Source of the DNA: Marsupella aquatica
Taxonomy: Eukaryota > Plantae > Marchantiophyta
Assembly: GCA_973895155.1 (NCBI GenBank)
Contig: OZ316892.1
Span: forward strand, 25,939,233-26,003,232
Direction of reading: 5' to 3'
Length of the DNA stretch: 64,000 nt
Translations under genes and position numbers: made by a program
Notes under the pieces: model-generated
Seen by the model: the letters and a program-made list of their open reading frames with translations, nothing else
The model's database searches: none
What the model was told of the DNA's origin: nothing
Shown: one piece after another, positions 1 through 64,000 of the stretch
Layout: each line of letters opens with the position of its first letter
Numbering within the stretch: position 1 is the stretch's first letter

Positions 1-1059
1 AGAGGAAGTGGCCATTGAAAAATGCCTCACAAACGTTTAGATGACACGTGGCAGCCTAGTATACAAGAACGCCTAGAGCTAGACCACACCACGGAGCGAG
101 GCTACAGAGCAAGGAAAAAAATCTACTATGAGCAAGGCAAAATCAACAGAGCGAGGCAAGAAAATCTACTATGAGCGAGGCAAGAGGGAGGAGGGAAACC
201 AGGGCAACTGGGCAAGAAGACAATGAAGGAGGAGATGGATGCAAGAAGACAATGAGGCAAATGAGGTAATGTCTTTGCCTTTTGCCTTCCTATACCCTCA
301 CTGCCACGGCCGATCCTACGCCATGGCCAATCGTACGCGACCTTACGCAACCCAGCCACTTGCTCCCTTCCACGCGCCTGTGAACTCGCAACCCTCATAA
401 TGACCTAGCTGTACGGGTATCCATAGATTTTGAAAAATGATGCACGGTCGTACGGGTGTCCACAGAATGCCGATCAGAGTAATCAGACTTTCGGCCTCTC
501 GATGTTGTGAACCCCTTCAGGACAAACTTGGCTAAAGCTTGCTCACAAATGGTATAAAGTTCTACAGTTCCAATCATTTCTCTCTTTTGTATGGCGTGTG
601 CGTTTCTGGTCATTGCTCACTCTCGGTCTCGCCCTTCGGCCCTTATCTATCTTGCTTCTGTTCGGTGACTGATTCGACTGACTTGGACATTTATGGTTAC
701 AAGAGTTCGTGCAAGGAAAGTCCTGTTTCAAGTATATTGCATTAGTTTTGGTGTCCTTGGTTGGCGACACGTCTTCTATAGTCCTTAAGAGAGGTATTAC
801 TTCATCTACCATTCTCTTAATTTCTTCTCTATGATATCCACCAAATATTTGGCCCTAGCTTTATCTTAATATATGGACCTAACTAAGCCCTAGATAATGT
901 AGGGTTCCTAACGACACACTCGTCTACCCACACGTCTACACACTTCAATGGTCTAATTCAGCTTAATCATTCCCCTGATTTATTCATTTCCATATTTTCT
1001 CTTTTCCTTCACAATTCTTGCTTCTCCAGGATTGTGCTCGTCTTTTCTTGCTCTCCCCT

Positions 1060-1460
1060 TGCCTCGCTCCAAGAGCGTCATACACTTACCTTTCATCAGG
1101 AGCATCCTACCCTTTCTTTTCTCCAAGGGCATCCGCTCTCCATTGCCTCGCCATCAGAGCGTCCCTCAACCGCCTTGCCCCTAGAGCAACCCTCCATCGC
1201 CTAGCCGCTAGAGTGACCCTCATTCACCTTGCCCCTAGAGCGTCTCTCCATCGCCTCGCCCCTAGAGCGACCCTCATTCACCTCGCCCCTAGAGCGACCC
1301 TCCATCGCCTCGCCTCTAGAGCGACCCTCCATCGCCTCGCCCCTAGAGCAACCCTCCATCGCCTCACCCCTAGAGCGACCCTCCATCGCCTCGCCCCTAG
1401 AGCGTCCCTCAATCGCCTCGCCCCTAGAGCGTCGCAACCTTGCCTCGCTCCAAGAGCGTC
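1060..1460. repeat. 27-bp minisatellite (CCTAGAGCGACCCTCCATCGCCTCGCC-like), about 12-14 copies
   Basis: Directly visible; produces the 9-aa periodic ORFs LAPRATLHR / SPLERPSIA. Confidence 0.9.
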
Positions 1461-1640
1461 CCTGACCTTAGAATCCAGTTGTGTAAAGCCAATACACATA
1501 AACTCCCAAATATGTTTTTCCTTTAAATAGAATTCAAATGTTTAGATCTAATATTGTAATATCTAGAGTAGTGCTTATCAGTATGCACATCAGCTGAACA
1601 ATTTTTAAATGTTTTTGGATGCAGAGATCCTTTTGCTACC

Positions 1641-4600
1641 ATGAGTAAATTTATGCGAGGGGATGAAGTTTCATTGATAATTGATGGTTTTGAAGTGGCA
1701 ATTGGGACCATCCAAAAGGTTGATCCCAAAGACACTATACACAATATTTGTCTTGGGAAAAATCGAATTGGGGTCCTTATCGAGAGGTGTCTTGAAACAT
1801 CTTGTCCACTACCATTTCCATCCAAAACATCATCGAGCCTAGGTGATGCAGTTGACTCATGTATGATCTGGGATTCTTCCTTGGCATATTTGAGGTCTTC
1901 AACATTGCCGAAAAGAACCGCTGTGGATGGTGTTCCTACTCCAGTGGACGGGGATGAAGGATGTTCCGAAATGGATGTTGGTGGTAAAGGAGGCAACCTT
2001 GCTGAAGGAGAGGAGGTTGAGATGTTCATTTTAGATGAACTTGTATCAAAAGGAGTTGTCTTCAATACCAATCCAATGGACACTTGTCATAGTGAACGAC
2101 TCGGTGTTGGCCGTGTCAGTATACAAATATCAGAGGTTGTTCAGGGAAATAGAAAATTACCGTATCCACATCCTGGAGCTGACACAGTGCAAGAGGCAAT
2201 GCAGACTTGGGTAATGTGGGATGTTGCTGATGTTTCAAGAAAAGGCTCTATTCGAGGTTCTGGCATGTTTGTTGGTGCAAACCCGGGTGCAAACCTGTTT
2301 AAGGATCTTCCATTGAAAGATTTTACAATGCGTTCCAACTGGATGGCAGAGGAAGTTGACTTGTATGATGTTTCTCGTTGTCGTAAGGTTGCGACAGGGG
2401 TTATCACAGTTCCTTTTGAAGCAGGTGCTGTTGATGATGAACTTCTTGGTCCAGAGCATGTGGGTGTAGCTGTTGTGAATATCAACGATCCCGCATTATT
2501 TCCAAATATCCGTGCTGGTACTCTAGGTTTGGTGAGGTGGGAAATCAAATCTTTGTTGTTGATTTCATCTCAAATGTTTCTCGGGGATATCCTTGAGAAA
2601 GGTTCACATGTGTGGATAGAATCGGGTCGAAATGAGAGCGACCCGGATTTGGATGGTGATGGGAAACCTCCAAAAAGACCTTATAATTTCATTAGAAGGA
2701 CCAAAGTGGATCTGGAGGAGAAAAAAAAAACATTTGCAATCAAGGGCGCTTTTGAAAATCACCGGGGAGTCCATTGATTCCATCCAAAGAGAAGGTTGTT
2801 GCAGGTTAAAAGTGTTGCTTGAACATGCCAAGAGAGGACTTGGAGGCAATGAGGAGGGAATTTCATGGAATGTCAAGTGACAACAAAACAAGTCATATCT
2901 TCAATCTTTTTGGGTGTAGAGAAGACCAAGTCAAGAGAAAAGGATTTTTTGTTCTAAAGGGACGTGTGGTTTGTAAGGATGCGTTCATAAAAATGCATGG
3001 GTTTAGTACGGCAAAGTATTATGATTACAAAAATCAGTACGAAGCTGGGTGCACAATTGGTTTCCATGGAAATCAAGGGCAACATAAGACACGATCAAGC
3101 ACCTTGCATGCTCGTGCATTGTTGGAGTCCATTTTAATCCAAAATGGAGAACCAATGCCACATCTTCCCTCTGGTGGGTCCAACGGCATCGATACTGTCG
3201 AATATCGACTCCCATCATGTTTCACTAAGAAGGAGATTTTTCAAGAGGTATTTGCAAAGATGGAATTGGACGGCTATGCTAAGGTTACTGAAGTTACCAT
3301 GTACAACATCTGGAAAAATTCTTTTGATAATTTTGACTTTCACAAGGGCAGTGCATTTGCCAAGTGCACATTTTGCACTGAGTTCAAAGATCAATTGATG
3401 CGGGAGAAGAGAAAAAAAGAGCGTGCAGAGATTGAAGAGAAAAGAGCACGACATCTTCGTGAACAAATGTCAAGGAGATATGTTTACTATGCTCATAGGG
3501 TTCTTGCAAAGAAGGATCCTCAAAACTATCTTTGCATTATTCATGATAAGATGGACCAAGCCAAGACTTGGATCCCCAGATTGGTCCCCACTCCAAAATC
3601 TCTCTCTGGTAGTGGTCAACCTCTGCCCATTGCCCTTACTGGGATGTTAACCCATGGAAGGGATCCAGGAGTGTATGCACACTTTAGTTTGACTGGCCTT
3701 TGGCCTGGAGATGCAGACTTCACTGTGACATCTTTGGCCAAATGCCTTCGAGATTTGGAGGATTACACTGGAGACAAAACGGGAGACATGCTTGAAGCTT
3801 TCAATTGGAACGCAACTAGGCCAATATTTCAGTCTCTTTTGGACTTTGAAGCATTTCAAGCGGGTTACTTGGAACCCAAAAATGTTTCAATTCTCAAGTT
3901 TCAAGGCCTTGATGACGGTCAGGAGAGCCAAAAAACCAGCACAACAGATGCTGGTTCTAGAGTTGATCCTGAGACTACGAGCTCTTTCAAGCCCTTACCA
4001 AGGCACCTAACACTGCAGATGGACAATTCAGGAAAAGATAATAAAAATCAATATGTGATGGCATTTTGCAGCGAGCTTGTTAGCAGGGGGGTGTTTGAAA
4101 CTGTGCAAATGTCATTCCTCATGGTTGGCCACACCCATGAGGATGTGGATGCACGATTTTCTCAAGTATCCAAACAGGTCAGGTACAAAGAGGTTGCTAC
4201 CCTCCTTGCGTTGATGGCTGAGGTTTGGGAGTGTGAAAGCATCCATCCCGTACCACGATTGATTTAGGAGGTTGCATCTTACAAGCACTATTTGAAGGCT
4301 TTCCAAGTGAAAGAGATTGAAGGTCACTCAAAACCAGTGGCATTTCTATTCTCCATGAGGGATAATGTGCCAGTGTATCAATATAAAGCACATGTCAAAC
4401 AACCTTGGCTTCCAGCAACAGGGAGGTCAATTTGGAGAACTGATCTCATCACAAACACGCTCATTTTACCGGAGGGCCAACCATTTTCAAAACCTATATC
4501 GGGGGAGGTACAAAAGAAAGCCGAGGAAATCATCCCATTCCTTAATCGTTACATTGATTTCTTGAGGAAAAGTTGCAAGGATGAGACCTCTACAGCATAC

Positions 4601-5377
4601 CGCGAGAGATTTTCTTTGGTGAAATATTGGGAGAGGCTTGTTATGGCACTCTCTGAGGCACTTACAATAGAAGGGGAGGGAGAAAGACAATTGTCATTGA
4701 CAACTGATTTCTGGCCAAAGACTAACCATGGCACAGGTTACAAGGTGATTTTGGGGACCTCTCAACCTTCAAGTGAACCTACTCAAAATTCAGAGATGAT
4801 GGACCTTCAAAATGAGTACATGGAAGAGATGGAAGGTCAAGCTGCACCCTTCGTTGGTGCACGAGAAGAGCGAGAACTTGCACGTTGGATTCCCCTACAA
4901 GATATTCAAGAGGGTCAATTTGTGTTTTTATGTCCAGAGGATGAATGGGAGCAAAAAAATGGCAAAGGGCGTTTCTGGTTAGTTCGAGCTTTGGGTGGTG
5001 TGGATCCAAACCATGAGGTTTCTTCACTAGATTTGCAATTTAGTGAAGGGTCTTCTTCAAGGTTTTCTAAGAGCATTCACCTAAGTAGCATTCCTAAGCG
5101 GTATGCTCCTATGTTCCAAGTGCAATGGTGGAGGCCTAAACATGGTAAGCATGATGCAAAGGATGATGTTCGATACGAACGTTGCTTTCAGACCACTAAG
5201 ACTTGGGAGCTAGATCCTGGGTTTAACACTATCACTCAAAGTTGGCAGTTTGCAAATTCTGCAATGTATGGGTTTAAGTCAGGTGCCAAAGAACAAAATA
5301 TTATGGATAGAGGTTTGACAATTCCCAAGAATGTTTTGAAAACTCTCAAAACTTACATGGAAGGTATTGATGAGTAG
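1641..5377 (+). pseudogene. Disrupted transposase: three TNP1/En-Spm-like domains, Cys motifs, DUF7869/Sola1-like DDD core and a C-terminal domain
   Basis: Motifs IIHDKMDQ, LQMDNSGKDNKN and GHTHEDVD, plus CCRLK-CC and CTFC. The three ORFs join via +1 shifts at A10 (2721-2730) and A4 (2808-2811) and an in-frame TAG at 4265-4267 (PRLI*EVASYKHYLK). Confidence 0.8.
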
Positions 5378-6253
5378 AGTGATAGAGTGGTCACAAGTGT
5401 CCACTATGTAATGACTTGTAGGTAGGAGGGTCAAGTTAATTTCCATGCATTTGTCTAAAGTAAGTGAGAGAACAAGGCTTGCATCAAATACTCTATGATC
5501 TTTCTTAGTTATTGAATGGACTTTTTGATAATTATTGTTATTTTTGTCTTAGTACATATATTTCTAGAAAATGATGGCAGTTCTAAGTTACTTGGATGTC
5601 ATCCTAGTTTGAATATAAGATATTTAACTTGTCTAGCATTTCATTGTTGCTTAGATAATGATCCTATCCAAGCTAGATGTTTTGAGTATAGATGCTATCC
5701 AAGCTTATGTGTTATTACACACGTTCTATCTATTTTCAACCAAATGAACACTTTTTATCACCCAAATGTTTTTTAATATTATCCAAATTAATATTTTCTT
5801 TGCCCAAATGTCTATTTTTTTGCCCCAAATTTATAATTCATGATGCTTAAATTTTCATTTTTCATCCTTCAAATTTACAATTCTTATGCCTAAAAGTGTG
5901 TTTTTAAATGCCCAAATTTCCAAATCTTCTTTATAATTCCACTTTTAATGAATATAGTGATCTAAACCCTGCCAAACCACAGCAGAAGCCAACACTTGCA
6001 CTCTCAGACCTTTGCTGCTCCCCTTTCATACTTGGAGAGTCTTCCCCCGAGTGCCGCCTAGCCAAGCTCCATTGTTGGGTCCCAAATGTAGCACTGGTTG
6101 GAAGTTTTTTCTTGAGGAAAACTGGAGGTGGGACTGACAGGGAGGGTTAACCATTGGGCAAGGAAGCAATTGGGAAGAGTGGCCCGGATTAATGAGATCC
6201 TGACCAGGGTTCAGCAGCATCAATCCTGCCTTGCCACATGTCAGCCAACCAAA

Positions 6254-6493
6254 GGGGGGGGGGGGGGCGCTCTACTTAACTCCCACAGTTTAGTTACACA
6301 CTATACAGAATGGGAGTTACAAAACTAATTTGGAGGACAGGCTACCAATTTCATTAGTTTGGGGACACGTTAGGGGGGGGGGGGGGGACCTCTACTTAAC
6401 TCCCGCAGTTTAGTTACACCCTATACAAAATGGGAGTTACAAAAATAATATGGAGGACAGGCTACCAATTTCATTAATTTGGGGACACGTTAG
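6254..6493. repeat. Two tandem ~120-bp direct repeats, each starting with a poly-G tract
   Basis: G-run + CTCTACTTAACTCCC...GGGGACACGTTAG occurs twice. Confidence 0.9.
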
Positions 6494-7111
6494 TGAAAAA
6501 CGGTAGAGTATTACGGAATTAATATCTAGGCTTTTAAGCCGAGTCTACCGTAATATGAGTGGACGTAGGAGAGGCTACGATGCAGGGGCAGGGAAGATCA
6601 CGGAGGACACAACACGAAAACCTATACACGGTGCTGCAGCGTGCCCTCGCGTTGTTGGCCCCTCTTCCCTCCTCAATTTTTGGGAGCGCTCGTTCGATTT
6701 GTTCCCAACTACAGTTGCAGGTCGAAGCTTTACATCGAAGCATTTTGGTCGAAGCATTGTATCGAAGCATTTTGGTCGAAGCATTTGGAAGAAGCTCAAC
6801 ATCGACACTCCTCCTGGATCAAATTCTTTCTCGCAATTTCTGTAGGTTGAATGATCTTCTGAAAGCTCCGCAAGACGAAGTGGGCTCGTTTTCGCTCACA
6901 ATTAGGTTCTTGTGAAAAGTCCCGCGCAGAAATCTTAGGTTTTTGTAGAAACGTTCTGCCAGTGCAACGATTTGTCCCTGCGGAAAAGGGCCCTCCGGAC
7001 GCGGACGACGGACAACGTCAATTTGGTCGGTAGAGCCCTCACTTTACTGGGGAATTCTGTTACTCTCGCAGTCAGGGCGCGGAGGGTTGGTGTAGGGTTG
7101 ATGTTTCAAAG

Positions 7112-9076
7112 ATGTTGAACAGGGTGGCAAAGAAGGTGTTACCGAATTTGTATGCCTCGGTCGTCAACAGCAACGGAATAGGGTTGGGAGGAGGCGTTTC
7201 CCGATCGTATCATGCAGCCAGATATGGGTCTCGTATCCTCTCAAAGGAGGCCCCTTCAGGGACCACCCTAGGCGAGGCCGGGGCCCCTGCATCGTATCCC
7301 ATCGTTGATCATACTTACGATGCGGTAGTGGTCGGAGCTGGAGGAGCTGGGCTGAGAGCTGCTATTGGTCTTTCAGAATATGGCTTTAACACGGCCTGCA
7401 TCACTAAACTCTTTCCAACTCGGTCTCATACAGTTGCCGCACAGGGTGGAATCAACGCTGCTCTGGGCAACATGTCGGAGGACGATTGGAGGTGGCATAT
7501 GTATGATACAGTGAAAGGGAGTGACTGGCTTGGGGATCAAGATGCAATCCAGTACATGTGCAGAGAAGCTCCGAAGGCTGTGATCGAGCTAGAAAATTAT
7601 GGCCTTCCCTTCTCCCGAACCGAAGAAGGGAAGATCTACCAGCGTGCATTTGGGGGGCAGAGCTTGAATTTTGGAAAAGGTGGCCAGGCTTACCGTTGTG
7701 CATGTGCAGCTGATCGGACTGGGCATGCATTACTCCACACTCTATATGGACAGGCCATGAAACACAACACCCAGTTTTTCGTGGAGTATCTAGCTCTTGA
7801 TCTGATTATGGATGACGATGGTGCATGTAGAGGGGTGCTTGCATTGAATATGGAGGATGGAACACTCCATCGATTTAGATCACATTCCACCATTCTGGCC
7901 ACTGGAGGGTACGGGAGGGCTTATTTTTCGGCTACATCAGCACACACCTGCACAGGGGATGGTAATGCAATGGCAGCCCGTGCTGGAATACCGTTGGAGG
8001 ACTTGGAGTTTGTGCAGTTTCATCCCACCGGTATCTATGGTTCTGGTTGTTTAATTACTGAGGGTTCCAGAGGGGAAGGTGGGATTCTACGGAACAGTGA
8101 AGGGGAGAGGTTCATGGAGAGATATGCACCAACAGCCAAAGATCTAGCATCGAGAGATGTGGTGTCACGATCCATGACTATGGAAATACGTGAAGGCCGA
8201 GGTGTGGGAACATTAAAAGACCATATTTATCTACACTTGAATCATTTGCCTCCTGAAGTCCTGAAAGAGCGATTGCCAGGAATCTCGGAGACAGCTGCAA
8301 TTTTTGCTGGCGTTGATGTTACAAAGGAACCAATTCCTGTGCTACCGACTGTTCATTATAACATGGGTGGTATTCCCACTAACTACCATGGAGAAGTGGT
8401 GACTATCAAAGATGGTGATCCAGATTGCGTTGTTCCTGGTTTGATGGCCGCAGGTGAGGCTGCATGTGCATCAGTGCATGGTGCTAACAGACTTGGGGCT
8501 AACTCTCTTTTGGACATTGTTATTTTTGGCCGGGCATGTGCTAATAGGGTGAATGAGGTTTACAAGCCAGGACAATCCCACAAGCCTTTGCCACCGAATG
8601 CTGGAGAGAAGACAATCTCTTGGTTGGACTCCCTAAGGTATGCCAATGGGGATCTTTTGACATCGGAAGTTCGTAACGAATTGCAGCGAACGATGCAGAA
8701 TAATGCTGCAGTATTTCGCACTCAGGAGACTTTGGAAGAGGGATGCAAGCTCATTGACGAAACCTGGAAAAAATTTGGACGTGTGAAAGTCCAGGACAGA
8801 AGCCTTATATGGAATACAGATTTGACAGAAACCATTGAACTCGAAAACCTTATGATAAATGCCGTGATAACAATGCACTCAGCTGAGGCACGGAAGGAGA
8901 GTCGAGGGGCACACGCAAGAGAAGACTTCAAAACACGTGATGATGTAAACTGGATGAAGCACACTTGTGGATTCTGGGAGGAGGATGGGAAAGTGCGACT
9001 GGATTATCGTCCAGTGCATATGAACACACTTGACGATGAGGTTGAGTCTTTCCCTCCCAAGGCTCGAGTGTACTGA
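7112..9076 (+). CDS. SDH1: Mitochondrial succinate dehydrogenase flavoprotein subunit, intronless CDS
   Basis: 654-aa ORF with GAGGAG FAD-binding motif, [10 protein letters not shown] (covalent FAD His), [26 protein letters not shown]-terminal PPKARVY and an N-terminal transit-like peptide. Confidence 0.98.
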
Positions 9077-10341
9077 AATTGCCACGAAATGCACTTGTGC
9101 TCTTTGTTACATAATTTTGGCAAAATAATTCTTGTCATAGGCCTAAGGTTTTAGAGAAGATCTGTATATAGCACAGAGGACTCACAAGTTATGAGCTCGC
9201 TTTTTGTTTACCGGACTACTACTTTCTCTATAGACTGCCCTCTGGCCATGAAGTAAGCTCTGTCCCTCGCCCCTTATTGGCGAGCAGTGGACTTAAGAAG
9301 TATACCTTACTAAGGTTGGAGTTTGATCTTGTGGGATCTACATTGGAGGCAAAGTATTTGTGAAACAAGCGGTGTTACCGGCTTAACAGCATCAAACTTT
9401 GACGGATCAAATAAATACTCAATATACAGTATTTTGAACTACATGTTTTCTGTTCCGAGCTTTATTCAATGTAGTAGTTTCTGTTCTATGGAATTTTTTT
9501 ATGGAAAGATAAACTGTGGAAAGGAAACGTTTTGACGAAAGACTCAAAACACTGTTGCAAAGTAAAGTCTGGGGAGATTGTTTAATCCCTTCGTAAAAGA
9601 GAAGTTCATCAAGCTACTAGCAGATCCCACTGTCCTGACTCGCACACTCTGGGGGGATACCTGATTGATTGATGCTATGACAAATACAACTGAGATATTT
9701 AGATTGGTTTCTACTGTACATGGCTGACTCATTTACAAATTGTAGAGGTTCTGAATAATTAGTGCGAACTTCTATATCACGGAATTTCGAAGCTCAGCCT
9801 TGTGTTTAAAACAGCAGCACCATAGTACACGACGCAGTACTTGTCAACCTTCAAGTTCGTAGGTGTTCAACAAGAGAAAGATTGAGATTCTTGTTAACGA
9901 TGGTCGGTTGTTTACTTTCTTGCTGGGTTTCCGTTGATGGGTTGTTTACTTTCTTGCTGGTTTATGTTTCCATTACTTCCAGCTCTCCATCAAATATGTT
10001 TTAACAAAACACAGAACCCAATCCCGAGATAATCGTGGTTTGCATTCGGGAACAGTCTCTGGGGATGACAGAACCTGCAACACCATGATCTGGTTTCCAT
10101 AGAATTCTGATGACAGAACCTGCGACACCATGATCTGGTTTTCATAGTATTCTGAGAGTGCAGAACGTTGTGCATATTCTTAGTTGATCTTGCAGAAAGG
10201 AGTAAGTAGGCTCAAGTTGGTCGTTTGGTTTCAGAAGTTTGTTTGCATCATACCATCATTTTGTTTCAGTGAAGTTGTGGATCTGACCGGGTCACCTTTG
10301 AAGAAACTGTTCTAGAGAAATCGGCAATCCCTAAAAAAATT

Positions 10342-10665
10342 GGTGGGTCTCATTCGTATAGGGAATTGCTTTCTTGTCTCTTTTCTCTCTGATATCTTGA
10401 GAGGAATTCTATTTACCCAGTCAGTGATAATATTAAAAGACATAGAGAGGTTCAGACTAGGCAAAACTATTGATCCAAGGCAGTCCCTAGTATATTGAAA
10501 ACAAATTTGGTGGGGCTCATTGGTATAGGGAATTGTTTTCTTCTCTCTTTTCTCTCTGATATCTTGACAGGAATCCCATTTACCAGTCAGTGATAATAAT
10601 AGAAGAGATGGAGAGGTTCAGACTAGGCTAACTATTGATCCAAGGCAGTCCCTAGTGTATTGGAA
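10342..10665. repeat. Tandem duplication, ~167 bp x2
   Basis: GGTGGG(T/G)CTCATT...GGCAGTCCCTAGT(A/G)TATTG repeated. Confidence 0.8.
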
Positions 10666-13169
10666 CCTGCTGTTGCCTTATGGGTCCAAGTGCAGCCTGG
10701 CCCCATGCCCAACATCACTTTCAATCTTACACTGCCACTTCCATTTCTTCACATTCGCCCTCCTCCTATAGCTCCCTCCCCCACCTCCCTTTTCGGAATG
10801 TTATGCATGGTTTCTACATTTTTGCACCAGACAAAACGTAAACCTTTAGCAATAGCATTATTGGTTAACAAGTTCACTATACTGCATAGAAAGTTACTTT
10901 TTAAGTCTTTTGCAGATACTGATTGTAGGATTTGCAACAAATTCGGTTGCGTTCAGCAACCCTGAGCATATGACTACGAAATCATACTCTTTCTCCACTA
11001 GAAGGTCCGCCTTACCATCTACAAATCTCATTGAGCAGATCGATTGCAGTCTAGATGCACGGTACGCTGTTCAGAAGGAAGGAGTATGGGCAGATCACTC
11101 AGTGTCGTTTGTAGTTAAAATGCGTAAGAGGAAAAGCTTACACAAGGGGTCTTCCAAAGAAGGTAATGCACCAAACTCATTTGCAGTCAACGGTCGAAAT
11201 TTCTCTTCAAGACCTGTTGAGGGGAAGCTGTACTTCATGTGAAATATCTGGGCAATCGAAGTTTGTGAACAACTGTGTTCTAGTAGTACCCAAAAAGCAT
11301 TCTGCCGGATCTACAGTAAGTTTCCTCCAGTGTGGAACGAATGCCTCCTCGTCTACTTGGACCACAGTCGTTCAGCGTGTTTGGTTGAATCTGACATGTC
11401 TCCACCCTGAGAAACTCCTTCCGTGGCATTGGAAAAGTGTCATTTGAATTGAATGTTCTAACTGAGAGAATCTGTGCACCTATGCAAGAAGGTCATGGAA
11501 AGCCCGGAAAACCTGGGAAACCTCAACCGATTGGGCAGCAGCATCCTGAACCATCTGACTTAAAGAGTCGTTTTCGTCCTTTCTGTTGTACACACCCATA
11601 ATGACATCGAGAATTTGTGTTCCCGCATTTTTTGGTCGGTGTTGATTTCCTCATTGCAAACTTTTAGGGTCTACTTAAATTCCATTTATGCTTCATGGAT
11701 TTTATTATCTATTGGCCGGATGCCCGTGAGTACCAATGAATCAATGAGAGAGTATGATATTGATGATTGAGAAGTACTTTCCAAGAAGTCGGGGGCACTT
11801 GGGAGGTTTTTACACCAAAGCAAACTGGAGGGCCAGTGCGCACACTAAATATAGTGTACCAGGGCTAAAAGCATTTTTTGAATCTTTTTATTGGCCCCAA
11901 GGTCTTGTAAAGCCAAGTGAAGCCAGTTGGTGCCAAATCAATTTACTAAAAGACATATTGAGTACCCACTCCACCTCAATGTCACTTAGTCTTTGACTAA
12001 AGCCTTTCTAGATGTGAGAAGAGAAGATCTTATGAAGAACTTGTGAGTCCCCTTTTAATGCAAATGATTTAAAATAGAAATGGACCAAGAGGCCAAAAGA
12101 AGAGACCTGACTACCTGAGGTGGTCTAAAATCTAGAACAAAAGAGTGCTCCACATAAGCAAAAATTGGGCCCCACTACATTCTATGTAGGATTGGTAACA
12201 GGTTCAGTTGAAAGCGCCCCCAATGTTTTGTAAAGTGAGCAGCAGTTTCTCCCAAATGGATGGCTCTGATCAGATCTTGGAGACCAAACAAAAGTGGAAA
12301 CTGCCCCCAATCTCTTGTAACGCCACCCTGAGAAGAGACAAAGTTGTACAAGAGAAACAAGAAAATACATGTGATGCAAGATAATTGTTAAGACATGTTA
12401 TGAGTAGTTCTAATCATTTAGTCCTCATGGTCATGCCATACTTGTTGCCATGAGATTGTTGTGCCTGTGTGGTCATTGTGGCCATGGTGTCGAGCCAAGG
12501 CAAAGAAATATAGGTGAAGCAAAGGAAATTGTTGAGGCATCTTGTCCTTGGTGTTGCCATGTAGTGTTGTTATGACCATGCAATCAATGTGTATGTTACA
12601 CAATTGCTGTTGGGTAATCTAATTCAAACTCCCCATCCCCTCCCATTTCTTATTGCACAAAAATGTCAAGGTGAAGAAAAGAATTGCAACTGAGACCACA
12701 AGCGTTCTTATTGTTCTGACTAGTCAGATCATCTTCTCAATCACTTTCATGGGTGCAAAATTTATGTTGGGTGATTGTGGTTGCAATTTTGGTCAGTGAT
12801 CATTTTTGTAAGTGCTGTTTTCTTTGTGTGTTTGGGGGGGCGCAAATGTGAGGGCATCAGGACACGAGGTGGTGGGCACTGCCTTGCAAAATCCAAGCTC
12901 AATCGTGTGATTGGAGGGAGAATTTGTTGTCTTTTGTTTTTATGTAATTCAATAAATATATTATCTAATATCTATATTCAAAAATATTATTGATTTTTAA
13001 TAAATTATATTTTTGTCACGGGCAGGTGCAGACAGGCTCAGGCAGACAGTTGAGATAGAATGGTTGTATGGATGGATTTGGCTGTGATATAAAAGAAATG
13101 GGGCCAGTTCTTGGTTCCGGCCTGTTTCTCATCGAATCTGTAAATGGATGAAAGAAAAGAGAGATACTA

Positions 13170-13284
13170 GATGGACCCCTAAAATGAGAAGTGTTACTTA
13201 ATGGACTGTTGATTTAAGGTCTATCAAGGGTATCAATCACTCATGGGGTCCATCAAGTAAAACTTTTCATTTTGGGGATCCATC
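13170..13284. repeat. Inverted repeat/hairpin with ~37-bp arms (MITE-like or hairpin RNA)
   Basis: Left arm GATGGACCCCTAAAATGAGAAGTGTTACTTAATGGAC; reverse complement of right arm GATGGATCCCCAAAATGAAAAGTTTTACTTGATGGAC. Confidence 0.7.
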
Positions 13285-16200
13285 TTTCATGTCCCCCAGA
13301 TTAGTCAAAATTACTAACATGCCCCCAAGAGTAAATTACTTATCAAGTCCCCCCACGCTTAACCAGACTAGACTAACCTGAGGTGGTACATAATTGATCA
13401 GGGGACACATGGATGCTCAAGGGTCTCACCTCCACAAAAATGATATATCACATGTGACAAAACATAGAGTTTAAATAATGGGGTCCCACCAACTCTATCT
13501 TCAGTTTGGACCAGATTCCTCCATTTGACACTCACCCAACTCTTATGTTGAGTACTGTCTATGAGCAAAAAAAAATCACATTTTGGTCCTCCTCATCTCC
13601 GCCACTATAACAGTCAGAGGGGTTAGCCTGGGATCTGCATCATCACCTGGCACATCCTGGTTGAGTCTAGGTGACCCAGCCCCTGTCCTATAAAGTAAGG
13701 TCCTTTGATTGTTGATACTACCGTCACAAGTTTTAGGTCAACCTGGAGAATGGAGGGCAGCAACATTATTGACAAGCTCCATAGCAGCATAGAATGTAAG
13801 CTGCAATGTTGTCTGAAGGATTTTGAGCTTGCCCAGCAGGTTGTGCCATTTTCCACACCTGCGTTGAGCTAGGACTTTAGGAGATGAGATCAACAATGAT
13901 AAGGGCTCAAGTAGTGATATGGAGAGTTTGGATGCAAAAACCTGCAATGATATTACTGACAATCCATGTTGTCTGAAGTTGCAATTCATGAATCACTTTC
14001 TTTGGAAACTCAGAAATATGGACTACAGCTTTGTCATAGATGAGAAGAAGCTCAAAAGCATGTTGACTGCTCCTCTACAACTTCATTAATTAGGGCTGCT
14101 CCATCCGCTAGAAGGGCAAGCATTGAGAAAATTCTTTGGATGCGCTTGAGCTAAATCACGTAGACTGCCTTATGTCACGTTTTGTTTTCCAGCAAGAGAC
14201 TTAGACCCAATGCTCTTTACTGCCATCAAAAGTGCAATAATTTTGAATGGAGCTCTCTTGTGTCCATTGTGTATTTGCGTTGCAATCAATCCTTTGGCCA
14301 TCTGTTCCTGTGATCTTAGAGATTGACTTAATTTGTAGCTCCCATTCACAATGGCAGCCCGAATGGCAGCCGTGGATCAAGATCAAGTGCGAATCCTGCA
14401 CTCAGCAAAGTTGGACTTGCAAAGTTCAGCAAGAAGTTTTTTGTGGGAATTCATTACACAATTTTTCTGTCTTATGCAAAAAATTTCATATGGGATTTGC
14501 AAACTGTGGTTAGGTTAACTTTAACTTGATCAGGATGTTTGCAACTGACTGTTGATTTGGGGTGAGAGTTTGTATTTATTTCAAGTGGACCAAACACATT
14601 ATGCGGGTGGTAAATGTGTGTGCAAGCTGGAAAAGCCAAAAGGAAGCCTCCAAATTAGGGGTCAGATTATCTAGGGCACCAGTGAGATGGTCTTACTATG
14701 GCCATAAGTTTTTTTGCTAATGGAAACAATGTTTTTCTAGCCAACCCTCATCCCCAAATGTGGACCCACTATTATTGTGCTGGGAATTATAATTGGCCCT
14801 GGATTTTCTGTGTGACCAGGGCTGTAACCCTGTGCCCATATTAAATTGGCCATGTTCCTTTATAAGGCATGTCAGCAGTGTATTGTTGTCATCATCTGAC
14901 CCTCAGGTCCAGTTGCATTAGTTGGCAGGGTAAAGTGGGGCTGGCCCCCTGTCACTACAATTGTGCAAGTGATAATGTTTGTAAATGAACATTTTCAGAA
15001 TGCACCAAAAACAATTCAAGCTGCTAGAACATCTTTATATAAGTATTGATCTAAGCAAAGAAAAAGGAGGGAGGGTTTAAGCAAATTACAGCTAGTACTC
15101 TTGTTTTCTAGGGTTACACACATAGGACGTTGAAAATATCATGACATAATTGTGTATACTATAATCAATATAGATTGCTACTCTCTTGGTGTCCATTTGG
15201 GGCTGGACATTGTTGGCTACTGTCCACTTTTGCCACCAGGATCGTCACTAACTATTGACTTTTCTTTGTCGCCATTCCCCAGACCCGTGCACCACTTCTG
15301 GAGTTAAACAATTCACCACCAACTCCCTTTAATAGTAGGTTTAGCCATTCTTTGCTAGGGAGTAAGATTCTTAGTCTAGACTTCCATCTATTGTAGGTTT
15401 GTTTAGGTCCTGCCCAGACTCTTTTCTCCTACTTGTGTTGTTGAAACATGTCCACGTTAGGTCTATATTGCATTCATATGTCATGACAGAAGACTTGAAA
15501 AGGGCTTTGGAAGACATTGACTAAGCATTGGACTATTGGAGCCTGTATTCTATAGTCAAGTAAATAGACTCATAGACACTTGTACAGGTCCCATAAGAGG
15601 AACCCCTTTGGCAGGGCGCTAACTCATTCCTTCTTTCTTGCCAAGTTTTCAAGAGGAGCTTTGCAATCTAGCAATGTCCAGTCCTAGGCTGTACATCACA
15701 AAATGCAAGGTACTTTTTGTTCAGAGTCCCTGGGCCAATTCATGGACACAATAGAAACCTAATTATGCCCATGTCAAGGGCCCAACCAGAACCGAATGCC
15801 TTACTCCCCCTCTAAAAGGTGGTAACTATGTGAAAGTCTGTAAAAGGGAGCTATGACAGTCTAAAGTTGCCCTCTAAACATAAACAATTATAGGCTCCAA
15901 GTCATTTAAATGTTTATAACTGAAAGCAAATACACAAACTTAAAGGATACAAAGAGAGAGAAGTTATGTAAGGTACCATTCGACCGATCCTTTTTATTCG
16001 TACTAGAGGCGCATGGTACAAAAATTGAATGCGCACAGAAGAGATTTTCTTTTGCAATTTTAGCTAGCAAAAGAACACCAGGAAGAAAATATTTCCTTAG
16101 CATCTAAAATTGTCCAATCCAACTCCAATGGAATCACCCATGATGTAGTGTATGAACGTACAACTAAAATATTATGGAAAAGTTGTTAGTTGAACAAAAT

Positions 16201-17389
16201 TCAGTTGAAACAATGCCCCCCCAAAACTACCCACAATGTACCGTAAAATATAGTCCTGAATGGATGTAGAACCATCCTTCTATTCTATTGTGACCAAGTA
16301 GGTTTGGTCACAGGGCCTGGAAATCTTATTGGTTGGACCACAATTAAACAGAATTTCATCTAGGTTGTGAAAATCTTTACGACATTACATTTCAGACAGT
16401 GTTCAATGTCATGTACAGTAAGCTTCTTTTCGTGGGCGCCAGGTGATTTCAAAATTTGAATTAACAAATGATTAGGGTCAGGGCTCCAGGTCCCTGAGAC
16501 CCTGACCTTTAATAATTAGTAAGAAGCTAACGTGACAGTGCGGAACAGGAGGAGCAGGAAATGGAAAGTACTGTACCGGTACAGTACTATGCCTCCAGGC
16601 TCAGAGGAGGGGGCGGGGAAAATTTTGGAAAACAATAAAGTTGTCATAAATAATAAAAAAATTGAAACATAAAATTATAAGTACTGTAGATTTGAAAACA
16701 CATCGTGTACTATTCTGGCACTCTTTTATCTTTTTATAGTGGTCCTCTCTCGACTAGTTTTGTACTTTTCTCATTGTATTTTGTCGATTCTTTTTAGGTA
16801 ATATGAACTTAAAATCGAGATAGACATAACCGTTTGAGAAAAAGCCCCGATGGACAAACTTAACCTGGATGCACACAGATTGCTTTCCCTTATTTTTACA
16901 CTAAATCATAAAATTAAAGAACGAAGAAGCGAGAGAGTCCCAATGGCAAAGCAAACCAACAAAGGGAGAGAAAAGGAAAAGGAAAATACCCAAGAAAACC
17001 AAAGAAACCCAACAACAAGCTGACAAGCCCCGAAAATAGTGAATGTCCAAGTATTATGAAATATAATGGACACACTCTGTCTAAAGAAAGTTTGAATATT
17101 GAAAAAAAGATGATAAAGAAAAATACTTTTCATATTGGATATTTGGTCTTTCTATTTATTTGTTTTGTATTTGTATCGTCTTTTTCTTCTTGTATCTTGG
17201 TGATCTTTTGTGGATGAATTTGTTCCCTCTTTCACTTTGGCACTAAACAATAAAGTAAAGATGAAAAGCAGAAATTGGAGAGGGACTGAGTTTTTGTACT
17301 CTAAAGCTTGTTTTATTAGGCTTGCTCCCATAGAGTACCTCCCTGTCACATTTGCATTCTGACTGTACATGTGTATCATTATCTCTTCA

Positions 17390-17840
17390 CATCATCATCG
17401 TAGTGTAGTGTTATATTTTATTTTTTCTAGGTTTTTGGGTTTGCATTTGCGTTCTTTGGAGGATATATTCTCTAGACATCTTTTGCTTTTACTCCATTAT
17501 AATAGTTTGTTCCTTTCTGAGTCAACTGGTTCCCTCTTTTATTTTGGTAAATCACTGTAGATGTGTACCATAGCTCCTCACATCATCATCGTAGTGTACT
17601 AGTGGTAGATTTAGTCTTTCCTAGGTTTTTAGGTTTGCATTTGCTTTTATAGTATCTTGATCTCTTTTGCTTTTACTCCATTGTACTGGTCGGGTACTTT
17701 TTGAGTCAACTTGTTCCCTCTTTCATTTTGGCACTAAATCATTAAATAATAGTGTAGTGGTAGATTAATTTTTTCTAGGTTTTTGGGTTGCATTTGCGTT
17801 TATAGTCTCTTTACCTCTTTTGCTTTTCCTCCATTATACT
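17390..17840. repeat. ~150-bp satellite array, left part
   Basis: Unit TAGTGTAGTGGTAGATT...GGGTTTGCATTTG...GTCAACTTGTTCCCTCTTTCATTTTGGCAC starts near 17401, 17592 and 17750. Confidence 0.85.
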
Positions 17841-19829
17841 ACTGCTACATTCTTCCGAGCTACATTGGACCTCCACCCTGATTGGGTTGTCCTCCAGGTT
17901 GATGTCTCTAACGCTTTTAATACGGTTTCTCGGGCAGCCATTTTTCGTGCTTTGAGGGCGGCGGATCCAGACATCCAATCCCTGATCCCCTTTGTCCGTT
18001 GTTTTTATGGACTCGAGGCCCCACTCTTCTATAGTCATCACTCCTCTACAGGTGTGTATACCACTCTTTCCTCTGCAGCAGGTACACGTCAGGGTGACCC
18101 TTTGGGTGGGCCTCTTTTTGCCATTGCCCATTTTACAGCTTTACGGGAAGCTGCCATGGCCCACCCCCAGTGTATCTTCCCCTCCCTTTCAGATGACACC
18201 CACATCATTGGTCCTCCTGCCGCGGTTACTTCTGCCCTCGCCACTCTTTCCACCCATTTGATGGGCCTCGGTTTACGAGTTCAGCCTGTGAAGAGTCGTG
18301 CATGGAGTCCAGCTGGGTTACCCTCTGATCTTGTGCTTCCCCCAGGGTTCTTACGTCCAGCCGATGGTCTTCGGGTCCTTGGCTCCCCAGTCGGTACCGC
18401 CTCCTTTTGCTCATCTTTCATCGCTGACTCTATACAGGCTGCCTTAGCCCATACTCCTATGCTCCCTAAGTTAGTAGATTCTCAGGCAGCATTTGGGATG
18501 TTGTTGAGGTGCATCCACCCTCGTGCGTCTTATCTGGCTAGGACGCATCCCCCTACCGAGGATCTTTGTCTCCACCTTCGAGCATTTGATGTCTCCATTC
18601 GTCAGACCCTGGCCTCTCTTTTAGGTCCGGGTACGTTGCTCTCATCTCCGTGGCTTCATCGACAACTCAGTCTTCCTATTTCGCAGGGTGGTTTTGGGCT
18701 TACTTCCATTGAGAGCCTTGCACCTTTGGCCTTTTTGGATGCATGGGCGGCCGCCTTCTCGTTGTTGGCCGATCGTTTTCTTATTGAGGATCACCCTTTT
18801 TTACTTTCATCTCTCATGGAGGTAGAGGAGGGTTCCCTCCCGTTTCAGGTTCATTTGCGCGCAGCGCGGTCCTCATTACCAGATCCCGTTCGCGCCGCGT
18901 TACCTTCTTTCCAGGAGTTTTTATCCTTGGATGCCGTTCGTCTTCAGGCAGACCTCGCTGGGCGTATGCACACTTTCACCCTTTCCAGCATCCTCTCCGA
19001 GGCACCTGACACGGACCGAGCTCGGATTCTTTCTTCCGGAGGGAAGGGCGCAGGTGGATGGCTTCAGGCCAATCCAGTCATTCCTCATTTGCGGATGTCT
19101 TCAACGGAGTTCTCCACAGCCATGCGTCTTTGTCTGGGGCTGCCCCACCCACTTCTTGCAGGTTTACCTCCTTCTTGCACTTGTGGGAAGCCTTGTGATG
19201 CCATAGGTGTCCATCTTCTTCGGTGCAGTTTGGGAGGTGAAACCATTATTGTTCACGATGCTGTGCGAGATGCGACTGCTCAGGTTCTCTCTGGCTCTTT
19301 GGTATGCGTGCGGCGGGAGGTGGTACTCGAGTTACCTGGTCCTCCATCACAGCGGTTACGGGTGGATCTTACCATGGTCCGTGAGGGTCAACGTACTTTG
19401 GCAGATGTTGTGGTGGCAAACCCATTGCGCCAAGACATCATTGGGACAGCGGCAACTACGGCAGGGGCAGCAGCGTCACGTGCGGCAACAACGAAGGAGG
19501 CCAAATATGCTGCACGAGCTTCATCCGACAGCTTCCTCCCCCTTGCTGTGGAGCTATTTGGGCGTCTTCATCCTCAGTTTGATGGGCTTCTTCGGCAAGC
19601 TGCCCGGGATGTTCATGGCCGAATGGGTCCCACCGGACCCCCGCTTTCTATTTTGACCACGCACTTTCGCCAACGCATTTCAGTCACCTTACAACGTGCT
19701 CAAGCTCGGGCCATCTATCGTCGATCTCTTACAGTGGGTGCTAGTGTGCCTCCGCAGCGGCTAGCTCCCCTTGAGGATGTTCCAATCCCACTTGCCGATC
19801 TAGTTTTGACTCTTGATGTGGACCATTAG
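17841..19829 (+). CDS. Partial RT + CCHC finger + PD-(D/E)xK endonuclease, open to its stop codon
   Basis: LQVDVSNAFN, GTRQGDPLGGPLF, LSDD, LPISQGGFGL, CTCGKPCDAIGVHLLRC, VHDAVRD (RHD-like), RVDL...ADVVV, KEAKY, PLAVELFG. Confidence 0.85.
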   Translation, partial: TATFFRATLDLHPDWVVLQVDVSNAFNTVSRAAIFRALRAADPDIQSLIPFVRCFYGLEAPLFYSHHSSTGVYTTLSSAAGTRQGDPLGGPLFAIAHFTALREAAMAHPQCIFPSLSDDTHIIGPPAAVTSALATLSTHLMGLGLRVQPVKSRAWSPAGLPSDLVLPPGFLRPADGLRVLGSPVGTASFCSSFIADSIQAALAHTPMLPKLVDSQAAFGMLLRCIHPRASYLARTHPPTEDLCLHLRAFDVSIRQTLASLLGPGTLLSSPWLHRQLSLPISQGGFGLTSIESLAPLAFLDAWAAAFSLLADRFLIEDHPFLLSSLMEVEEGSLPFQVHLRAARSSLPDPVRAALPSFQEFLSLDAVRLQADLAGRMHTFTLSSILSEAPDTDRARILSSGGKGAGGWLQANPVIPHLRMSSTEFSTAMRLCLGLPHPLLAGLPPSCTCGKPCDAIGVHLLRCSLGGETIIVHDAVRDATAQVLSGSLVCVRREVVLELPGPPSQRLRVDLTMVREGQRTLADVVVANPLRQDIIGTAATTAGAAASRAATTKEAKYAARASSDSFLPLAVELFGRLHPQFDGLLRQAARDVHGRMGPTGPPLSILTTHFRQRISVTLQRAQARAIYRRSLTVGASVPPQRLAPLEDVPIPLADLVLTLDVDH

Positions 19830-20078
19830 CTTTTTGTCACAATCGGTAGGAATGATGAGGACCTCGGTCCGCTTGGGTTAGTTTTAGTCTCTCTCTCTTT
19901 CTTGGTTTTTAGGGGTTCCCTATTGTTCATTTCTTACTTTTAGTTCCTCTTTCTTGGTGTTTAGTGGTTCCCTTTTGCTCACTTCTTTTTCGATTGGTTT
20001 TGTCCACTTGGGCCCTCTTTTGTTTGTTCATTTGTACTCTGTTTGGTCCCTTTGTATATAAAAAGTGTGTATATTTCT
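17841..20078 (+). mobile_element. 5'-truncated CRE-like non-LTR retrotransposon (RT plus restriction-like endonuclease)
   Basis: RT-RLE ORF followed by a T-rich 3' UTR; flanked by ATTATACT at 17833-17840 and 20079-20086 (candidate TSD). Confidence 0.85.
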
Positions 20079-20810
20079 ATTATACTCGTTTCGTACATTT
20101 TAAGTCAACTTGTTCCCTCTTTCATTTGGGCACAATCATAAAATGATAGTGTAGTGGTAGATTAAATTTTTCTAGATTTTGGGTTTGCATTTGAGTTTAT
20201 AGTCTCTATACCTCTTTTGCTTTCCTCCATTATACTTGTTTGGTCCTTTTTAAGTCAACTTGTTCCCTCTTTCATTTGGGCACAATCATAAAATGATAGT
20301 GTAGTGGTAGGTTAATTTTTTTCTAGGTTTTGGGTTTGCATTTGCCTTTATAGTCTCTATCCCTCTTTTGCTTTTCCTCCATTATACTTGTTTGGTCCTT
20401 TCTGAGTCAACTTCTTCCCTCATTCATTTTGGCACTAAATCATAAAATAATAGTGTCGTGGTAGATTAATTTTTTCTAGGTTTCTGGGTTTGCATTTGCG
20501 TTTATAGTCTCTGTACCACTTTTGCTTTTCGTCCAGGACCTCCATTGTACTTGTTTGGTCCTTTTTGGTTCAACTTTTTCCCTCTTTCATTTTGGTACTA
20601 AATCATAAAAAACAAAGAAGCAAAGAAGGAAAGAAGAAGTTCCCTCTTCTCCATTTTGGTACTAAATCATAAAAAATAAAGAAGGAAAGAAGAACTTCCC
20701 TCTTCCATTATTATACCTTAACCTAAATCATAAAAAATAAAGAAGGAAAGAGGAAGTCCCCTCCTTCATTTGGGTACCTTAAATCATAAAATAAAGGAGC
20801 AAGGAATAAG
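20079..20810. repeat. ~150-bp satellite array, right part, decaying into ~55-bp subrepeats
   Basis: Unit starts at 20147, 20297 and 20451, followed by TAAATCATAAAAAATAAAGAAGGAAAG subrepeats. Confidence 0.85.
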
Positions 20811-23800
20811 TTGGAGAGCAACGAGGGAGGGGAAGGCGTCGTGCGACCAGTCCACTAGTACTCTCTCCGAGGAAAGGAGAGAGGGGAAAAGAGAGGGGGC
20901 CCCACAGGAGTAGTAGTAAGATTCCCTACTCTCCCATTCTCTCTCGTTCTGTGTGTAGTCTGTCGAGGAGCAATGCAGAGCACAGCATGGCGATGGGACC
21001 AGGCAAATCGGACAGGAGCGGGGATTCTTGCGAGAGGAGGAAATTATTCCTCGTCACGACGACTGCCTCCGTCTCCTCCGTCTCCTCCTGCTGATGCTGC
21101 TGAATTGCTTCCTCGTCCCGCTATGGCTTTTTGCTGTTTGTTTGTTTGTTGGCAATTTTGCTTTGTCTCGTGCAGGATGGAGCTTGTACGAAAATCCGTG
21201 CCCTGCTATTAATAATGGAAGATGATGAGCCTTGATGGAAGCAGCAGAAGCCCTTCCCTCCTCCTCCTCTCCTGCACAGTCCGGACTCCGGAGCTCCTCT
21301 CGTCCACAGTTCCACAGTTCCACAGTTCCACGGTCTACTCCGTGCGTGCCTAGGATGGAGCGAAGCGTGCATGTCTGCAGAGATGAGAGCGAGTGATGAG
21401 AGCGGAGTGGGCGTCGTCTACGCGACTCGGCATTCCCACCAGACCACCATAGCTTTTTTTCCCCTCCTGCCACTGGCATCGTTATAGCCGAGGACGGCAT
21501 CCGAGGCCAGCACGGCCGGGCGCAGAAGGAATTGGACATTGGTTGCTTCAGGCCTTCAGGCTTCAGCCTTCATGGCATGAAGTGCATGCTCTCTCTTGTT
21601 GGGAGCGCTCTATTGGAGCGTCCGTGCCACTGGAGAGCGACGAGGAGTAGGTACACTAATGAAGAAGTTCACTAACTTCTCTAACTCCAGCCGCTCTTCG
21701 GTCAGTAGTAGGTCCGACTGTCCGCCTCTGTCGCTCGCGAGTCCCGACGACGAGCTACAATATTATTAGTTGGTCTCCCGGAGCCCTACGGCACGTAGCT
21801 CACTGTGCAGGTAGCTTTCTGAGATCCATCTTTCGTGGACAGCAAAAGCTGTTCACGGACAAACTCGGGGCTCGGGGTCTGCTTTGACAGCAGATGTGTT
21901 GCAACCTTTGTTTGCATCCTTCCCGCGGTTTCGACGAGGATCGGCCGCAGCAGCAAGTCAGGGATCATCGAAGGAGCTGTGTGTGCTGGAGGGTGTGGCG
22001 ATTCTCTCAGGGCAAGGGCAGGACTCGTGTCGTAGCAGGAAGGAAGGAAGTAGCACCATTGAGACGAGTCGCCTCCGCCGTCATGACCCCCTGAACTGGA
22101 CGCTTCGTGTCTCCATAGCAGTCAACTTATCTGAGAGGCAGCAGGGAAGGAAGAAGACCGTCCAAGGACGGAGAGGTGCGAGCAAATGTGAATAGCTGGG
22201 AGAATGCGCCAAGGGAGGAGTCGACAGATGCTTCTATGAGAGTTCCGAAGTTGAGACCTTAGACAAACTGTGAGTGGAACGAAAAGTTGAAGGAGTTGTG
22301 CGTCCGGTAAAGGCGGGTCCCTCCGGAGGCGATTCGAAGGCTCCTGACTTGGAGTGTGGTCCTGGTGTTTCGTCCTGGGGCAGGCTTGTGTCAAATAAGC
22401 GGTCCGGAGCTGGAGGTTGACATCGCTTCACACTTGGTCGGCAGTTTAGTGTGGAGATCATCGTTTGTCAGTGAACAGGGGCACCGTCAGGGTTCTTGCG
22501 TGTCTTTCTGGGGGTGTCATTTTCTAGTGGTCAACGTTCTGAAGCTCAATCTGGGACACTTCTACACTTTCCATTGAAAGATTAACTTCACATATCCTAA
22601 CACGGCGACAGTCGCGTCTATCGGCAATCTGTACGCGAGGAAATTCAAACGATAGTGCCCTTTATCGTAGCGAGGTTGCGCAAGATATGGTTGGAATCCG
22701 TTTAACAACGTCATCAGGGTCCTAGATTCGTCAATGCGTTCCGATTTACATTGAGCTGCAACGGGCTCAAGTTGGAGGTTCGTCCAAGGTGAGGCTCTTG
22801 GATTTGTCTTCCATCCCAGACTCTACAGTTGTCGGAGTACCGGTATGAATACGCATAGACACCTTGGGTTGCGTAATCTGCAGGGAGCAGCCATTCTCCC
22901 CGCAGAATAGTCGCTTCATTCGGGAGATGGCTCGTGTGCTACGCCTCCATATCCGAAGTAGCCCTCATGAATGATTTACTTCATCCTAGTGGTTGACTAT
23001 GTAGCCTCGTAGTTTGCCTTAGGTTTCTTCGTCTGTGCTTGGTTTGCCTTCACCTTGAGTTATCCGGGCGAAGTCGGATAGGTTGAGTAGTTAAGTTCTT
23101 CACGGAGCTCTCCCCTCTCCGTACGGACTCCCAGTACGGGTGATCTGTGGCATCAGGTCACGAGCATCCCGATTGAGTTCTTCGTTCCGCGAAGACGAAC
23201 TTTGAACCTGAACACTTCTTACAGTCGTGGACGGCTCCATCCGGAGAGGGGACTTTAAGTCAATCTTTCTTTGAAGTTTCAGGTATGCTAATTTTTGGTT
23301 GGGTCGAGCTTACTTGTGGGACTCTTACTTTTGTACCTTTTTGTGGATTGCCCTGTCGCATTCTTGTGGCCCGGTGATCTGCTTGAAGCGAATTGTTGGA
23401 GGGACCTGTCCGTCAATGAATTGATAGGAATCGTGTCAAGATTTAGTTCAATTTCTTGTGGTGGTAGAAACCAGTACATGATTGATAGATGTTACAGCGC
23501 GTCAATTATGAGATCTTTCGTGTCTTGGTCGTGATCATGCTTTCTCTTTTCGCGGACTTGGATTTTCTCTCGTCGGCACAGTAGACCGTTGTGTTCTTGC
23601 CTTCTTATTCTTTCGACGCTTTGGATTCACCTCCCGAAGACGTCTGATTCTCAGTTCTCCTCGACTTATTGGCGTTTTCATCCCGCACACCCGTCATCAG
23701 ACAGTCTTGTAGTTACGGATCGCGCCGGGCAAAGTTTGTAGGAGCCTGAAGTTTAAGAAGCCTGAAGTAGTTTTTAGAGATTCTGCTTTGTGGGAAGCTT

Positions 23801-24361
23801 CCCCGAGTGGTTGTCTGTACATATTTCTTTCAGGACTTCCTCGATCAATATTTTGTTGTATCTCCTGCGTGTCATCTGGAACTCGAGGATATCTCTCACG
23901 CAAGGTTGTGTATGCAGATGAGTGGAAACAGTGGTTGATGGATGTAGGCTAGCTCAAATTAGATCCCAGTGATCATTTGTACAGAGAGCTGTGGAGGGCG
24001 AAATTCCCAAGCTGCCACAAGCCGTCAAGAACGCATTGTACAGTTACGAAGGAGATACCGACGACATAGTTCTACAGATGACCTAAACCTTGAGGAGAAG
24101 ATCTTGTCTTGGCCATACATGAGAGCAGAAGTGCACGGGGAGGGTCGCGTATACTTTGTGCGGAAACAAAGGCTTTTTGTGTGATTACGGGAAAGTTACA
24201 TCTTGTACCGCTGAGCTGGATGCGGAGTCATCCATCTACGCATCGAGTGAGCTCTGAGGGTGACAAAGGGTTCACAACCGTAGGCAACTGTCACGAATAT
24301 TCAGGATTTTAGGTTAGAGTTTGTGCCAAGCTGATCTTTCTCAGCTAACATCGCGGTAGTC

Positions 24362-26449
24362 ATGGCGCCTTCGAGTGCGACCTGTACAGAAGTTTTGGAA
24401 TCGCCTTCAAGAAAAGGCGAAGCGCCGTCGAATGCTGCTGATGTGGAAGCTATATTCATGCCAAAAATATCTCTGGGTGGTTCAGGGAAGGTCGGTGCAA
24501 CTCCTACCAGCAGCGTTCACGAACTGCTCGAATGTCCTGTCTGCACCAACTCCATGTATCCACCAATTCATCAGGTTGGCCATACGTGTTCCTCTTCAGA
24601 CTCGTTGTCCATGGGTACCCCTGCATTGTCTGGTCTCCAGTAAGTCATTTTGCTTCGTATTATGAACCTTCAACATTCTCTAGTTAGGGCGAACTTTCTA
24701 GCCCAGTTTGGCCTGGTTTACTTTGCGACGGAGCTGTCTTCATGTACTGGAGTACCCGTGAAGGCGTCTGTTCCCCGCAGTTGATCGTTGCTGTTTCGAT
24801 GTCCTTGTGCAAGGCCTATTGGTGATGTTAAGCGTCTTCACTCTTATCAGTAACGTGTCCCTTCAACCTGCACAATGTAACGTGTATATTTATTTGTCAT
24901 GTTGATAGCACATCAAGCATCACAACAGCATCATGTCAATTTCTAATGTAGGTGCTTTCTGTTATCGTCTAAACTTTCCGTAACTCCGGCTGGAGCTACA
25001 GCTGGACGATAGAGCCGAATTGAAACTGTTCGACGAAAGAGGCATCATTGATTCGTCATTGAATTTCACTGGCGTTTGTGGTTGACCCAGGAACCCTTAA
25101 AAGATGAGTCCATATGTCCACATAATCATTATTTAAGAAATGTTTGTCTCTTTAAGTTCACCCTAGAAAACTGATTTATGCTGAAAACCCACCAAAAGTC
25201 GACCTGGTCAGCCGTTGAATTGCTGTGTCTTTTATTCGCGTCCTCCGATTTTACCTGCGTTGAATACGTGTTGCGAATCAAGAAAACCGAGCACCCAACA
25301 CGTATTCAAGTGGCGTACTGCTTTTGGAAAGCGGCTGATTTTGAGGCCACTAGGAAGTCTACCAAAGTAAAGGTAGCCACATCGAATTGCCTCTAGAAAT
25401 TACTCATCAATTATTCTACCGTGAATCCTACTGTTGGCCGGATTTTCGTTTATACCAGAATGTGGATATTTGGAACCAGGAAGGTAGTACTTATTAAACC
25501 GCTGGTTGTAAATGATGCTTGCAGTGTCCAAATGGTCACACTCTATGCTCAAATTGTAAGAATCGAGTCCACAATCGATGTCCAACATGCAGATATGAGT
25601 TGGGGAACATACGGTGTCTAGCTCTGGAAAAAGTGGCAGAGTCGCTTGAACTTCCTTGCAGATACCAGAATCTGGGATGCCCAGACATCTTCCCTTACTA
25701 TAGCAAATTGAAGCATGAGGCCCAGTGTTCGTTCAGGCCATACAATTGCCCTTACGCTGGTTCAGAGTGTTCTGTGACTGGAGATATTGCTTCTCTTGTG
25801 ACTCATTTGAGAGATGAACATAAGGTTGACATGCACAATGGGTGCACATTCAATCATCGATATGTGAAGTCCAACCCCCAGGAGGTGGAGAATGCGACGT
25901 GGATGTTGACGGTACGGATTGATTCTGCTGCTATTGAAAACTGGTAGATCGTGTAGATTCGTTTACAGCAATTCGTGTTGTGAGGAGTGCTTGATGGCTA
26001 ACTTTTTGACAAATACATCTATCACTTGAATACGTGTTGGGTGCTCGGTTTCTTGCTTCCTGTGAACATCAGTGAATGCGATCTCCTACTGCTATCTGTC
26101 AGTTGCACTGACCCTGTTTATCTCACAGGTATTCAATTGCTTTGGGCAGCACTTCTGCCTCCACTTTGAGGCTTTTCAGCTTGGAATGGCACCTGTATAT
26201 ATGGCATTTTTACGGTTCATGGGCGATGATAATGAAGCCAAGAATTTTAGTTATAGCTTGGAAGTTGGTGCCAATGGTCGGAAACTGATCTGGCAAGGTG
26301 TTCCAAGGAGCATCAGGGACAGCCATAGGAAGGTTCGGGACAGTCATGATGGCCTCATCATTCAGAGAAATATGGCTCTATTTTTCTCTGGTGGTGATCG
26401 GAAGGAACTGAAGCTGAGGGTTACTGGGCGAATCTGGAAAGAGCAATGA
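24362..26449 (+). CDS. SINAT: SINA/SIAH RING E3 ubiquitin ligase; exons 24362-24574, 25525-25911, 26129-26449 (~306 aa)
   Basis: ELLECPVCTNSMYPPIHQ|CPNGHTLCSNC RING domain, TRAF-type Zn fingers, NATWMLT|VFNCFG and LRVTGRIWKEQ*. Two phase-0 GT-AG introns join in frame. Confidence 0.95.
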
Positions 26450-29400
26450 TGGAATTTGGTAAAGGGTTGTGTGATAGAGTAGAAAATTCTTTGCTGAGCT
26501 TGGTGCTCCTCTCAAAGGTGTGATTAGATATCTTTCCAGCCATCTTGTAACTATATTTTCCATAATGCCCATGGACGTCCACCTCGTGAACTGCCTGGGG
26601 ACCCGAAAGCCTCCTGAACTTAGTAGCACTACTATCAGTAGACAGGTTCTCTGAGATGACGTAAGAAGTCAAAGTCTTATTGTAATTGCTGTGAAGGAGT
26701 GCTTGTATAATGCATACTCAGCAACGGAAGGAGTGTTGTCTTTTTCTTCAACATTCTGATTTAAGTGGAAAAGGTTACAGTGACTTGGGTTCGAAGATGT
26801 GAGATGGACTGACTTAAAAGTAATCAACAAGACAGAACCACAGAGCATATGCAGTCGAAGGATATGGTAATTGATCATTCGTACCAGTAACTTATTAACA
26901 AACCAAAAACTGTACCACCTCTGCAAGTCACAATGAAATCAAGTTGCCAGTCGACCAAAACAAGTTAATGCAAATAATGCGTGATGAACACTGAATGAAG
27001 GTGCGTGTAACACATGAAAAGTACATCATTTAATCATGTGTACATATTTTCAACGGCATGTCAAATAAATAATAAATGCCAGTTTAACTTCAAACTTTAT
27101 TACAGTATGAGAATTGAAAGCCCAGGTTATGAATAAAAAAAGCAAACACTCATTTTTCAGTGAAACAGTTTTTTTAATCCACAAGGGATTAATTATAATG
27201 AATTTATATACACATATCCATGTATATAGGCTTATAATCACGCCCTTACTAGTCAAAGTGTGTGAGACTATTTAGGCAGGGAGAGTAAAAAAAGTTATGA
27301 TATTCATGACGGGAAACAGTGTGGGTACCTTCTTCAAACAAGTTAACAAAACTTTCTAAATCAAACATAAAAGTATTATGCTTCTGTGAAACAAATGCCT
27401 GAAGGAAAAGGATGAGTGACACTCTAAGATTAAAAAAGTTAACAAAACTTTCTAAATGAAACATAAAAGTATTATGCTTCTGTGAAACAAATGCCTGAAG
27501 GAAAAGGATGAGTGACACTCTAAGATTTTTGAGTATATAAGATGTGAGTGTTACGAGACATTTGAAAAAGTCTCAATTTTCCTGAGTATGTAGCTTGAAC
27601 TTATAGAGACGAAGCACTTCTAAAAGGTCGCCAAGAAATCATAGCCCCAACGAGTGCACGAGGACGTCTAGCGACATAGTAACAGGTAGTGCAGCTGCAG
27701 AATGCTCGAAGTCAGCTGTGTTCGACGGTGGAGTTAATAACGAGCAGATAGATATATATATTCTAGGAATCGAACCACTTATCCAGCTAAGAAGGGGAAT
27801 CAACTGGAAAAGAAGAGCACAAGGGGATCCAGGATCCGGTTAGTAGTTTAAAAATATCTCGAGTCCACTAGCTTGCCACTTGTGTTCAAGTTCATTTCAG
27901 ATTTCACATTTTACGTGTTCGTGACATAGCATGACAGCATACAGGATCCCATTCGTACTTTGAGATCTAGGAAGTACACTTTGCCACTCCTAGTACTTAG
28001 TTTGGTTTTCTATGTATACTCATCCCGATACTCATGAAACAAAAAATATAAACGGTTGAAGATCAGGAAAGAGTTTTCTTTAAAACTCATTGCTGTAGGT
28101 GGAACGCATGCAGGTGGTTGGGGCCTGGATCTGAGAACGATCAGAGATGTCGCAGGCAAACACTTGGCCGCCTTAATGAGGAAAAGATCGCCGCTGTTGA
28201 GCGCAGTAACGAGAAGCAGCGTGAACTGGAACATCTTCAGGAAGAGGTACACTCAGCATGGTTTTCATAATGCTATAGTGGCTGTAACTAGCTCCGACTG
28301 CCCGTTCTTTGAACGTCAATAGCGATGAGTACCAAAAAGTTGGGAGGTACTCAAACATTGTAAGATAATCGAAAGTATTAGGCTGGCCTAGAGTATGAGA
28401 ATACCAAGCTAGTTTCCCCGAACATCATGGAAGGGTCAATCTAAATGGTCGAACTGGATTGTAGATTCACATCGCTGTGACTTGTCTGCCCGCCTGTCTG
28501 CTGCAGCTGAGACTCACGACGGAGCTGATCAAGCACAACCAAAGTCGAATCTACCAGTCCAACCGTTTTGAAGGCAATATGTACCCTTGCACGCCTCCCC
28601 CTGAAGATCTCAGCTACTCCTACTTTAATTTTGAAGACTGCTCTTAGACATCTACAGAAACCGAACGTAGCTACGAGTCGCTTGAACTCCACAAATATTT
28701 CCCTGCTGCTCCTGCAAACGATGCGTCGTCGTCGTCGTCGTTTTGGTCGTCTACGAGCCAAGATTTCTATCCTGTGCCCAATAGGTCATCAATCGTAAGT
28801 GAGGCCGACGGATGTCACGATTTCAGCGCATCGGCAAATGAGGTCGGACTGGACATTTTAGAAGCTGCGGGGCAGTACCAGAGTAACAGCCTTCCACGAA
28901 CGATTTCGGGGACTGCACAAAGAGGCCTTCATGTCCCATTTGTCATTCTGCAAACAAAAAATACGACGTGAGTACCCTCGAAATTATCATGCAATATATT
29001 GTACTACCTTCGCCTCTAAGTAGATCATATAATGGAGATCCCCGTCAAGATCGCGAGCGCTGCTGTTCTCAGTTTCGTCAATTGCATGATCGCGATAGAT
29101 TTGGTAAGTTGCTGGAGCTGTAGCTTTGACATTGAGTTCCAAACAATTTTCATCTCAAATAAAATTCATTTCATATTATCCAATCAAATATTTTATTCAA
29201 AACAAATATTTTGTAGGTTTTGTGGTGGCCTGAGTCAAGTAGGGCCTATGCTTGTTGGATTTAACAAATATTTTGTAGGTTTTGTGGTGGCCTGAGTCAA
29301 GTAGGGCCTATGCTTGTTGGATTTCTGATGACAGACTGGCAGAAGGATCTAGTCAAATCCAGAGTCCATCTTTGGCTCAAGTCCACAAGTTGCTGGTCTT

Positions 29401-29963
29401 TGTGGTCCATTATTAAGTCCAGAAGATAGTAGAGGGGCCAGGTTAACTAGTTTCCTCTTTTAGCTGCAAGAGAAATGTAGGTACCACGTGATGGACCTGG
29501 AGTCAACAGGAATTTCGCCACCTGATTTTCTTTTTGACTTGAATAAACCAAATGAAATCCGTTCATTCGCCACCTGATTTTCGACACCCAATGTCGAGCA
29601 TTTCGAATAGAGAGAAATTTAGGCACATCAGAACTGAGGCTCGTCAAGTCTTGAGGTACGTCACAGTAAGATAGCCTATTTCTCCAGCCAGTCTCGAGAT
29701 GGAACATCTCAATTTCGCAAGCGCAGCGCGGAACGAGCCACGAAGAATTTGCTGTGTTCAAACATCGAAACTCCACCTTCCCCGTCTTTCACTACCCTGT
29801 GTCAGACTTGCTTCCAGCTGCTACAGTCCTATGCGGAAGAGCGGAATGGTACAATCCGAATTGAGCCCTCTCATCACGACGCACAACTTTGTTCCACTCC
29901 ATTTCTTCAGATTTCAGGGCAGATTCGCTAGAACACACGGGTCGTGAGGCGCTGAATGAGGAA

Positions 29964-32900
29964 ATGGACTCTGAACTCAAGGACTGGGATGGCGATTGTC
30001 TCCTTGAGATGAGGCGGAGCTTGAAAGAGGATTCGAGTCTATTGAACGACCGGCGTGCAGCTGTCCATCATCTCGATACAGATCCGGCAAAACGCACCGG
30101 TGGTAACTCGCTGAAGGACGAACTTGACGCGGAACTCAAGGACTTGGCTGGCGATTGTATTCAGGTCATGCGGCTCTTGAAAGACGATCCGAGCCTCTTG
30201 AAAGAGCGGGCGTTAGCTGTGCTTCATCTGGGTGTAAGCAGAGGCTGCGTCGAAATTGTGGAGCAAGTTCTCAAGTTCTACACAGAGGAAGACATCCTCG
30301 GTGATAAGTCGGAAATGGATAAGCAAGGAGTCAAGTCTTCAACAGACGAGGGAATCAATGGTTCGAGTGGCAACGAAGACGCACCCACAGTGGCCCCAGA
30401 CGAGGATCGGACTGATAAGGCAGATGATAAGACCAAAAACAGCGGTGGAGATCCGTCTCATTCTCAAGATGATGCTATTCGCGTGGCACCGGACAAAGGG
30501 ACTGGTAGTCATTTTCTCGAATTCAAGACTGATCTTGCTGAGCTGAACGAAATACACGAACTCCCAGTCCTCGATATTGATGAGTTGATACGTGCAAAGT
30601 ATAGGTACTCTGGACCCGCTCGCGAGTTCGACGCACTAGGAGTGGCAGTAGTAAACGGAAACATCGATGTCCTTGCTTTGCTCTTAACCAAGACACCGAG
30701 CGCTTCGTCGATTGAGGTCCACAGGGAGCAACTAAGAAAAATCACGGAAGGAGTTGTAGAGAGGATCAAAGGAGACCCTCCTTCTCTCAGACTCTGCCAA
30801 CGTATTTTCGATGGCTGGACCGACGACCGAGAATTCAATTTTCTCTTCTGGGATTTTGATCTCTGGAAAGAGCGAGTGTCAGAGTACCTGTTTCACTTTC
30901 TATTCACCAACCGATGTCAGGAGAGCTCTTCGAGAAAAGCACAGCTCCTTATAAAGTACTTGTGGCGGGAGGTTTGGCAGTACCCGGCTCAACCAGGGGA
31001 AGAACCTCTTTGGCAGTCGCTCTTGAAGCTCCATGATGCGCAGGGGAGAACCCCGTTGCATGTTGCGGTGGATGAGGGATCCATATTAGCTTTCGACGAG
31101 CTATCGCGCAGTATGGGACTTCAAGCTGCAGTGGGAGTCTTTGAACTTGCAATGAAGGCACCTGATGGTTTAGGAAGAACGGCTTGGCACCGAGCTGTCG
31201 TAGTAGGCAACGAGAGTGGGGCGCTCTCAGGCCTCATACGATACCACCAGTGGTTGGGCGAGGAGTGCGATATCCACAGAATAGATAGAACTCCTGGAAT
31301 TTTCAACCTCAAACAACATATCACTGCGTACGGAGGGCTTTGGCAACAGCCCATGGATCCCTTCCTCGGGTGGAAACGGCGAGGGATAGATCTGGCTGAT
31401 GAAGAATTGAATTCTCTCTCTGTCGAGAATGGCTTTACAGGGCATAGAGAAATCGAAAAGGGTATAACCCCTCTGCACAGCGCAATCATGCACGGAAGCC
31501 CAGCACTCTGGTACAGAAGCGAAACATTCTCCGCACAGGATAAGCCATTCTTGTGTTGTCTAGATTGGTTTGGGGTCGTGGCGTTAGATGCGTTAGAGCT
31601 TGCCACTCTGACAGGCGAGGTGGCCATGGTGAAACGACTACTTGATGTGAGTACCAATTGAAACCTTTATCCACTCTGGCTTGTTGCAATTGTGAGCGAC
31701 TTTGATAGCTCTTTTAAGTTATTATCGCTGGGCTGTGTGATCGGTGGCTTGTTGCAATTGTGAGGGACTTTGATAGCTCTTTGCAGCTATTATCGTTGGG
31801 CTGTGTGATCGGTGGCTTGTTGCAATTGTGAGGGACTTTGATAGCTCTTTTAAGTTATTATCGTTGGGCTGTGTGATCGGTTGCAAATTGAACAGTCAAC
31901 TAAAACTATAAGATAAGGGTCTAAAGTTTAGTGCATGGTTTCCCACGATTTGTATCCATGCTGGATGTAATAATGAACTTGTAGAATCTTGTTTGTGTTC
32001 TAGTTTTCTGAACAGGCCCGACCAAAAATTGTCCATACAAGAGGGCGAAGGTTAGGATATGGATGGCTAGGTGGAGAACTAGCCAGCGGCACGGATCTTG
32101 AATGGCCAACCATGCATGTTGCTGCAAGATTTGGTAACTATGAGCTCCTGAGAGCTTTCCTCGAGAGCAAAATATGTGATCCTTACATTGAAGACACCTG
32201 CAAACGCACTGTTCTTCATGCTGTCCTGAACCCCAAAAGTCTCAGAATCCATGGTCATTTGCTTGACTTTGTGAATGTGAAGTACATTGCCTCTAATTAT
32301 TTGCCTCCAACACATGAGAGTACCATTGTTGAGAGACAAGGATGCATCAACCTCTTGTTGCAGTGTGGATGTGATATCTTCAAAGTTGACCTCCTTGGGC
32401 AAGCTCCATATCCAAAAGGTAGCTTGAGCACCGACGAGAAGTTCCTTTCATGGTGGTACGACAGGCAATTGAAGGAGTTTAGTGCTAGTCAAAATGGCAT
32501 GAGTTTTGCTACAAATGCAATCTCAGTCATGGCAACATTGGTTGCAACAGCATCATATGTGGGACCATTGCAACCCCCACTTGGCTATAGTAGTGGCGAT
32601 GGGCCTAATCAAATACAAGCCAGGTACATATGGGTGAGAATTTTTATTGTTTGTGATACTCTGTCCTTCTATCTAGCAATTGCCGCCATTACTTTTTCTC
32701 TGATTCCGGCCCTCCCAATGCCACAACAGCCAATGGCAGCCGAATTAGAAAAAACTCGGGGGATGATCATCTTGGCAGTTGCAACCCTTTTCCCATCCAT
32801 TGTATGTATACTTTTGGCTTTTGCTGCAGGTTCTATAGTTGTGATAAGTGCTAATGGTATATCATCACTGGGAGGAAATTTGACAATTATCACAGCTTCC

Positions 32901-33107
32901 ATAGGTGGAGCAATTTGTCTGATAGGGTTTCAGCTGCTGTTTATTCGATTGCTTGGTATTATTTTTCCTAGAACTAGGTGGGTCAGGAAAATCTATGATG
33001 TAACATCTGTTCTTCTCCAAAGGGGAATTAGTGCATGGGTGAGGAGCTACGTTTCTGCATTTGGTGAATTGATAGAGGAGACCTGGGATTGGGTAAGGGG
33101 AAAATGA
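29964..33107 (+). CDS. Ankyrin-repeat + PGG transmembrane protein (ACD6/ITN1-like); intron 31647-32015; start uncertain
   Basis: GRTPLHVAV, GRTAWHRAV, GITPLHSAI and RTVLHAV ankyrin motifs; ATLVATASYVGPLQPPLG PGG-type motif followed by several TM helices; phase-0 GT-AG intron joins the two ORFs in frame. Confidence 0.85.
31676..31886. repeat. Intronic tandem repeat, ~69 bp x3
   Basis: GGCTTGTTGCAATTGTGAG...TGGGCTGTGTGATCGGT occurs three times. Confidence 0.85.
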
Positions 33108-34444
33108 AAAGAGTCAGGAGGAGATTCAACAATTGAAAAACTGCATTTGGCAAATAAACAGAGACTTGGGACAGATACAGTCCTTATATAGAAACACACC
33201 AATGAGAGTGAAATATGAGACTGGCCCCTTTTGTAGTGTCTTTGAGGCACAGTTCTCACCTCCAATAAAGTTGAGTGCTTAGCTCAGACTTCACAAAGAA
33301 TTTTGCTCTAGTCTTGGAGAATGATGTAGAGATTGCATGAAGGCTTGATATTTTCTCTCTCAGTCTCTACTTTTGTGGTGATGTGCATTCCTCAATGGAG
33401 CTGATGCCATTGAATCCTTGATGAAGTAGGTTGCTATCTGGCGCTCAAATTTTAATCTCATGTCAATCTATTAATAGTACGACGATGATCAACTGAATTT
33501 TACTGGTACTCCGATGAACGAGTAAATTGAAATCCATTAAATAAGCAGGAGGGACATCAGGTACCGGCATTAGTAGGAGTGATGAATTTCTCTGGAGCAT
33601 AATTGGGATCTGTACTTCCAATCGAATCCGGTTATGTGGAATGGCTTGATTTAAAATCTGTCGACAATCTTCTTGTGAGGGCTCCAGGAAGAACGAGGTG
33701 GGAAAGATAGCTTTTGCATTGAACTTACTTCACCACTCCAGGGTGACGCTTTTGAAAGAGCCTCTGCAGTGGAGAAAGATCTAGAGCTAGCTAGGTTTCA
33801 TTACATTGAAAGTTCTGAAAAAGGGCTCCAATCTAAACAAGTGTCATAACGCTCTTAGGAAAACATCTAATCTTTCTCTTTTGGTGTCTACCAATAGGAT
33901 CAGCATGGGCTTGTTTGCTTAGAGGAAATCCATGTCCCACTTGCTAACTTAGTTACCCTCTTTGGAATACATATAATAGTCTACTCACTTATTTACACTG
34001 AAAGTAAGGATGAGGAACAAGGATGAAGAACATGAATATTGATCCAAAAATTGTGCCCCTCTCAGTATGTTTCAATCAATTCCTTCAATTCCATGGGTCC
34101 ATTTCTTTGATATGAATCAACTAGTTTCAATCGGCAAACTTCCAAATCACTTTTATCAAATACCTCGTCTGCTTGTAGCTTGTAAAGGTTGATTGCTCTG
34201 TTTGGATTCTTTGATGACACGAAAAACAGGAACAAGACTAGGTTTGTGAAATGCTTTTAATTTCCATTAGCTCTCATTTAGGTGAGTAACTGTGCTGCTA
34301 TAGGCCACAGATTGCTGGAGATTGTGACTAGTGCGGCTGATATATATGCTCCCAACCTTGATAGGCCCTAAGTGGGACACAGTTTTAAGTTTTGAAGTTC
34401 TGACCAAATGAAATGCGTAAGTTTGTAATTACCGTACTTGAACT

Positions 34445-34919
34445 TGTTGGGTATTTACTCTTACGTCTAGGTTAGGTATGACGTGGTTGGTACAACAACG
34501 TGGGTTGGTACAACTACGTGGTTAGGTACAACTACGTGATTAGGTACAACTATGTGGTTAGGTACAACTACGTGATTAGGTACAACTATGTGGTTAGGTA
34601 CAACTACGTGATTAGGTACAACTATGTGGTTAGGTACAACTATGTGGTTAGGTACAACTAAGTTGCACACTATATCATAAGAGGCATGTGTGCTTGGAGA
34701 GGTAGAACCAAGGCTCATTGTTATGGAGCCACTTGAGAGATAGGGAGAGCTTACACTGTGGAGACTCGGTATAGCCGACGGGCTTAGAGTTCAGTAAAGC
34801 TCTCTTGTGTGTTCCCGTGGACGTAGCCTCAAGGAGGTGAACCACGTATCTCTTGTGTCGACTATTGTGCGTTGGATGGTTCATGGGCTTGCCGTTGCGA
34901 TCGTCGTCTATGCTCAACA
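34445..34919 (+). repeat. 5' LTR of copia element
   Basis: TGTTGGGTATT...GCTCAACA, matching 40574-41048. Confidence 0.97.
34470..34660. promoter_or_regulatory. 18-bp tandem array in the LTR U3 carrying MYB AC-element-like and ACGT-core motifs (also at 40599-40789)
   Basis: About 10 copies of G(G/A)TTAGGTACAACTA(C/T)GT. The regulatory role is inferred. Confidence 0.55.
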
Positions 34920-34921
34920 AT

Positions 34922-34933
34922 TGGTATCAGAGC
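34922..34933 (+). other. Primer-binding site, initiator tRNA-Met
   Basis: TGGTATCAGAGC 2 nt downstream of the 5' LTR. Confidence 0.95.
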
Positions 34934-36073
34934 ATGCTTGGGAGGTGACGTGTGTTCGTGACGGGATTTCATGACGGTTTTTCCAGCGTTGAGTGTTGGT
35001 GGATTTTCCAGAGTTCCATCGCATGGAACTTGGAGTTTATGGGCTCAACGGATAGATCAGGGCAAGAGCTTTCTAACGGTGTGAAGAAATCGTTGAACGG
35101 AGCTCGTGGTGCAGAGAGATCTAAGTTTTCGTCGTTCTGGATTTTGTGAAGAAAGTTGGCAATCGACTCGGAGGGAGAAGCGTCAAGTGTTTTGACTCAA
35201 CGGAGAGATTGAGGCAAGACGATTGTTTTTGAGTCCGGGATTGGCTCTTTGATGCAAAGAGGAAGGCTAAGCAAAATCAATTACCTTGTTGGACTTGGTG
35301 ACGGCACCAAGTGCAATTGATCAACATTCGTTGTTGACAAGGTACCATTTTTTTCTCTTTGAAAAACTGATTCGAAATTGGCTATGGCAATTGAGAGAAA
35401 TCTGTCATCTTTACCAATTTTTTTCTCCCTCGTTCTTTCCTTGTTTTGGGTGCTTCTTATATCGATCTTCATCGCCTCGGAGTCTAGTTTCCAAATCTGA
35501 AATCGGATCTTGATTTAGTCAAAACCCGAGTGAGATATCTTGCGTTTGGTGTCGAGGGGTACATTCTGCCGTGTGTATTTTCTGCGCGCGCGACCAGATT
35601 TCGACGACGAAGGGTGGTAGGGGGTTTTGGGGGTTCGAGGACACATGTCAGCCCCTCGATTGTTCTTCCAAAATTCCCACAGGGCCTGTACAAGGGTCAT
35701 AGAATATTCCAAAAAACCAGAGAGCTATTTTTTGACCGTCCGACAAAGATTTCATCCACCGAACGGTAACTTTTTTGGTTATTTTTCGGCGAGGTCGTAG
35801 CCATTGAAGTTGGCAATGCAGCGCACCAATCACATCGCAATTCCGACAACGGGTTGTACTTGGTATTTCGGTTATTCCCTGAGGTGGTCAAAACGGGGGA
35901 GTTTCCCAAGGTTTTACCCACCTCGACCGAAATTTGAATAACTTTTCCGTCAAATTTCGATTTTGATTTCGGTTTTCAGTATTGGACTCCTAGCTTTGTG
36001 GGCTACGCGGCGGTGTTGAGTTTCGAGTTTTTTGAGAAGTTGTGAAAAACAACATTTTTTGTGACTTTCTCAT

Positions 36074-37108
36074 ATGAGTGATTCGGAGGAGTTTTTCGAA
36101 GACGTGGAACTTGAAGCACGAGGGTCACCGCGGAGGTTTCAGGGGCAGAGAGAGGAGCAGGAGGAAGAGCACGTGACACCAATACCATCACCGGTGCGGC
36201 GTGTGGTGGAGGAAGCAGTACTACTACCGGAGCTCACGGTAAAGAAGAAGATGGGGACTTTCAAGCTTGGGGGACCCAAGTATGAAGTGACAAAGTATGA
36301 TGGGCGCTCTGACTACTTGCTATGGGAGAAGCAGGTGAAGGGAGTGCTTTATGCGTCAGGGATGGGCCAACTGCTGAGCCCTCGTGAAGACGATGTTGAT
36401 GAGAAACAATGGGACCGCATGCAGGAGCAGGGAGTGTGGTGTGTTACACTCTATCTCATGCCTCCCATCATCAAGCAGTTGGGTGCACATAAGGATTGCA
36501 TGTCCTTATTTGCGGAATTGCAGAGCAAGTATCACCGCAAGGAGTTGTCGAACCGGCTCTACACTTCCTACAAACTGATGAGTTTCAGGATGAAGGAATC
36601 TGGTACGAAGTTGCAAGACCATGTGGATGCTTTCAACGACATGGTCGTTGACTTGGAAAACCTTGGGGAGACTTTGAATGATGAGACGAAGGCTCTGCAG
36701 CTTCTTAGTTCATTGCCTCCATCTTACCAGTCCCTATCACGAGTGTTGTTGCATCGTGATAGGGATACCATTTCATACAATGACGTGGTAAGTTCTCTGC
36801 TTAGTGATGATCTTCAGCAGAAGATGCACATCACGTCACAGCCTTCATCATCTGGTGCTGCCCTCAATGTTAACCGTGGGAGGAGTATGCAGCGACCAAC
36901 TGGGGACCGTAGAACCCAGTTTAGATCTAAATCCAGATCTAAGTCCAAGGGTAAATCCCCTCAGAGGAGGCAGGTGACATGTTGGAAGTGCAACCAAGTT
37001 GGACACTTCAAGCGAGACTGTAAGGGAAAGGCAGCGGAAACTTCATCGGCAAATGTGGCTAGGGCTGATGGAGAAGCTGATTTACTCAATGATGAGTATG
37101 TTTTATGA
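36074..37108 (+). CDS. gag: Copia Gag with CCHC zinc knuckle
   Basis: KYDGRSDYLLW, LLSSLPPSY, CWKCNQVGHFKRDC; ends at TGA 37106-37108. Confidence 0.92.
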   Translation: MSDSEEFFEDVELEARGSPRRFQGQREEQEEEHVTPIPSPVRRVVEEAVLLPELTVKKKMGTFKLGGPKYEVTKYDGRSDYLLWEKQVKGVLYASGMGQLLSPREDDVDEKQWDRMQEQGVWCVTLYLMPPIIKQLGAHKDCMSLFAELQSKYHRKELSNRLYTSYKLMSFRMKESGTKLQDHVDAFNDMVVDLENLGETLNDETKALQLLSSLPPSYQSLSRVLLHRDRDTISYNDVVSSLLSDDLQQKMHITSQPSSSGAALNVNRGRSMQRPTGDRRTQFRSKSRSKSKGKSPQRRQVTCWKCNQVGHFKRDCKGKAAETSSANVARADGEADLLNDEYVL

Positions 37109-40100
37109 AGCCGGGGGTATGCCCTGTGCACGTCATCTAGGAGAGCAGATGATGTGTGGATTCTTGATTGTGCTTGCTCTTTTCATATTTGTTACATTCG
37201 TGAGTTTTTTCAGTTCTTACTCTGTTTCAAACGGTTCAGTTCTGATGGGAAATGATCACTCCTGTCAAATTGAGGGAATTGGGTCTGTGAAGATTGAAAT
37301 GTTTGATGGCGCTGTGCGCACAGTGTCCGGAGTCAGGTATGTACCTGGCATGCGTAAGAATCTGATTTCACTCGGTGTGTTGGATTCAAATGGTCATCAA
37401 TGGAGCGTTATTGATGGTGAACTTCAAGTCAGGTCGGGAGAGACAGTGATTTTGAAGGGGAGTAGACAAAAGAATTTGTATGTGTTACAGGGCAATACTG
37501 TATGTGGAGAGGCCAATGTAACCAAGTCTCACGAGGAGATGACTCAACTGTGGCATTCACGGCTAGGCCACATGAGTGAGAAGGGTTTGGCTATCTTACG
37601 GAAGAATGGACTCATTTCTGATTTGCAATCTTGTAAATTAGAGTTTTGTGAGCATTGCATTCTTGGAAAGCAGCATCGTCGTGCTTTTGGTGTTGGAACT
37701 CATCGTTCCAAAGCGGTTCTTGAGTACATACATAGTGACGTGTGGGGTCCATCCCCGACTCCCTCACACTTTGGAAAGTTGTACTATGTATCATTTATTG
37801 ATGATTACTCAAGATTTGTGTGGATTTATTTCATGACGCATAAGTCTGATGTCTTGTCCATTTTTAAGAAGTGGAAGGCCCAGGTGGAGAATCAGACTGG
37901 AAACACGATCAAGTGTTTGGATACAAGGGTGAAGAGTCTGAGGTCAGACAACGGCGGGGAGTACACTTCAATGGAATTTGAAGAGTACTGTTCAGAACAG
38001 GGGATAACTCGCCATCTCACCACAGTTTATACTCCGCAGCAGAATGGTGTCGCTGAGAGGCTCAATCGGACACTGTTGGAGCGGTCACGGAGTATGTTGA
38101 GCCAATCAGGTTTACCACAAGAATTTTGGGCAGAAGCTGTCAATACCGCAGCTTATTTGGTAAATCTTTCTCCTTCTAGTGCTATCAATTTCAAAACGCC
38201 GTTTGAGATGCGCTATAAGCGGCAAGCAGACTATCATGGCTTGGTAATTTTTGGAAGTGATGCATATGCTCTCACACCAAAGCAAAATAGGACCAAGTTG
38301 GATCCTACCTCCAGGAAATGTGTTTTTCTTGGGTACCAGAGTGGTGTGAAAGCCTATAGGCTATGGGATCCTATTGCCTGTAAGCTCGTTGTCAGTAGGG
38401 ATGTTTCCTTCAATGAATCCAGATTATTGAAGGAGGGGGAGAATACTCAGGTCTCCCGTACTGACAAAGGAAAATCTCCTATCCCGGATCTCGTTGAGGG
38501 GGAGATTGGTTATGAGGTGCATGACCGGAGAGAAGGAGTTGCTCCAATTATGGAGCTGGTTCCTGTGCCAGAGGAACCAGAGGAGTTTGTTGATGCTGGT
38601 GAGCAGCAAGTGGATGCTGTTGAGCTTCAAATTGTACCAGCACACGCAGATCAACCGGAGTCATCGGCTAGAAGAACATCTGGTCGCACTGTACGCGCTC
38701 CATCAAGGTATGGACAGTGGGTTGATTCATCTCAACTGCAAGAGGATGATTTTACAGCTGATGATGAGGGTGATGCGTTAATTTTGGAAGAAGGAGAACC
38801 TTCTTCATTTCATGAGGCAAGTGCTTCAAAGGAGAAGCAGAAGTGGACTGCAGCAATGCAAACGGAGATGCAGTCACTAAAGGACAACAAAACTTGGGAG
38901 CTTGTTAAGCTGCCTAAGGGTCAGCAAGTGGTGGACAACAAGTGGATTTACAAGCTGAAGGATAATTCCATAGGAGGTGGATCGAAGGTCTACAAGGCTA
39001 GATTGGTAGCAAAGGGATTCACACAAGAGAAAGGTGTGGATTATAATGAGGTCTTCTCACCAGTTGCTAAGTACTCTACAATACGACTATTGTGTGTACT
39101 TGTTGTAATGTTTGGTCTGCTCCTAGATCAGATGGATGTTGTCACAGCTTTCCTCTATGGCACATTGGAAGAGGTGATCTTCATGAGACAACCGCTAGAT
39201 TTTGTGAAGAGAGGACAGGAGGAATTGGTTTGCAGATTGCTGAAATCCTTGTATGGGTTGAAGCAGTCACCAAGACAGTGGAACAAGCGGTTTGACGATT
39301 GGATTCGGTCACAAGTTTTTCACAGAAGTGTATTTGACCCTTGTGTGTATTTGAAACCGGTGAAGAATGTTATCTTTGGGTTCATTGTTTTAGTACTTTA
39401 TGTGGATGACATGCTAATTGCAGCCAAGGATAGGTCTGAGATTGTTAAGCTCAAGGCACTGCTTAGTGCAGAGTTTAAGATGAAGGACTTAGGGCCAGCT
39501 AAGAGGATTTTGGGTATGGAGATCACTAGGGACTTGGAGGCTGGCAAGCTATGGTTGACGCAGAGCAGTTATGCGAGGAAGGTAATTGCAAGGTTCAACA
39601 TGGAGAATAGCAAGCCAGTAAGTACCCCGTTGGCTCCACACTTCAAGTTATCATCAGCGTTCTGTCCTACGGATGACACAGAGAAGGGGTTGATGTCAAA
39701 GGTTCCATATGACAAGGCAGTGGGGAGTCTCATGTATTTGATGACTTGCACTAGACCTGATCTTGCCATGGCTATGGGCAAGGTGAGCAGGTACATGTCG
39801 AATCCAGGGAAGGTACACTGGGAAGCAGTGAAGTGGATTATCAGGTACTTGAAGGGTACCGTGGATCATGGTCTTTTATTTGATGCGAATGCAAAGAATG
39901 CTAGATCATTGATTGGCTATGTAGATTCTGACTATGGACAAGATTTGGACCGAAGGAGATCAACAACAGGATACGTGTTCACACTTGGCGGTGGATGCAT
40001 AAGTTGGAGGTCTACTTTGCAGAAGTGTATTGCTCAGTCTACTACAGAAGCGGAGTATGTTGCAGCTGCGGAAGCAGCAAAGGAAGCGATTTGGTTGGAT

Positions 40101-40382
40101 AGACTTATCACTGAAATGGGATTGCCACAGGGGAATGTGAAGCTCCATTGTGATAGTCAAAGTGCGCTCCACCTTGCTGTGAACCAGGTGATGGACAGCA
40201 GAGTGAAGCACATTGACGTCAGGTACCATTTTATCAGGCAGGCTGTGTCTGATAATTTGTTTGAGCTAGTCAAGATTGATGGTAAACTCAACCCGGCTGA
40301 CGCATTTACCAAAGTGATTCCTTTGGAGAGTTTCTCTAGACACCGTGACGTATTGCAGGTTTTGCAATTGCATCACAAGTAG
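37109..40382 (+). CDS. pol: Copia Pol (PR-IN-RT-RH); protease motif lies in the gag frame after the TGA, then a +1 shift at T6 (37205-37210)
   Basis: WILDCACSFHIC (gag frame), WHSRLGH...CEHC, HSDVWGP, LRSDNGGEY, QNGVAER, KARLVAKGF, LYVDDML, GYVDSD, KHIDVRYHF. Confidence 0.9.
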
Positions 40383-40562
40383 AGTTTTCTTAAACATTCA
40401 TTGTAATTACTGATATATGCTCTTCCTCATTCCTATGTATTAGGCTACGGCTTAGTTCTGGTTTGCTCTAGTTAGAGAGGGAAACCGGTTTGGTTTCTGT
40501 CCAGAACTTCCCGCTGAGGGATCATATACATTGGCAGTATTACTCTCCCCTAGACCAGAGTC

Positions 40563-40572
40563 AAGGGGAAGA
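40563..40572 (+). other. Polypurine tract
   Basis: AAGGGGAAGA just upstream of the 3' LTR. Confidence 0.85.
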
Positions 40573-40573
40573 T

Positions 40574-41048
40574 TGTTGGGTATTTACTCTTACGTCTAGG
40601 TTAGGTATGACGTGGTTGGTACAACAACGTGGGTTGGTACAACTACGTGGTTAGGTACAACTACGTGATTAGGTACAACTATGTGGTTAGGTACAACTAC
40701 GTGATTAGGTACAACTATGTGGTTAGGTACAACTACGTGATTAGGTACAACTATGTGGTTAGGTACAACTATGTGGTTAGGTACAACTAAGTTGCACACT
40801 ATATCATAAGAGGCATGTGTGCTTGGAGAGGTAGAACCAAGGCTCATTGTTATGGAGCCACTTGAGAGATAGGGAGAGCTTACACTGTGGAGACTCGGTA
40901 TAGCCGACGGGCTTAGAGTTCAGTAAAGCTCTCTTGTGTGTTCCCGTGGACGTAGCCTCAAGGAGGTGAACCACGTATCTCTTGTGTCGACTATTGTGCG
41001 TTGGATGGTTCATGGGCTTGCCGTTGCGATCGTCGTCTATGCTCAACA
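40574..41048 (+). repeat. 3' LTR of copia element
   Basis: Appears identical to the 5' LTR at a constant 6129-bp offset. Confidence 0.97.
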
Positions 41049-44000
41049 GAACTTTGCTGGGAACAGCAATGGCAGCGGAAATCAAGGTTTGGATCGCGCG
41101 ACCAAAGTGATTTGTTGTATGGATCTTGCAACCACAATAGGGAAATCCATATGCACGTCTGGACTGATTAGAGGCAAACTGTTGCACTGTCTAAGTGAAC
41201 CACCCACTTTTGGATTAATGAGGGCGAATCAGTTGATTTGTCTCATGGCACCACATAATACTTTATTCTGCAAGTTGGATTGAGGAGGCCAAAATTTTAC
41301 TTTGTCTTAAAGTGATGGAACAAGGAATTCATATGGCTATCATCAATTTTGTTTCAATCAGCTCAGTTCTGCCATCAATAGCATGCGATATGGTTTGTTG
41401 GTCTGCCCATTCTTGTAGCTGCTACATGTGAGGACTTCACAGACCTTTGGTGGCCGACTAGCAATGGCTATTTGGAATCTTCCTGAACACCTTTGTAGAG
41501 CTAGTGAGCTGTAGCTGTTGGGTGTGGCTGGTCTTAGAGATGTTTCAAATGTCTCACCAAGGGTGTGTTGATTAACACAACTTGGAGACCACTTGTGACT
41601 CTTTGCCACAAAAGCAAACTGGGGGGTCACTTCATCTTCTAAATATCAATTTCTGACCAAAAGGTGGTAAGAATTTCTAGACAATCTCAGGTATACTAGG
41701 GTACAGTGCTTGCAAAGTAGGGGCCCTGAGTTCTTGCAAAGCTAACTGCAGTCACACCATACCTGAATCGTCCTGCGTTCTTTGTAAAACTGGAGTGTTT
41801 TCCACTCATCATAGTGTCCAAAATTAACTTAGAGGAAATAACAAAAAACAGTGGACCAAGGATTTTCATGTGAAAGGGCCCATTCCCCCTTCACCATTTG
41901 GTCCTCCTCTGGTTAGACTGGTCTGGCTGGTCTGAAGGATTAACCATGACTATAAAAGAGTGAAAACTATTCCATGCCAAAATGAGAATTGATACATATT
42001 GAAAGTAAAATGAGAATCTTAATAAGTTTAGTAAGAAGCGCCACCGTCAGTGTGCGTGGGGAATGGGTAAGAGGAGAATTGTGCTTTCCGACACTAATTC
42101 ATGCATGCTAGGGCGAAGGATCTTCACCTGGAATCCTTCATGCAGAATCTGGGGCACCCACATTCTTTACACCTGGAATTTTTTTTTTTATAATATAGGT
42201 CACTAACACTACTTGCTGTGAACTGTGGAGTTCAGTTTTGTTTCGACTAAAGTTGTAGGAACCAAGGATATTCTTACTGTCACCAGTAAGTTACAAATTA
42301 TACCCTCTGTTGATAGACGTTATTGACAGTCTACCAGTAAGAATCAGTTAGCTACTGCACTAATTACACCTGTAGCAACTGTAATTGATCTAAATGTAGT
42401 TACTGTAGATCTTCAGTGAAATTAGTTCAAGGATCCCCCTTTGTTATGTAAGTTTGATATTATCCAACATGAAGAGTTGCATTTGGGATAGGTTTGAACA
42501 TGGAGATGAGAGGAAAAAAACGAGATTATTCACAGTTAGTAGTAGTCTATGTACAGGCTTGTTAATCCATGGCCACTCGGGTCATTGCTATAACCCCTTT
42601 GAGCTCACTGCCCTCAAGGAGATTATATCTCATAACTCGATCCATGGGTTACCCTACACCATAAACCCCTCTCATATGCTGTTCTTTGTAGTTTGTTCAA
42701 GTTATCAAGTGAAACTCCCTGGCTGGCTGGCCTAGCTTGGGAATTAGGAGACTTGGGTGAAAGTTGTCCAGTTAAACTATGACAAAATACAATTGAGGTC
42801 CACGCCCCCTAATCCATTAGGGTGTGTCAAAGCAGAGCCATAATTGAGTCACAACCAAGGAGATAAAATGCTTTTATGACCACGATAAAACCATTACACA
42901 CTATCTAAATACATGCCCCATGAGGATGGTGTGTCCAAAGACTTTCACCCATAAGACCTATCCTACCAGAGAGATATATATCACTGTCCAAGCCAGGGCA
43001 AAACCCGTCTAACGTCTAACCAGGAGACCTGATCTCAAAGGCAAAGCAACCCCAATGAAGAGGAGGAAAAGAGGGGAAAGGGCCCCAATGTTTTCACACA
43101 CCCTCTTGTCTTTTGGGGTGCTAGAGCCTGTAAACTCTCCTCTGGGATCATGTGTTACCTTTACATAGCAACACAGAGAGATCTGACCGTACGATCTGAC
43201 AAAATCCACGGCCACTTGACGCTAATCTGGACCAGTACGGACGGACGGATGAACGAAACACAACTTCATATCCTTTTGCAAAAAGATCCGGTTTATCAAT
43301 TCCACAGCCATATTTTATGAAAAAAACTAGGGCCGTCCGATCTCAAATCGACGGCCAAATCACGGAAAAACTCTTTCACACATCCGGCCTGGAAACGGAC
43401 GCATTCGTGAGAAGCGGCTTTGCGGCCTGCCTGTGCCTGTGCTTTGCGTTGCGGCTTTACTTCACGAGAGAGCAACTTGACCAGAGGAGAGCAGAGGAGA
43501 GGAGAGGAGAGCAGAGGAGAAGTCCGAGAGCAACGGTTTTGAAGCTTTTGGTCGGATTTGGTCGCGGTTTTGATGGTTTTGGTCGGATTTGGTCGTTCGT
43601 TTGTCGCTCTTTCGTTCGCTGGATCGGTCCGACTACTTAATTGCCGCCTCCTGTCACGCTTCTTTCGATTCCGGTTCTTCTAATCGTCCCGTGTTGTGAC
43701 GCGAGAGTATGGAAAAGTAGAGGTATTCTTGTGAGAGAGTGAGAGAGCGAGAGGGAAAACAAAAGAGGTACCAGGGTGAAAGAGAGTGCACGTGCTCGCC
43801 AATTTTGGTCGTCGCTCTCTTGTTCGCTGGATCGTTCTGTTGGCATGAAATTCTGCCCGCTCATGTGGTTCGCATGTCGTTCGGTTCTGTTTCTTCTTTT
43901 CTCTCATCTCGTTGTCCCGCGTTATGCTTGAAGTTCTTCCTTAATCCTCTGAAGAGAGTTGAACTCTGGGCGCAGATGAAAAATAGAGGTACGCGAGGGT

Positions 44001-44315
44001 GAATGAGAAAGCATGTGCTCATCGATTTGAGCCTCGGGGTATGGCAGATGCGTCTCTTCTTCTTCGTTCAGAAAAGAAAATCATAGTTCTCCGCTGTATC
44101 GTTCTTGAATCTTGTCTTCCCGCCCTGTTTGAAGTAGGAGAACATCAAAGATTAGTCTAAATTGCGCGGATTTGGAGGAGGAGAATATCAGTGAAGAGTC
44201 GAGTTTTAGAATAATGCAGACGAGATCGTGTTGCTGCGAACGACTTATAAAATTTTCAGAGGAGTAAGTTCTCGCCGGCGTGGATCAGCAGCACCGGTAG
44301 GATCAGTTGGTGGCA

Positions 44316-47300
44316 ATGCCGGCGCTTAAACTGCTTTCGGTATGGTCAGTGGTTGGATTTTTCGTCGTCATCAGCACGCTCTGCATTAGTTCAACAGGCG
44401 GCACCTCGCTGAGGACTGGTTCCGCTAGCTTCGATGTTCAAGGTGCGTTTTCTTTCCGAGAAGAGGTTTCATGTTTATTCGTATTTTCACATTTTAGCCG
44501 AGATTCCAAGTTGTTCGTATTTTTCTTTCTCTGTGCACTCAGAGAAAGAATGGATCGTCGGATGTCCATTGCACTGGCTAAGTACTATTTGTAATCTGTG
44601 ACCGCAATTGGTTAACACGAGCTTACGTTACGCAAACCAAAAGACCTCACAAGAGGCAAGTTTAAGGACTGTAAAGATGACCGTTTCGTGTATTTCGCGT
44701 CTGAAGGTGTTCTTGTGACGGGGCCTTTTCAGACCGAGTGCAACATGTCACGTTTCGTTCTGTTGGGGTGTTTCAGTTGCTCTAAGTTCTGTGACTAGAA
44801 AGGTTCGGAAGCTAGGGTTTAGGGCAATTAGAAGCGTCCTACTTTTTGATCAAATCAGGAGAGTGTGGAGGGTTTTTAAAAAGCTGCAATTGGTCCAGCG
44901 GTTTTGTTATGTAAACCACTGAAGGGTGAAAACAGGAAGTGAAGTACACAAACGCATAGGATCGTTCATCAGTGCAACGGGTTTAGGGTTCACCCACCGC
45001 TGAAATTTTAAATTAAACAACATATCATAAGATTAGAGTTGTCGGTCTGCTTACGAACATAGCTGAGGATCTGCACATTCATGAAGGTGAACTTACGTGC
45101 TGACTTACGCTCTGTTTTGCAGACATAGGGGTTAACACCACTGTCACTTTTCAACCCGTCTACTTGGAAGGGTCTGATGATAGCGTGCCAGAAATTGTGG
45201 CGGCAAGCCGAGTGCGCATTCCCGGCTGGTCCAGACTCCAGCATATAGACAAGTTTCATCACACTTTCCGAGTCAAAATTCAAATTGCTCCCTATCGAAG
45301 TCTGGCCTCCGATTCCAGAGTGTATGTCTGCCTTGATCAGTAAGTTGTCTTCTTCTCCCTTTAGCGGTTTGTTGCTTGTCGATAGACGAGTCAGGGTTGG
45401 ATGAAAATAGAATTCTGTGTCATTTTGGATTTCTTGGAGCACTTTTTGGGGTTATAAATACCATGAAAGTAGGGGACCAATTGTCTACATGCCGTGTTAT
45501 TTTTGGCAGGGATCCGCTGCGGAGCCTGGGTGATTGTAGAAATGGAACCTGGCGAGCCATTGAGAAAGGAGGATCTTGGACTTTCAGTGTGTCTCCCTTC
45601 CAGGAAAAAGTTGTTGACATCTGGGTGACAAAGTCCTTCTCTGCCCCAGCCGTAACTGTCTCTGTACAAGATGGTATGTTCATCTACATTTTCTAGACAT
45701 GACCAAACTTTGGTCCTTCCCTTTTGAATTGCCTTCAGATGTGTGAGCAGTGTTGATTGTCCTAGGCTTGCAGAAATTTTTTTGAAGCTTATGTTTCAAG
45801 CAGTGGTAACGTGGAATAGGACGTTGCATTACATTTGTGCATGCTATTTGGGGATCGAAGTTCGTGTTTCTTACGTCTTCTGCTGTTGTCATTTTCATTT
45901 GTTGCAGAAAAAAGTTCATTCCGGCTCATATTTCTAGGGTTAGGAGTGATCTTGTTGGTGCTGGCCCCCATAGTCAGTGGATGGGTGCCCTTCTACTATG
46001 GAACGGCAATGACACTGGGCATCTTAATGGTTGTTATTGTTATTCTCTATCAGGTACGTGATTTTGACTTTCAAATCCACCAGTGAATCGATCATTTGAC
46101 CGTTCTCAAATGTATATTGAATATTAGCATGGTTTTCTATTGTAGATTTGGTCGACTTTCTTCAACATTTCTGTTTAATATATAAAGATGCCTGGGATGG
46201 CCTGGTCTCAGTATCTTGTATACCTTCCATTCATATTTTGAGTTTTGAAAGCTTTTTACTGGCGGCTTTCATTATTCCTGTGACGAGGTGAATAGACGAA
46301 GAAAAAGTCTGGCGTGTCTCTTTGGTGGATGGTGTTCACTATTATATCTTTAATGCAGACTTTGTCCTAAGGACTCCTGCTTTGATATTCATCTGAATGT
46401 GGGCAATGATTGTCACCTATGCAGGCTATGAAATTGTTGCCGACAGGTCGCAAGAGCACGCTGTACATCTTCCTCTACGGCTCTCTGGTCAGGATATTCT
46501 CCATTCCTTCTCGGCATAATCATTTGTTTCTGTTTTTATACAGTAGTTCCAATTTTTTGGACGTTGGTTTTGTTATACAGTAGATAATTTTGTTTGCACT
46601 TCAGCAGGGGAGTCGATTCACTGGAGGGACCAATGTTTTCTTTGAGTCTGAACATAACTATTGCTTTTCCTCATTACTTGCTCCGTTGTTCGTTTGCAAT
46701 TCCCAGGCGGGCCTCGGGACTGTGGTTCTCCGCTATGTCAGTAGCGTTATAACCGCCGTGTTGTGGGAAATGGGTCTCAGCGATGACATGTACAGCCCTG
46801 TAAGTTTCTCGCATCCTTTTCTTCGAAAAATCGTCACTTTGGGGTCTTTCTTTTACGCACTAATTATTTCTTTAAGACTGCTAATTTCCAATGTATACTT
46901 GTGGGTGGGAGTTGAGTCAGCCCTTGTCTTGTGGTCAAAGTTACTCATGTTGCACGATTGCTTTACAGGTTGCAGTCTTTGTGGGAGTGGGAGTTGCTTT
47001 GCTCGGGGCATGGCTGGGTTACATGGGTGTTCGTAAGCTTGTGATTGCGGAGGACGGAGGTATTGATGACGGGGTTGCTGTGTTCGTTAAGTGGGCTCTA
47101 AGAGTTGTGGGGTCTTTAGCACTGCTTCAGGTATGGACTGTTTGGTATCTTGCATTCTTCTGCATCTAGAGTTTTCCCTTGTTAACGCTGAAGAGTTTTG
47201 AGGTGCTCATCTTCAGCACAATGTATTAATCACCAATTGTTGTATGCTGACATGGAGGATGATGTTGATTGCAGAGCTCAATTGATCCGGTGTTTATGAC

Positions 47301-48412
47301 TCTGGCACTAATCGGAGGAGTAGTCATGTCCTGGATCGTATTGAATGTACGGGTGTCGGTGTTAGACGTCTGGGAGAATATCCAAGACCTCTGGGCGTCA
47401 GAGTATGTTTTCCTCTTGCTGAAAACTGCTTAATGCTGTTTGCACCAGACAAATTGTTTCTCGCTAGTAATTGAGTTTTCTCTGTTGGAGGAACCAAATT
47501 CGTCTTTTTGTCCTCTATTTGAAATGCATGTAGTCACCTTGTTCAATTATTTTCTCAAGATTTTGCAACCTTCTGTGCGTCATGTGTGATTTTTTCAGAC
47601 CCGTCGAAAAATTCAAGCCCAGGCATTCGAAAAAGCATTATATGACTCAGGCACAGCTCAATGCAGTCAAAAGATTACCTGGGACCGAGGCTTTAATCAG
47701 TAGCAAGAAAGCGCTTCACTCTCCAACAACTCGAGGTACGTTTGGTTTCCTTGAAGTTAATCGGCATGTATTTGTCCATCCATGCATCAACTCGCATATA
47801 GGAGCCAGACAACAACACTGCCGATATTTGAGCTCCAATGCTCGTTCTGACTCCGTCAATAGCGAAGCATAATGATATGCCGTCCTGGCTACCAATTGCA
47901 ATTTTCTGCATTGAGAATTTAATCTTTTAACATAGTCTATTTTCGACCAACTTAAACGACTTTATTCCCCCCCCCCAAAAAAAAAGAAAAGAGAGAGAAA
48001 ATCGACATTATCGAGGAAGTCATTGCACAGATAAGAGGGCTTGCTTTCGTGCCGTTGCAAAGCGTTTGGTTTCGTTCTCACGTTGATGAGTTTTGTGTGT
48101 CCAGGTTCGAGAGAAAAGCGGCATTTGAAGACGAATGAAGTCTTCCTCTCCACGTTTCACCATTCACCTGGGTACCGACCACCCAGTAAGCAGGAGTATT
48201 CAGAATTCACGCGGGAATTGACTGGTAGAGCAATTGAAGAACTTATACAATCAGACGAGTTTGACCAATGGAGGCACGTAAACAGACCTAGATTAACCGT
48301 AGAACCATATGAACACCGACAAGAGCGACCAGTAGACGAGATTGAAGGCACCGCTTCACTAGAAGAAGCGGCACCAGGTAGTGGATTGTATTATAGTGGT
48401 AGAAGAAGATAG
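44316..48412 (+). CDS. NEMP1/PNET2-like nuclear-envelope integral membrane protein, ~10 exons (approx. 44316-44442, 45123-45339, 45510-45673, 45908-46053, 46425-46487, 46707-46800, 46969-47130, 47275-47403, 47600-47735, 48105-48412)
   Basis: Signal peptide; LAPIVSGWVPFYYG, MKLLPTGRKS, GAWLGYMGVRKLVIAEDGGID...FVKWA and FLSTFH...EYSEFT...AIEEL...EFDQW; GT-AG junctions. Some boundaries are approximate. Confidence 0.82.
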
Positions 48413-49592
48413 GACTTTCAATTTTGCTGTACATAATGTTTATTTTTGACTCCCCTGGATCGGGAATCCAAGTATACAAGTCATTTAACATTTGCACTTA
48501 GTCTATGGGATACGAATACCTTTGGACGAGAATATCATGGCAGATATCATCATTTGGAGTCAGTAGTGATTTGTCATGGAATGCTTTGCACGCCGCAAGA
48601 GGTCAATATGTGTGAGAAAGGGAGACAGCCGGATTTGGTTTCGGATCCTGGTTCATTATCTTGACGAGTACTATGTGAGAAGCTTACATTTGGTTTGCCT
48701 GTGAGAATAGGAAGAATGAAGGCAACTAGGTGTCAGTACTTCATCCCTCGCTGGGTAACCTTTGTTTGCAAAGTCGAGCAGAGTAGCAAAACTGGCTTGC
48801 GTTGCATTTTTACTACTTGGGTGATGATAGTCACACATCATCCAGACTTTAACTGGAACGGAGTTGCGAAATGATGGACAATATTCTGAATTAACGTTTT
48901 CTCTCACATTTGCTTTCAAAGACGAGTGTAAGTGTCTCTGCCAGGACAAACACACAAGACATATCCATATCATTTAAGGCTTTGCATGGAGTGATAGTAA
49001 TCAACACAAGTGATGGTAACTCCCTTTTGTTGTCTTGGAACTTAAATTAGAGAGAAAGCGGTACGCCTCTTTTCCCTCTTCGGAGCCTGCATCATACGAG
49101 TAAGAGAGACGTGGGATATCTGGGATCCGGAGCCTGAGACATCTTATTGTAATATTTGCTAGCTGGCTTTAAATTTTGGGACCCTCTGGTATATCTAGAT
49201 GTCTGTGATATCAAACATGGAGTTTCAAGGAAAATGTGCAGGTGTGAGAAAATGAACGAACCTAAGCTCTGAAGCATTGGATGCCGATACAATTACAAGC
49301 AGGTCAAGGACACGCTAGAGTCACTACTGTGGTGTGGGTGCACTTACAGTTGTAGGATCGATGCCTCTGTTCTCTATGAATGCTTTGACGGTATGATTGA
49401 CAGATAAGTGGGTCTCAATAAAGAGATTTGGAGTTGACTCTATATTTTACCACTCAACGTGTGAACTGGCACAAATTGATAAATGAAATCATCAATCGAA
49501 AACAAAGCGAACAAGCATATCAGACCAGAACTGTTTAATTTAAATGATCATAGCTACGATCATTGAAGCATAGCGCAAGGAAAGGAATTCAC

Positions 49593-49852
49593 CTTCTGAA
49601 GTCAGGAAATGAAATTTTCATCTTCGGAAAGAATTCTGAAGCCCATGCCTTTCGGAACGAGGACGATGTCTAGCTTGGGCACATCTTCAAAGGAATGGGT
49701 GGCATGGATGGAGAGGTAGCCCAGACGGTCGGAAAACGAGGCCCGATTTGTGAGAAATGAAAACGAAGTCTATTGTAAGGACCGATTGCGATTGCGTCAA
49801 GCACGACCATTCTGTCGACGATGGGAATCGCCACCTGTAGCTTTTTCCCCAT
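49593..49852 (-). pseudogene. Degenerate copy of DJ-1/PfpI exon 1; exons 2-3 deleted
   Basis: MGKKLQVAIPI... is near-identical to 55414-55139 but frameshifted; flanking intron homology is retained. Confidence 0.88.
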
Positions 49853-52006
49853 TTTGTTTGTTTGTTATGGAGAATGGTGTGACTTCTACAACTATAATAT
49901 CCAATCCCGCCAAATTTAGTCCTTTTACAAAAACAGTTCTGGATGGAAATAATCAACAACAGTTGCATTCTTTTGCACCTTTTCACTAACCGTTCAATGC
50001 AAAAAAGGGACCCTTGAATGTGGCAGGGGTACTCAGTCGGGCCTGAGGCAGGGGTACAGCCGACTCCCTCCCTCATATTTGACGTACTCCGCCATGCTGC
50101 CTAGTGCCCAGGAGTGGAGCCTGTATGCAACCTCACCAGTGCCCACGAGACTCCTGCCAGGCCCTCTCTTTCTCACTCACCCAATTGTGCAATTGTGCAA
50201 GGCACAAGCATGGCGCTAGTTACGTCATGATAGCTTACACACTATCCATGAAATAACAGTCTTTCCTATGGAGAATCATGTTTATCGTGCATAAGTGCAC
50301 CCGGTATGATAATATGCTCTGGGTTAACGACAAGCCAGTCATGTAGTCCCCTAACAGTAAAGCGCTTTATAAATGCACCAAAAAAATGCAGTCTGTAAAT
50401 GCAGGTGAACAGTACCAAATGACATGTACAGAAATGCATTTCTATCCATAGTACTGCAGATGTATTTATCAATTACTCCAATGCCTATCCTAGGAGCATT
50501 ATTGATAAATGCAATGAATAACTACATATAATAGTTTCATGCACTTATTTCAGTTGAATTGTGGAGCATGAGGGTTGAGGGTATGAGGAATCCAATGTGT
50601 ATGACCTAGCCTTACATATAAGGAAGTACATCAACACCTATGAAGAAGTGCACAACAATTTTACATGCACTTTCTCCATATGTCTACCAGCAATATCCCA
50701 TGCACTTATGCCATAGTGGATGACATGGATAAGTGCTGGCTTGGGGTGTCATCCTGGGAGCCCTTAGACACAGAAGACTGTACTCCCATAGATATGCAAC
50801 AAGGAAGACTGTACTCCCATAAATATGCAACATCTGAACATGCAAAGAGAGTTTTCACCTTGAGTCCACAAGCAAATGTAAATGCAGGAAAGCAGGTTAC
50901 TCACATGTAAACATCTCTGGCCCTTGCTACCATAATCTGTTGCTCGAAAGTAACCTTTTTCCGGACAAAAGTTACATACTATAATGCATGACAAGGCAGG
51001 AGTTCTAGTTTAACCCTACCCAAGAAAGCTCAAAAATTACTCAAAAATTACTTACTATAATGCATGTATGGGCAGGAGTTCTAGTTGAACCCTACTCCAA
51101 GAAAGCTCAAAAAAATTCCCCAATACCGGTCAGATTTTCTTCACTTTCTGGTCGTCTGATGCATGTCTAGGCAGGGGTCATAGCCTGAACCCTGCTCCAA
51201 GACAGCTCAGGAAACCTTCTGGTCAGGAACTTTTCACTTTCTCATACTAGTAACCGCAGACCGGACCTGCATTATCCTATACCAAAACCATACTTTGATT
51301 TCCGTTGTAGTTGATGTCAAGTACCTGACCGTTTTGGAAAGCATCTAATGTTTTGAGCCTTTGCACAGTTCTGAGGGTCTGTAACACTATAGAGGGGACG
51401 TGAATGCGCAGCGCATCCGGTACTTTCAAGAGACTGATTCTGTTTGCAATACGACTCGTTAAATCTATGTCAACCGTACAATTAGGACATAAACCAAGAC
51501 ACGAGTAGTTCAAATCACTTGGTTTATAGATCATTAATATAGTGTATTGATTTGTGTTCTGGTGTACTATCGCATTAACTTGAAATAGATTTAATTTAAC
51601 ACACAGTTTCGCAATTATGTCCACGTTGTCTAGCTCTTGCTAGTGTCTATTAAAAGCCCAAACCGGCCTTCAATCCCCACTCGCCTATTACAGGGTCTGG
51701 GGCAGTACTGGGACCCAGAACCTTCTCCTTTTAAATGTTGGAATGTGGATATGGAGTAAGTCAATCTCACACTGATGAGTTTTGTGTCCAGGTTCCAGAG
51801 AAATGAAGCATTTGACGACAGATAAAGTATTCCTCTCCAAATTTCACCATCCACCTGGGTACCAACCTCCCAGTAAGCAAGAGTGTTCAGAATTGTCACC
51901 TGAATTGACTGATGTAGCAATTAAGGGACTTACAAAATCAGAGGAGTTTCACCAATGGAGGCACGTAAAAGACCTCGATACCATATTGTTGGAAGTCTCC
52001 ACAACA

Positions 52007-52076
52007 TGGACTGGCTGGGAATTGAACCTAGGACCTCCCTGTACATCATAGTGCTCTACCACTGAGCTGCAGGCTC
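52007..52076 (-). other. tRNA-derived cassette in TRIM LTR (A box + B box)
   Basis: Minus strand GAGCCTGCAGCTCAGTGGTAGAGCAC...GAGGTCCTAGGTTCAATTCCCAGCCAGTCCA. Confidence 0.8.
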
Positions 52077-52200
52077 TTTGTGGGAGCATCCATCATAGTT
52101 CGAGTGTGGTTCATTTTCAACACCTTCCTTTGAGCCACAGTCGTTTCAAGGGAAATTCCTGATCTTTGGCTCTACTACCATGTTGGAACTCTCAACAACA

Positions 52201-52271
52201 TGGCCCGACTAGGAATTGAACCTAGTAACTCCCACGTACGTAGTAGTGCTCTACCCCTGAGCTACAAGCCC
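52201..52271 (-). other. tRNA-derived cassette in TRIM LTR (A box + B box)
   Basis: Minus strand GGGCTTGTAGCTCAGGGGTAGAGCAC...CTAGGTTCAATTCCTAGTCGGGCCA; D-stem GCTC/GAGC, T-stem CTAGG/CCTAG. Confidence 0.85.
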
Positions 52272-53658
52272 TTTGTGGCTGCCATCATAGTTCGAGTGTG
52301 GTTCATTTCCAACACATGAACGCTGACACAAGCAACCAGTAGGAGAAATTGAGGTAACAGTCTCATTAGAAGAAGCGTCTCATTAGAAGAAGCGACACAG
52401 TGGTGGATTGTATTCGAGTAGTAGAAGAAATTGTGCTGTACACAATGCTTATTGACTTCCATAGATCAGGAATCCAAATTTAAAATTTGCACCAAGTTTA
52501 TGGGATATGAATGCTTCTCGGGGTGACAGACATGATCATTTGATGTGAGGAATCAGTATTGATTCGTTGTGAAGTGCTTTACACACGACATGAGGTACAT
52601 ACGCGTCATAAAGAGAAACTTTGTTTCAGTTCAGCTTTGTGGTGGGGGCCCAAAAATGCCTCCAAATCTTTTTTCTGCCGCATACAATTTCTGAAATACA
52701 GTGTACAATACTAGAGAGATGGCATTTGCAACACTGCAGCTTTTGTGACCAAACCTCTTTGGTCAGGGGCCTGGTTTTAATTTAGTCTAGAATAATAGAG
52801 TTCAATCTGTATCTTGAGAAGTTGTAGATGAGAAGCTTTTGGTGCTTTGCCTGTCAGAATAGGAAGACTGAAATCAACAGGCAGCGTACGTCATCCCTCA
52901 CTGGGTAACCTTCGTTTGCAAAGCCGTGCACACTAGCAAGACTGGCTTACGTTGCATTTTGATTACTTGGGTTGATCAATATCAACACATCATCCAGATT
53001 ATCTGGCATCGGAGCTGCGAAATGATGGACAATGTTCTGCATCCACTTTTTCAACGATGAGTGTAGTTATCGAGGCCAGCACACACACACACAAGAGAAA
53101 TCCATATCGCTTATAGCTTTGCATGCAGTGACAGTAATCAACACAACTGATGGTAACTCCCTTTGGTTTTCATGGAAATTTAATAAGAGAGAAAAACGGG
53201 ATTCCTCTTTCCTTTCTTTGGGGCGGCATCATACAAATTAGAGACGTTGGATATCTGGGGATCCGGAACCAGAGACATTGGATATCTGGGGATCCGGAAC
53301 CAGAGACATCCTACTGTAGTATTTGCTAGCTGGCCTTAAGTCATGGGACCCTTTCATTAATGTACATACCTGTGCTATCATACATGGAGTTTCAATGAAA
53401 GTGTGTAGCTGTGAGACGACGACTGAACCTAAGCTCTGAAGCTATGGATGCCGACGCAGGTACAAGCAGGCCAAGCATAAGCAATAAGTACTATGGATGT
53501 GGGAGCACTTAACATTAGCAGGTTCGATGCCTCTGTTCTCTGTGAAAGCGTTGAAGGTATGATTGATAGATGAAGGGGGCTCCAAAACGAGATAACTGGT
53601 TTCAAGATCATGGGGCTGTTGTTAAGTCCACACAGATACAGTGAGAATAAGGCCTTGA

Positions 53659-55414
53659 TCAGGAATGGGCAGGTTGTTGGCTTGATGCGCCGTTTTCTGC
53701 GGTCCTTTTTGCCGCCAGAAAAGCTTGTGCTGCATTTCTGTTAAAGGCCATTATGGATCGTGCTTTTGCTTCTATTTCTGGTCCAGCTTTAGCCGGAGAG
53801 CCTGCTTCAAACGGTGGTTGTGGGTCATACTCCACATAGAGTTGTACTGCCTTCGCCGTTGTTTCGTCCGTGATTAGCGCGGCCAACTGGAGTGCCATAT
53901 CTATTCCGGACGACACGCCTCCTGATGTGATAATCTTCCCCTGCACACCCACGTCCATTACGAACGTCATCATCATAAGCATCACAGTTAATTAGCTCTT
54001 TCTCATCATATCATTCGAGGAAATTCTCTCTATTACTTGTAATCCGTCTTTCCCATCAAATCATTCAATGAAATTCTCTCTATTCCATGTAATACGTCAC
54101 AATCAACAAGATTTCCTTTTATGCATTCTTCAGCTTCCACATTTTTCTATATGTAAGGCCTGGCCAAAGGATTTTCTTATCCCTCTTCTCTTCAGTACTT
54201 TCAACTATGGCTTGAATGTTTTGGTTCCAAGCTGCTGGATGTGCACCGTCAGGAGGTTTCCAGGAGTTTATTACAAATTGATGACACGCTCAAAAGACAC
54301 GCTCAAAAGTTCTGGGAGGTTTCTCAATAGCCGTCGTTACAAGGTCCCAATACTCAGAGAAAAACTTCCAGGACTTCAAGCGGATCTCTGGTTACGGGAA
54401 GTGGTCGACATTGAGATTCAATTAAACGAAGTCTTAACTCACATCTTGGACAACGCGGCTCTCTGATGGCGTAGCCCCGAACGTGGTTAATTCAGGTAGG
54501 GCGGCCCAGTATGTGGTGGCTGTCACACCCTTCAACAACCCCGCCGAGCCCAGCAACTTAGCCCCCGTGCAGACTGATGTGGTGTAGAGTGTTGTCTCGT
54601 GTGCCTGAGTCCACACGCCACAAAAGACCAAACCATTTCAAACCAAATCAAACTCGTTCAACTAAAAACGGTTCAAATGTAAGATATCTGCATTTCAGTT
54701 TCTGCGTTTCAACTATAATCTCTTAGAAATCTAGTCACTTCGCTTAGATTAGGCTTAAAATCTCATCCATCAATTTTGACGCGTTTTCATCCCTGGGTAT
54801 CCTCTGGACGGGGATTTCAACATGATATCAATCACAGATGTGTGTTTTCTGCATTAATAGCCCTCTGTTGTAAATTGGCCTTCTGCACTCAAGCTCTCTG
54901 TCAGAAATCGACTTCAATCCGTCCGTTCTTTCTTCGAATTAGTCACACTGAGGAGCCTTTTTTGTTGGAGTTGGATCTATAATTTACCCTTCATCCTCTG
55001 AACTGGCAGACTGGAGCTCAAGTTGATACTTGAATCATCAATGGGAAGCAAAACTGTCAAGCGTACAAGATCAGAACTGTTAACTTTAAATCATTATAGC
55101 TACGATCATAGGAACATATCACAAGGAAAGATGTTCACCTTCTGAAGCCAAGAATTGAACGTTTTGTCGTCGGCAAGCACACTGACACCAATGCCACCCG
55201 GAACGAGGACGATGTCAGGCTTGGGCACATCTTCAAAGGAATGGGTGGCATTGATGAAGAGGTAGCCCTGACTGTCGGAAACGAGTCCCGGTTTGTGAGA
55301 AATGAAAACCACGTCGACTGTAGGGAGCGATTGAAGGATCTCGTAAGGACCGATTGCGTCAAGCATTGTCATTCCGTCGAAGATGGGAATCGCCACCTGT
55401 AGCTTTTTCCCCAT
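53659..55414 (-). CDS. DJ-1/PfpI family protein, isocyanide-hydratase/ThiJ-like; exons 55414-55139, 54604-54443, 53940-53659 (~239 aa)
   Basis: MLDAIGPYEIL, DIVLVPGG, SVCTGA (nucleophile Cys), ATTYW, GGVSSGIDMAL, EYDPQPPFEAGSP; phase-0 GT-AG introns. Confidence 0.92.
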
Positions 55415-57104
55415 TCTGTTTGTTCTGTAGAATTGGTGGACCTGTATTCACATACGGACCGAGTTGTAAATGAGGTAATATTTGAGTGATAGGAGAAGAT
55501 GTGTAAACCCGGGTAGAAATGTTCTCCGACGGTCCAGATGTAACTCTTAGAATGGATTCGCAGGGATAGCTCTTGCTCATCGGAAGGTTTCTCCCTCAGG
55601 TTAGAGACATAAAAAAAGGAAAGCAGGTCGACGAGATGAGAAGACAAGTTAATTCGATAGTGCTGTGATATCAGAAGAAAACCGATGAATTATAATATTT
55701 GTTTTGTAAAGTAATAAACAAGAGGACTTTTATACTTCTATTTGCATTGAAAGGGATTTTCACCAATTAAGAAAGTCCCAGGCTTCGGCAGAATCTACAG
55801 CTTTAGGCAGCTCGGGGTACACAGAAACGTTACGGCCGAGAGGAAAATTCATTCTAACAGAACTGCAGGGTCCGAATGCCGAAAGTCCCAAGGCTTCCAT
55901 TGTGAAGGAAATGCGAGGTTGAAACCACGAGGCAAGCATCTGTTAGAGTCCTCGTGCTTGGTAGTTCTGACGGCGGAGAAACTATATATTAATTGAAACA
56001 CTAGCCGAACAAGGAAGGGAAAGGAAATGATGACCACTTCTCTCCATCGGTCCAAACGAAGACACAGAACAGAGGATTCAAATGAACGGTCCACCGCAGC
56101 ATAAGAAGAAGCAAAACTCTCGTTGTTTAGAACGAACCAAACTCGGTCCGATATGAAAAAACAGAAGAAGCACATTCTTAAGTAGTGGTGCAATGGCCTG
56201 TTGCACAGCAGAGAAATCTAAATGGATGAAATAGTAGAGTACAAATGGTCTTAAAGCTTCTGTACGATAAGATCGGCATCATGAGCTTCAATTATAACCT
56301 GCATTCAACAAAGTTTGCGAGGGGCTCGAAGGTGCGGAGAGAATGTTTCCCGGCGGAAAAAAGGGAAAAACGAGATACGAAGACGAAGAGAATTACTAAA
56401 AGATATGAAGCAGATGACGAGGAGAAACCTCTGCATCAATGATGCTATCGCTAGCCAGAATCAGTGGTGTGCAAAACCAGCACAAATTCTGCCCATTTCG
56501 ACCCCGACAAATCTCCAAACGCAAGACGAATTGCAGGTTGGAACAAAGGGAGATCCAACATCGAAAGAAGCAAAGTAAGCTCAACGAAAGACACCTCAGA
56601 GGGCGACTTAGCAATTACACATTCCGGAAAGACATGCTGCTAAGAATCGTGATAAACCGTTCCCGAGAAGGTGTGAAGGAGGATAACCCGGCCGATACTT
56701 CTGCAACTACAATGGAGACCAACCGAAGTGCCAGTCTCTTCTTCTCACATAATTCAGAACCACTAATGAAACTCCAAACCTTGGATGGAGCACAGGACGA
56801 AGCAATTACAGCTCAACATGGGGCAGAAGGAATTCGAATCAAAGACGGACGAAGCTCTGACGTTCGTAGTCTTTCCGGACCGACAGGCACTAGAAATCTG
56901 ACAAAGTTGTTCTCTCGATCGGGGGTACCAGGAGGATATTGCGGGACGATACGTCAGCATTCGGTGGCCTCACAGCAAACAAACTACCTGTCCTTTATTT
57001 GCCATCAGCGAACCTCCCGCCGCAAACCGAGGTGAACAATGGAACCCATGGAGCTCCAATGCAGTAGAAGCATGCTGTACACTAACAAAATCGACGACTC
57101 GGAC

Positions 57105-57605
57105 GAAGAATCCTGAACTCACTCCAGAACGACACCAAAAAAACGACCCAAATCTGTTTCTGCTTCTGAATTTGAGACTTGAAACAGGACATACATGTTG
57201 TGGATCAGGCATTGAAAACGGGGGAAACCTTTTCTAAAATCAGGCGTCCGCTCGCACCTCAGTGATCAATGATCACTCTCTTGTGCTTTGCTACTTGGAA
57301 GAAAAATCCTGAACTCAGTCCAGACCGGCATCTAGAAATCGAGAGAAATCTGCTTCTAGTTCTGAATTCGAGAATTTGAAAACAGGAGACATAACCCTTT
57401 CTGCATAAGGCATTGGAAAGGAGGCAAATCTATTCTAAATTTAAGTGTCCGCTCGCGCCTCAGTGATCCGGAGACATCTGTTTCTGCGTCTGAATTCGAG
57501 AATTCAAAACAGGAGACACAACCTTTTGCGGATCAGGCAGTGGAAAGGAGGTAAACCTTGTCTAAAAGCAGCAGGCGTCCGCTCGCACCTCAGTGATCGA
57601 TGATA
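57105..57605. repeat. Degenerate tandem repeats, about 3 units ending GTCCGCTCGC(A/G)CCTCAGTGATC
   Basis: The motif recurs near 57247, 57447 and 57577. Confidence 0.7.
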
Positions 57606-57757
57606 ACTCTCTCTTGCTTTGCTGCTCGCTCCGCTTCGTATCAATCAGCAGTCGGACGTGTCTTCCTTCCGCTACCAGAGTACAGTAATCGTCGAGATGG
57701 CAGCTCTCTTCGTTCGTGAACGACGACAATTGCGCGTGGTGTGGCAGAGCAATTCCT

Positions 57758-58030
57758 CTGCCTTTTGAAGCTTGGAGCCCTCACGTCTGACGTAAGACGT
57801 GATGCAGAGTGTAAAGACCTTCATCTGACATGCGACGTGCTGTAAGTGTAAATAAGCATCTGTATGCCCATCGTCTGGTCCAGACTCGAGACGTCTGCCT
57901 TTTGAAGCTTGGAGCCCTCTCGTCTGAGGTAAGACGTGATGCAGAGTGTAAAGGCCTTCATCTGACATGCGACGTGCTGTAAGTGTAAATAAGCACTGTA
58001 TGCCCATCGTCTGGTCCAGACTCGAGACGT
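57758..58030. repeat. Tandem duplication, ~137 bp x2
   Basis: CTGCCTTTTGAAGCTTGGAGCCCT...CCAGACTCGAGACGT occurs twice. Confidence 0.9.
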
Positions 58031-60695
58031 CGGTCAAAGTCCGACAGAGGAGAAGGTTGCTTGAGTCCTACGAAACAGGGGAGTTTCAGAGGAACGTTCT
58101 CCTCGAAGTCAGTTTGGCCAGAAAAATCTATATAGGATAGGATTGGGTGGTGATAAAAAATATATCTAAGTTAAATAGCTTTTAGTGCACTAGTTTAATA
58201 CATGTTCTTTGAACTTAAATAGATATAAAGACAAAAAAAAATTTGGTAAAACAAAGATCCTCTTGTACTTTGTTTATTTATTGGTTTATAAACTTTGGTG
58301 GAATAAGTTTTTTCTTTCTTTCTTTTTTCTTGTTCGTGTTTGCCTCCATCCCACTTTTTGTTCACTGTCACTTCTATTTTGTCTGTATTGAGAGTCACTC
58401 TAAGTTTTGTTAAAAATATAGAGTCAATGTAAGTGGTGTTAATCTTTACTCCCATTCAGTTTTTGGGTCCACCTTCACTTTTAAGTTTTGTTTTATTGAA
58501 AGTTACGGTCTAGAGTCTTCACTCTAGACATTAGCCCTTGAGAATAGCTTTGCATTGCCCTTTACTAGTAAGATACCACTAAAGACAATTGAATTTGCAA
58601 TTACATTGTCACTGTTTTATTTGTATTTATATATATGTCATTATTTTAGTATATAGTTCTCCTAGTTACCTTGGTGAACTTCATCCATATACAAAATTAT
58701 CAAATTGGAACATCTTAAGAGGCAAAGTATTTTAAAGCCGCTACATTAAATCAGGATTAGGTGAGACCTAAAGTCCATCCATGTCAGAGAATAGGATCTA
58801 TTATAAATATTCAAGTTTAAAACATCCATGTAGCAGTGCCAAAGAATGAGAAAGGTAGAGAGGATCTCAATGATAGGGGTGGCAAGAGCAGGGGCACCAG
58901 CATCCCGAGCGGCCACCACAAAGGAAGCAAACATGTCGCTCGAGACGCCTGTCTAGTTGCAAAAGAACCATCCTCTCCATCAAGGGCCGCTGTTTAGGGA
59001 TGTTTAAATGCTCCCGGACCAATGAGGTGACAACAAGAATGAAGTTTGTTAAGTGGCTCCCTCTACATTAGAGCTTTATACATGCAGGAGAACTTTAGGG
59101 TTTAACACCACAATCTAATCCCATTTGACCGCGCCCAACACATACCATTTGGGGCATATCCTGATTTTCTTAGTTCCGTTAAACACATTTGTCAGTGGGA
59201 CTAAAGGAAATGCCCTCGCAATATTGTGCGAGTACATAGCGATACAAGGTAAGTAATATACAAGGTAAATTAAAGGTACTTGGTCTAGGGTTTAGGGTTT
59301 TTGGATTTACAGCATATGCATGCCACATGTTTACAAGTGTTACAACATAAAAAAAATCTCAACTATGTAGTGGTAGATGTGCCAACTAACTAGGGTCCCA
59401 CACTGGCATGCATGTAATATAAATTGGCCTCATTTTTGTGTCTAAATGGGTGGCTTTGAAGTTATCTCCCCAGTTATCTCTAACTCTCATTAGTGGTCTA
59501 ACCTTTGTTGCTAAAGACAGTGTGTGTGTGTGTGCAACTAGCAAGCTCAACTACTTGCTTCAATGGAAAAGGGGTTTAGGGGTTTTGGAAATGGGCCCGT
59601 GTAGGTTTGGGTTTGCATCAGTTCTGCCACTAAGTGTGGGTTCAGGCGTCTAGTCAGTGTGCACAGGTCCTTCCTAGCAAAGTGAGGCCTTTTGTGAAGC
59701 AAACCCTCAAGCATTCGCTTCCATTGTCCGCAGCAAAAAACCTCGACCCAGAAGGGAAGCAATCGTGGTTTTTTTCCACACCTTGGCGGGAGTGTTGAAG
59801 GTTTAGGGGTGAGCATTGAGGGAGTCAACAACGGAGAGCTCATTGCTTGGTGGTAGGGTTCAAGGTCGTCGGCACATTGTGGAGGTCTCACAAAGTGGGG
59901 AGCGAGGTGGATCATCGGGCTGCTCATTGCTTGGTGGGAGGGTAGAAGGTCGTCGATAGATTGTGGAGGTCTCACGAAATTTATTGTGTGAGATGGATCA
60001 TCGGGCTGCAAGGCCGACCGGGAGGCCGACCGGGCCCCGCTTTTGTGTTTGGCAATGTGAGTGAGGTGAGGGGACCTATTGCTACTCCTTATATTTGCAC
60101 TCCCATTGCCCCGACCCGACCATTGCTTGACAACTTGGTGCTCAGGCACTCATGTGTTCAGGATAGAGGCTGCTGCGAGCTTCAGTCTGGAGGTTTGAGA
60201 AATTGGTTTGTGAGCGGAGTTTGTGAGCGAAGACAGCGGAGCTTGGCTGAGCATTGCCCAGCCCCAATGTGTGCTGCTCGATTCTATTTTTGCCCCCGGC
60301 TATTGTTGCTTTGCATTGTTGCGCTGTTGAGCTCCATTGCCGCGAAGAGTTTAGGGTCTGGGTGACATTGCTTGCGCTCTTGAGCTCCATTGCTAGAAGA
60401 GAAAGGTGCTGGGTGACATCGCTGCTCAGCTCAATTCGCGAGCTGCCTAGGTCCATTGCCTTATGCTGCTTAGTTCAGTCGCTTGCTGCCTGCTGTTACA
60501 ATCGCCTGCTCAATCGCGCACCCAATCGCCTGGAGGTCATTTGCCTGGAGCTCATTTGCCTAGAGTTCAATCGCCTGCTGCTCAAACTGCTGTTGCTGCA
60601 GTCGCGATGTGCTCAATCTGTTGTTGCTCGATCACGAGCTACCTAGCTCCATTGTGAGTTGCCTCCCTGTTCTCCTTGTTCTCCCTGTTCTCCCT

Positions 60696-63483
60696 ATGAG
60701 GAGGAGGAGTTCGGCTTTGTTGTTGTGGTGGAAAGCTTCCAGCCGGGCTTTTGGGCGGGGGAATCGTGATATAGCCAGTGGTTCTCGAGAGTGGTCGCCG
60801 GTGATAACTCAGCCATTGGGTGACGAGGTCGTGCTGCCACAACAGTCGAGGAGATGGAGCTCGAAGACTTCAGCACTCGCGTGGAATGGACCCACAGCAG
60901 CAGCAGCAACAGCAACCGGGGATTGTTTTCTGTATCCGTCGCGTGTCCAGAAGTCACATTTTGCCTCTTGTGCAGTAAAAGGTGTAGATATTGGCTTGCA
61001 CAAAGGAGACGAGGGTCTCCTGCACGTGTTCCGCTGCGAGGTCGAAGACTGTACGAAGCGATTGCTGGTGAGTTACGGTATTCCTTGCCAAGTTCTGCCT
61101 TGTATCTGTAAGCTGATGTAGGCGAATTTTCTTCTGCATTGTTCTATTGCTGGATTTTTCTGATGCTGAAGATCATTATGTGTCCGGACATCGTTTCTTT
61201 TGGGATTATTCCTCGGTTTGTCCGAGTGTGCACTGTACTGAGGTCCAGTGGATGACTTTCTTCTAGAACCTAATTTTAAAGTGCGCATATTACAAAGTGA
61301 TACTTGCTTTGCACTTAGGCAGCGTAAGCTTGTTCATGCCTATTGTTGCCAGAAGGATCTCGACATCTTGGTCAGTTCTGATTAATCCTCCCTGATTCCG
61401 CCAATCCTAGACCTTTTTTTCTTTCCCTTTGAGCAAGCCTTGCGAGACAATATGGCTTTCTTGGTTATGTGCTTCCCATTGGGCACATCTGCTTCCGCTG
61501 TACCTCATGCAGATTGTCACCCGCTTTCTGTCATGTCTAGAGCTATTTCCAGAGTGTCTGGAAACCTTATCGTAGGATAAAATGTTTGACATAGACTTCG
61601 TGTCGAAGTGTTTTGCAGAACATCACACAGAGGAAACCACCCAAACCGTTCACAATTGTGAAGGACGAACCTGGAGAGATGGAGATGACGTTGACTAGAA
61701 TTTATGGGTTGGAAGACATCACTATGTCTTGTGTTCTGCAACTAGTGAGAAAAAATTATCAGCGCAAGCCGGAAGTCGGTGAAGACCCGGAGAGTCGAAC
61801 GAAGATGTTGCAGCTGACGATTTCGATCACGAAAGGTGGCGTATCTCCCACTCTCGAAATCAGATGCGAGTGTTACCGGGATGGTTTTGCCATTCACCAA
61901 GTTGATCTACAATATGAAGACAAGGAACAGACAGTATACCGCCCATACTTCTCGTAAGCCTCTTCCACATACATTTCGAAGTAGGTGTACAAGATTTTGT
62001 TATTGTTCTGTGAGTTTGGTACCAAATGTATGGCCATAGGATGATTGAAGTTCACTCTATAAATGCCTGTTTGTGGGTTAAATTTGACCAGAGCATTCCC
62101 TCGCCCTGTACCGCCCTGCATCTTATTTTCATGTCTGGAGGCTAGACTGTGAAGGCAATGATTAAATTGTATCCGCGCTTCTGATGGGTCAAACCTGATG
62201 AAGATATCATCACATTGGTTGAATTTCTTCGTATGAGTTGTCACCCAATCCTATTGATGTCTCATTCCGTGGTAATTAGTAATCGTTTTCTCAGTCTGCC
62301 ATTCGTTAGTTTCCGAGTCATTTACAGAACGGTTTACGATGGCTCAATGAATTATAGCTAATTGCTTTTATTTTAATAGGGGAGTCAACAGTTGAAGACG
62401 TTTCGATAAAAAAAAAACGAGTTGACACCGCTGTTCAGACGATGTATTAACTGAGATAGGCTTAGGGTCACTGTTGTATACGTTTCGAAAAGCGTTAACA
62501 GACGGATTGAACGAAAACCAAACCAGCGGCGCTTTAGTGAATATCAGCAATGCATGGGATGACACAGTAAGACATTGACGCGAAGGATGGTAGTGAACGG
62601 GAGGGGCGTGTGCTCAGGAGAGATGAATACTTTGCTACTCGGACGCGGAGATGTCCGTTAGCTATGTTGTCCTCTCTTGGCCGATTCTCGTATGTAGGAT
62701 GGTTCGAGAGACTGAGGACGATGATTACATCCTATCCGCGCTTCTGAGGGTTCAAACCTGATGAAGCATACTCGATATTGGTTGAATTTCTTCGTATGAG
62801 TCTTCAGTTGGTTGATCCATTTTAGATCCTACCGGTAGGTATAGGTGTTCGTCTTATCTTTTGGTATTCAGCAGTACTGAAATGAAACGAGGAATACATA
62901 AAATGAAGTCACCTACACATCGTGGAGGCAATGATTAAATACTATCCGCGCTTCTGAGGGGTCAATCCTTATGAAGTACACTTGATATTTGGTTGAATTT
63001 CTTCGTATGAGCCTCCACTGTCGTCTGAATTTCATCAGATTTTGAGGGTTTAGATTGATAATTCTCACAGGTATCTACCTCACAGTCCCAAACTAAAGTT
63101 TTCATATGCAGAGGTGAATATGATTTTATCTAAGGATGTCTTGGTAGGCATCGTCCATTAATGGTTTCTTGCTGCCATTGATGTTATCTAAAGTCTGTCT
63201 GAAGCGGGTACATTCAGATTGACGTATTTTGCCTGGGAACTTAGGATGAGTTTTGGGACTTGAATCTTTAGTGGTCCTCGCCTCTTGATGCAGGAATGGC
63301 AAGGACGAGTTGGTGAATAACTTCCAAATATTTCTCTACGACAGAGGGCTGAATGCTGATCTTGCTGGTTACATTGAGAAGCACTTGGAGAGCAAAAGGC
63401 TATTAAAGTCAGCAGCCGCTTTCAAAAAAATGACCAGATTCCTAGAAGCGGATTCCTCTCCCAGCAGTCCCAGTGATGACTGA
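60696..63483 (+). CDS. Mitochondrial acidic glycoprotein family protein (MAM33/p32-like); exons 60696-61067, 61619-61953, 63294-63483
   Basis: Arg/Ser-rich transit-like start; DEGLLHVFRCEV, PFTIVKDEPGEMEMTLTR, LTISITKGG...LEIRC, YRPYFS|...FQIFLYDRGLNADLAGYI; GT-AG junctions keep the frame. Exon 1 structure is uncertain. Confidence 0.72.
62154..62240 (+). ncRNA. Box C/D snoRNA, U36a-type, copy 1
   Basis: C box ATGATTA; guide TATCCGCGCTT + D' CTGA; C' TGATGA; guide TTGGTTGAATTTCTTC + D-like ATGA. Both guides are antisense to 25S rRNA GAAGAAATTCAACCAAGCGCGGGTA. Confidence 0.82.
62617..62689 (+). ncRNA. Possible degenerate C/D snoRNA with a U24-like guide
   Basis: TGAATACTTTGCTACT resembles the antisense of 25S AGTAGCAAATATTCA; the boxes are degenerate (CGGA/CCGA). 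Confidence 0.3.
62711..62808 (+). ncRNA. Box C/D snoRNA, U36a-type, copy 2
   Basis: Same boxes and guides as copy 1; terminal stem ACTGAGGAC/GTCTTCAGT. Confidence 0.85.
62922..63018 (+). ncRNA. Box C/D snoRNA, U36a-type, copy 3
   Basis: Same guides as copy 1; perfect terminal stem GTGGAGGC/GCCTCCAC. Confidence 0.85.
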
Positions 63484-64000
63484 TTCTCCTTGCTTCAAGT
63501 GGAAGCGTTGTTCACATCTCTTCCCACATGTTTATTGTGTATACACAGGACAGTTGCCTTTTTCACTTTTTGGAGCTGTGAAGTTGTAGGATGCGGAGGG
63601 AGAAGGCATCCTGAAACTGGCTAAGTAGCACCTGAGAACCCATCCTCGACATTTGCCAGTCCAACACCTAAACCACAGCTGCCCGGTCAGTATAAAGGCG
63701 CTTCTACGTCTGTCCGATTGCTGTGCTCTCGCGCCCAAATGAACAGTGCCCTCCTCGTATCCATGCCCGGAGCGTCGCTCCATGCTACCTCTCTGCCGTC
63801 CATTTCAGCCAATTCAAACGGATCATTTCCGGAGATTTCTCACAACATAAAGTTCTTGCAATCCGTTTTTTGCTAATCCACCATGATTCTACGTTATGAT
63901 TCTACGTTTTGAACCATCAAGTCAACACGATCGTCAGCAAGGTTGTGAAATGGTAGTGAGAGCCTAAAGTTTAGAAACATTTAAATCTACATGCTATTGA

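What the first reader, a model, noticed from the sequence alone, without database searches (positions are those of the whole stretch)
51987..52314. 328-bp TRIM retrotransposon whose LTRs each embed a tRNA-derived Pol III cassette (tRNA analogue of Cassandra)
Seen: two ~135-bp TG...CA direct repeats separated by a 58-bp spacer. On the minus strand the spacer starts with a PBS 2 nt different from the tRNA-iMet PBS (TGGTAGTAGAGCCA vs TGGTATCAGAGCCA) and ends with a PPT. Each LTR contains a ~70-nt tRNA-like sequence in the element's sense orientation, with A box, B box (GGTTCAATTCC), D- and T-stems but a scrambled anticodon arm. The empty site is visible in the paralogous NEMP exon (CCATAT^GAACAC at ~48305), which shows this is an insertion; the TSD is imperfect (CATAT / CAT-GA). 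Known: Cassandra TRIMs carry 5S rRNA in their LTRs, and I recall other small-RNA-derived non-autonomous LTR groups (Helenus/Ajax) being described. Inference: a Pol III-transcribed SINE/LTR hybrid parasite mobilised in trans by a tRNA-Met-primed partner. The copia in this window also has TGTTG...CAACA termini and a Met PBS.
Basis: partly seen in the sequence, partly recalled or inferred. Interest (0 to 1): 0.8.

Follow-up and report, generated by a model that had tools for sequence, protein, structure and literature searches.

The report
Liverwort tRNA-bearing mini retrotransposon (Helenus)
This is a real but old, damaged copy of a 328-base gene-less jumping element whose two end repeats each hold a tRNA look-alike; the type was described in 2024 as Helenus, and the only new point is that the host is likely a leafy liverwort.

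Summary
On the minus strand, 52314-51987 is a 134-nt LTR, a 58-nt spacer and a 136-nt LTR (83% alike), each LTR holding a tRNA-like cassette. It interrupts a decayed duplicate of the last NEMP exon.

In four public runs the element is a dispersed family. Many different flanks begin exactly at the TG and CA ends, most copies carry a perfect tRNA-iMet PBS, and 13 of 19 LTR-LTR differences are private decay. That excludes a SINE dimer.

This is Helenus (Kojima 2024, PMC10886601), and it meets that paper's definition. The closest family in layout is Selaginella Helenus-1_SMo (325 bp), the only plant one listed. The host is likely a leafy liverwort (SDH1 sister to Calypogeia); my searches found no bryophyte record.

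Pol III transcription and the helper element are inferred. The 5-bp TSD is inconclusive here, and the window's copia is probably not the exact helper. The scan has noted Helenus before, in this genome and in at least five others. New member of a known kind; modest interest.

The parts
51987..52314 (-). Whole element: 328-bp Helenus-type TRIM, old decayed copy
   Evidence: family evidence
52181..52314 (-). 5' LTR, 134 nt, TG...CA
   Evidence: loose ends of other copies at 52181 and 52314
52201..52271 (-). tRNA-derived cassette of the 5' LTR (A box 52254-52264, B box 52212-52222); predicted Pol III start at 52271
   Evidence: Rfam RF00005 29.4 bits; B box position; the start is inferred
52167..52180 (-). 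Primer-binding site directly abutting the 5' LTR; two letters changed in this copy, majority letters of other copies give the tRNA-iMet PBS
   Evidence: 52174 and 52175 differ in about 85-99% of laid depth in all four runs
52123..52180 (-). Internal region, 58 nt, non-coding
52123..52131 (-). Polypurine tract directly abutting the 3' LTR
   Evidence: same position in other copies (loose ends behind 52315)
51987..52122 (-). 3' LTR, 136 nt, TG...CA
   Evidence: loose ends at 51987
52007..52076 (-). tRNA-derived cassette of the 3' LTR (A box 52059-52069 with one change, B box 52018-52028)
   Evidence: Rfam RF00005 23 bits, E 0.038
51982..51986 (+). Left copy of the probable 5-bp target duplication (CATAT)
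   Evidence: matches 48306-48310 in the paralog
52315..52319 (+). Right copy of the target duplication, imperfect (CAT then GA)
51765..52400 (+). Host site: decayed duplicate of the last NEMP exon, part of a duplicated block (48076-49862 versus 51765-55424)
48306..48311 (+). Empty site in the intact NEMP last exon

Best explanation
This is an old, decayed copy of a dispersed family of 328-bp non-coding LTR retrotransposons of the Helenus type, in what is likely a leafy liverwort; active copies are likely transcribed by RNA polymerase III from the tRNA-like cassette in the 5' LTR and likely copied and inserted by the enzymes of a Copia element. Shown here: two TG...CA LTRs, a tRNA-like cassette in each, a PBS and PPT abutting the LTRs, many copies with exact LTR ends in different flanks, an iMet PBS in most copies, independent decay of the two LTRs from one sequence, and insertion into a duplicated NEMP exon. 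Inferred: TFIIIC binds the A and B boxes and Pol III starts near 52271. The RNA runs through the PBS, spacer, PPT and 3' LTR; the element has no run of four T on this strand, so it would end in the flank (first T4 at 51970). The helper particle primes on tRNA-iMet, strong-stop DNA jumps through up to about 90 nt of cassette-plus-U5 redundancy, the PPT primes the second strand, and the integrase makes a 5-bp duplication. The cassette would act as a promoter, not as a working tRNA. This copy, with a damaged PBS, is probably dead.
For: Anatomy. Family: 253 and 152 contigs laid on the 401-nt stretch in runs X3 and X1. Summed depth over the internal region is 1,999-2,671 against 34-37 on the flanks (X3) and 648-943 against 21 (X1); this is not a copy number. 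Loose ends pile up at 51987, 52181 and 52314 (5-12 contigs each, agreement 0.43-0.52, so unrelated flanks; 12 of 190 rows shown). Contigs that extend an LTR start continue into PPT and internal sequence (52315: 6 and 4 contigs). One 822-nt contig holds exactly one whole LTR with unlaid DNA on both sides, a solo-LTR candidate (record 10; 16 of 483 pieces shown). PBS majority letters are canonical in 4 of 4 runs. 13 of 19 LTR-LTR substitutions disappear when each LTR is read with the majority letter. The paper's definition and plant example fit. Host: SDH1 94% to Calypogeia fissa, 89% to Marchantia and Riccia, clade support 96/96.
Against: No transcript or Pol III data. The TSD at this site is imperfect, and no other copy's flanks could be read. 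No listed contig spans a second full-length copy from end to end (contigs break in repeats). 6 of 19 LTR differences were not resolved by majority letters (2 of them lie in an indel). The helper is unidentified, and iMet priming and 5-bp TSDs also occur in plant Gypsy lineages (one search gives 5-bp TSDs for 93% and tRNA-Met for 39% of all plant LTR elements surveyed). X1 may be the source of the window itself.
Confidence: 0.88

Rival explanations
1. An ordinary Pol II-driven TRIM whose LTR once took in a tRNA or SINE fragment that is now only a passenger.
For: Pol III activity has not been shown for any Helenus (stated in PMC10886601). No T4 terminator in the element. Neither cassette folds as a cloverleaf on its own.
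Against: Only 43-46 nt lie upstream of the cassette, little room for a Pol II promoter. The majority letters restore the A box, and no majority change falls in either B box. The cassette fills over half of the LTR, as in Helenus-1_SMo.
Confidence: 0.15
2. Two tRNA-derived SINE monomers, or a local tandem duplication, that only look like LTRs.
For: LTRs are 17% diverged, the TSD is imperfect, and the cassette region draws more depth than the rest of the LTR (up to 9,585 against about 2,000 in X3), so related tRNA-like sequences exist outside this family.
Against: The cassette lies inside the repeat, not at its 5' end. Other copies stop exactly at TG and CA with no common tail, and the spacer is multi-copy with a canonical PBS and a PPT. 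The extra depth can come from true tRNAs or sister families at the 80% threshold.
Confidence: 0.03
3. The Copia element at 34445-41048 of this window, or its own family, is the helper.
For: It is recent (475-nt LTRs identical, TSD GAACT on both sides), has an iMet PBS, TGTTG...CAACA ends and a PPT that also starts TCAAGGG.
Against: No shared sequence beyond these generic motifs (best blastn E 0.26). It has a 2-nt AT spacer at both LTR junctions and the TRIM has none; by general knowledge (recalled) this points to different end processing by the integrase. This TRIM copy is much older.
Confidence: 0.12

Closest known systems
Helenus-1_SMo, Selaginella moellendorffii (Kojima 2024, PMC10886601; main text parts 1-5 of 6 read, supplement part 1 of 11 plus term searches)
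   Same: Length 325 versus 328 bp, short LTRs (120 versus 134-136), cassette in sense orientation near the LTR 3' end, plant iMet PBS abutting the LTR, same last 8 LTR letters. By hand, the two cassette arms match the 3' LTR at 50 of 59 letters and the 5' LTR at 46 of 59. It is the only family in the data file that held all four of the rarer motifs I searched (line breaks can hide matches).
   Different: Host is a lycophyte. U3, anticodon region and internal part (85 versus 58 nt) show no clear likeness by eye. It has a T4 run just before the LTR end, which this copy lacks. Its 5-bp TSD is established; here it is not.
Fungal Helenus, especially Helenus-1_AmAr (Amylostereum areolatum)
   Same: Same layout, zero spacer at both junctions, TGG-type PBS, 5-bp TSD class. 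The 3' arm of its cassette matches the 3' LTR at 30 of 33 letters by hand, slightly more than Selaginella does (28 of 33).
   Different: Longer LTR (209 nt), two extra D-loop letters, long T-rich tract after the cassette, different PBS letters. It shows that cassette likeness is not plant-specific.
Cassandra TRIM (as described in PMC10886601; the original paper PMC2311327 was not held)
   Same: Non-coding TRIM with a small-RNA-derived Pol III promoter in both LTRs.
   Different: Cassandra carries 5S rRNA sequence, is 565-860 bp and has demonstrated Pol III transcripts. This element carries a tRNA-type cassette (no 5S hit among the 5 Rfam matches).
tRNA-derived SINEs (SINE2)
   Same: Internal A and B boxes from a tRNA, non-coding, dispersed.
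   Different: No tail, fixed TG/CA ends, PBS and PPT, and two LTRs: the LTR pathway rather than target-primed reverse transcription.

Membership tests
Helenus (TRIMp3) | TRIM under 1000 bp, no coding capacity | tested here: met
   328 bp with a 58-nt internal part
Helenus (TRIMp3) | Two LTRs with TG...CA ends | tested here: met
   other copies end at the same positions
Helenus (TRIMp3) | tRNA-derived sequence inside the LTRs with A box (TRGCY, YGG) and B box (GGTTC) | tested here: met
   Rfam RF00005 in both LTRs; GGTTC in both; each A box has one private change that the majority letters reverse
Helenus (TRIMp3) | PBS next to the 5' LTR and PPT next to the 3' LTR | tested here: met
Helenus (TRIMp3) | 5-bp TSD (plant and fungal families) | tested here: inconclusive
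   CATAT versus CAT-GA; fits 5 bp with a 2-nt loss or 3 bp with one transition; flanks of other copies were not readable
Helenus (TRIMp3) | Dispersed multi-copy family with solo LTRs | tested here: met
   many flanks at exact ends, one solo-LTR candidate among 16 of 483 pieces shown; copy number not measured
Helenus (TRIMp3) | Cassette is not a functional tRNA | tested here: met
   for this copy only: ARAGORN 0, anticodon arm short and unpaired, no cloverleaf
Helenus (TRIMp3) | Transcription by RNA polymerase III | not testable with these tools
   no RNA holder listed; also unproven for published Helenus
Helenus-1_SMo lineage (common descent) | Homology beyond the tRNA cassette, or a clade in a cassette tree | tested here: inconclusive
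   hand comparison only; a fungal family is as close in the 3' arm
Cassandra | 5S rRNA sequence in the LTRs | tested here: not met
   no 5S match at E up to 10 in 51700-52600
tRNA SINE | Monomer starting at the tRNA head, with a simple-repeat tail and variable ends | tested here: not met
   43-46 nt precede the cassette; fixed CA end with unrelated flanks behind it

The most novel reading that the evidence does not exclude
Liverwort and Selaginella Helenus are one lineage that goes back to the common ancestor of land plants, older than Cassandra and lost from seed plants, or was passed between early land plants and basidiomycete fungi, as the close match to Amylostereum Helenus-1_AmAr would allow. 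Bryophyte genomes would then hold a Pol III-driven LTR parasite that a transformable liverwort could test directly.
Probability: 0.25. Interest if true: 0.5.

Novelty: new member of a known kind. Interest (0 to 1): 0.27.

Why it matters
The element type is published, so this locus is mainly a host record: a second plant lineage for Helenus and, in my searches, the first in a bryophyte. It matters modestly for three reasons. It bears on whether tRNA-bearing TRIMs arose once or repeatedly in plants. Such repeats can inflate tRNA gene counts, as Kojima showed for rust fungi, and the 5' cassette here passes Rfam's gathering score. And Pol III transcription has not been shown for any Helenus, which a liverwort family could allow one to test.

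Tried and rejected
No whole genome is held for this window, so genome-wide copy counts, TSD surveys and a helper search could not be run. A scan of the metagenome collection for B box + LTR end + iMet PBS gave 6 loci; 6 of 6 are bacterial-type tRNA genes followed by a chance match, with no LTR pair. No RNA holder was listed, which is no evidence either way. Parent tRNA: blastn of the 3' cassette against phage records gave 74-79% matches, annotated Thr, Asn or Arg in 17 of the 20 records listed of 420, so no isotype can be assigned. The G3-U70 pair and A73 in the 3' cassette recall tRNA-Ala identity elements (recalled), a hint only. RNA folding of cassettes, LTRs and spacer was not significant (|z| at most 1.4). 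Tandem arrays: some joints go back within the element, but they are ambiguous between the two LTRs, so arrays are not claimed. No empty allele appears among the joints shown (15 of 56, 15 of 29), and X1, X3 and X4 carry the element with no differences. No second copy in the window. No absolute age is given: the two liverwort genome papers searched by term gave no rate. A look-up of earlier notes by sequence found nothing. The Cassandra paper PMC2311327 was not held. The comparison with published Helenus families is by eye on the entries seen, not a computed alignment of all families.

Full report
Observation. On the minus strand the element reads 5' LTR 52314-52181 (134 nt), internal 52180-52123 (58 nt), 3' LTR 52122-51987 (136 nt). 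The LTRs are 83% identical (E about 1e-35), with 19 substitutions in 133 columns and K2P 0.159. Rfam finds the tRNA model over its full length in both LTRs, at 29.4 and 23 bits against a gathering score of 29. ARAGORN finds no tRNA, and the cassettes do not fold significantly. The B box is intact in both. A strict A+B scan finds one cassette, because the 3' A box has one change; shuffled windows give 0.01 on average. The window holds no other copy.

Insertion site. A complete NEMP gene lies at 44316-48409. Its last exon and downstream DNA are duplicated at 51765-55424 with 16-20% substitutions, and the element interrupts the duplicate. The empty site is 48310/48311. The left flank ends CATAT and the right begins CAT then GAAC. 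A 5-bp TSD with a 2-nt loss explains this in one event, but so does a 3-bp TSD with one transition. The TSD is therefore inconclusive. LTR divergence (0.16) is close to the divergence of the duplicated block, which fits an insertion not long after the duplication; this is an inference.

Family. X1 may be the window's source. Depth over the internal region is 31-46 times (X1) and about 54-72 times (X3) that of the flanks; the tool warns that this is no copy number. Loose ends cluster exactly at 51987, 52181 and 52314, with 5-12 contigs each and agreement of only 0.43-0.52, which means many unrelated flanks and no shared tail (12 of 190 rows shown). Contigs that continue past an LTR start run into the PPT and internal sequence. 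One 822-nt contig holds exactly one LTR with unlaid DNA on both sides (16 of 483 pieces shown). At 52174 and 52175 the majority letters in 4 of 4 runs turn the PBS into the canonical plant tRNA-iMet PBS, so the two odd letters are damage in this copy. When each LTR is read with majority letters, 13 of the 19 differences vanish, 5 from the 3' LTR and 8 from the 5' LTR. This is what two identical LTRs decaying separately would give. Limits: no listed contig spans a second full copy, and no other TSD could be read.

Host. SDH1 in the window is 94% identical to Calypogeia fissa and 89% to Marchantia and Riccia, and groups with Calypogeia at 96/96 in a 16-row tree (15 of the proteins fetched were used). 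The only hit for the NEMP exon was also Calypogeia. The host is likely a leafy liverwort, on one gene tree with thin sampling.

Mechanism. Shown: the cis-parts of an LTR retrotransposon, dispersal with exact ends, and a tRNA-type cassette. Inferred from the standard LTR pathway and the Cassandra precedent: Pol III starts at the cassette in the 5' LTR. The element has no T4 run on the sense strand (longest T3; first T4 at 51970, in the flank), so the RNA can read through both LTRs, and cassette plus U5 (about 90 nt) provide the redundancy for strand transfer. A helper supplies Gag, reverse transcriptase and integrase. [quoted passage not shown] Gypsy is not excluded. The Copia at 34445-41048 is recent (identical 475-nt LTRs, TSD GAACT), but it shares no sequence beyond generic motifs and has 2-nt spacers at both junctions where the TRIM has none. 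It is probably not the exact helper.

Comparison with what is known. Kojima 2024 (PMC10886601; main text parts 1-5 of 6 read; supplement part 1 of 11 and term searches) defines Helenus as TRIMs under 1000 bp with tRNA-derived sequence in their LTRs, and notes that Pol III activity is unvalidated. This element meets every defining feature I could test except the TSD, which is inconclusive. The only plant family listed is Selaginella Helenus-1_SMo (LTR 120, internal 85, total 325, 5-bp TSD). By hand its cassette arms match the 3' LTR at 50 of 59 letters and the 5' LTR at 46 of 59, and it was the only family holding all four rarer motifs searched. Against a simple plant-lineage reading: the fungal Helenus-1_AmAr matches the 3' arm at 30 of 33 against 28 of 33 for Selaginella, an oyster family shares the 19-letter 5' motif, and the PBS is set by the host's tRNA. 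Common descent is therefore open. It is not Cassandra (no 5S) and not a SINE.

Novelty. Searches for Helenus with retrotransposon gave 6 papers, 5 listed. Two that cite it were read as passages and add no plant record (PMC13570524; PMC12859917). TRIMp3 occurs in this sense only in Kojima's paper among 6 listings. Liverwort or bryophyte combinations gave 0, 1, 124 and 21 papers, of which 0, 1, 15 and 15 listings were seen, none on such an element by title or abstract start. Gao 2016 (PMC4717578, passages) found TRIMs in Selaginella but none in Physcomitrella, and does not mention tRNA or liverworts. Repbase and subscription journals were not searchable. The scan's own notes list Helenus-like elements in at least five other genomes and a 332-bp one elsewhere in this genome, said to be polymorphic; I did not check these. 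My reading was set before I saw them.

Verdict. The feature is real and well supported as a Helenus-type TRIM (0.88). It is a new member of a known kind in a probably new host group. Interest 0.27.

Noticed in passing
window 51974-51986: On the minus strand the flank right after the 3' LTR reads three letters and then a 7-letter match to the start of the iMet PBS. All letters trace to the host exon after a 10-nt loss relative to the paralog, so it is probably chance, but it sits oddly close to the LTR end.
   Followed up: partly
window 34445-41048: Recent Copia element: identical 475-nt LTRs, TSD GAACT, gag and pol domains in two frames, iMet PBS, 2-nt spacers, short tandem repeat inside the LTR.
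   Followed up: partly
window 52624-52777: Another high-copy repeat of about 154 bp with sharp ends in all four runs, inserted in the same duplicated block; possibly a MITE.
   Followed up: no
window 51500-51587: End of a further high-copy repeat.
   Followed up: no
window 48076-49862 and 51765-55424: Local duplication of the last NEMP exon and downstream DNA, 16-20% diverged, with insertions in the second copy. A DJ-1/PfpI piece lies at 55106-55447 on the minus strand, with a duplicated stretch near 49428-49862.
   Followed up: partly
window 7112-9076: Succinate dehydrogenase flavoprotein gene in one unbroken frame of 654 codons, that is without introns.
   Followed up: no
window 1572-5377: Three long ORFs, one with DUF7869, next to short tandem repeats; looks like a DNA transposon of unclear type.
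   Followed up: no
window 17362-20812: Reverse transcriptase ORF (17769-19829, RVT_1 E 1.4e-6) flanked by repeated blocks at 17362-17840 and 20076-20610; retroelement of unclear class.
   Followed up: no
window 52006-52075: Laid depth over the 3' cassette is several times that over the rest of the LTR, suggesting sister families, SINEs or tRNA genes that share the cassette.
   Followed up: no
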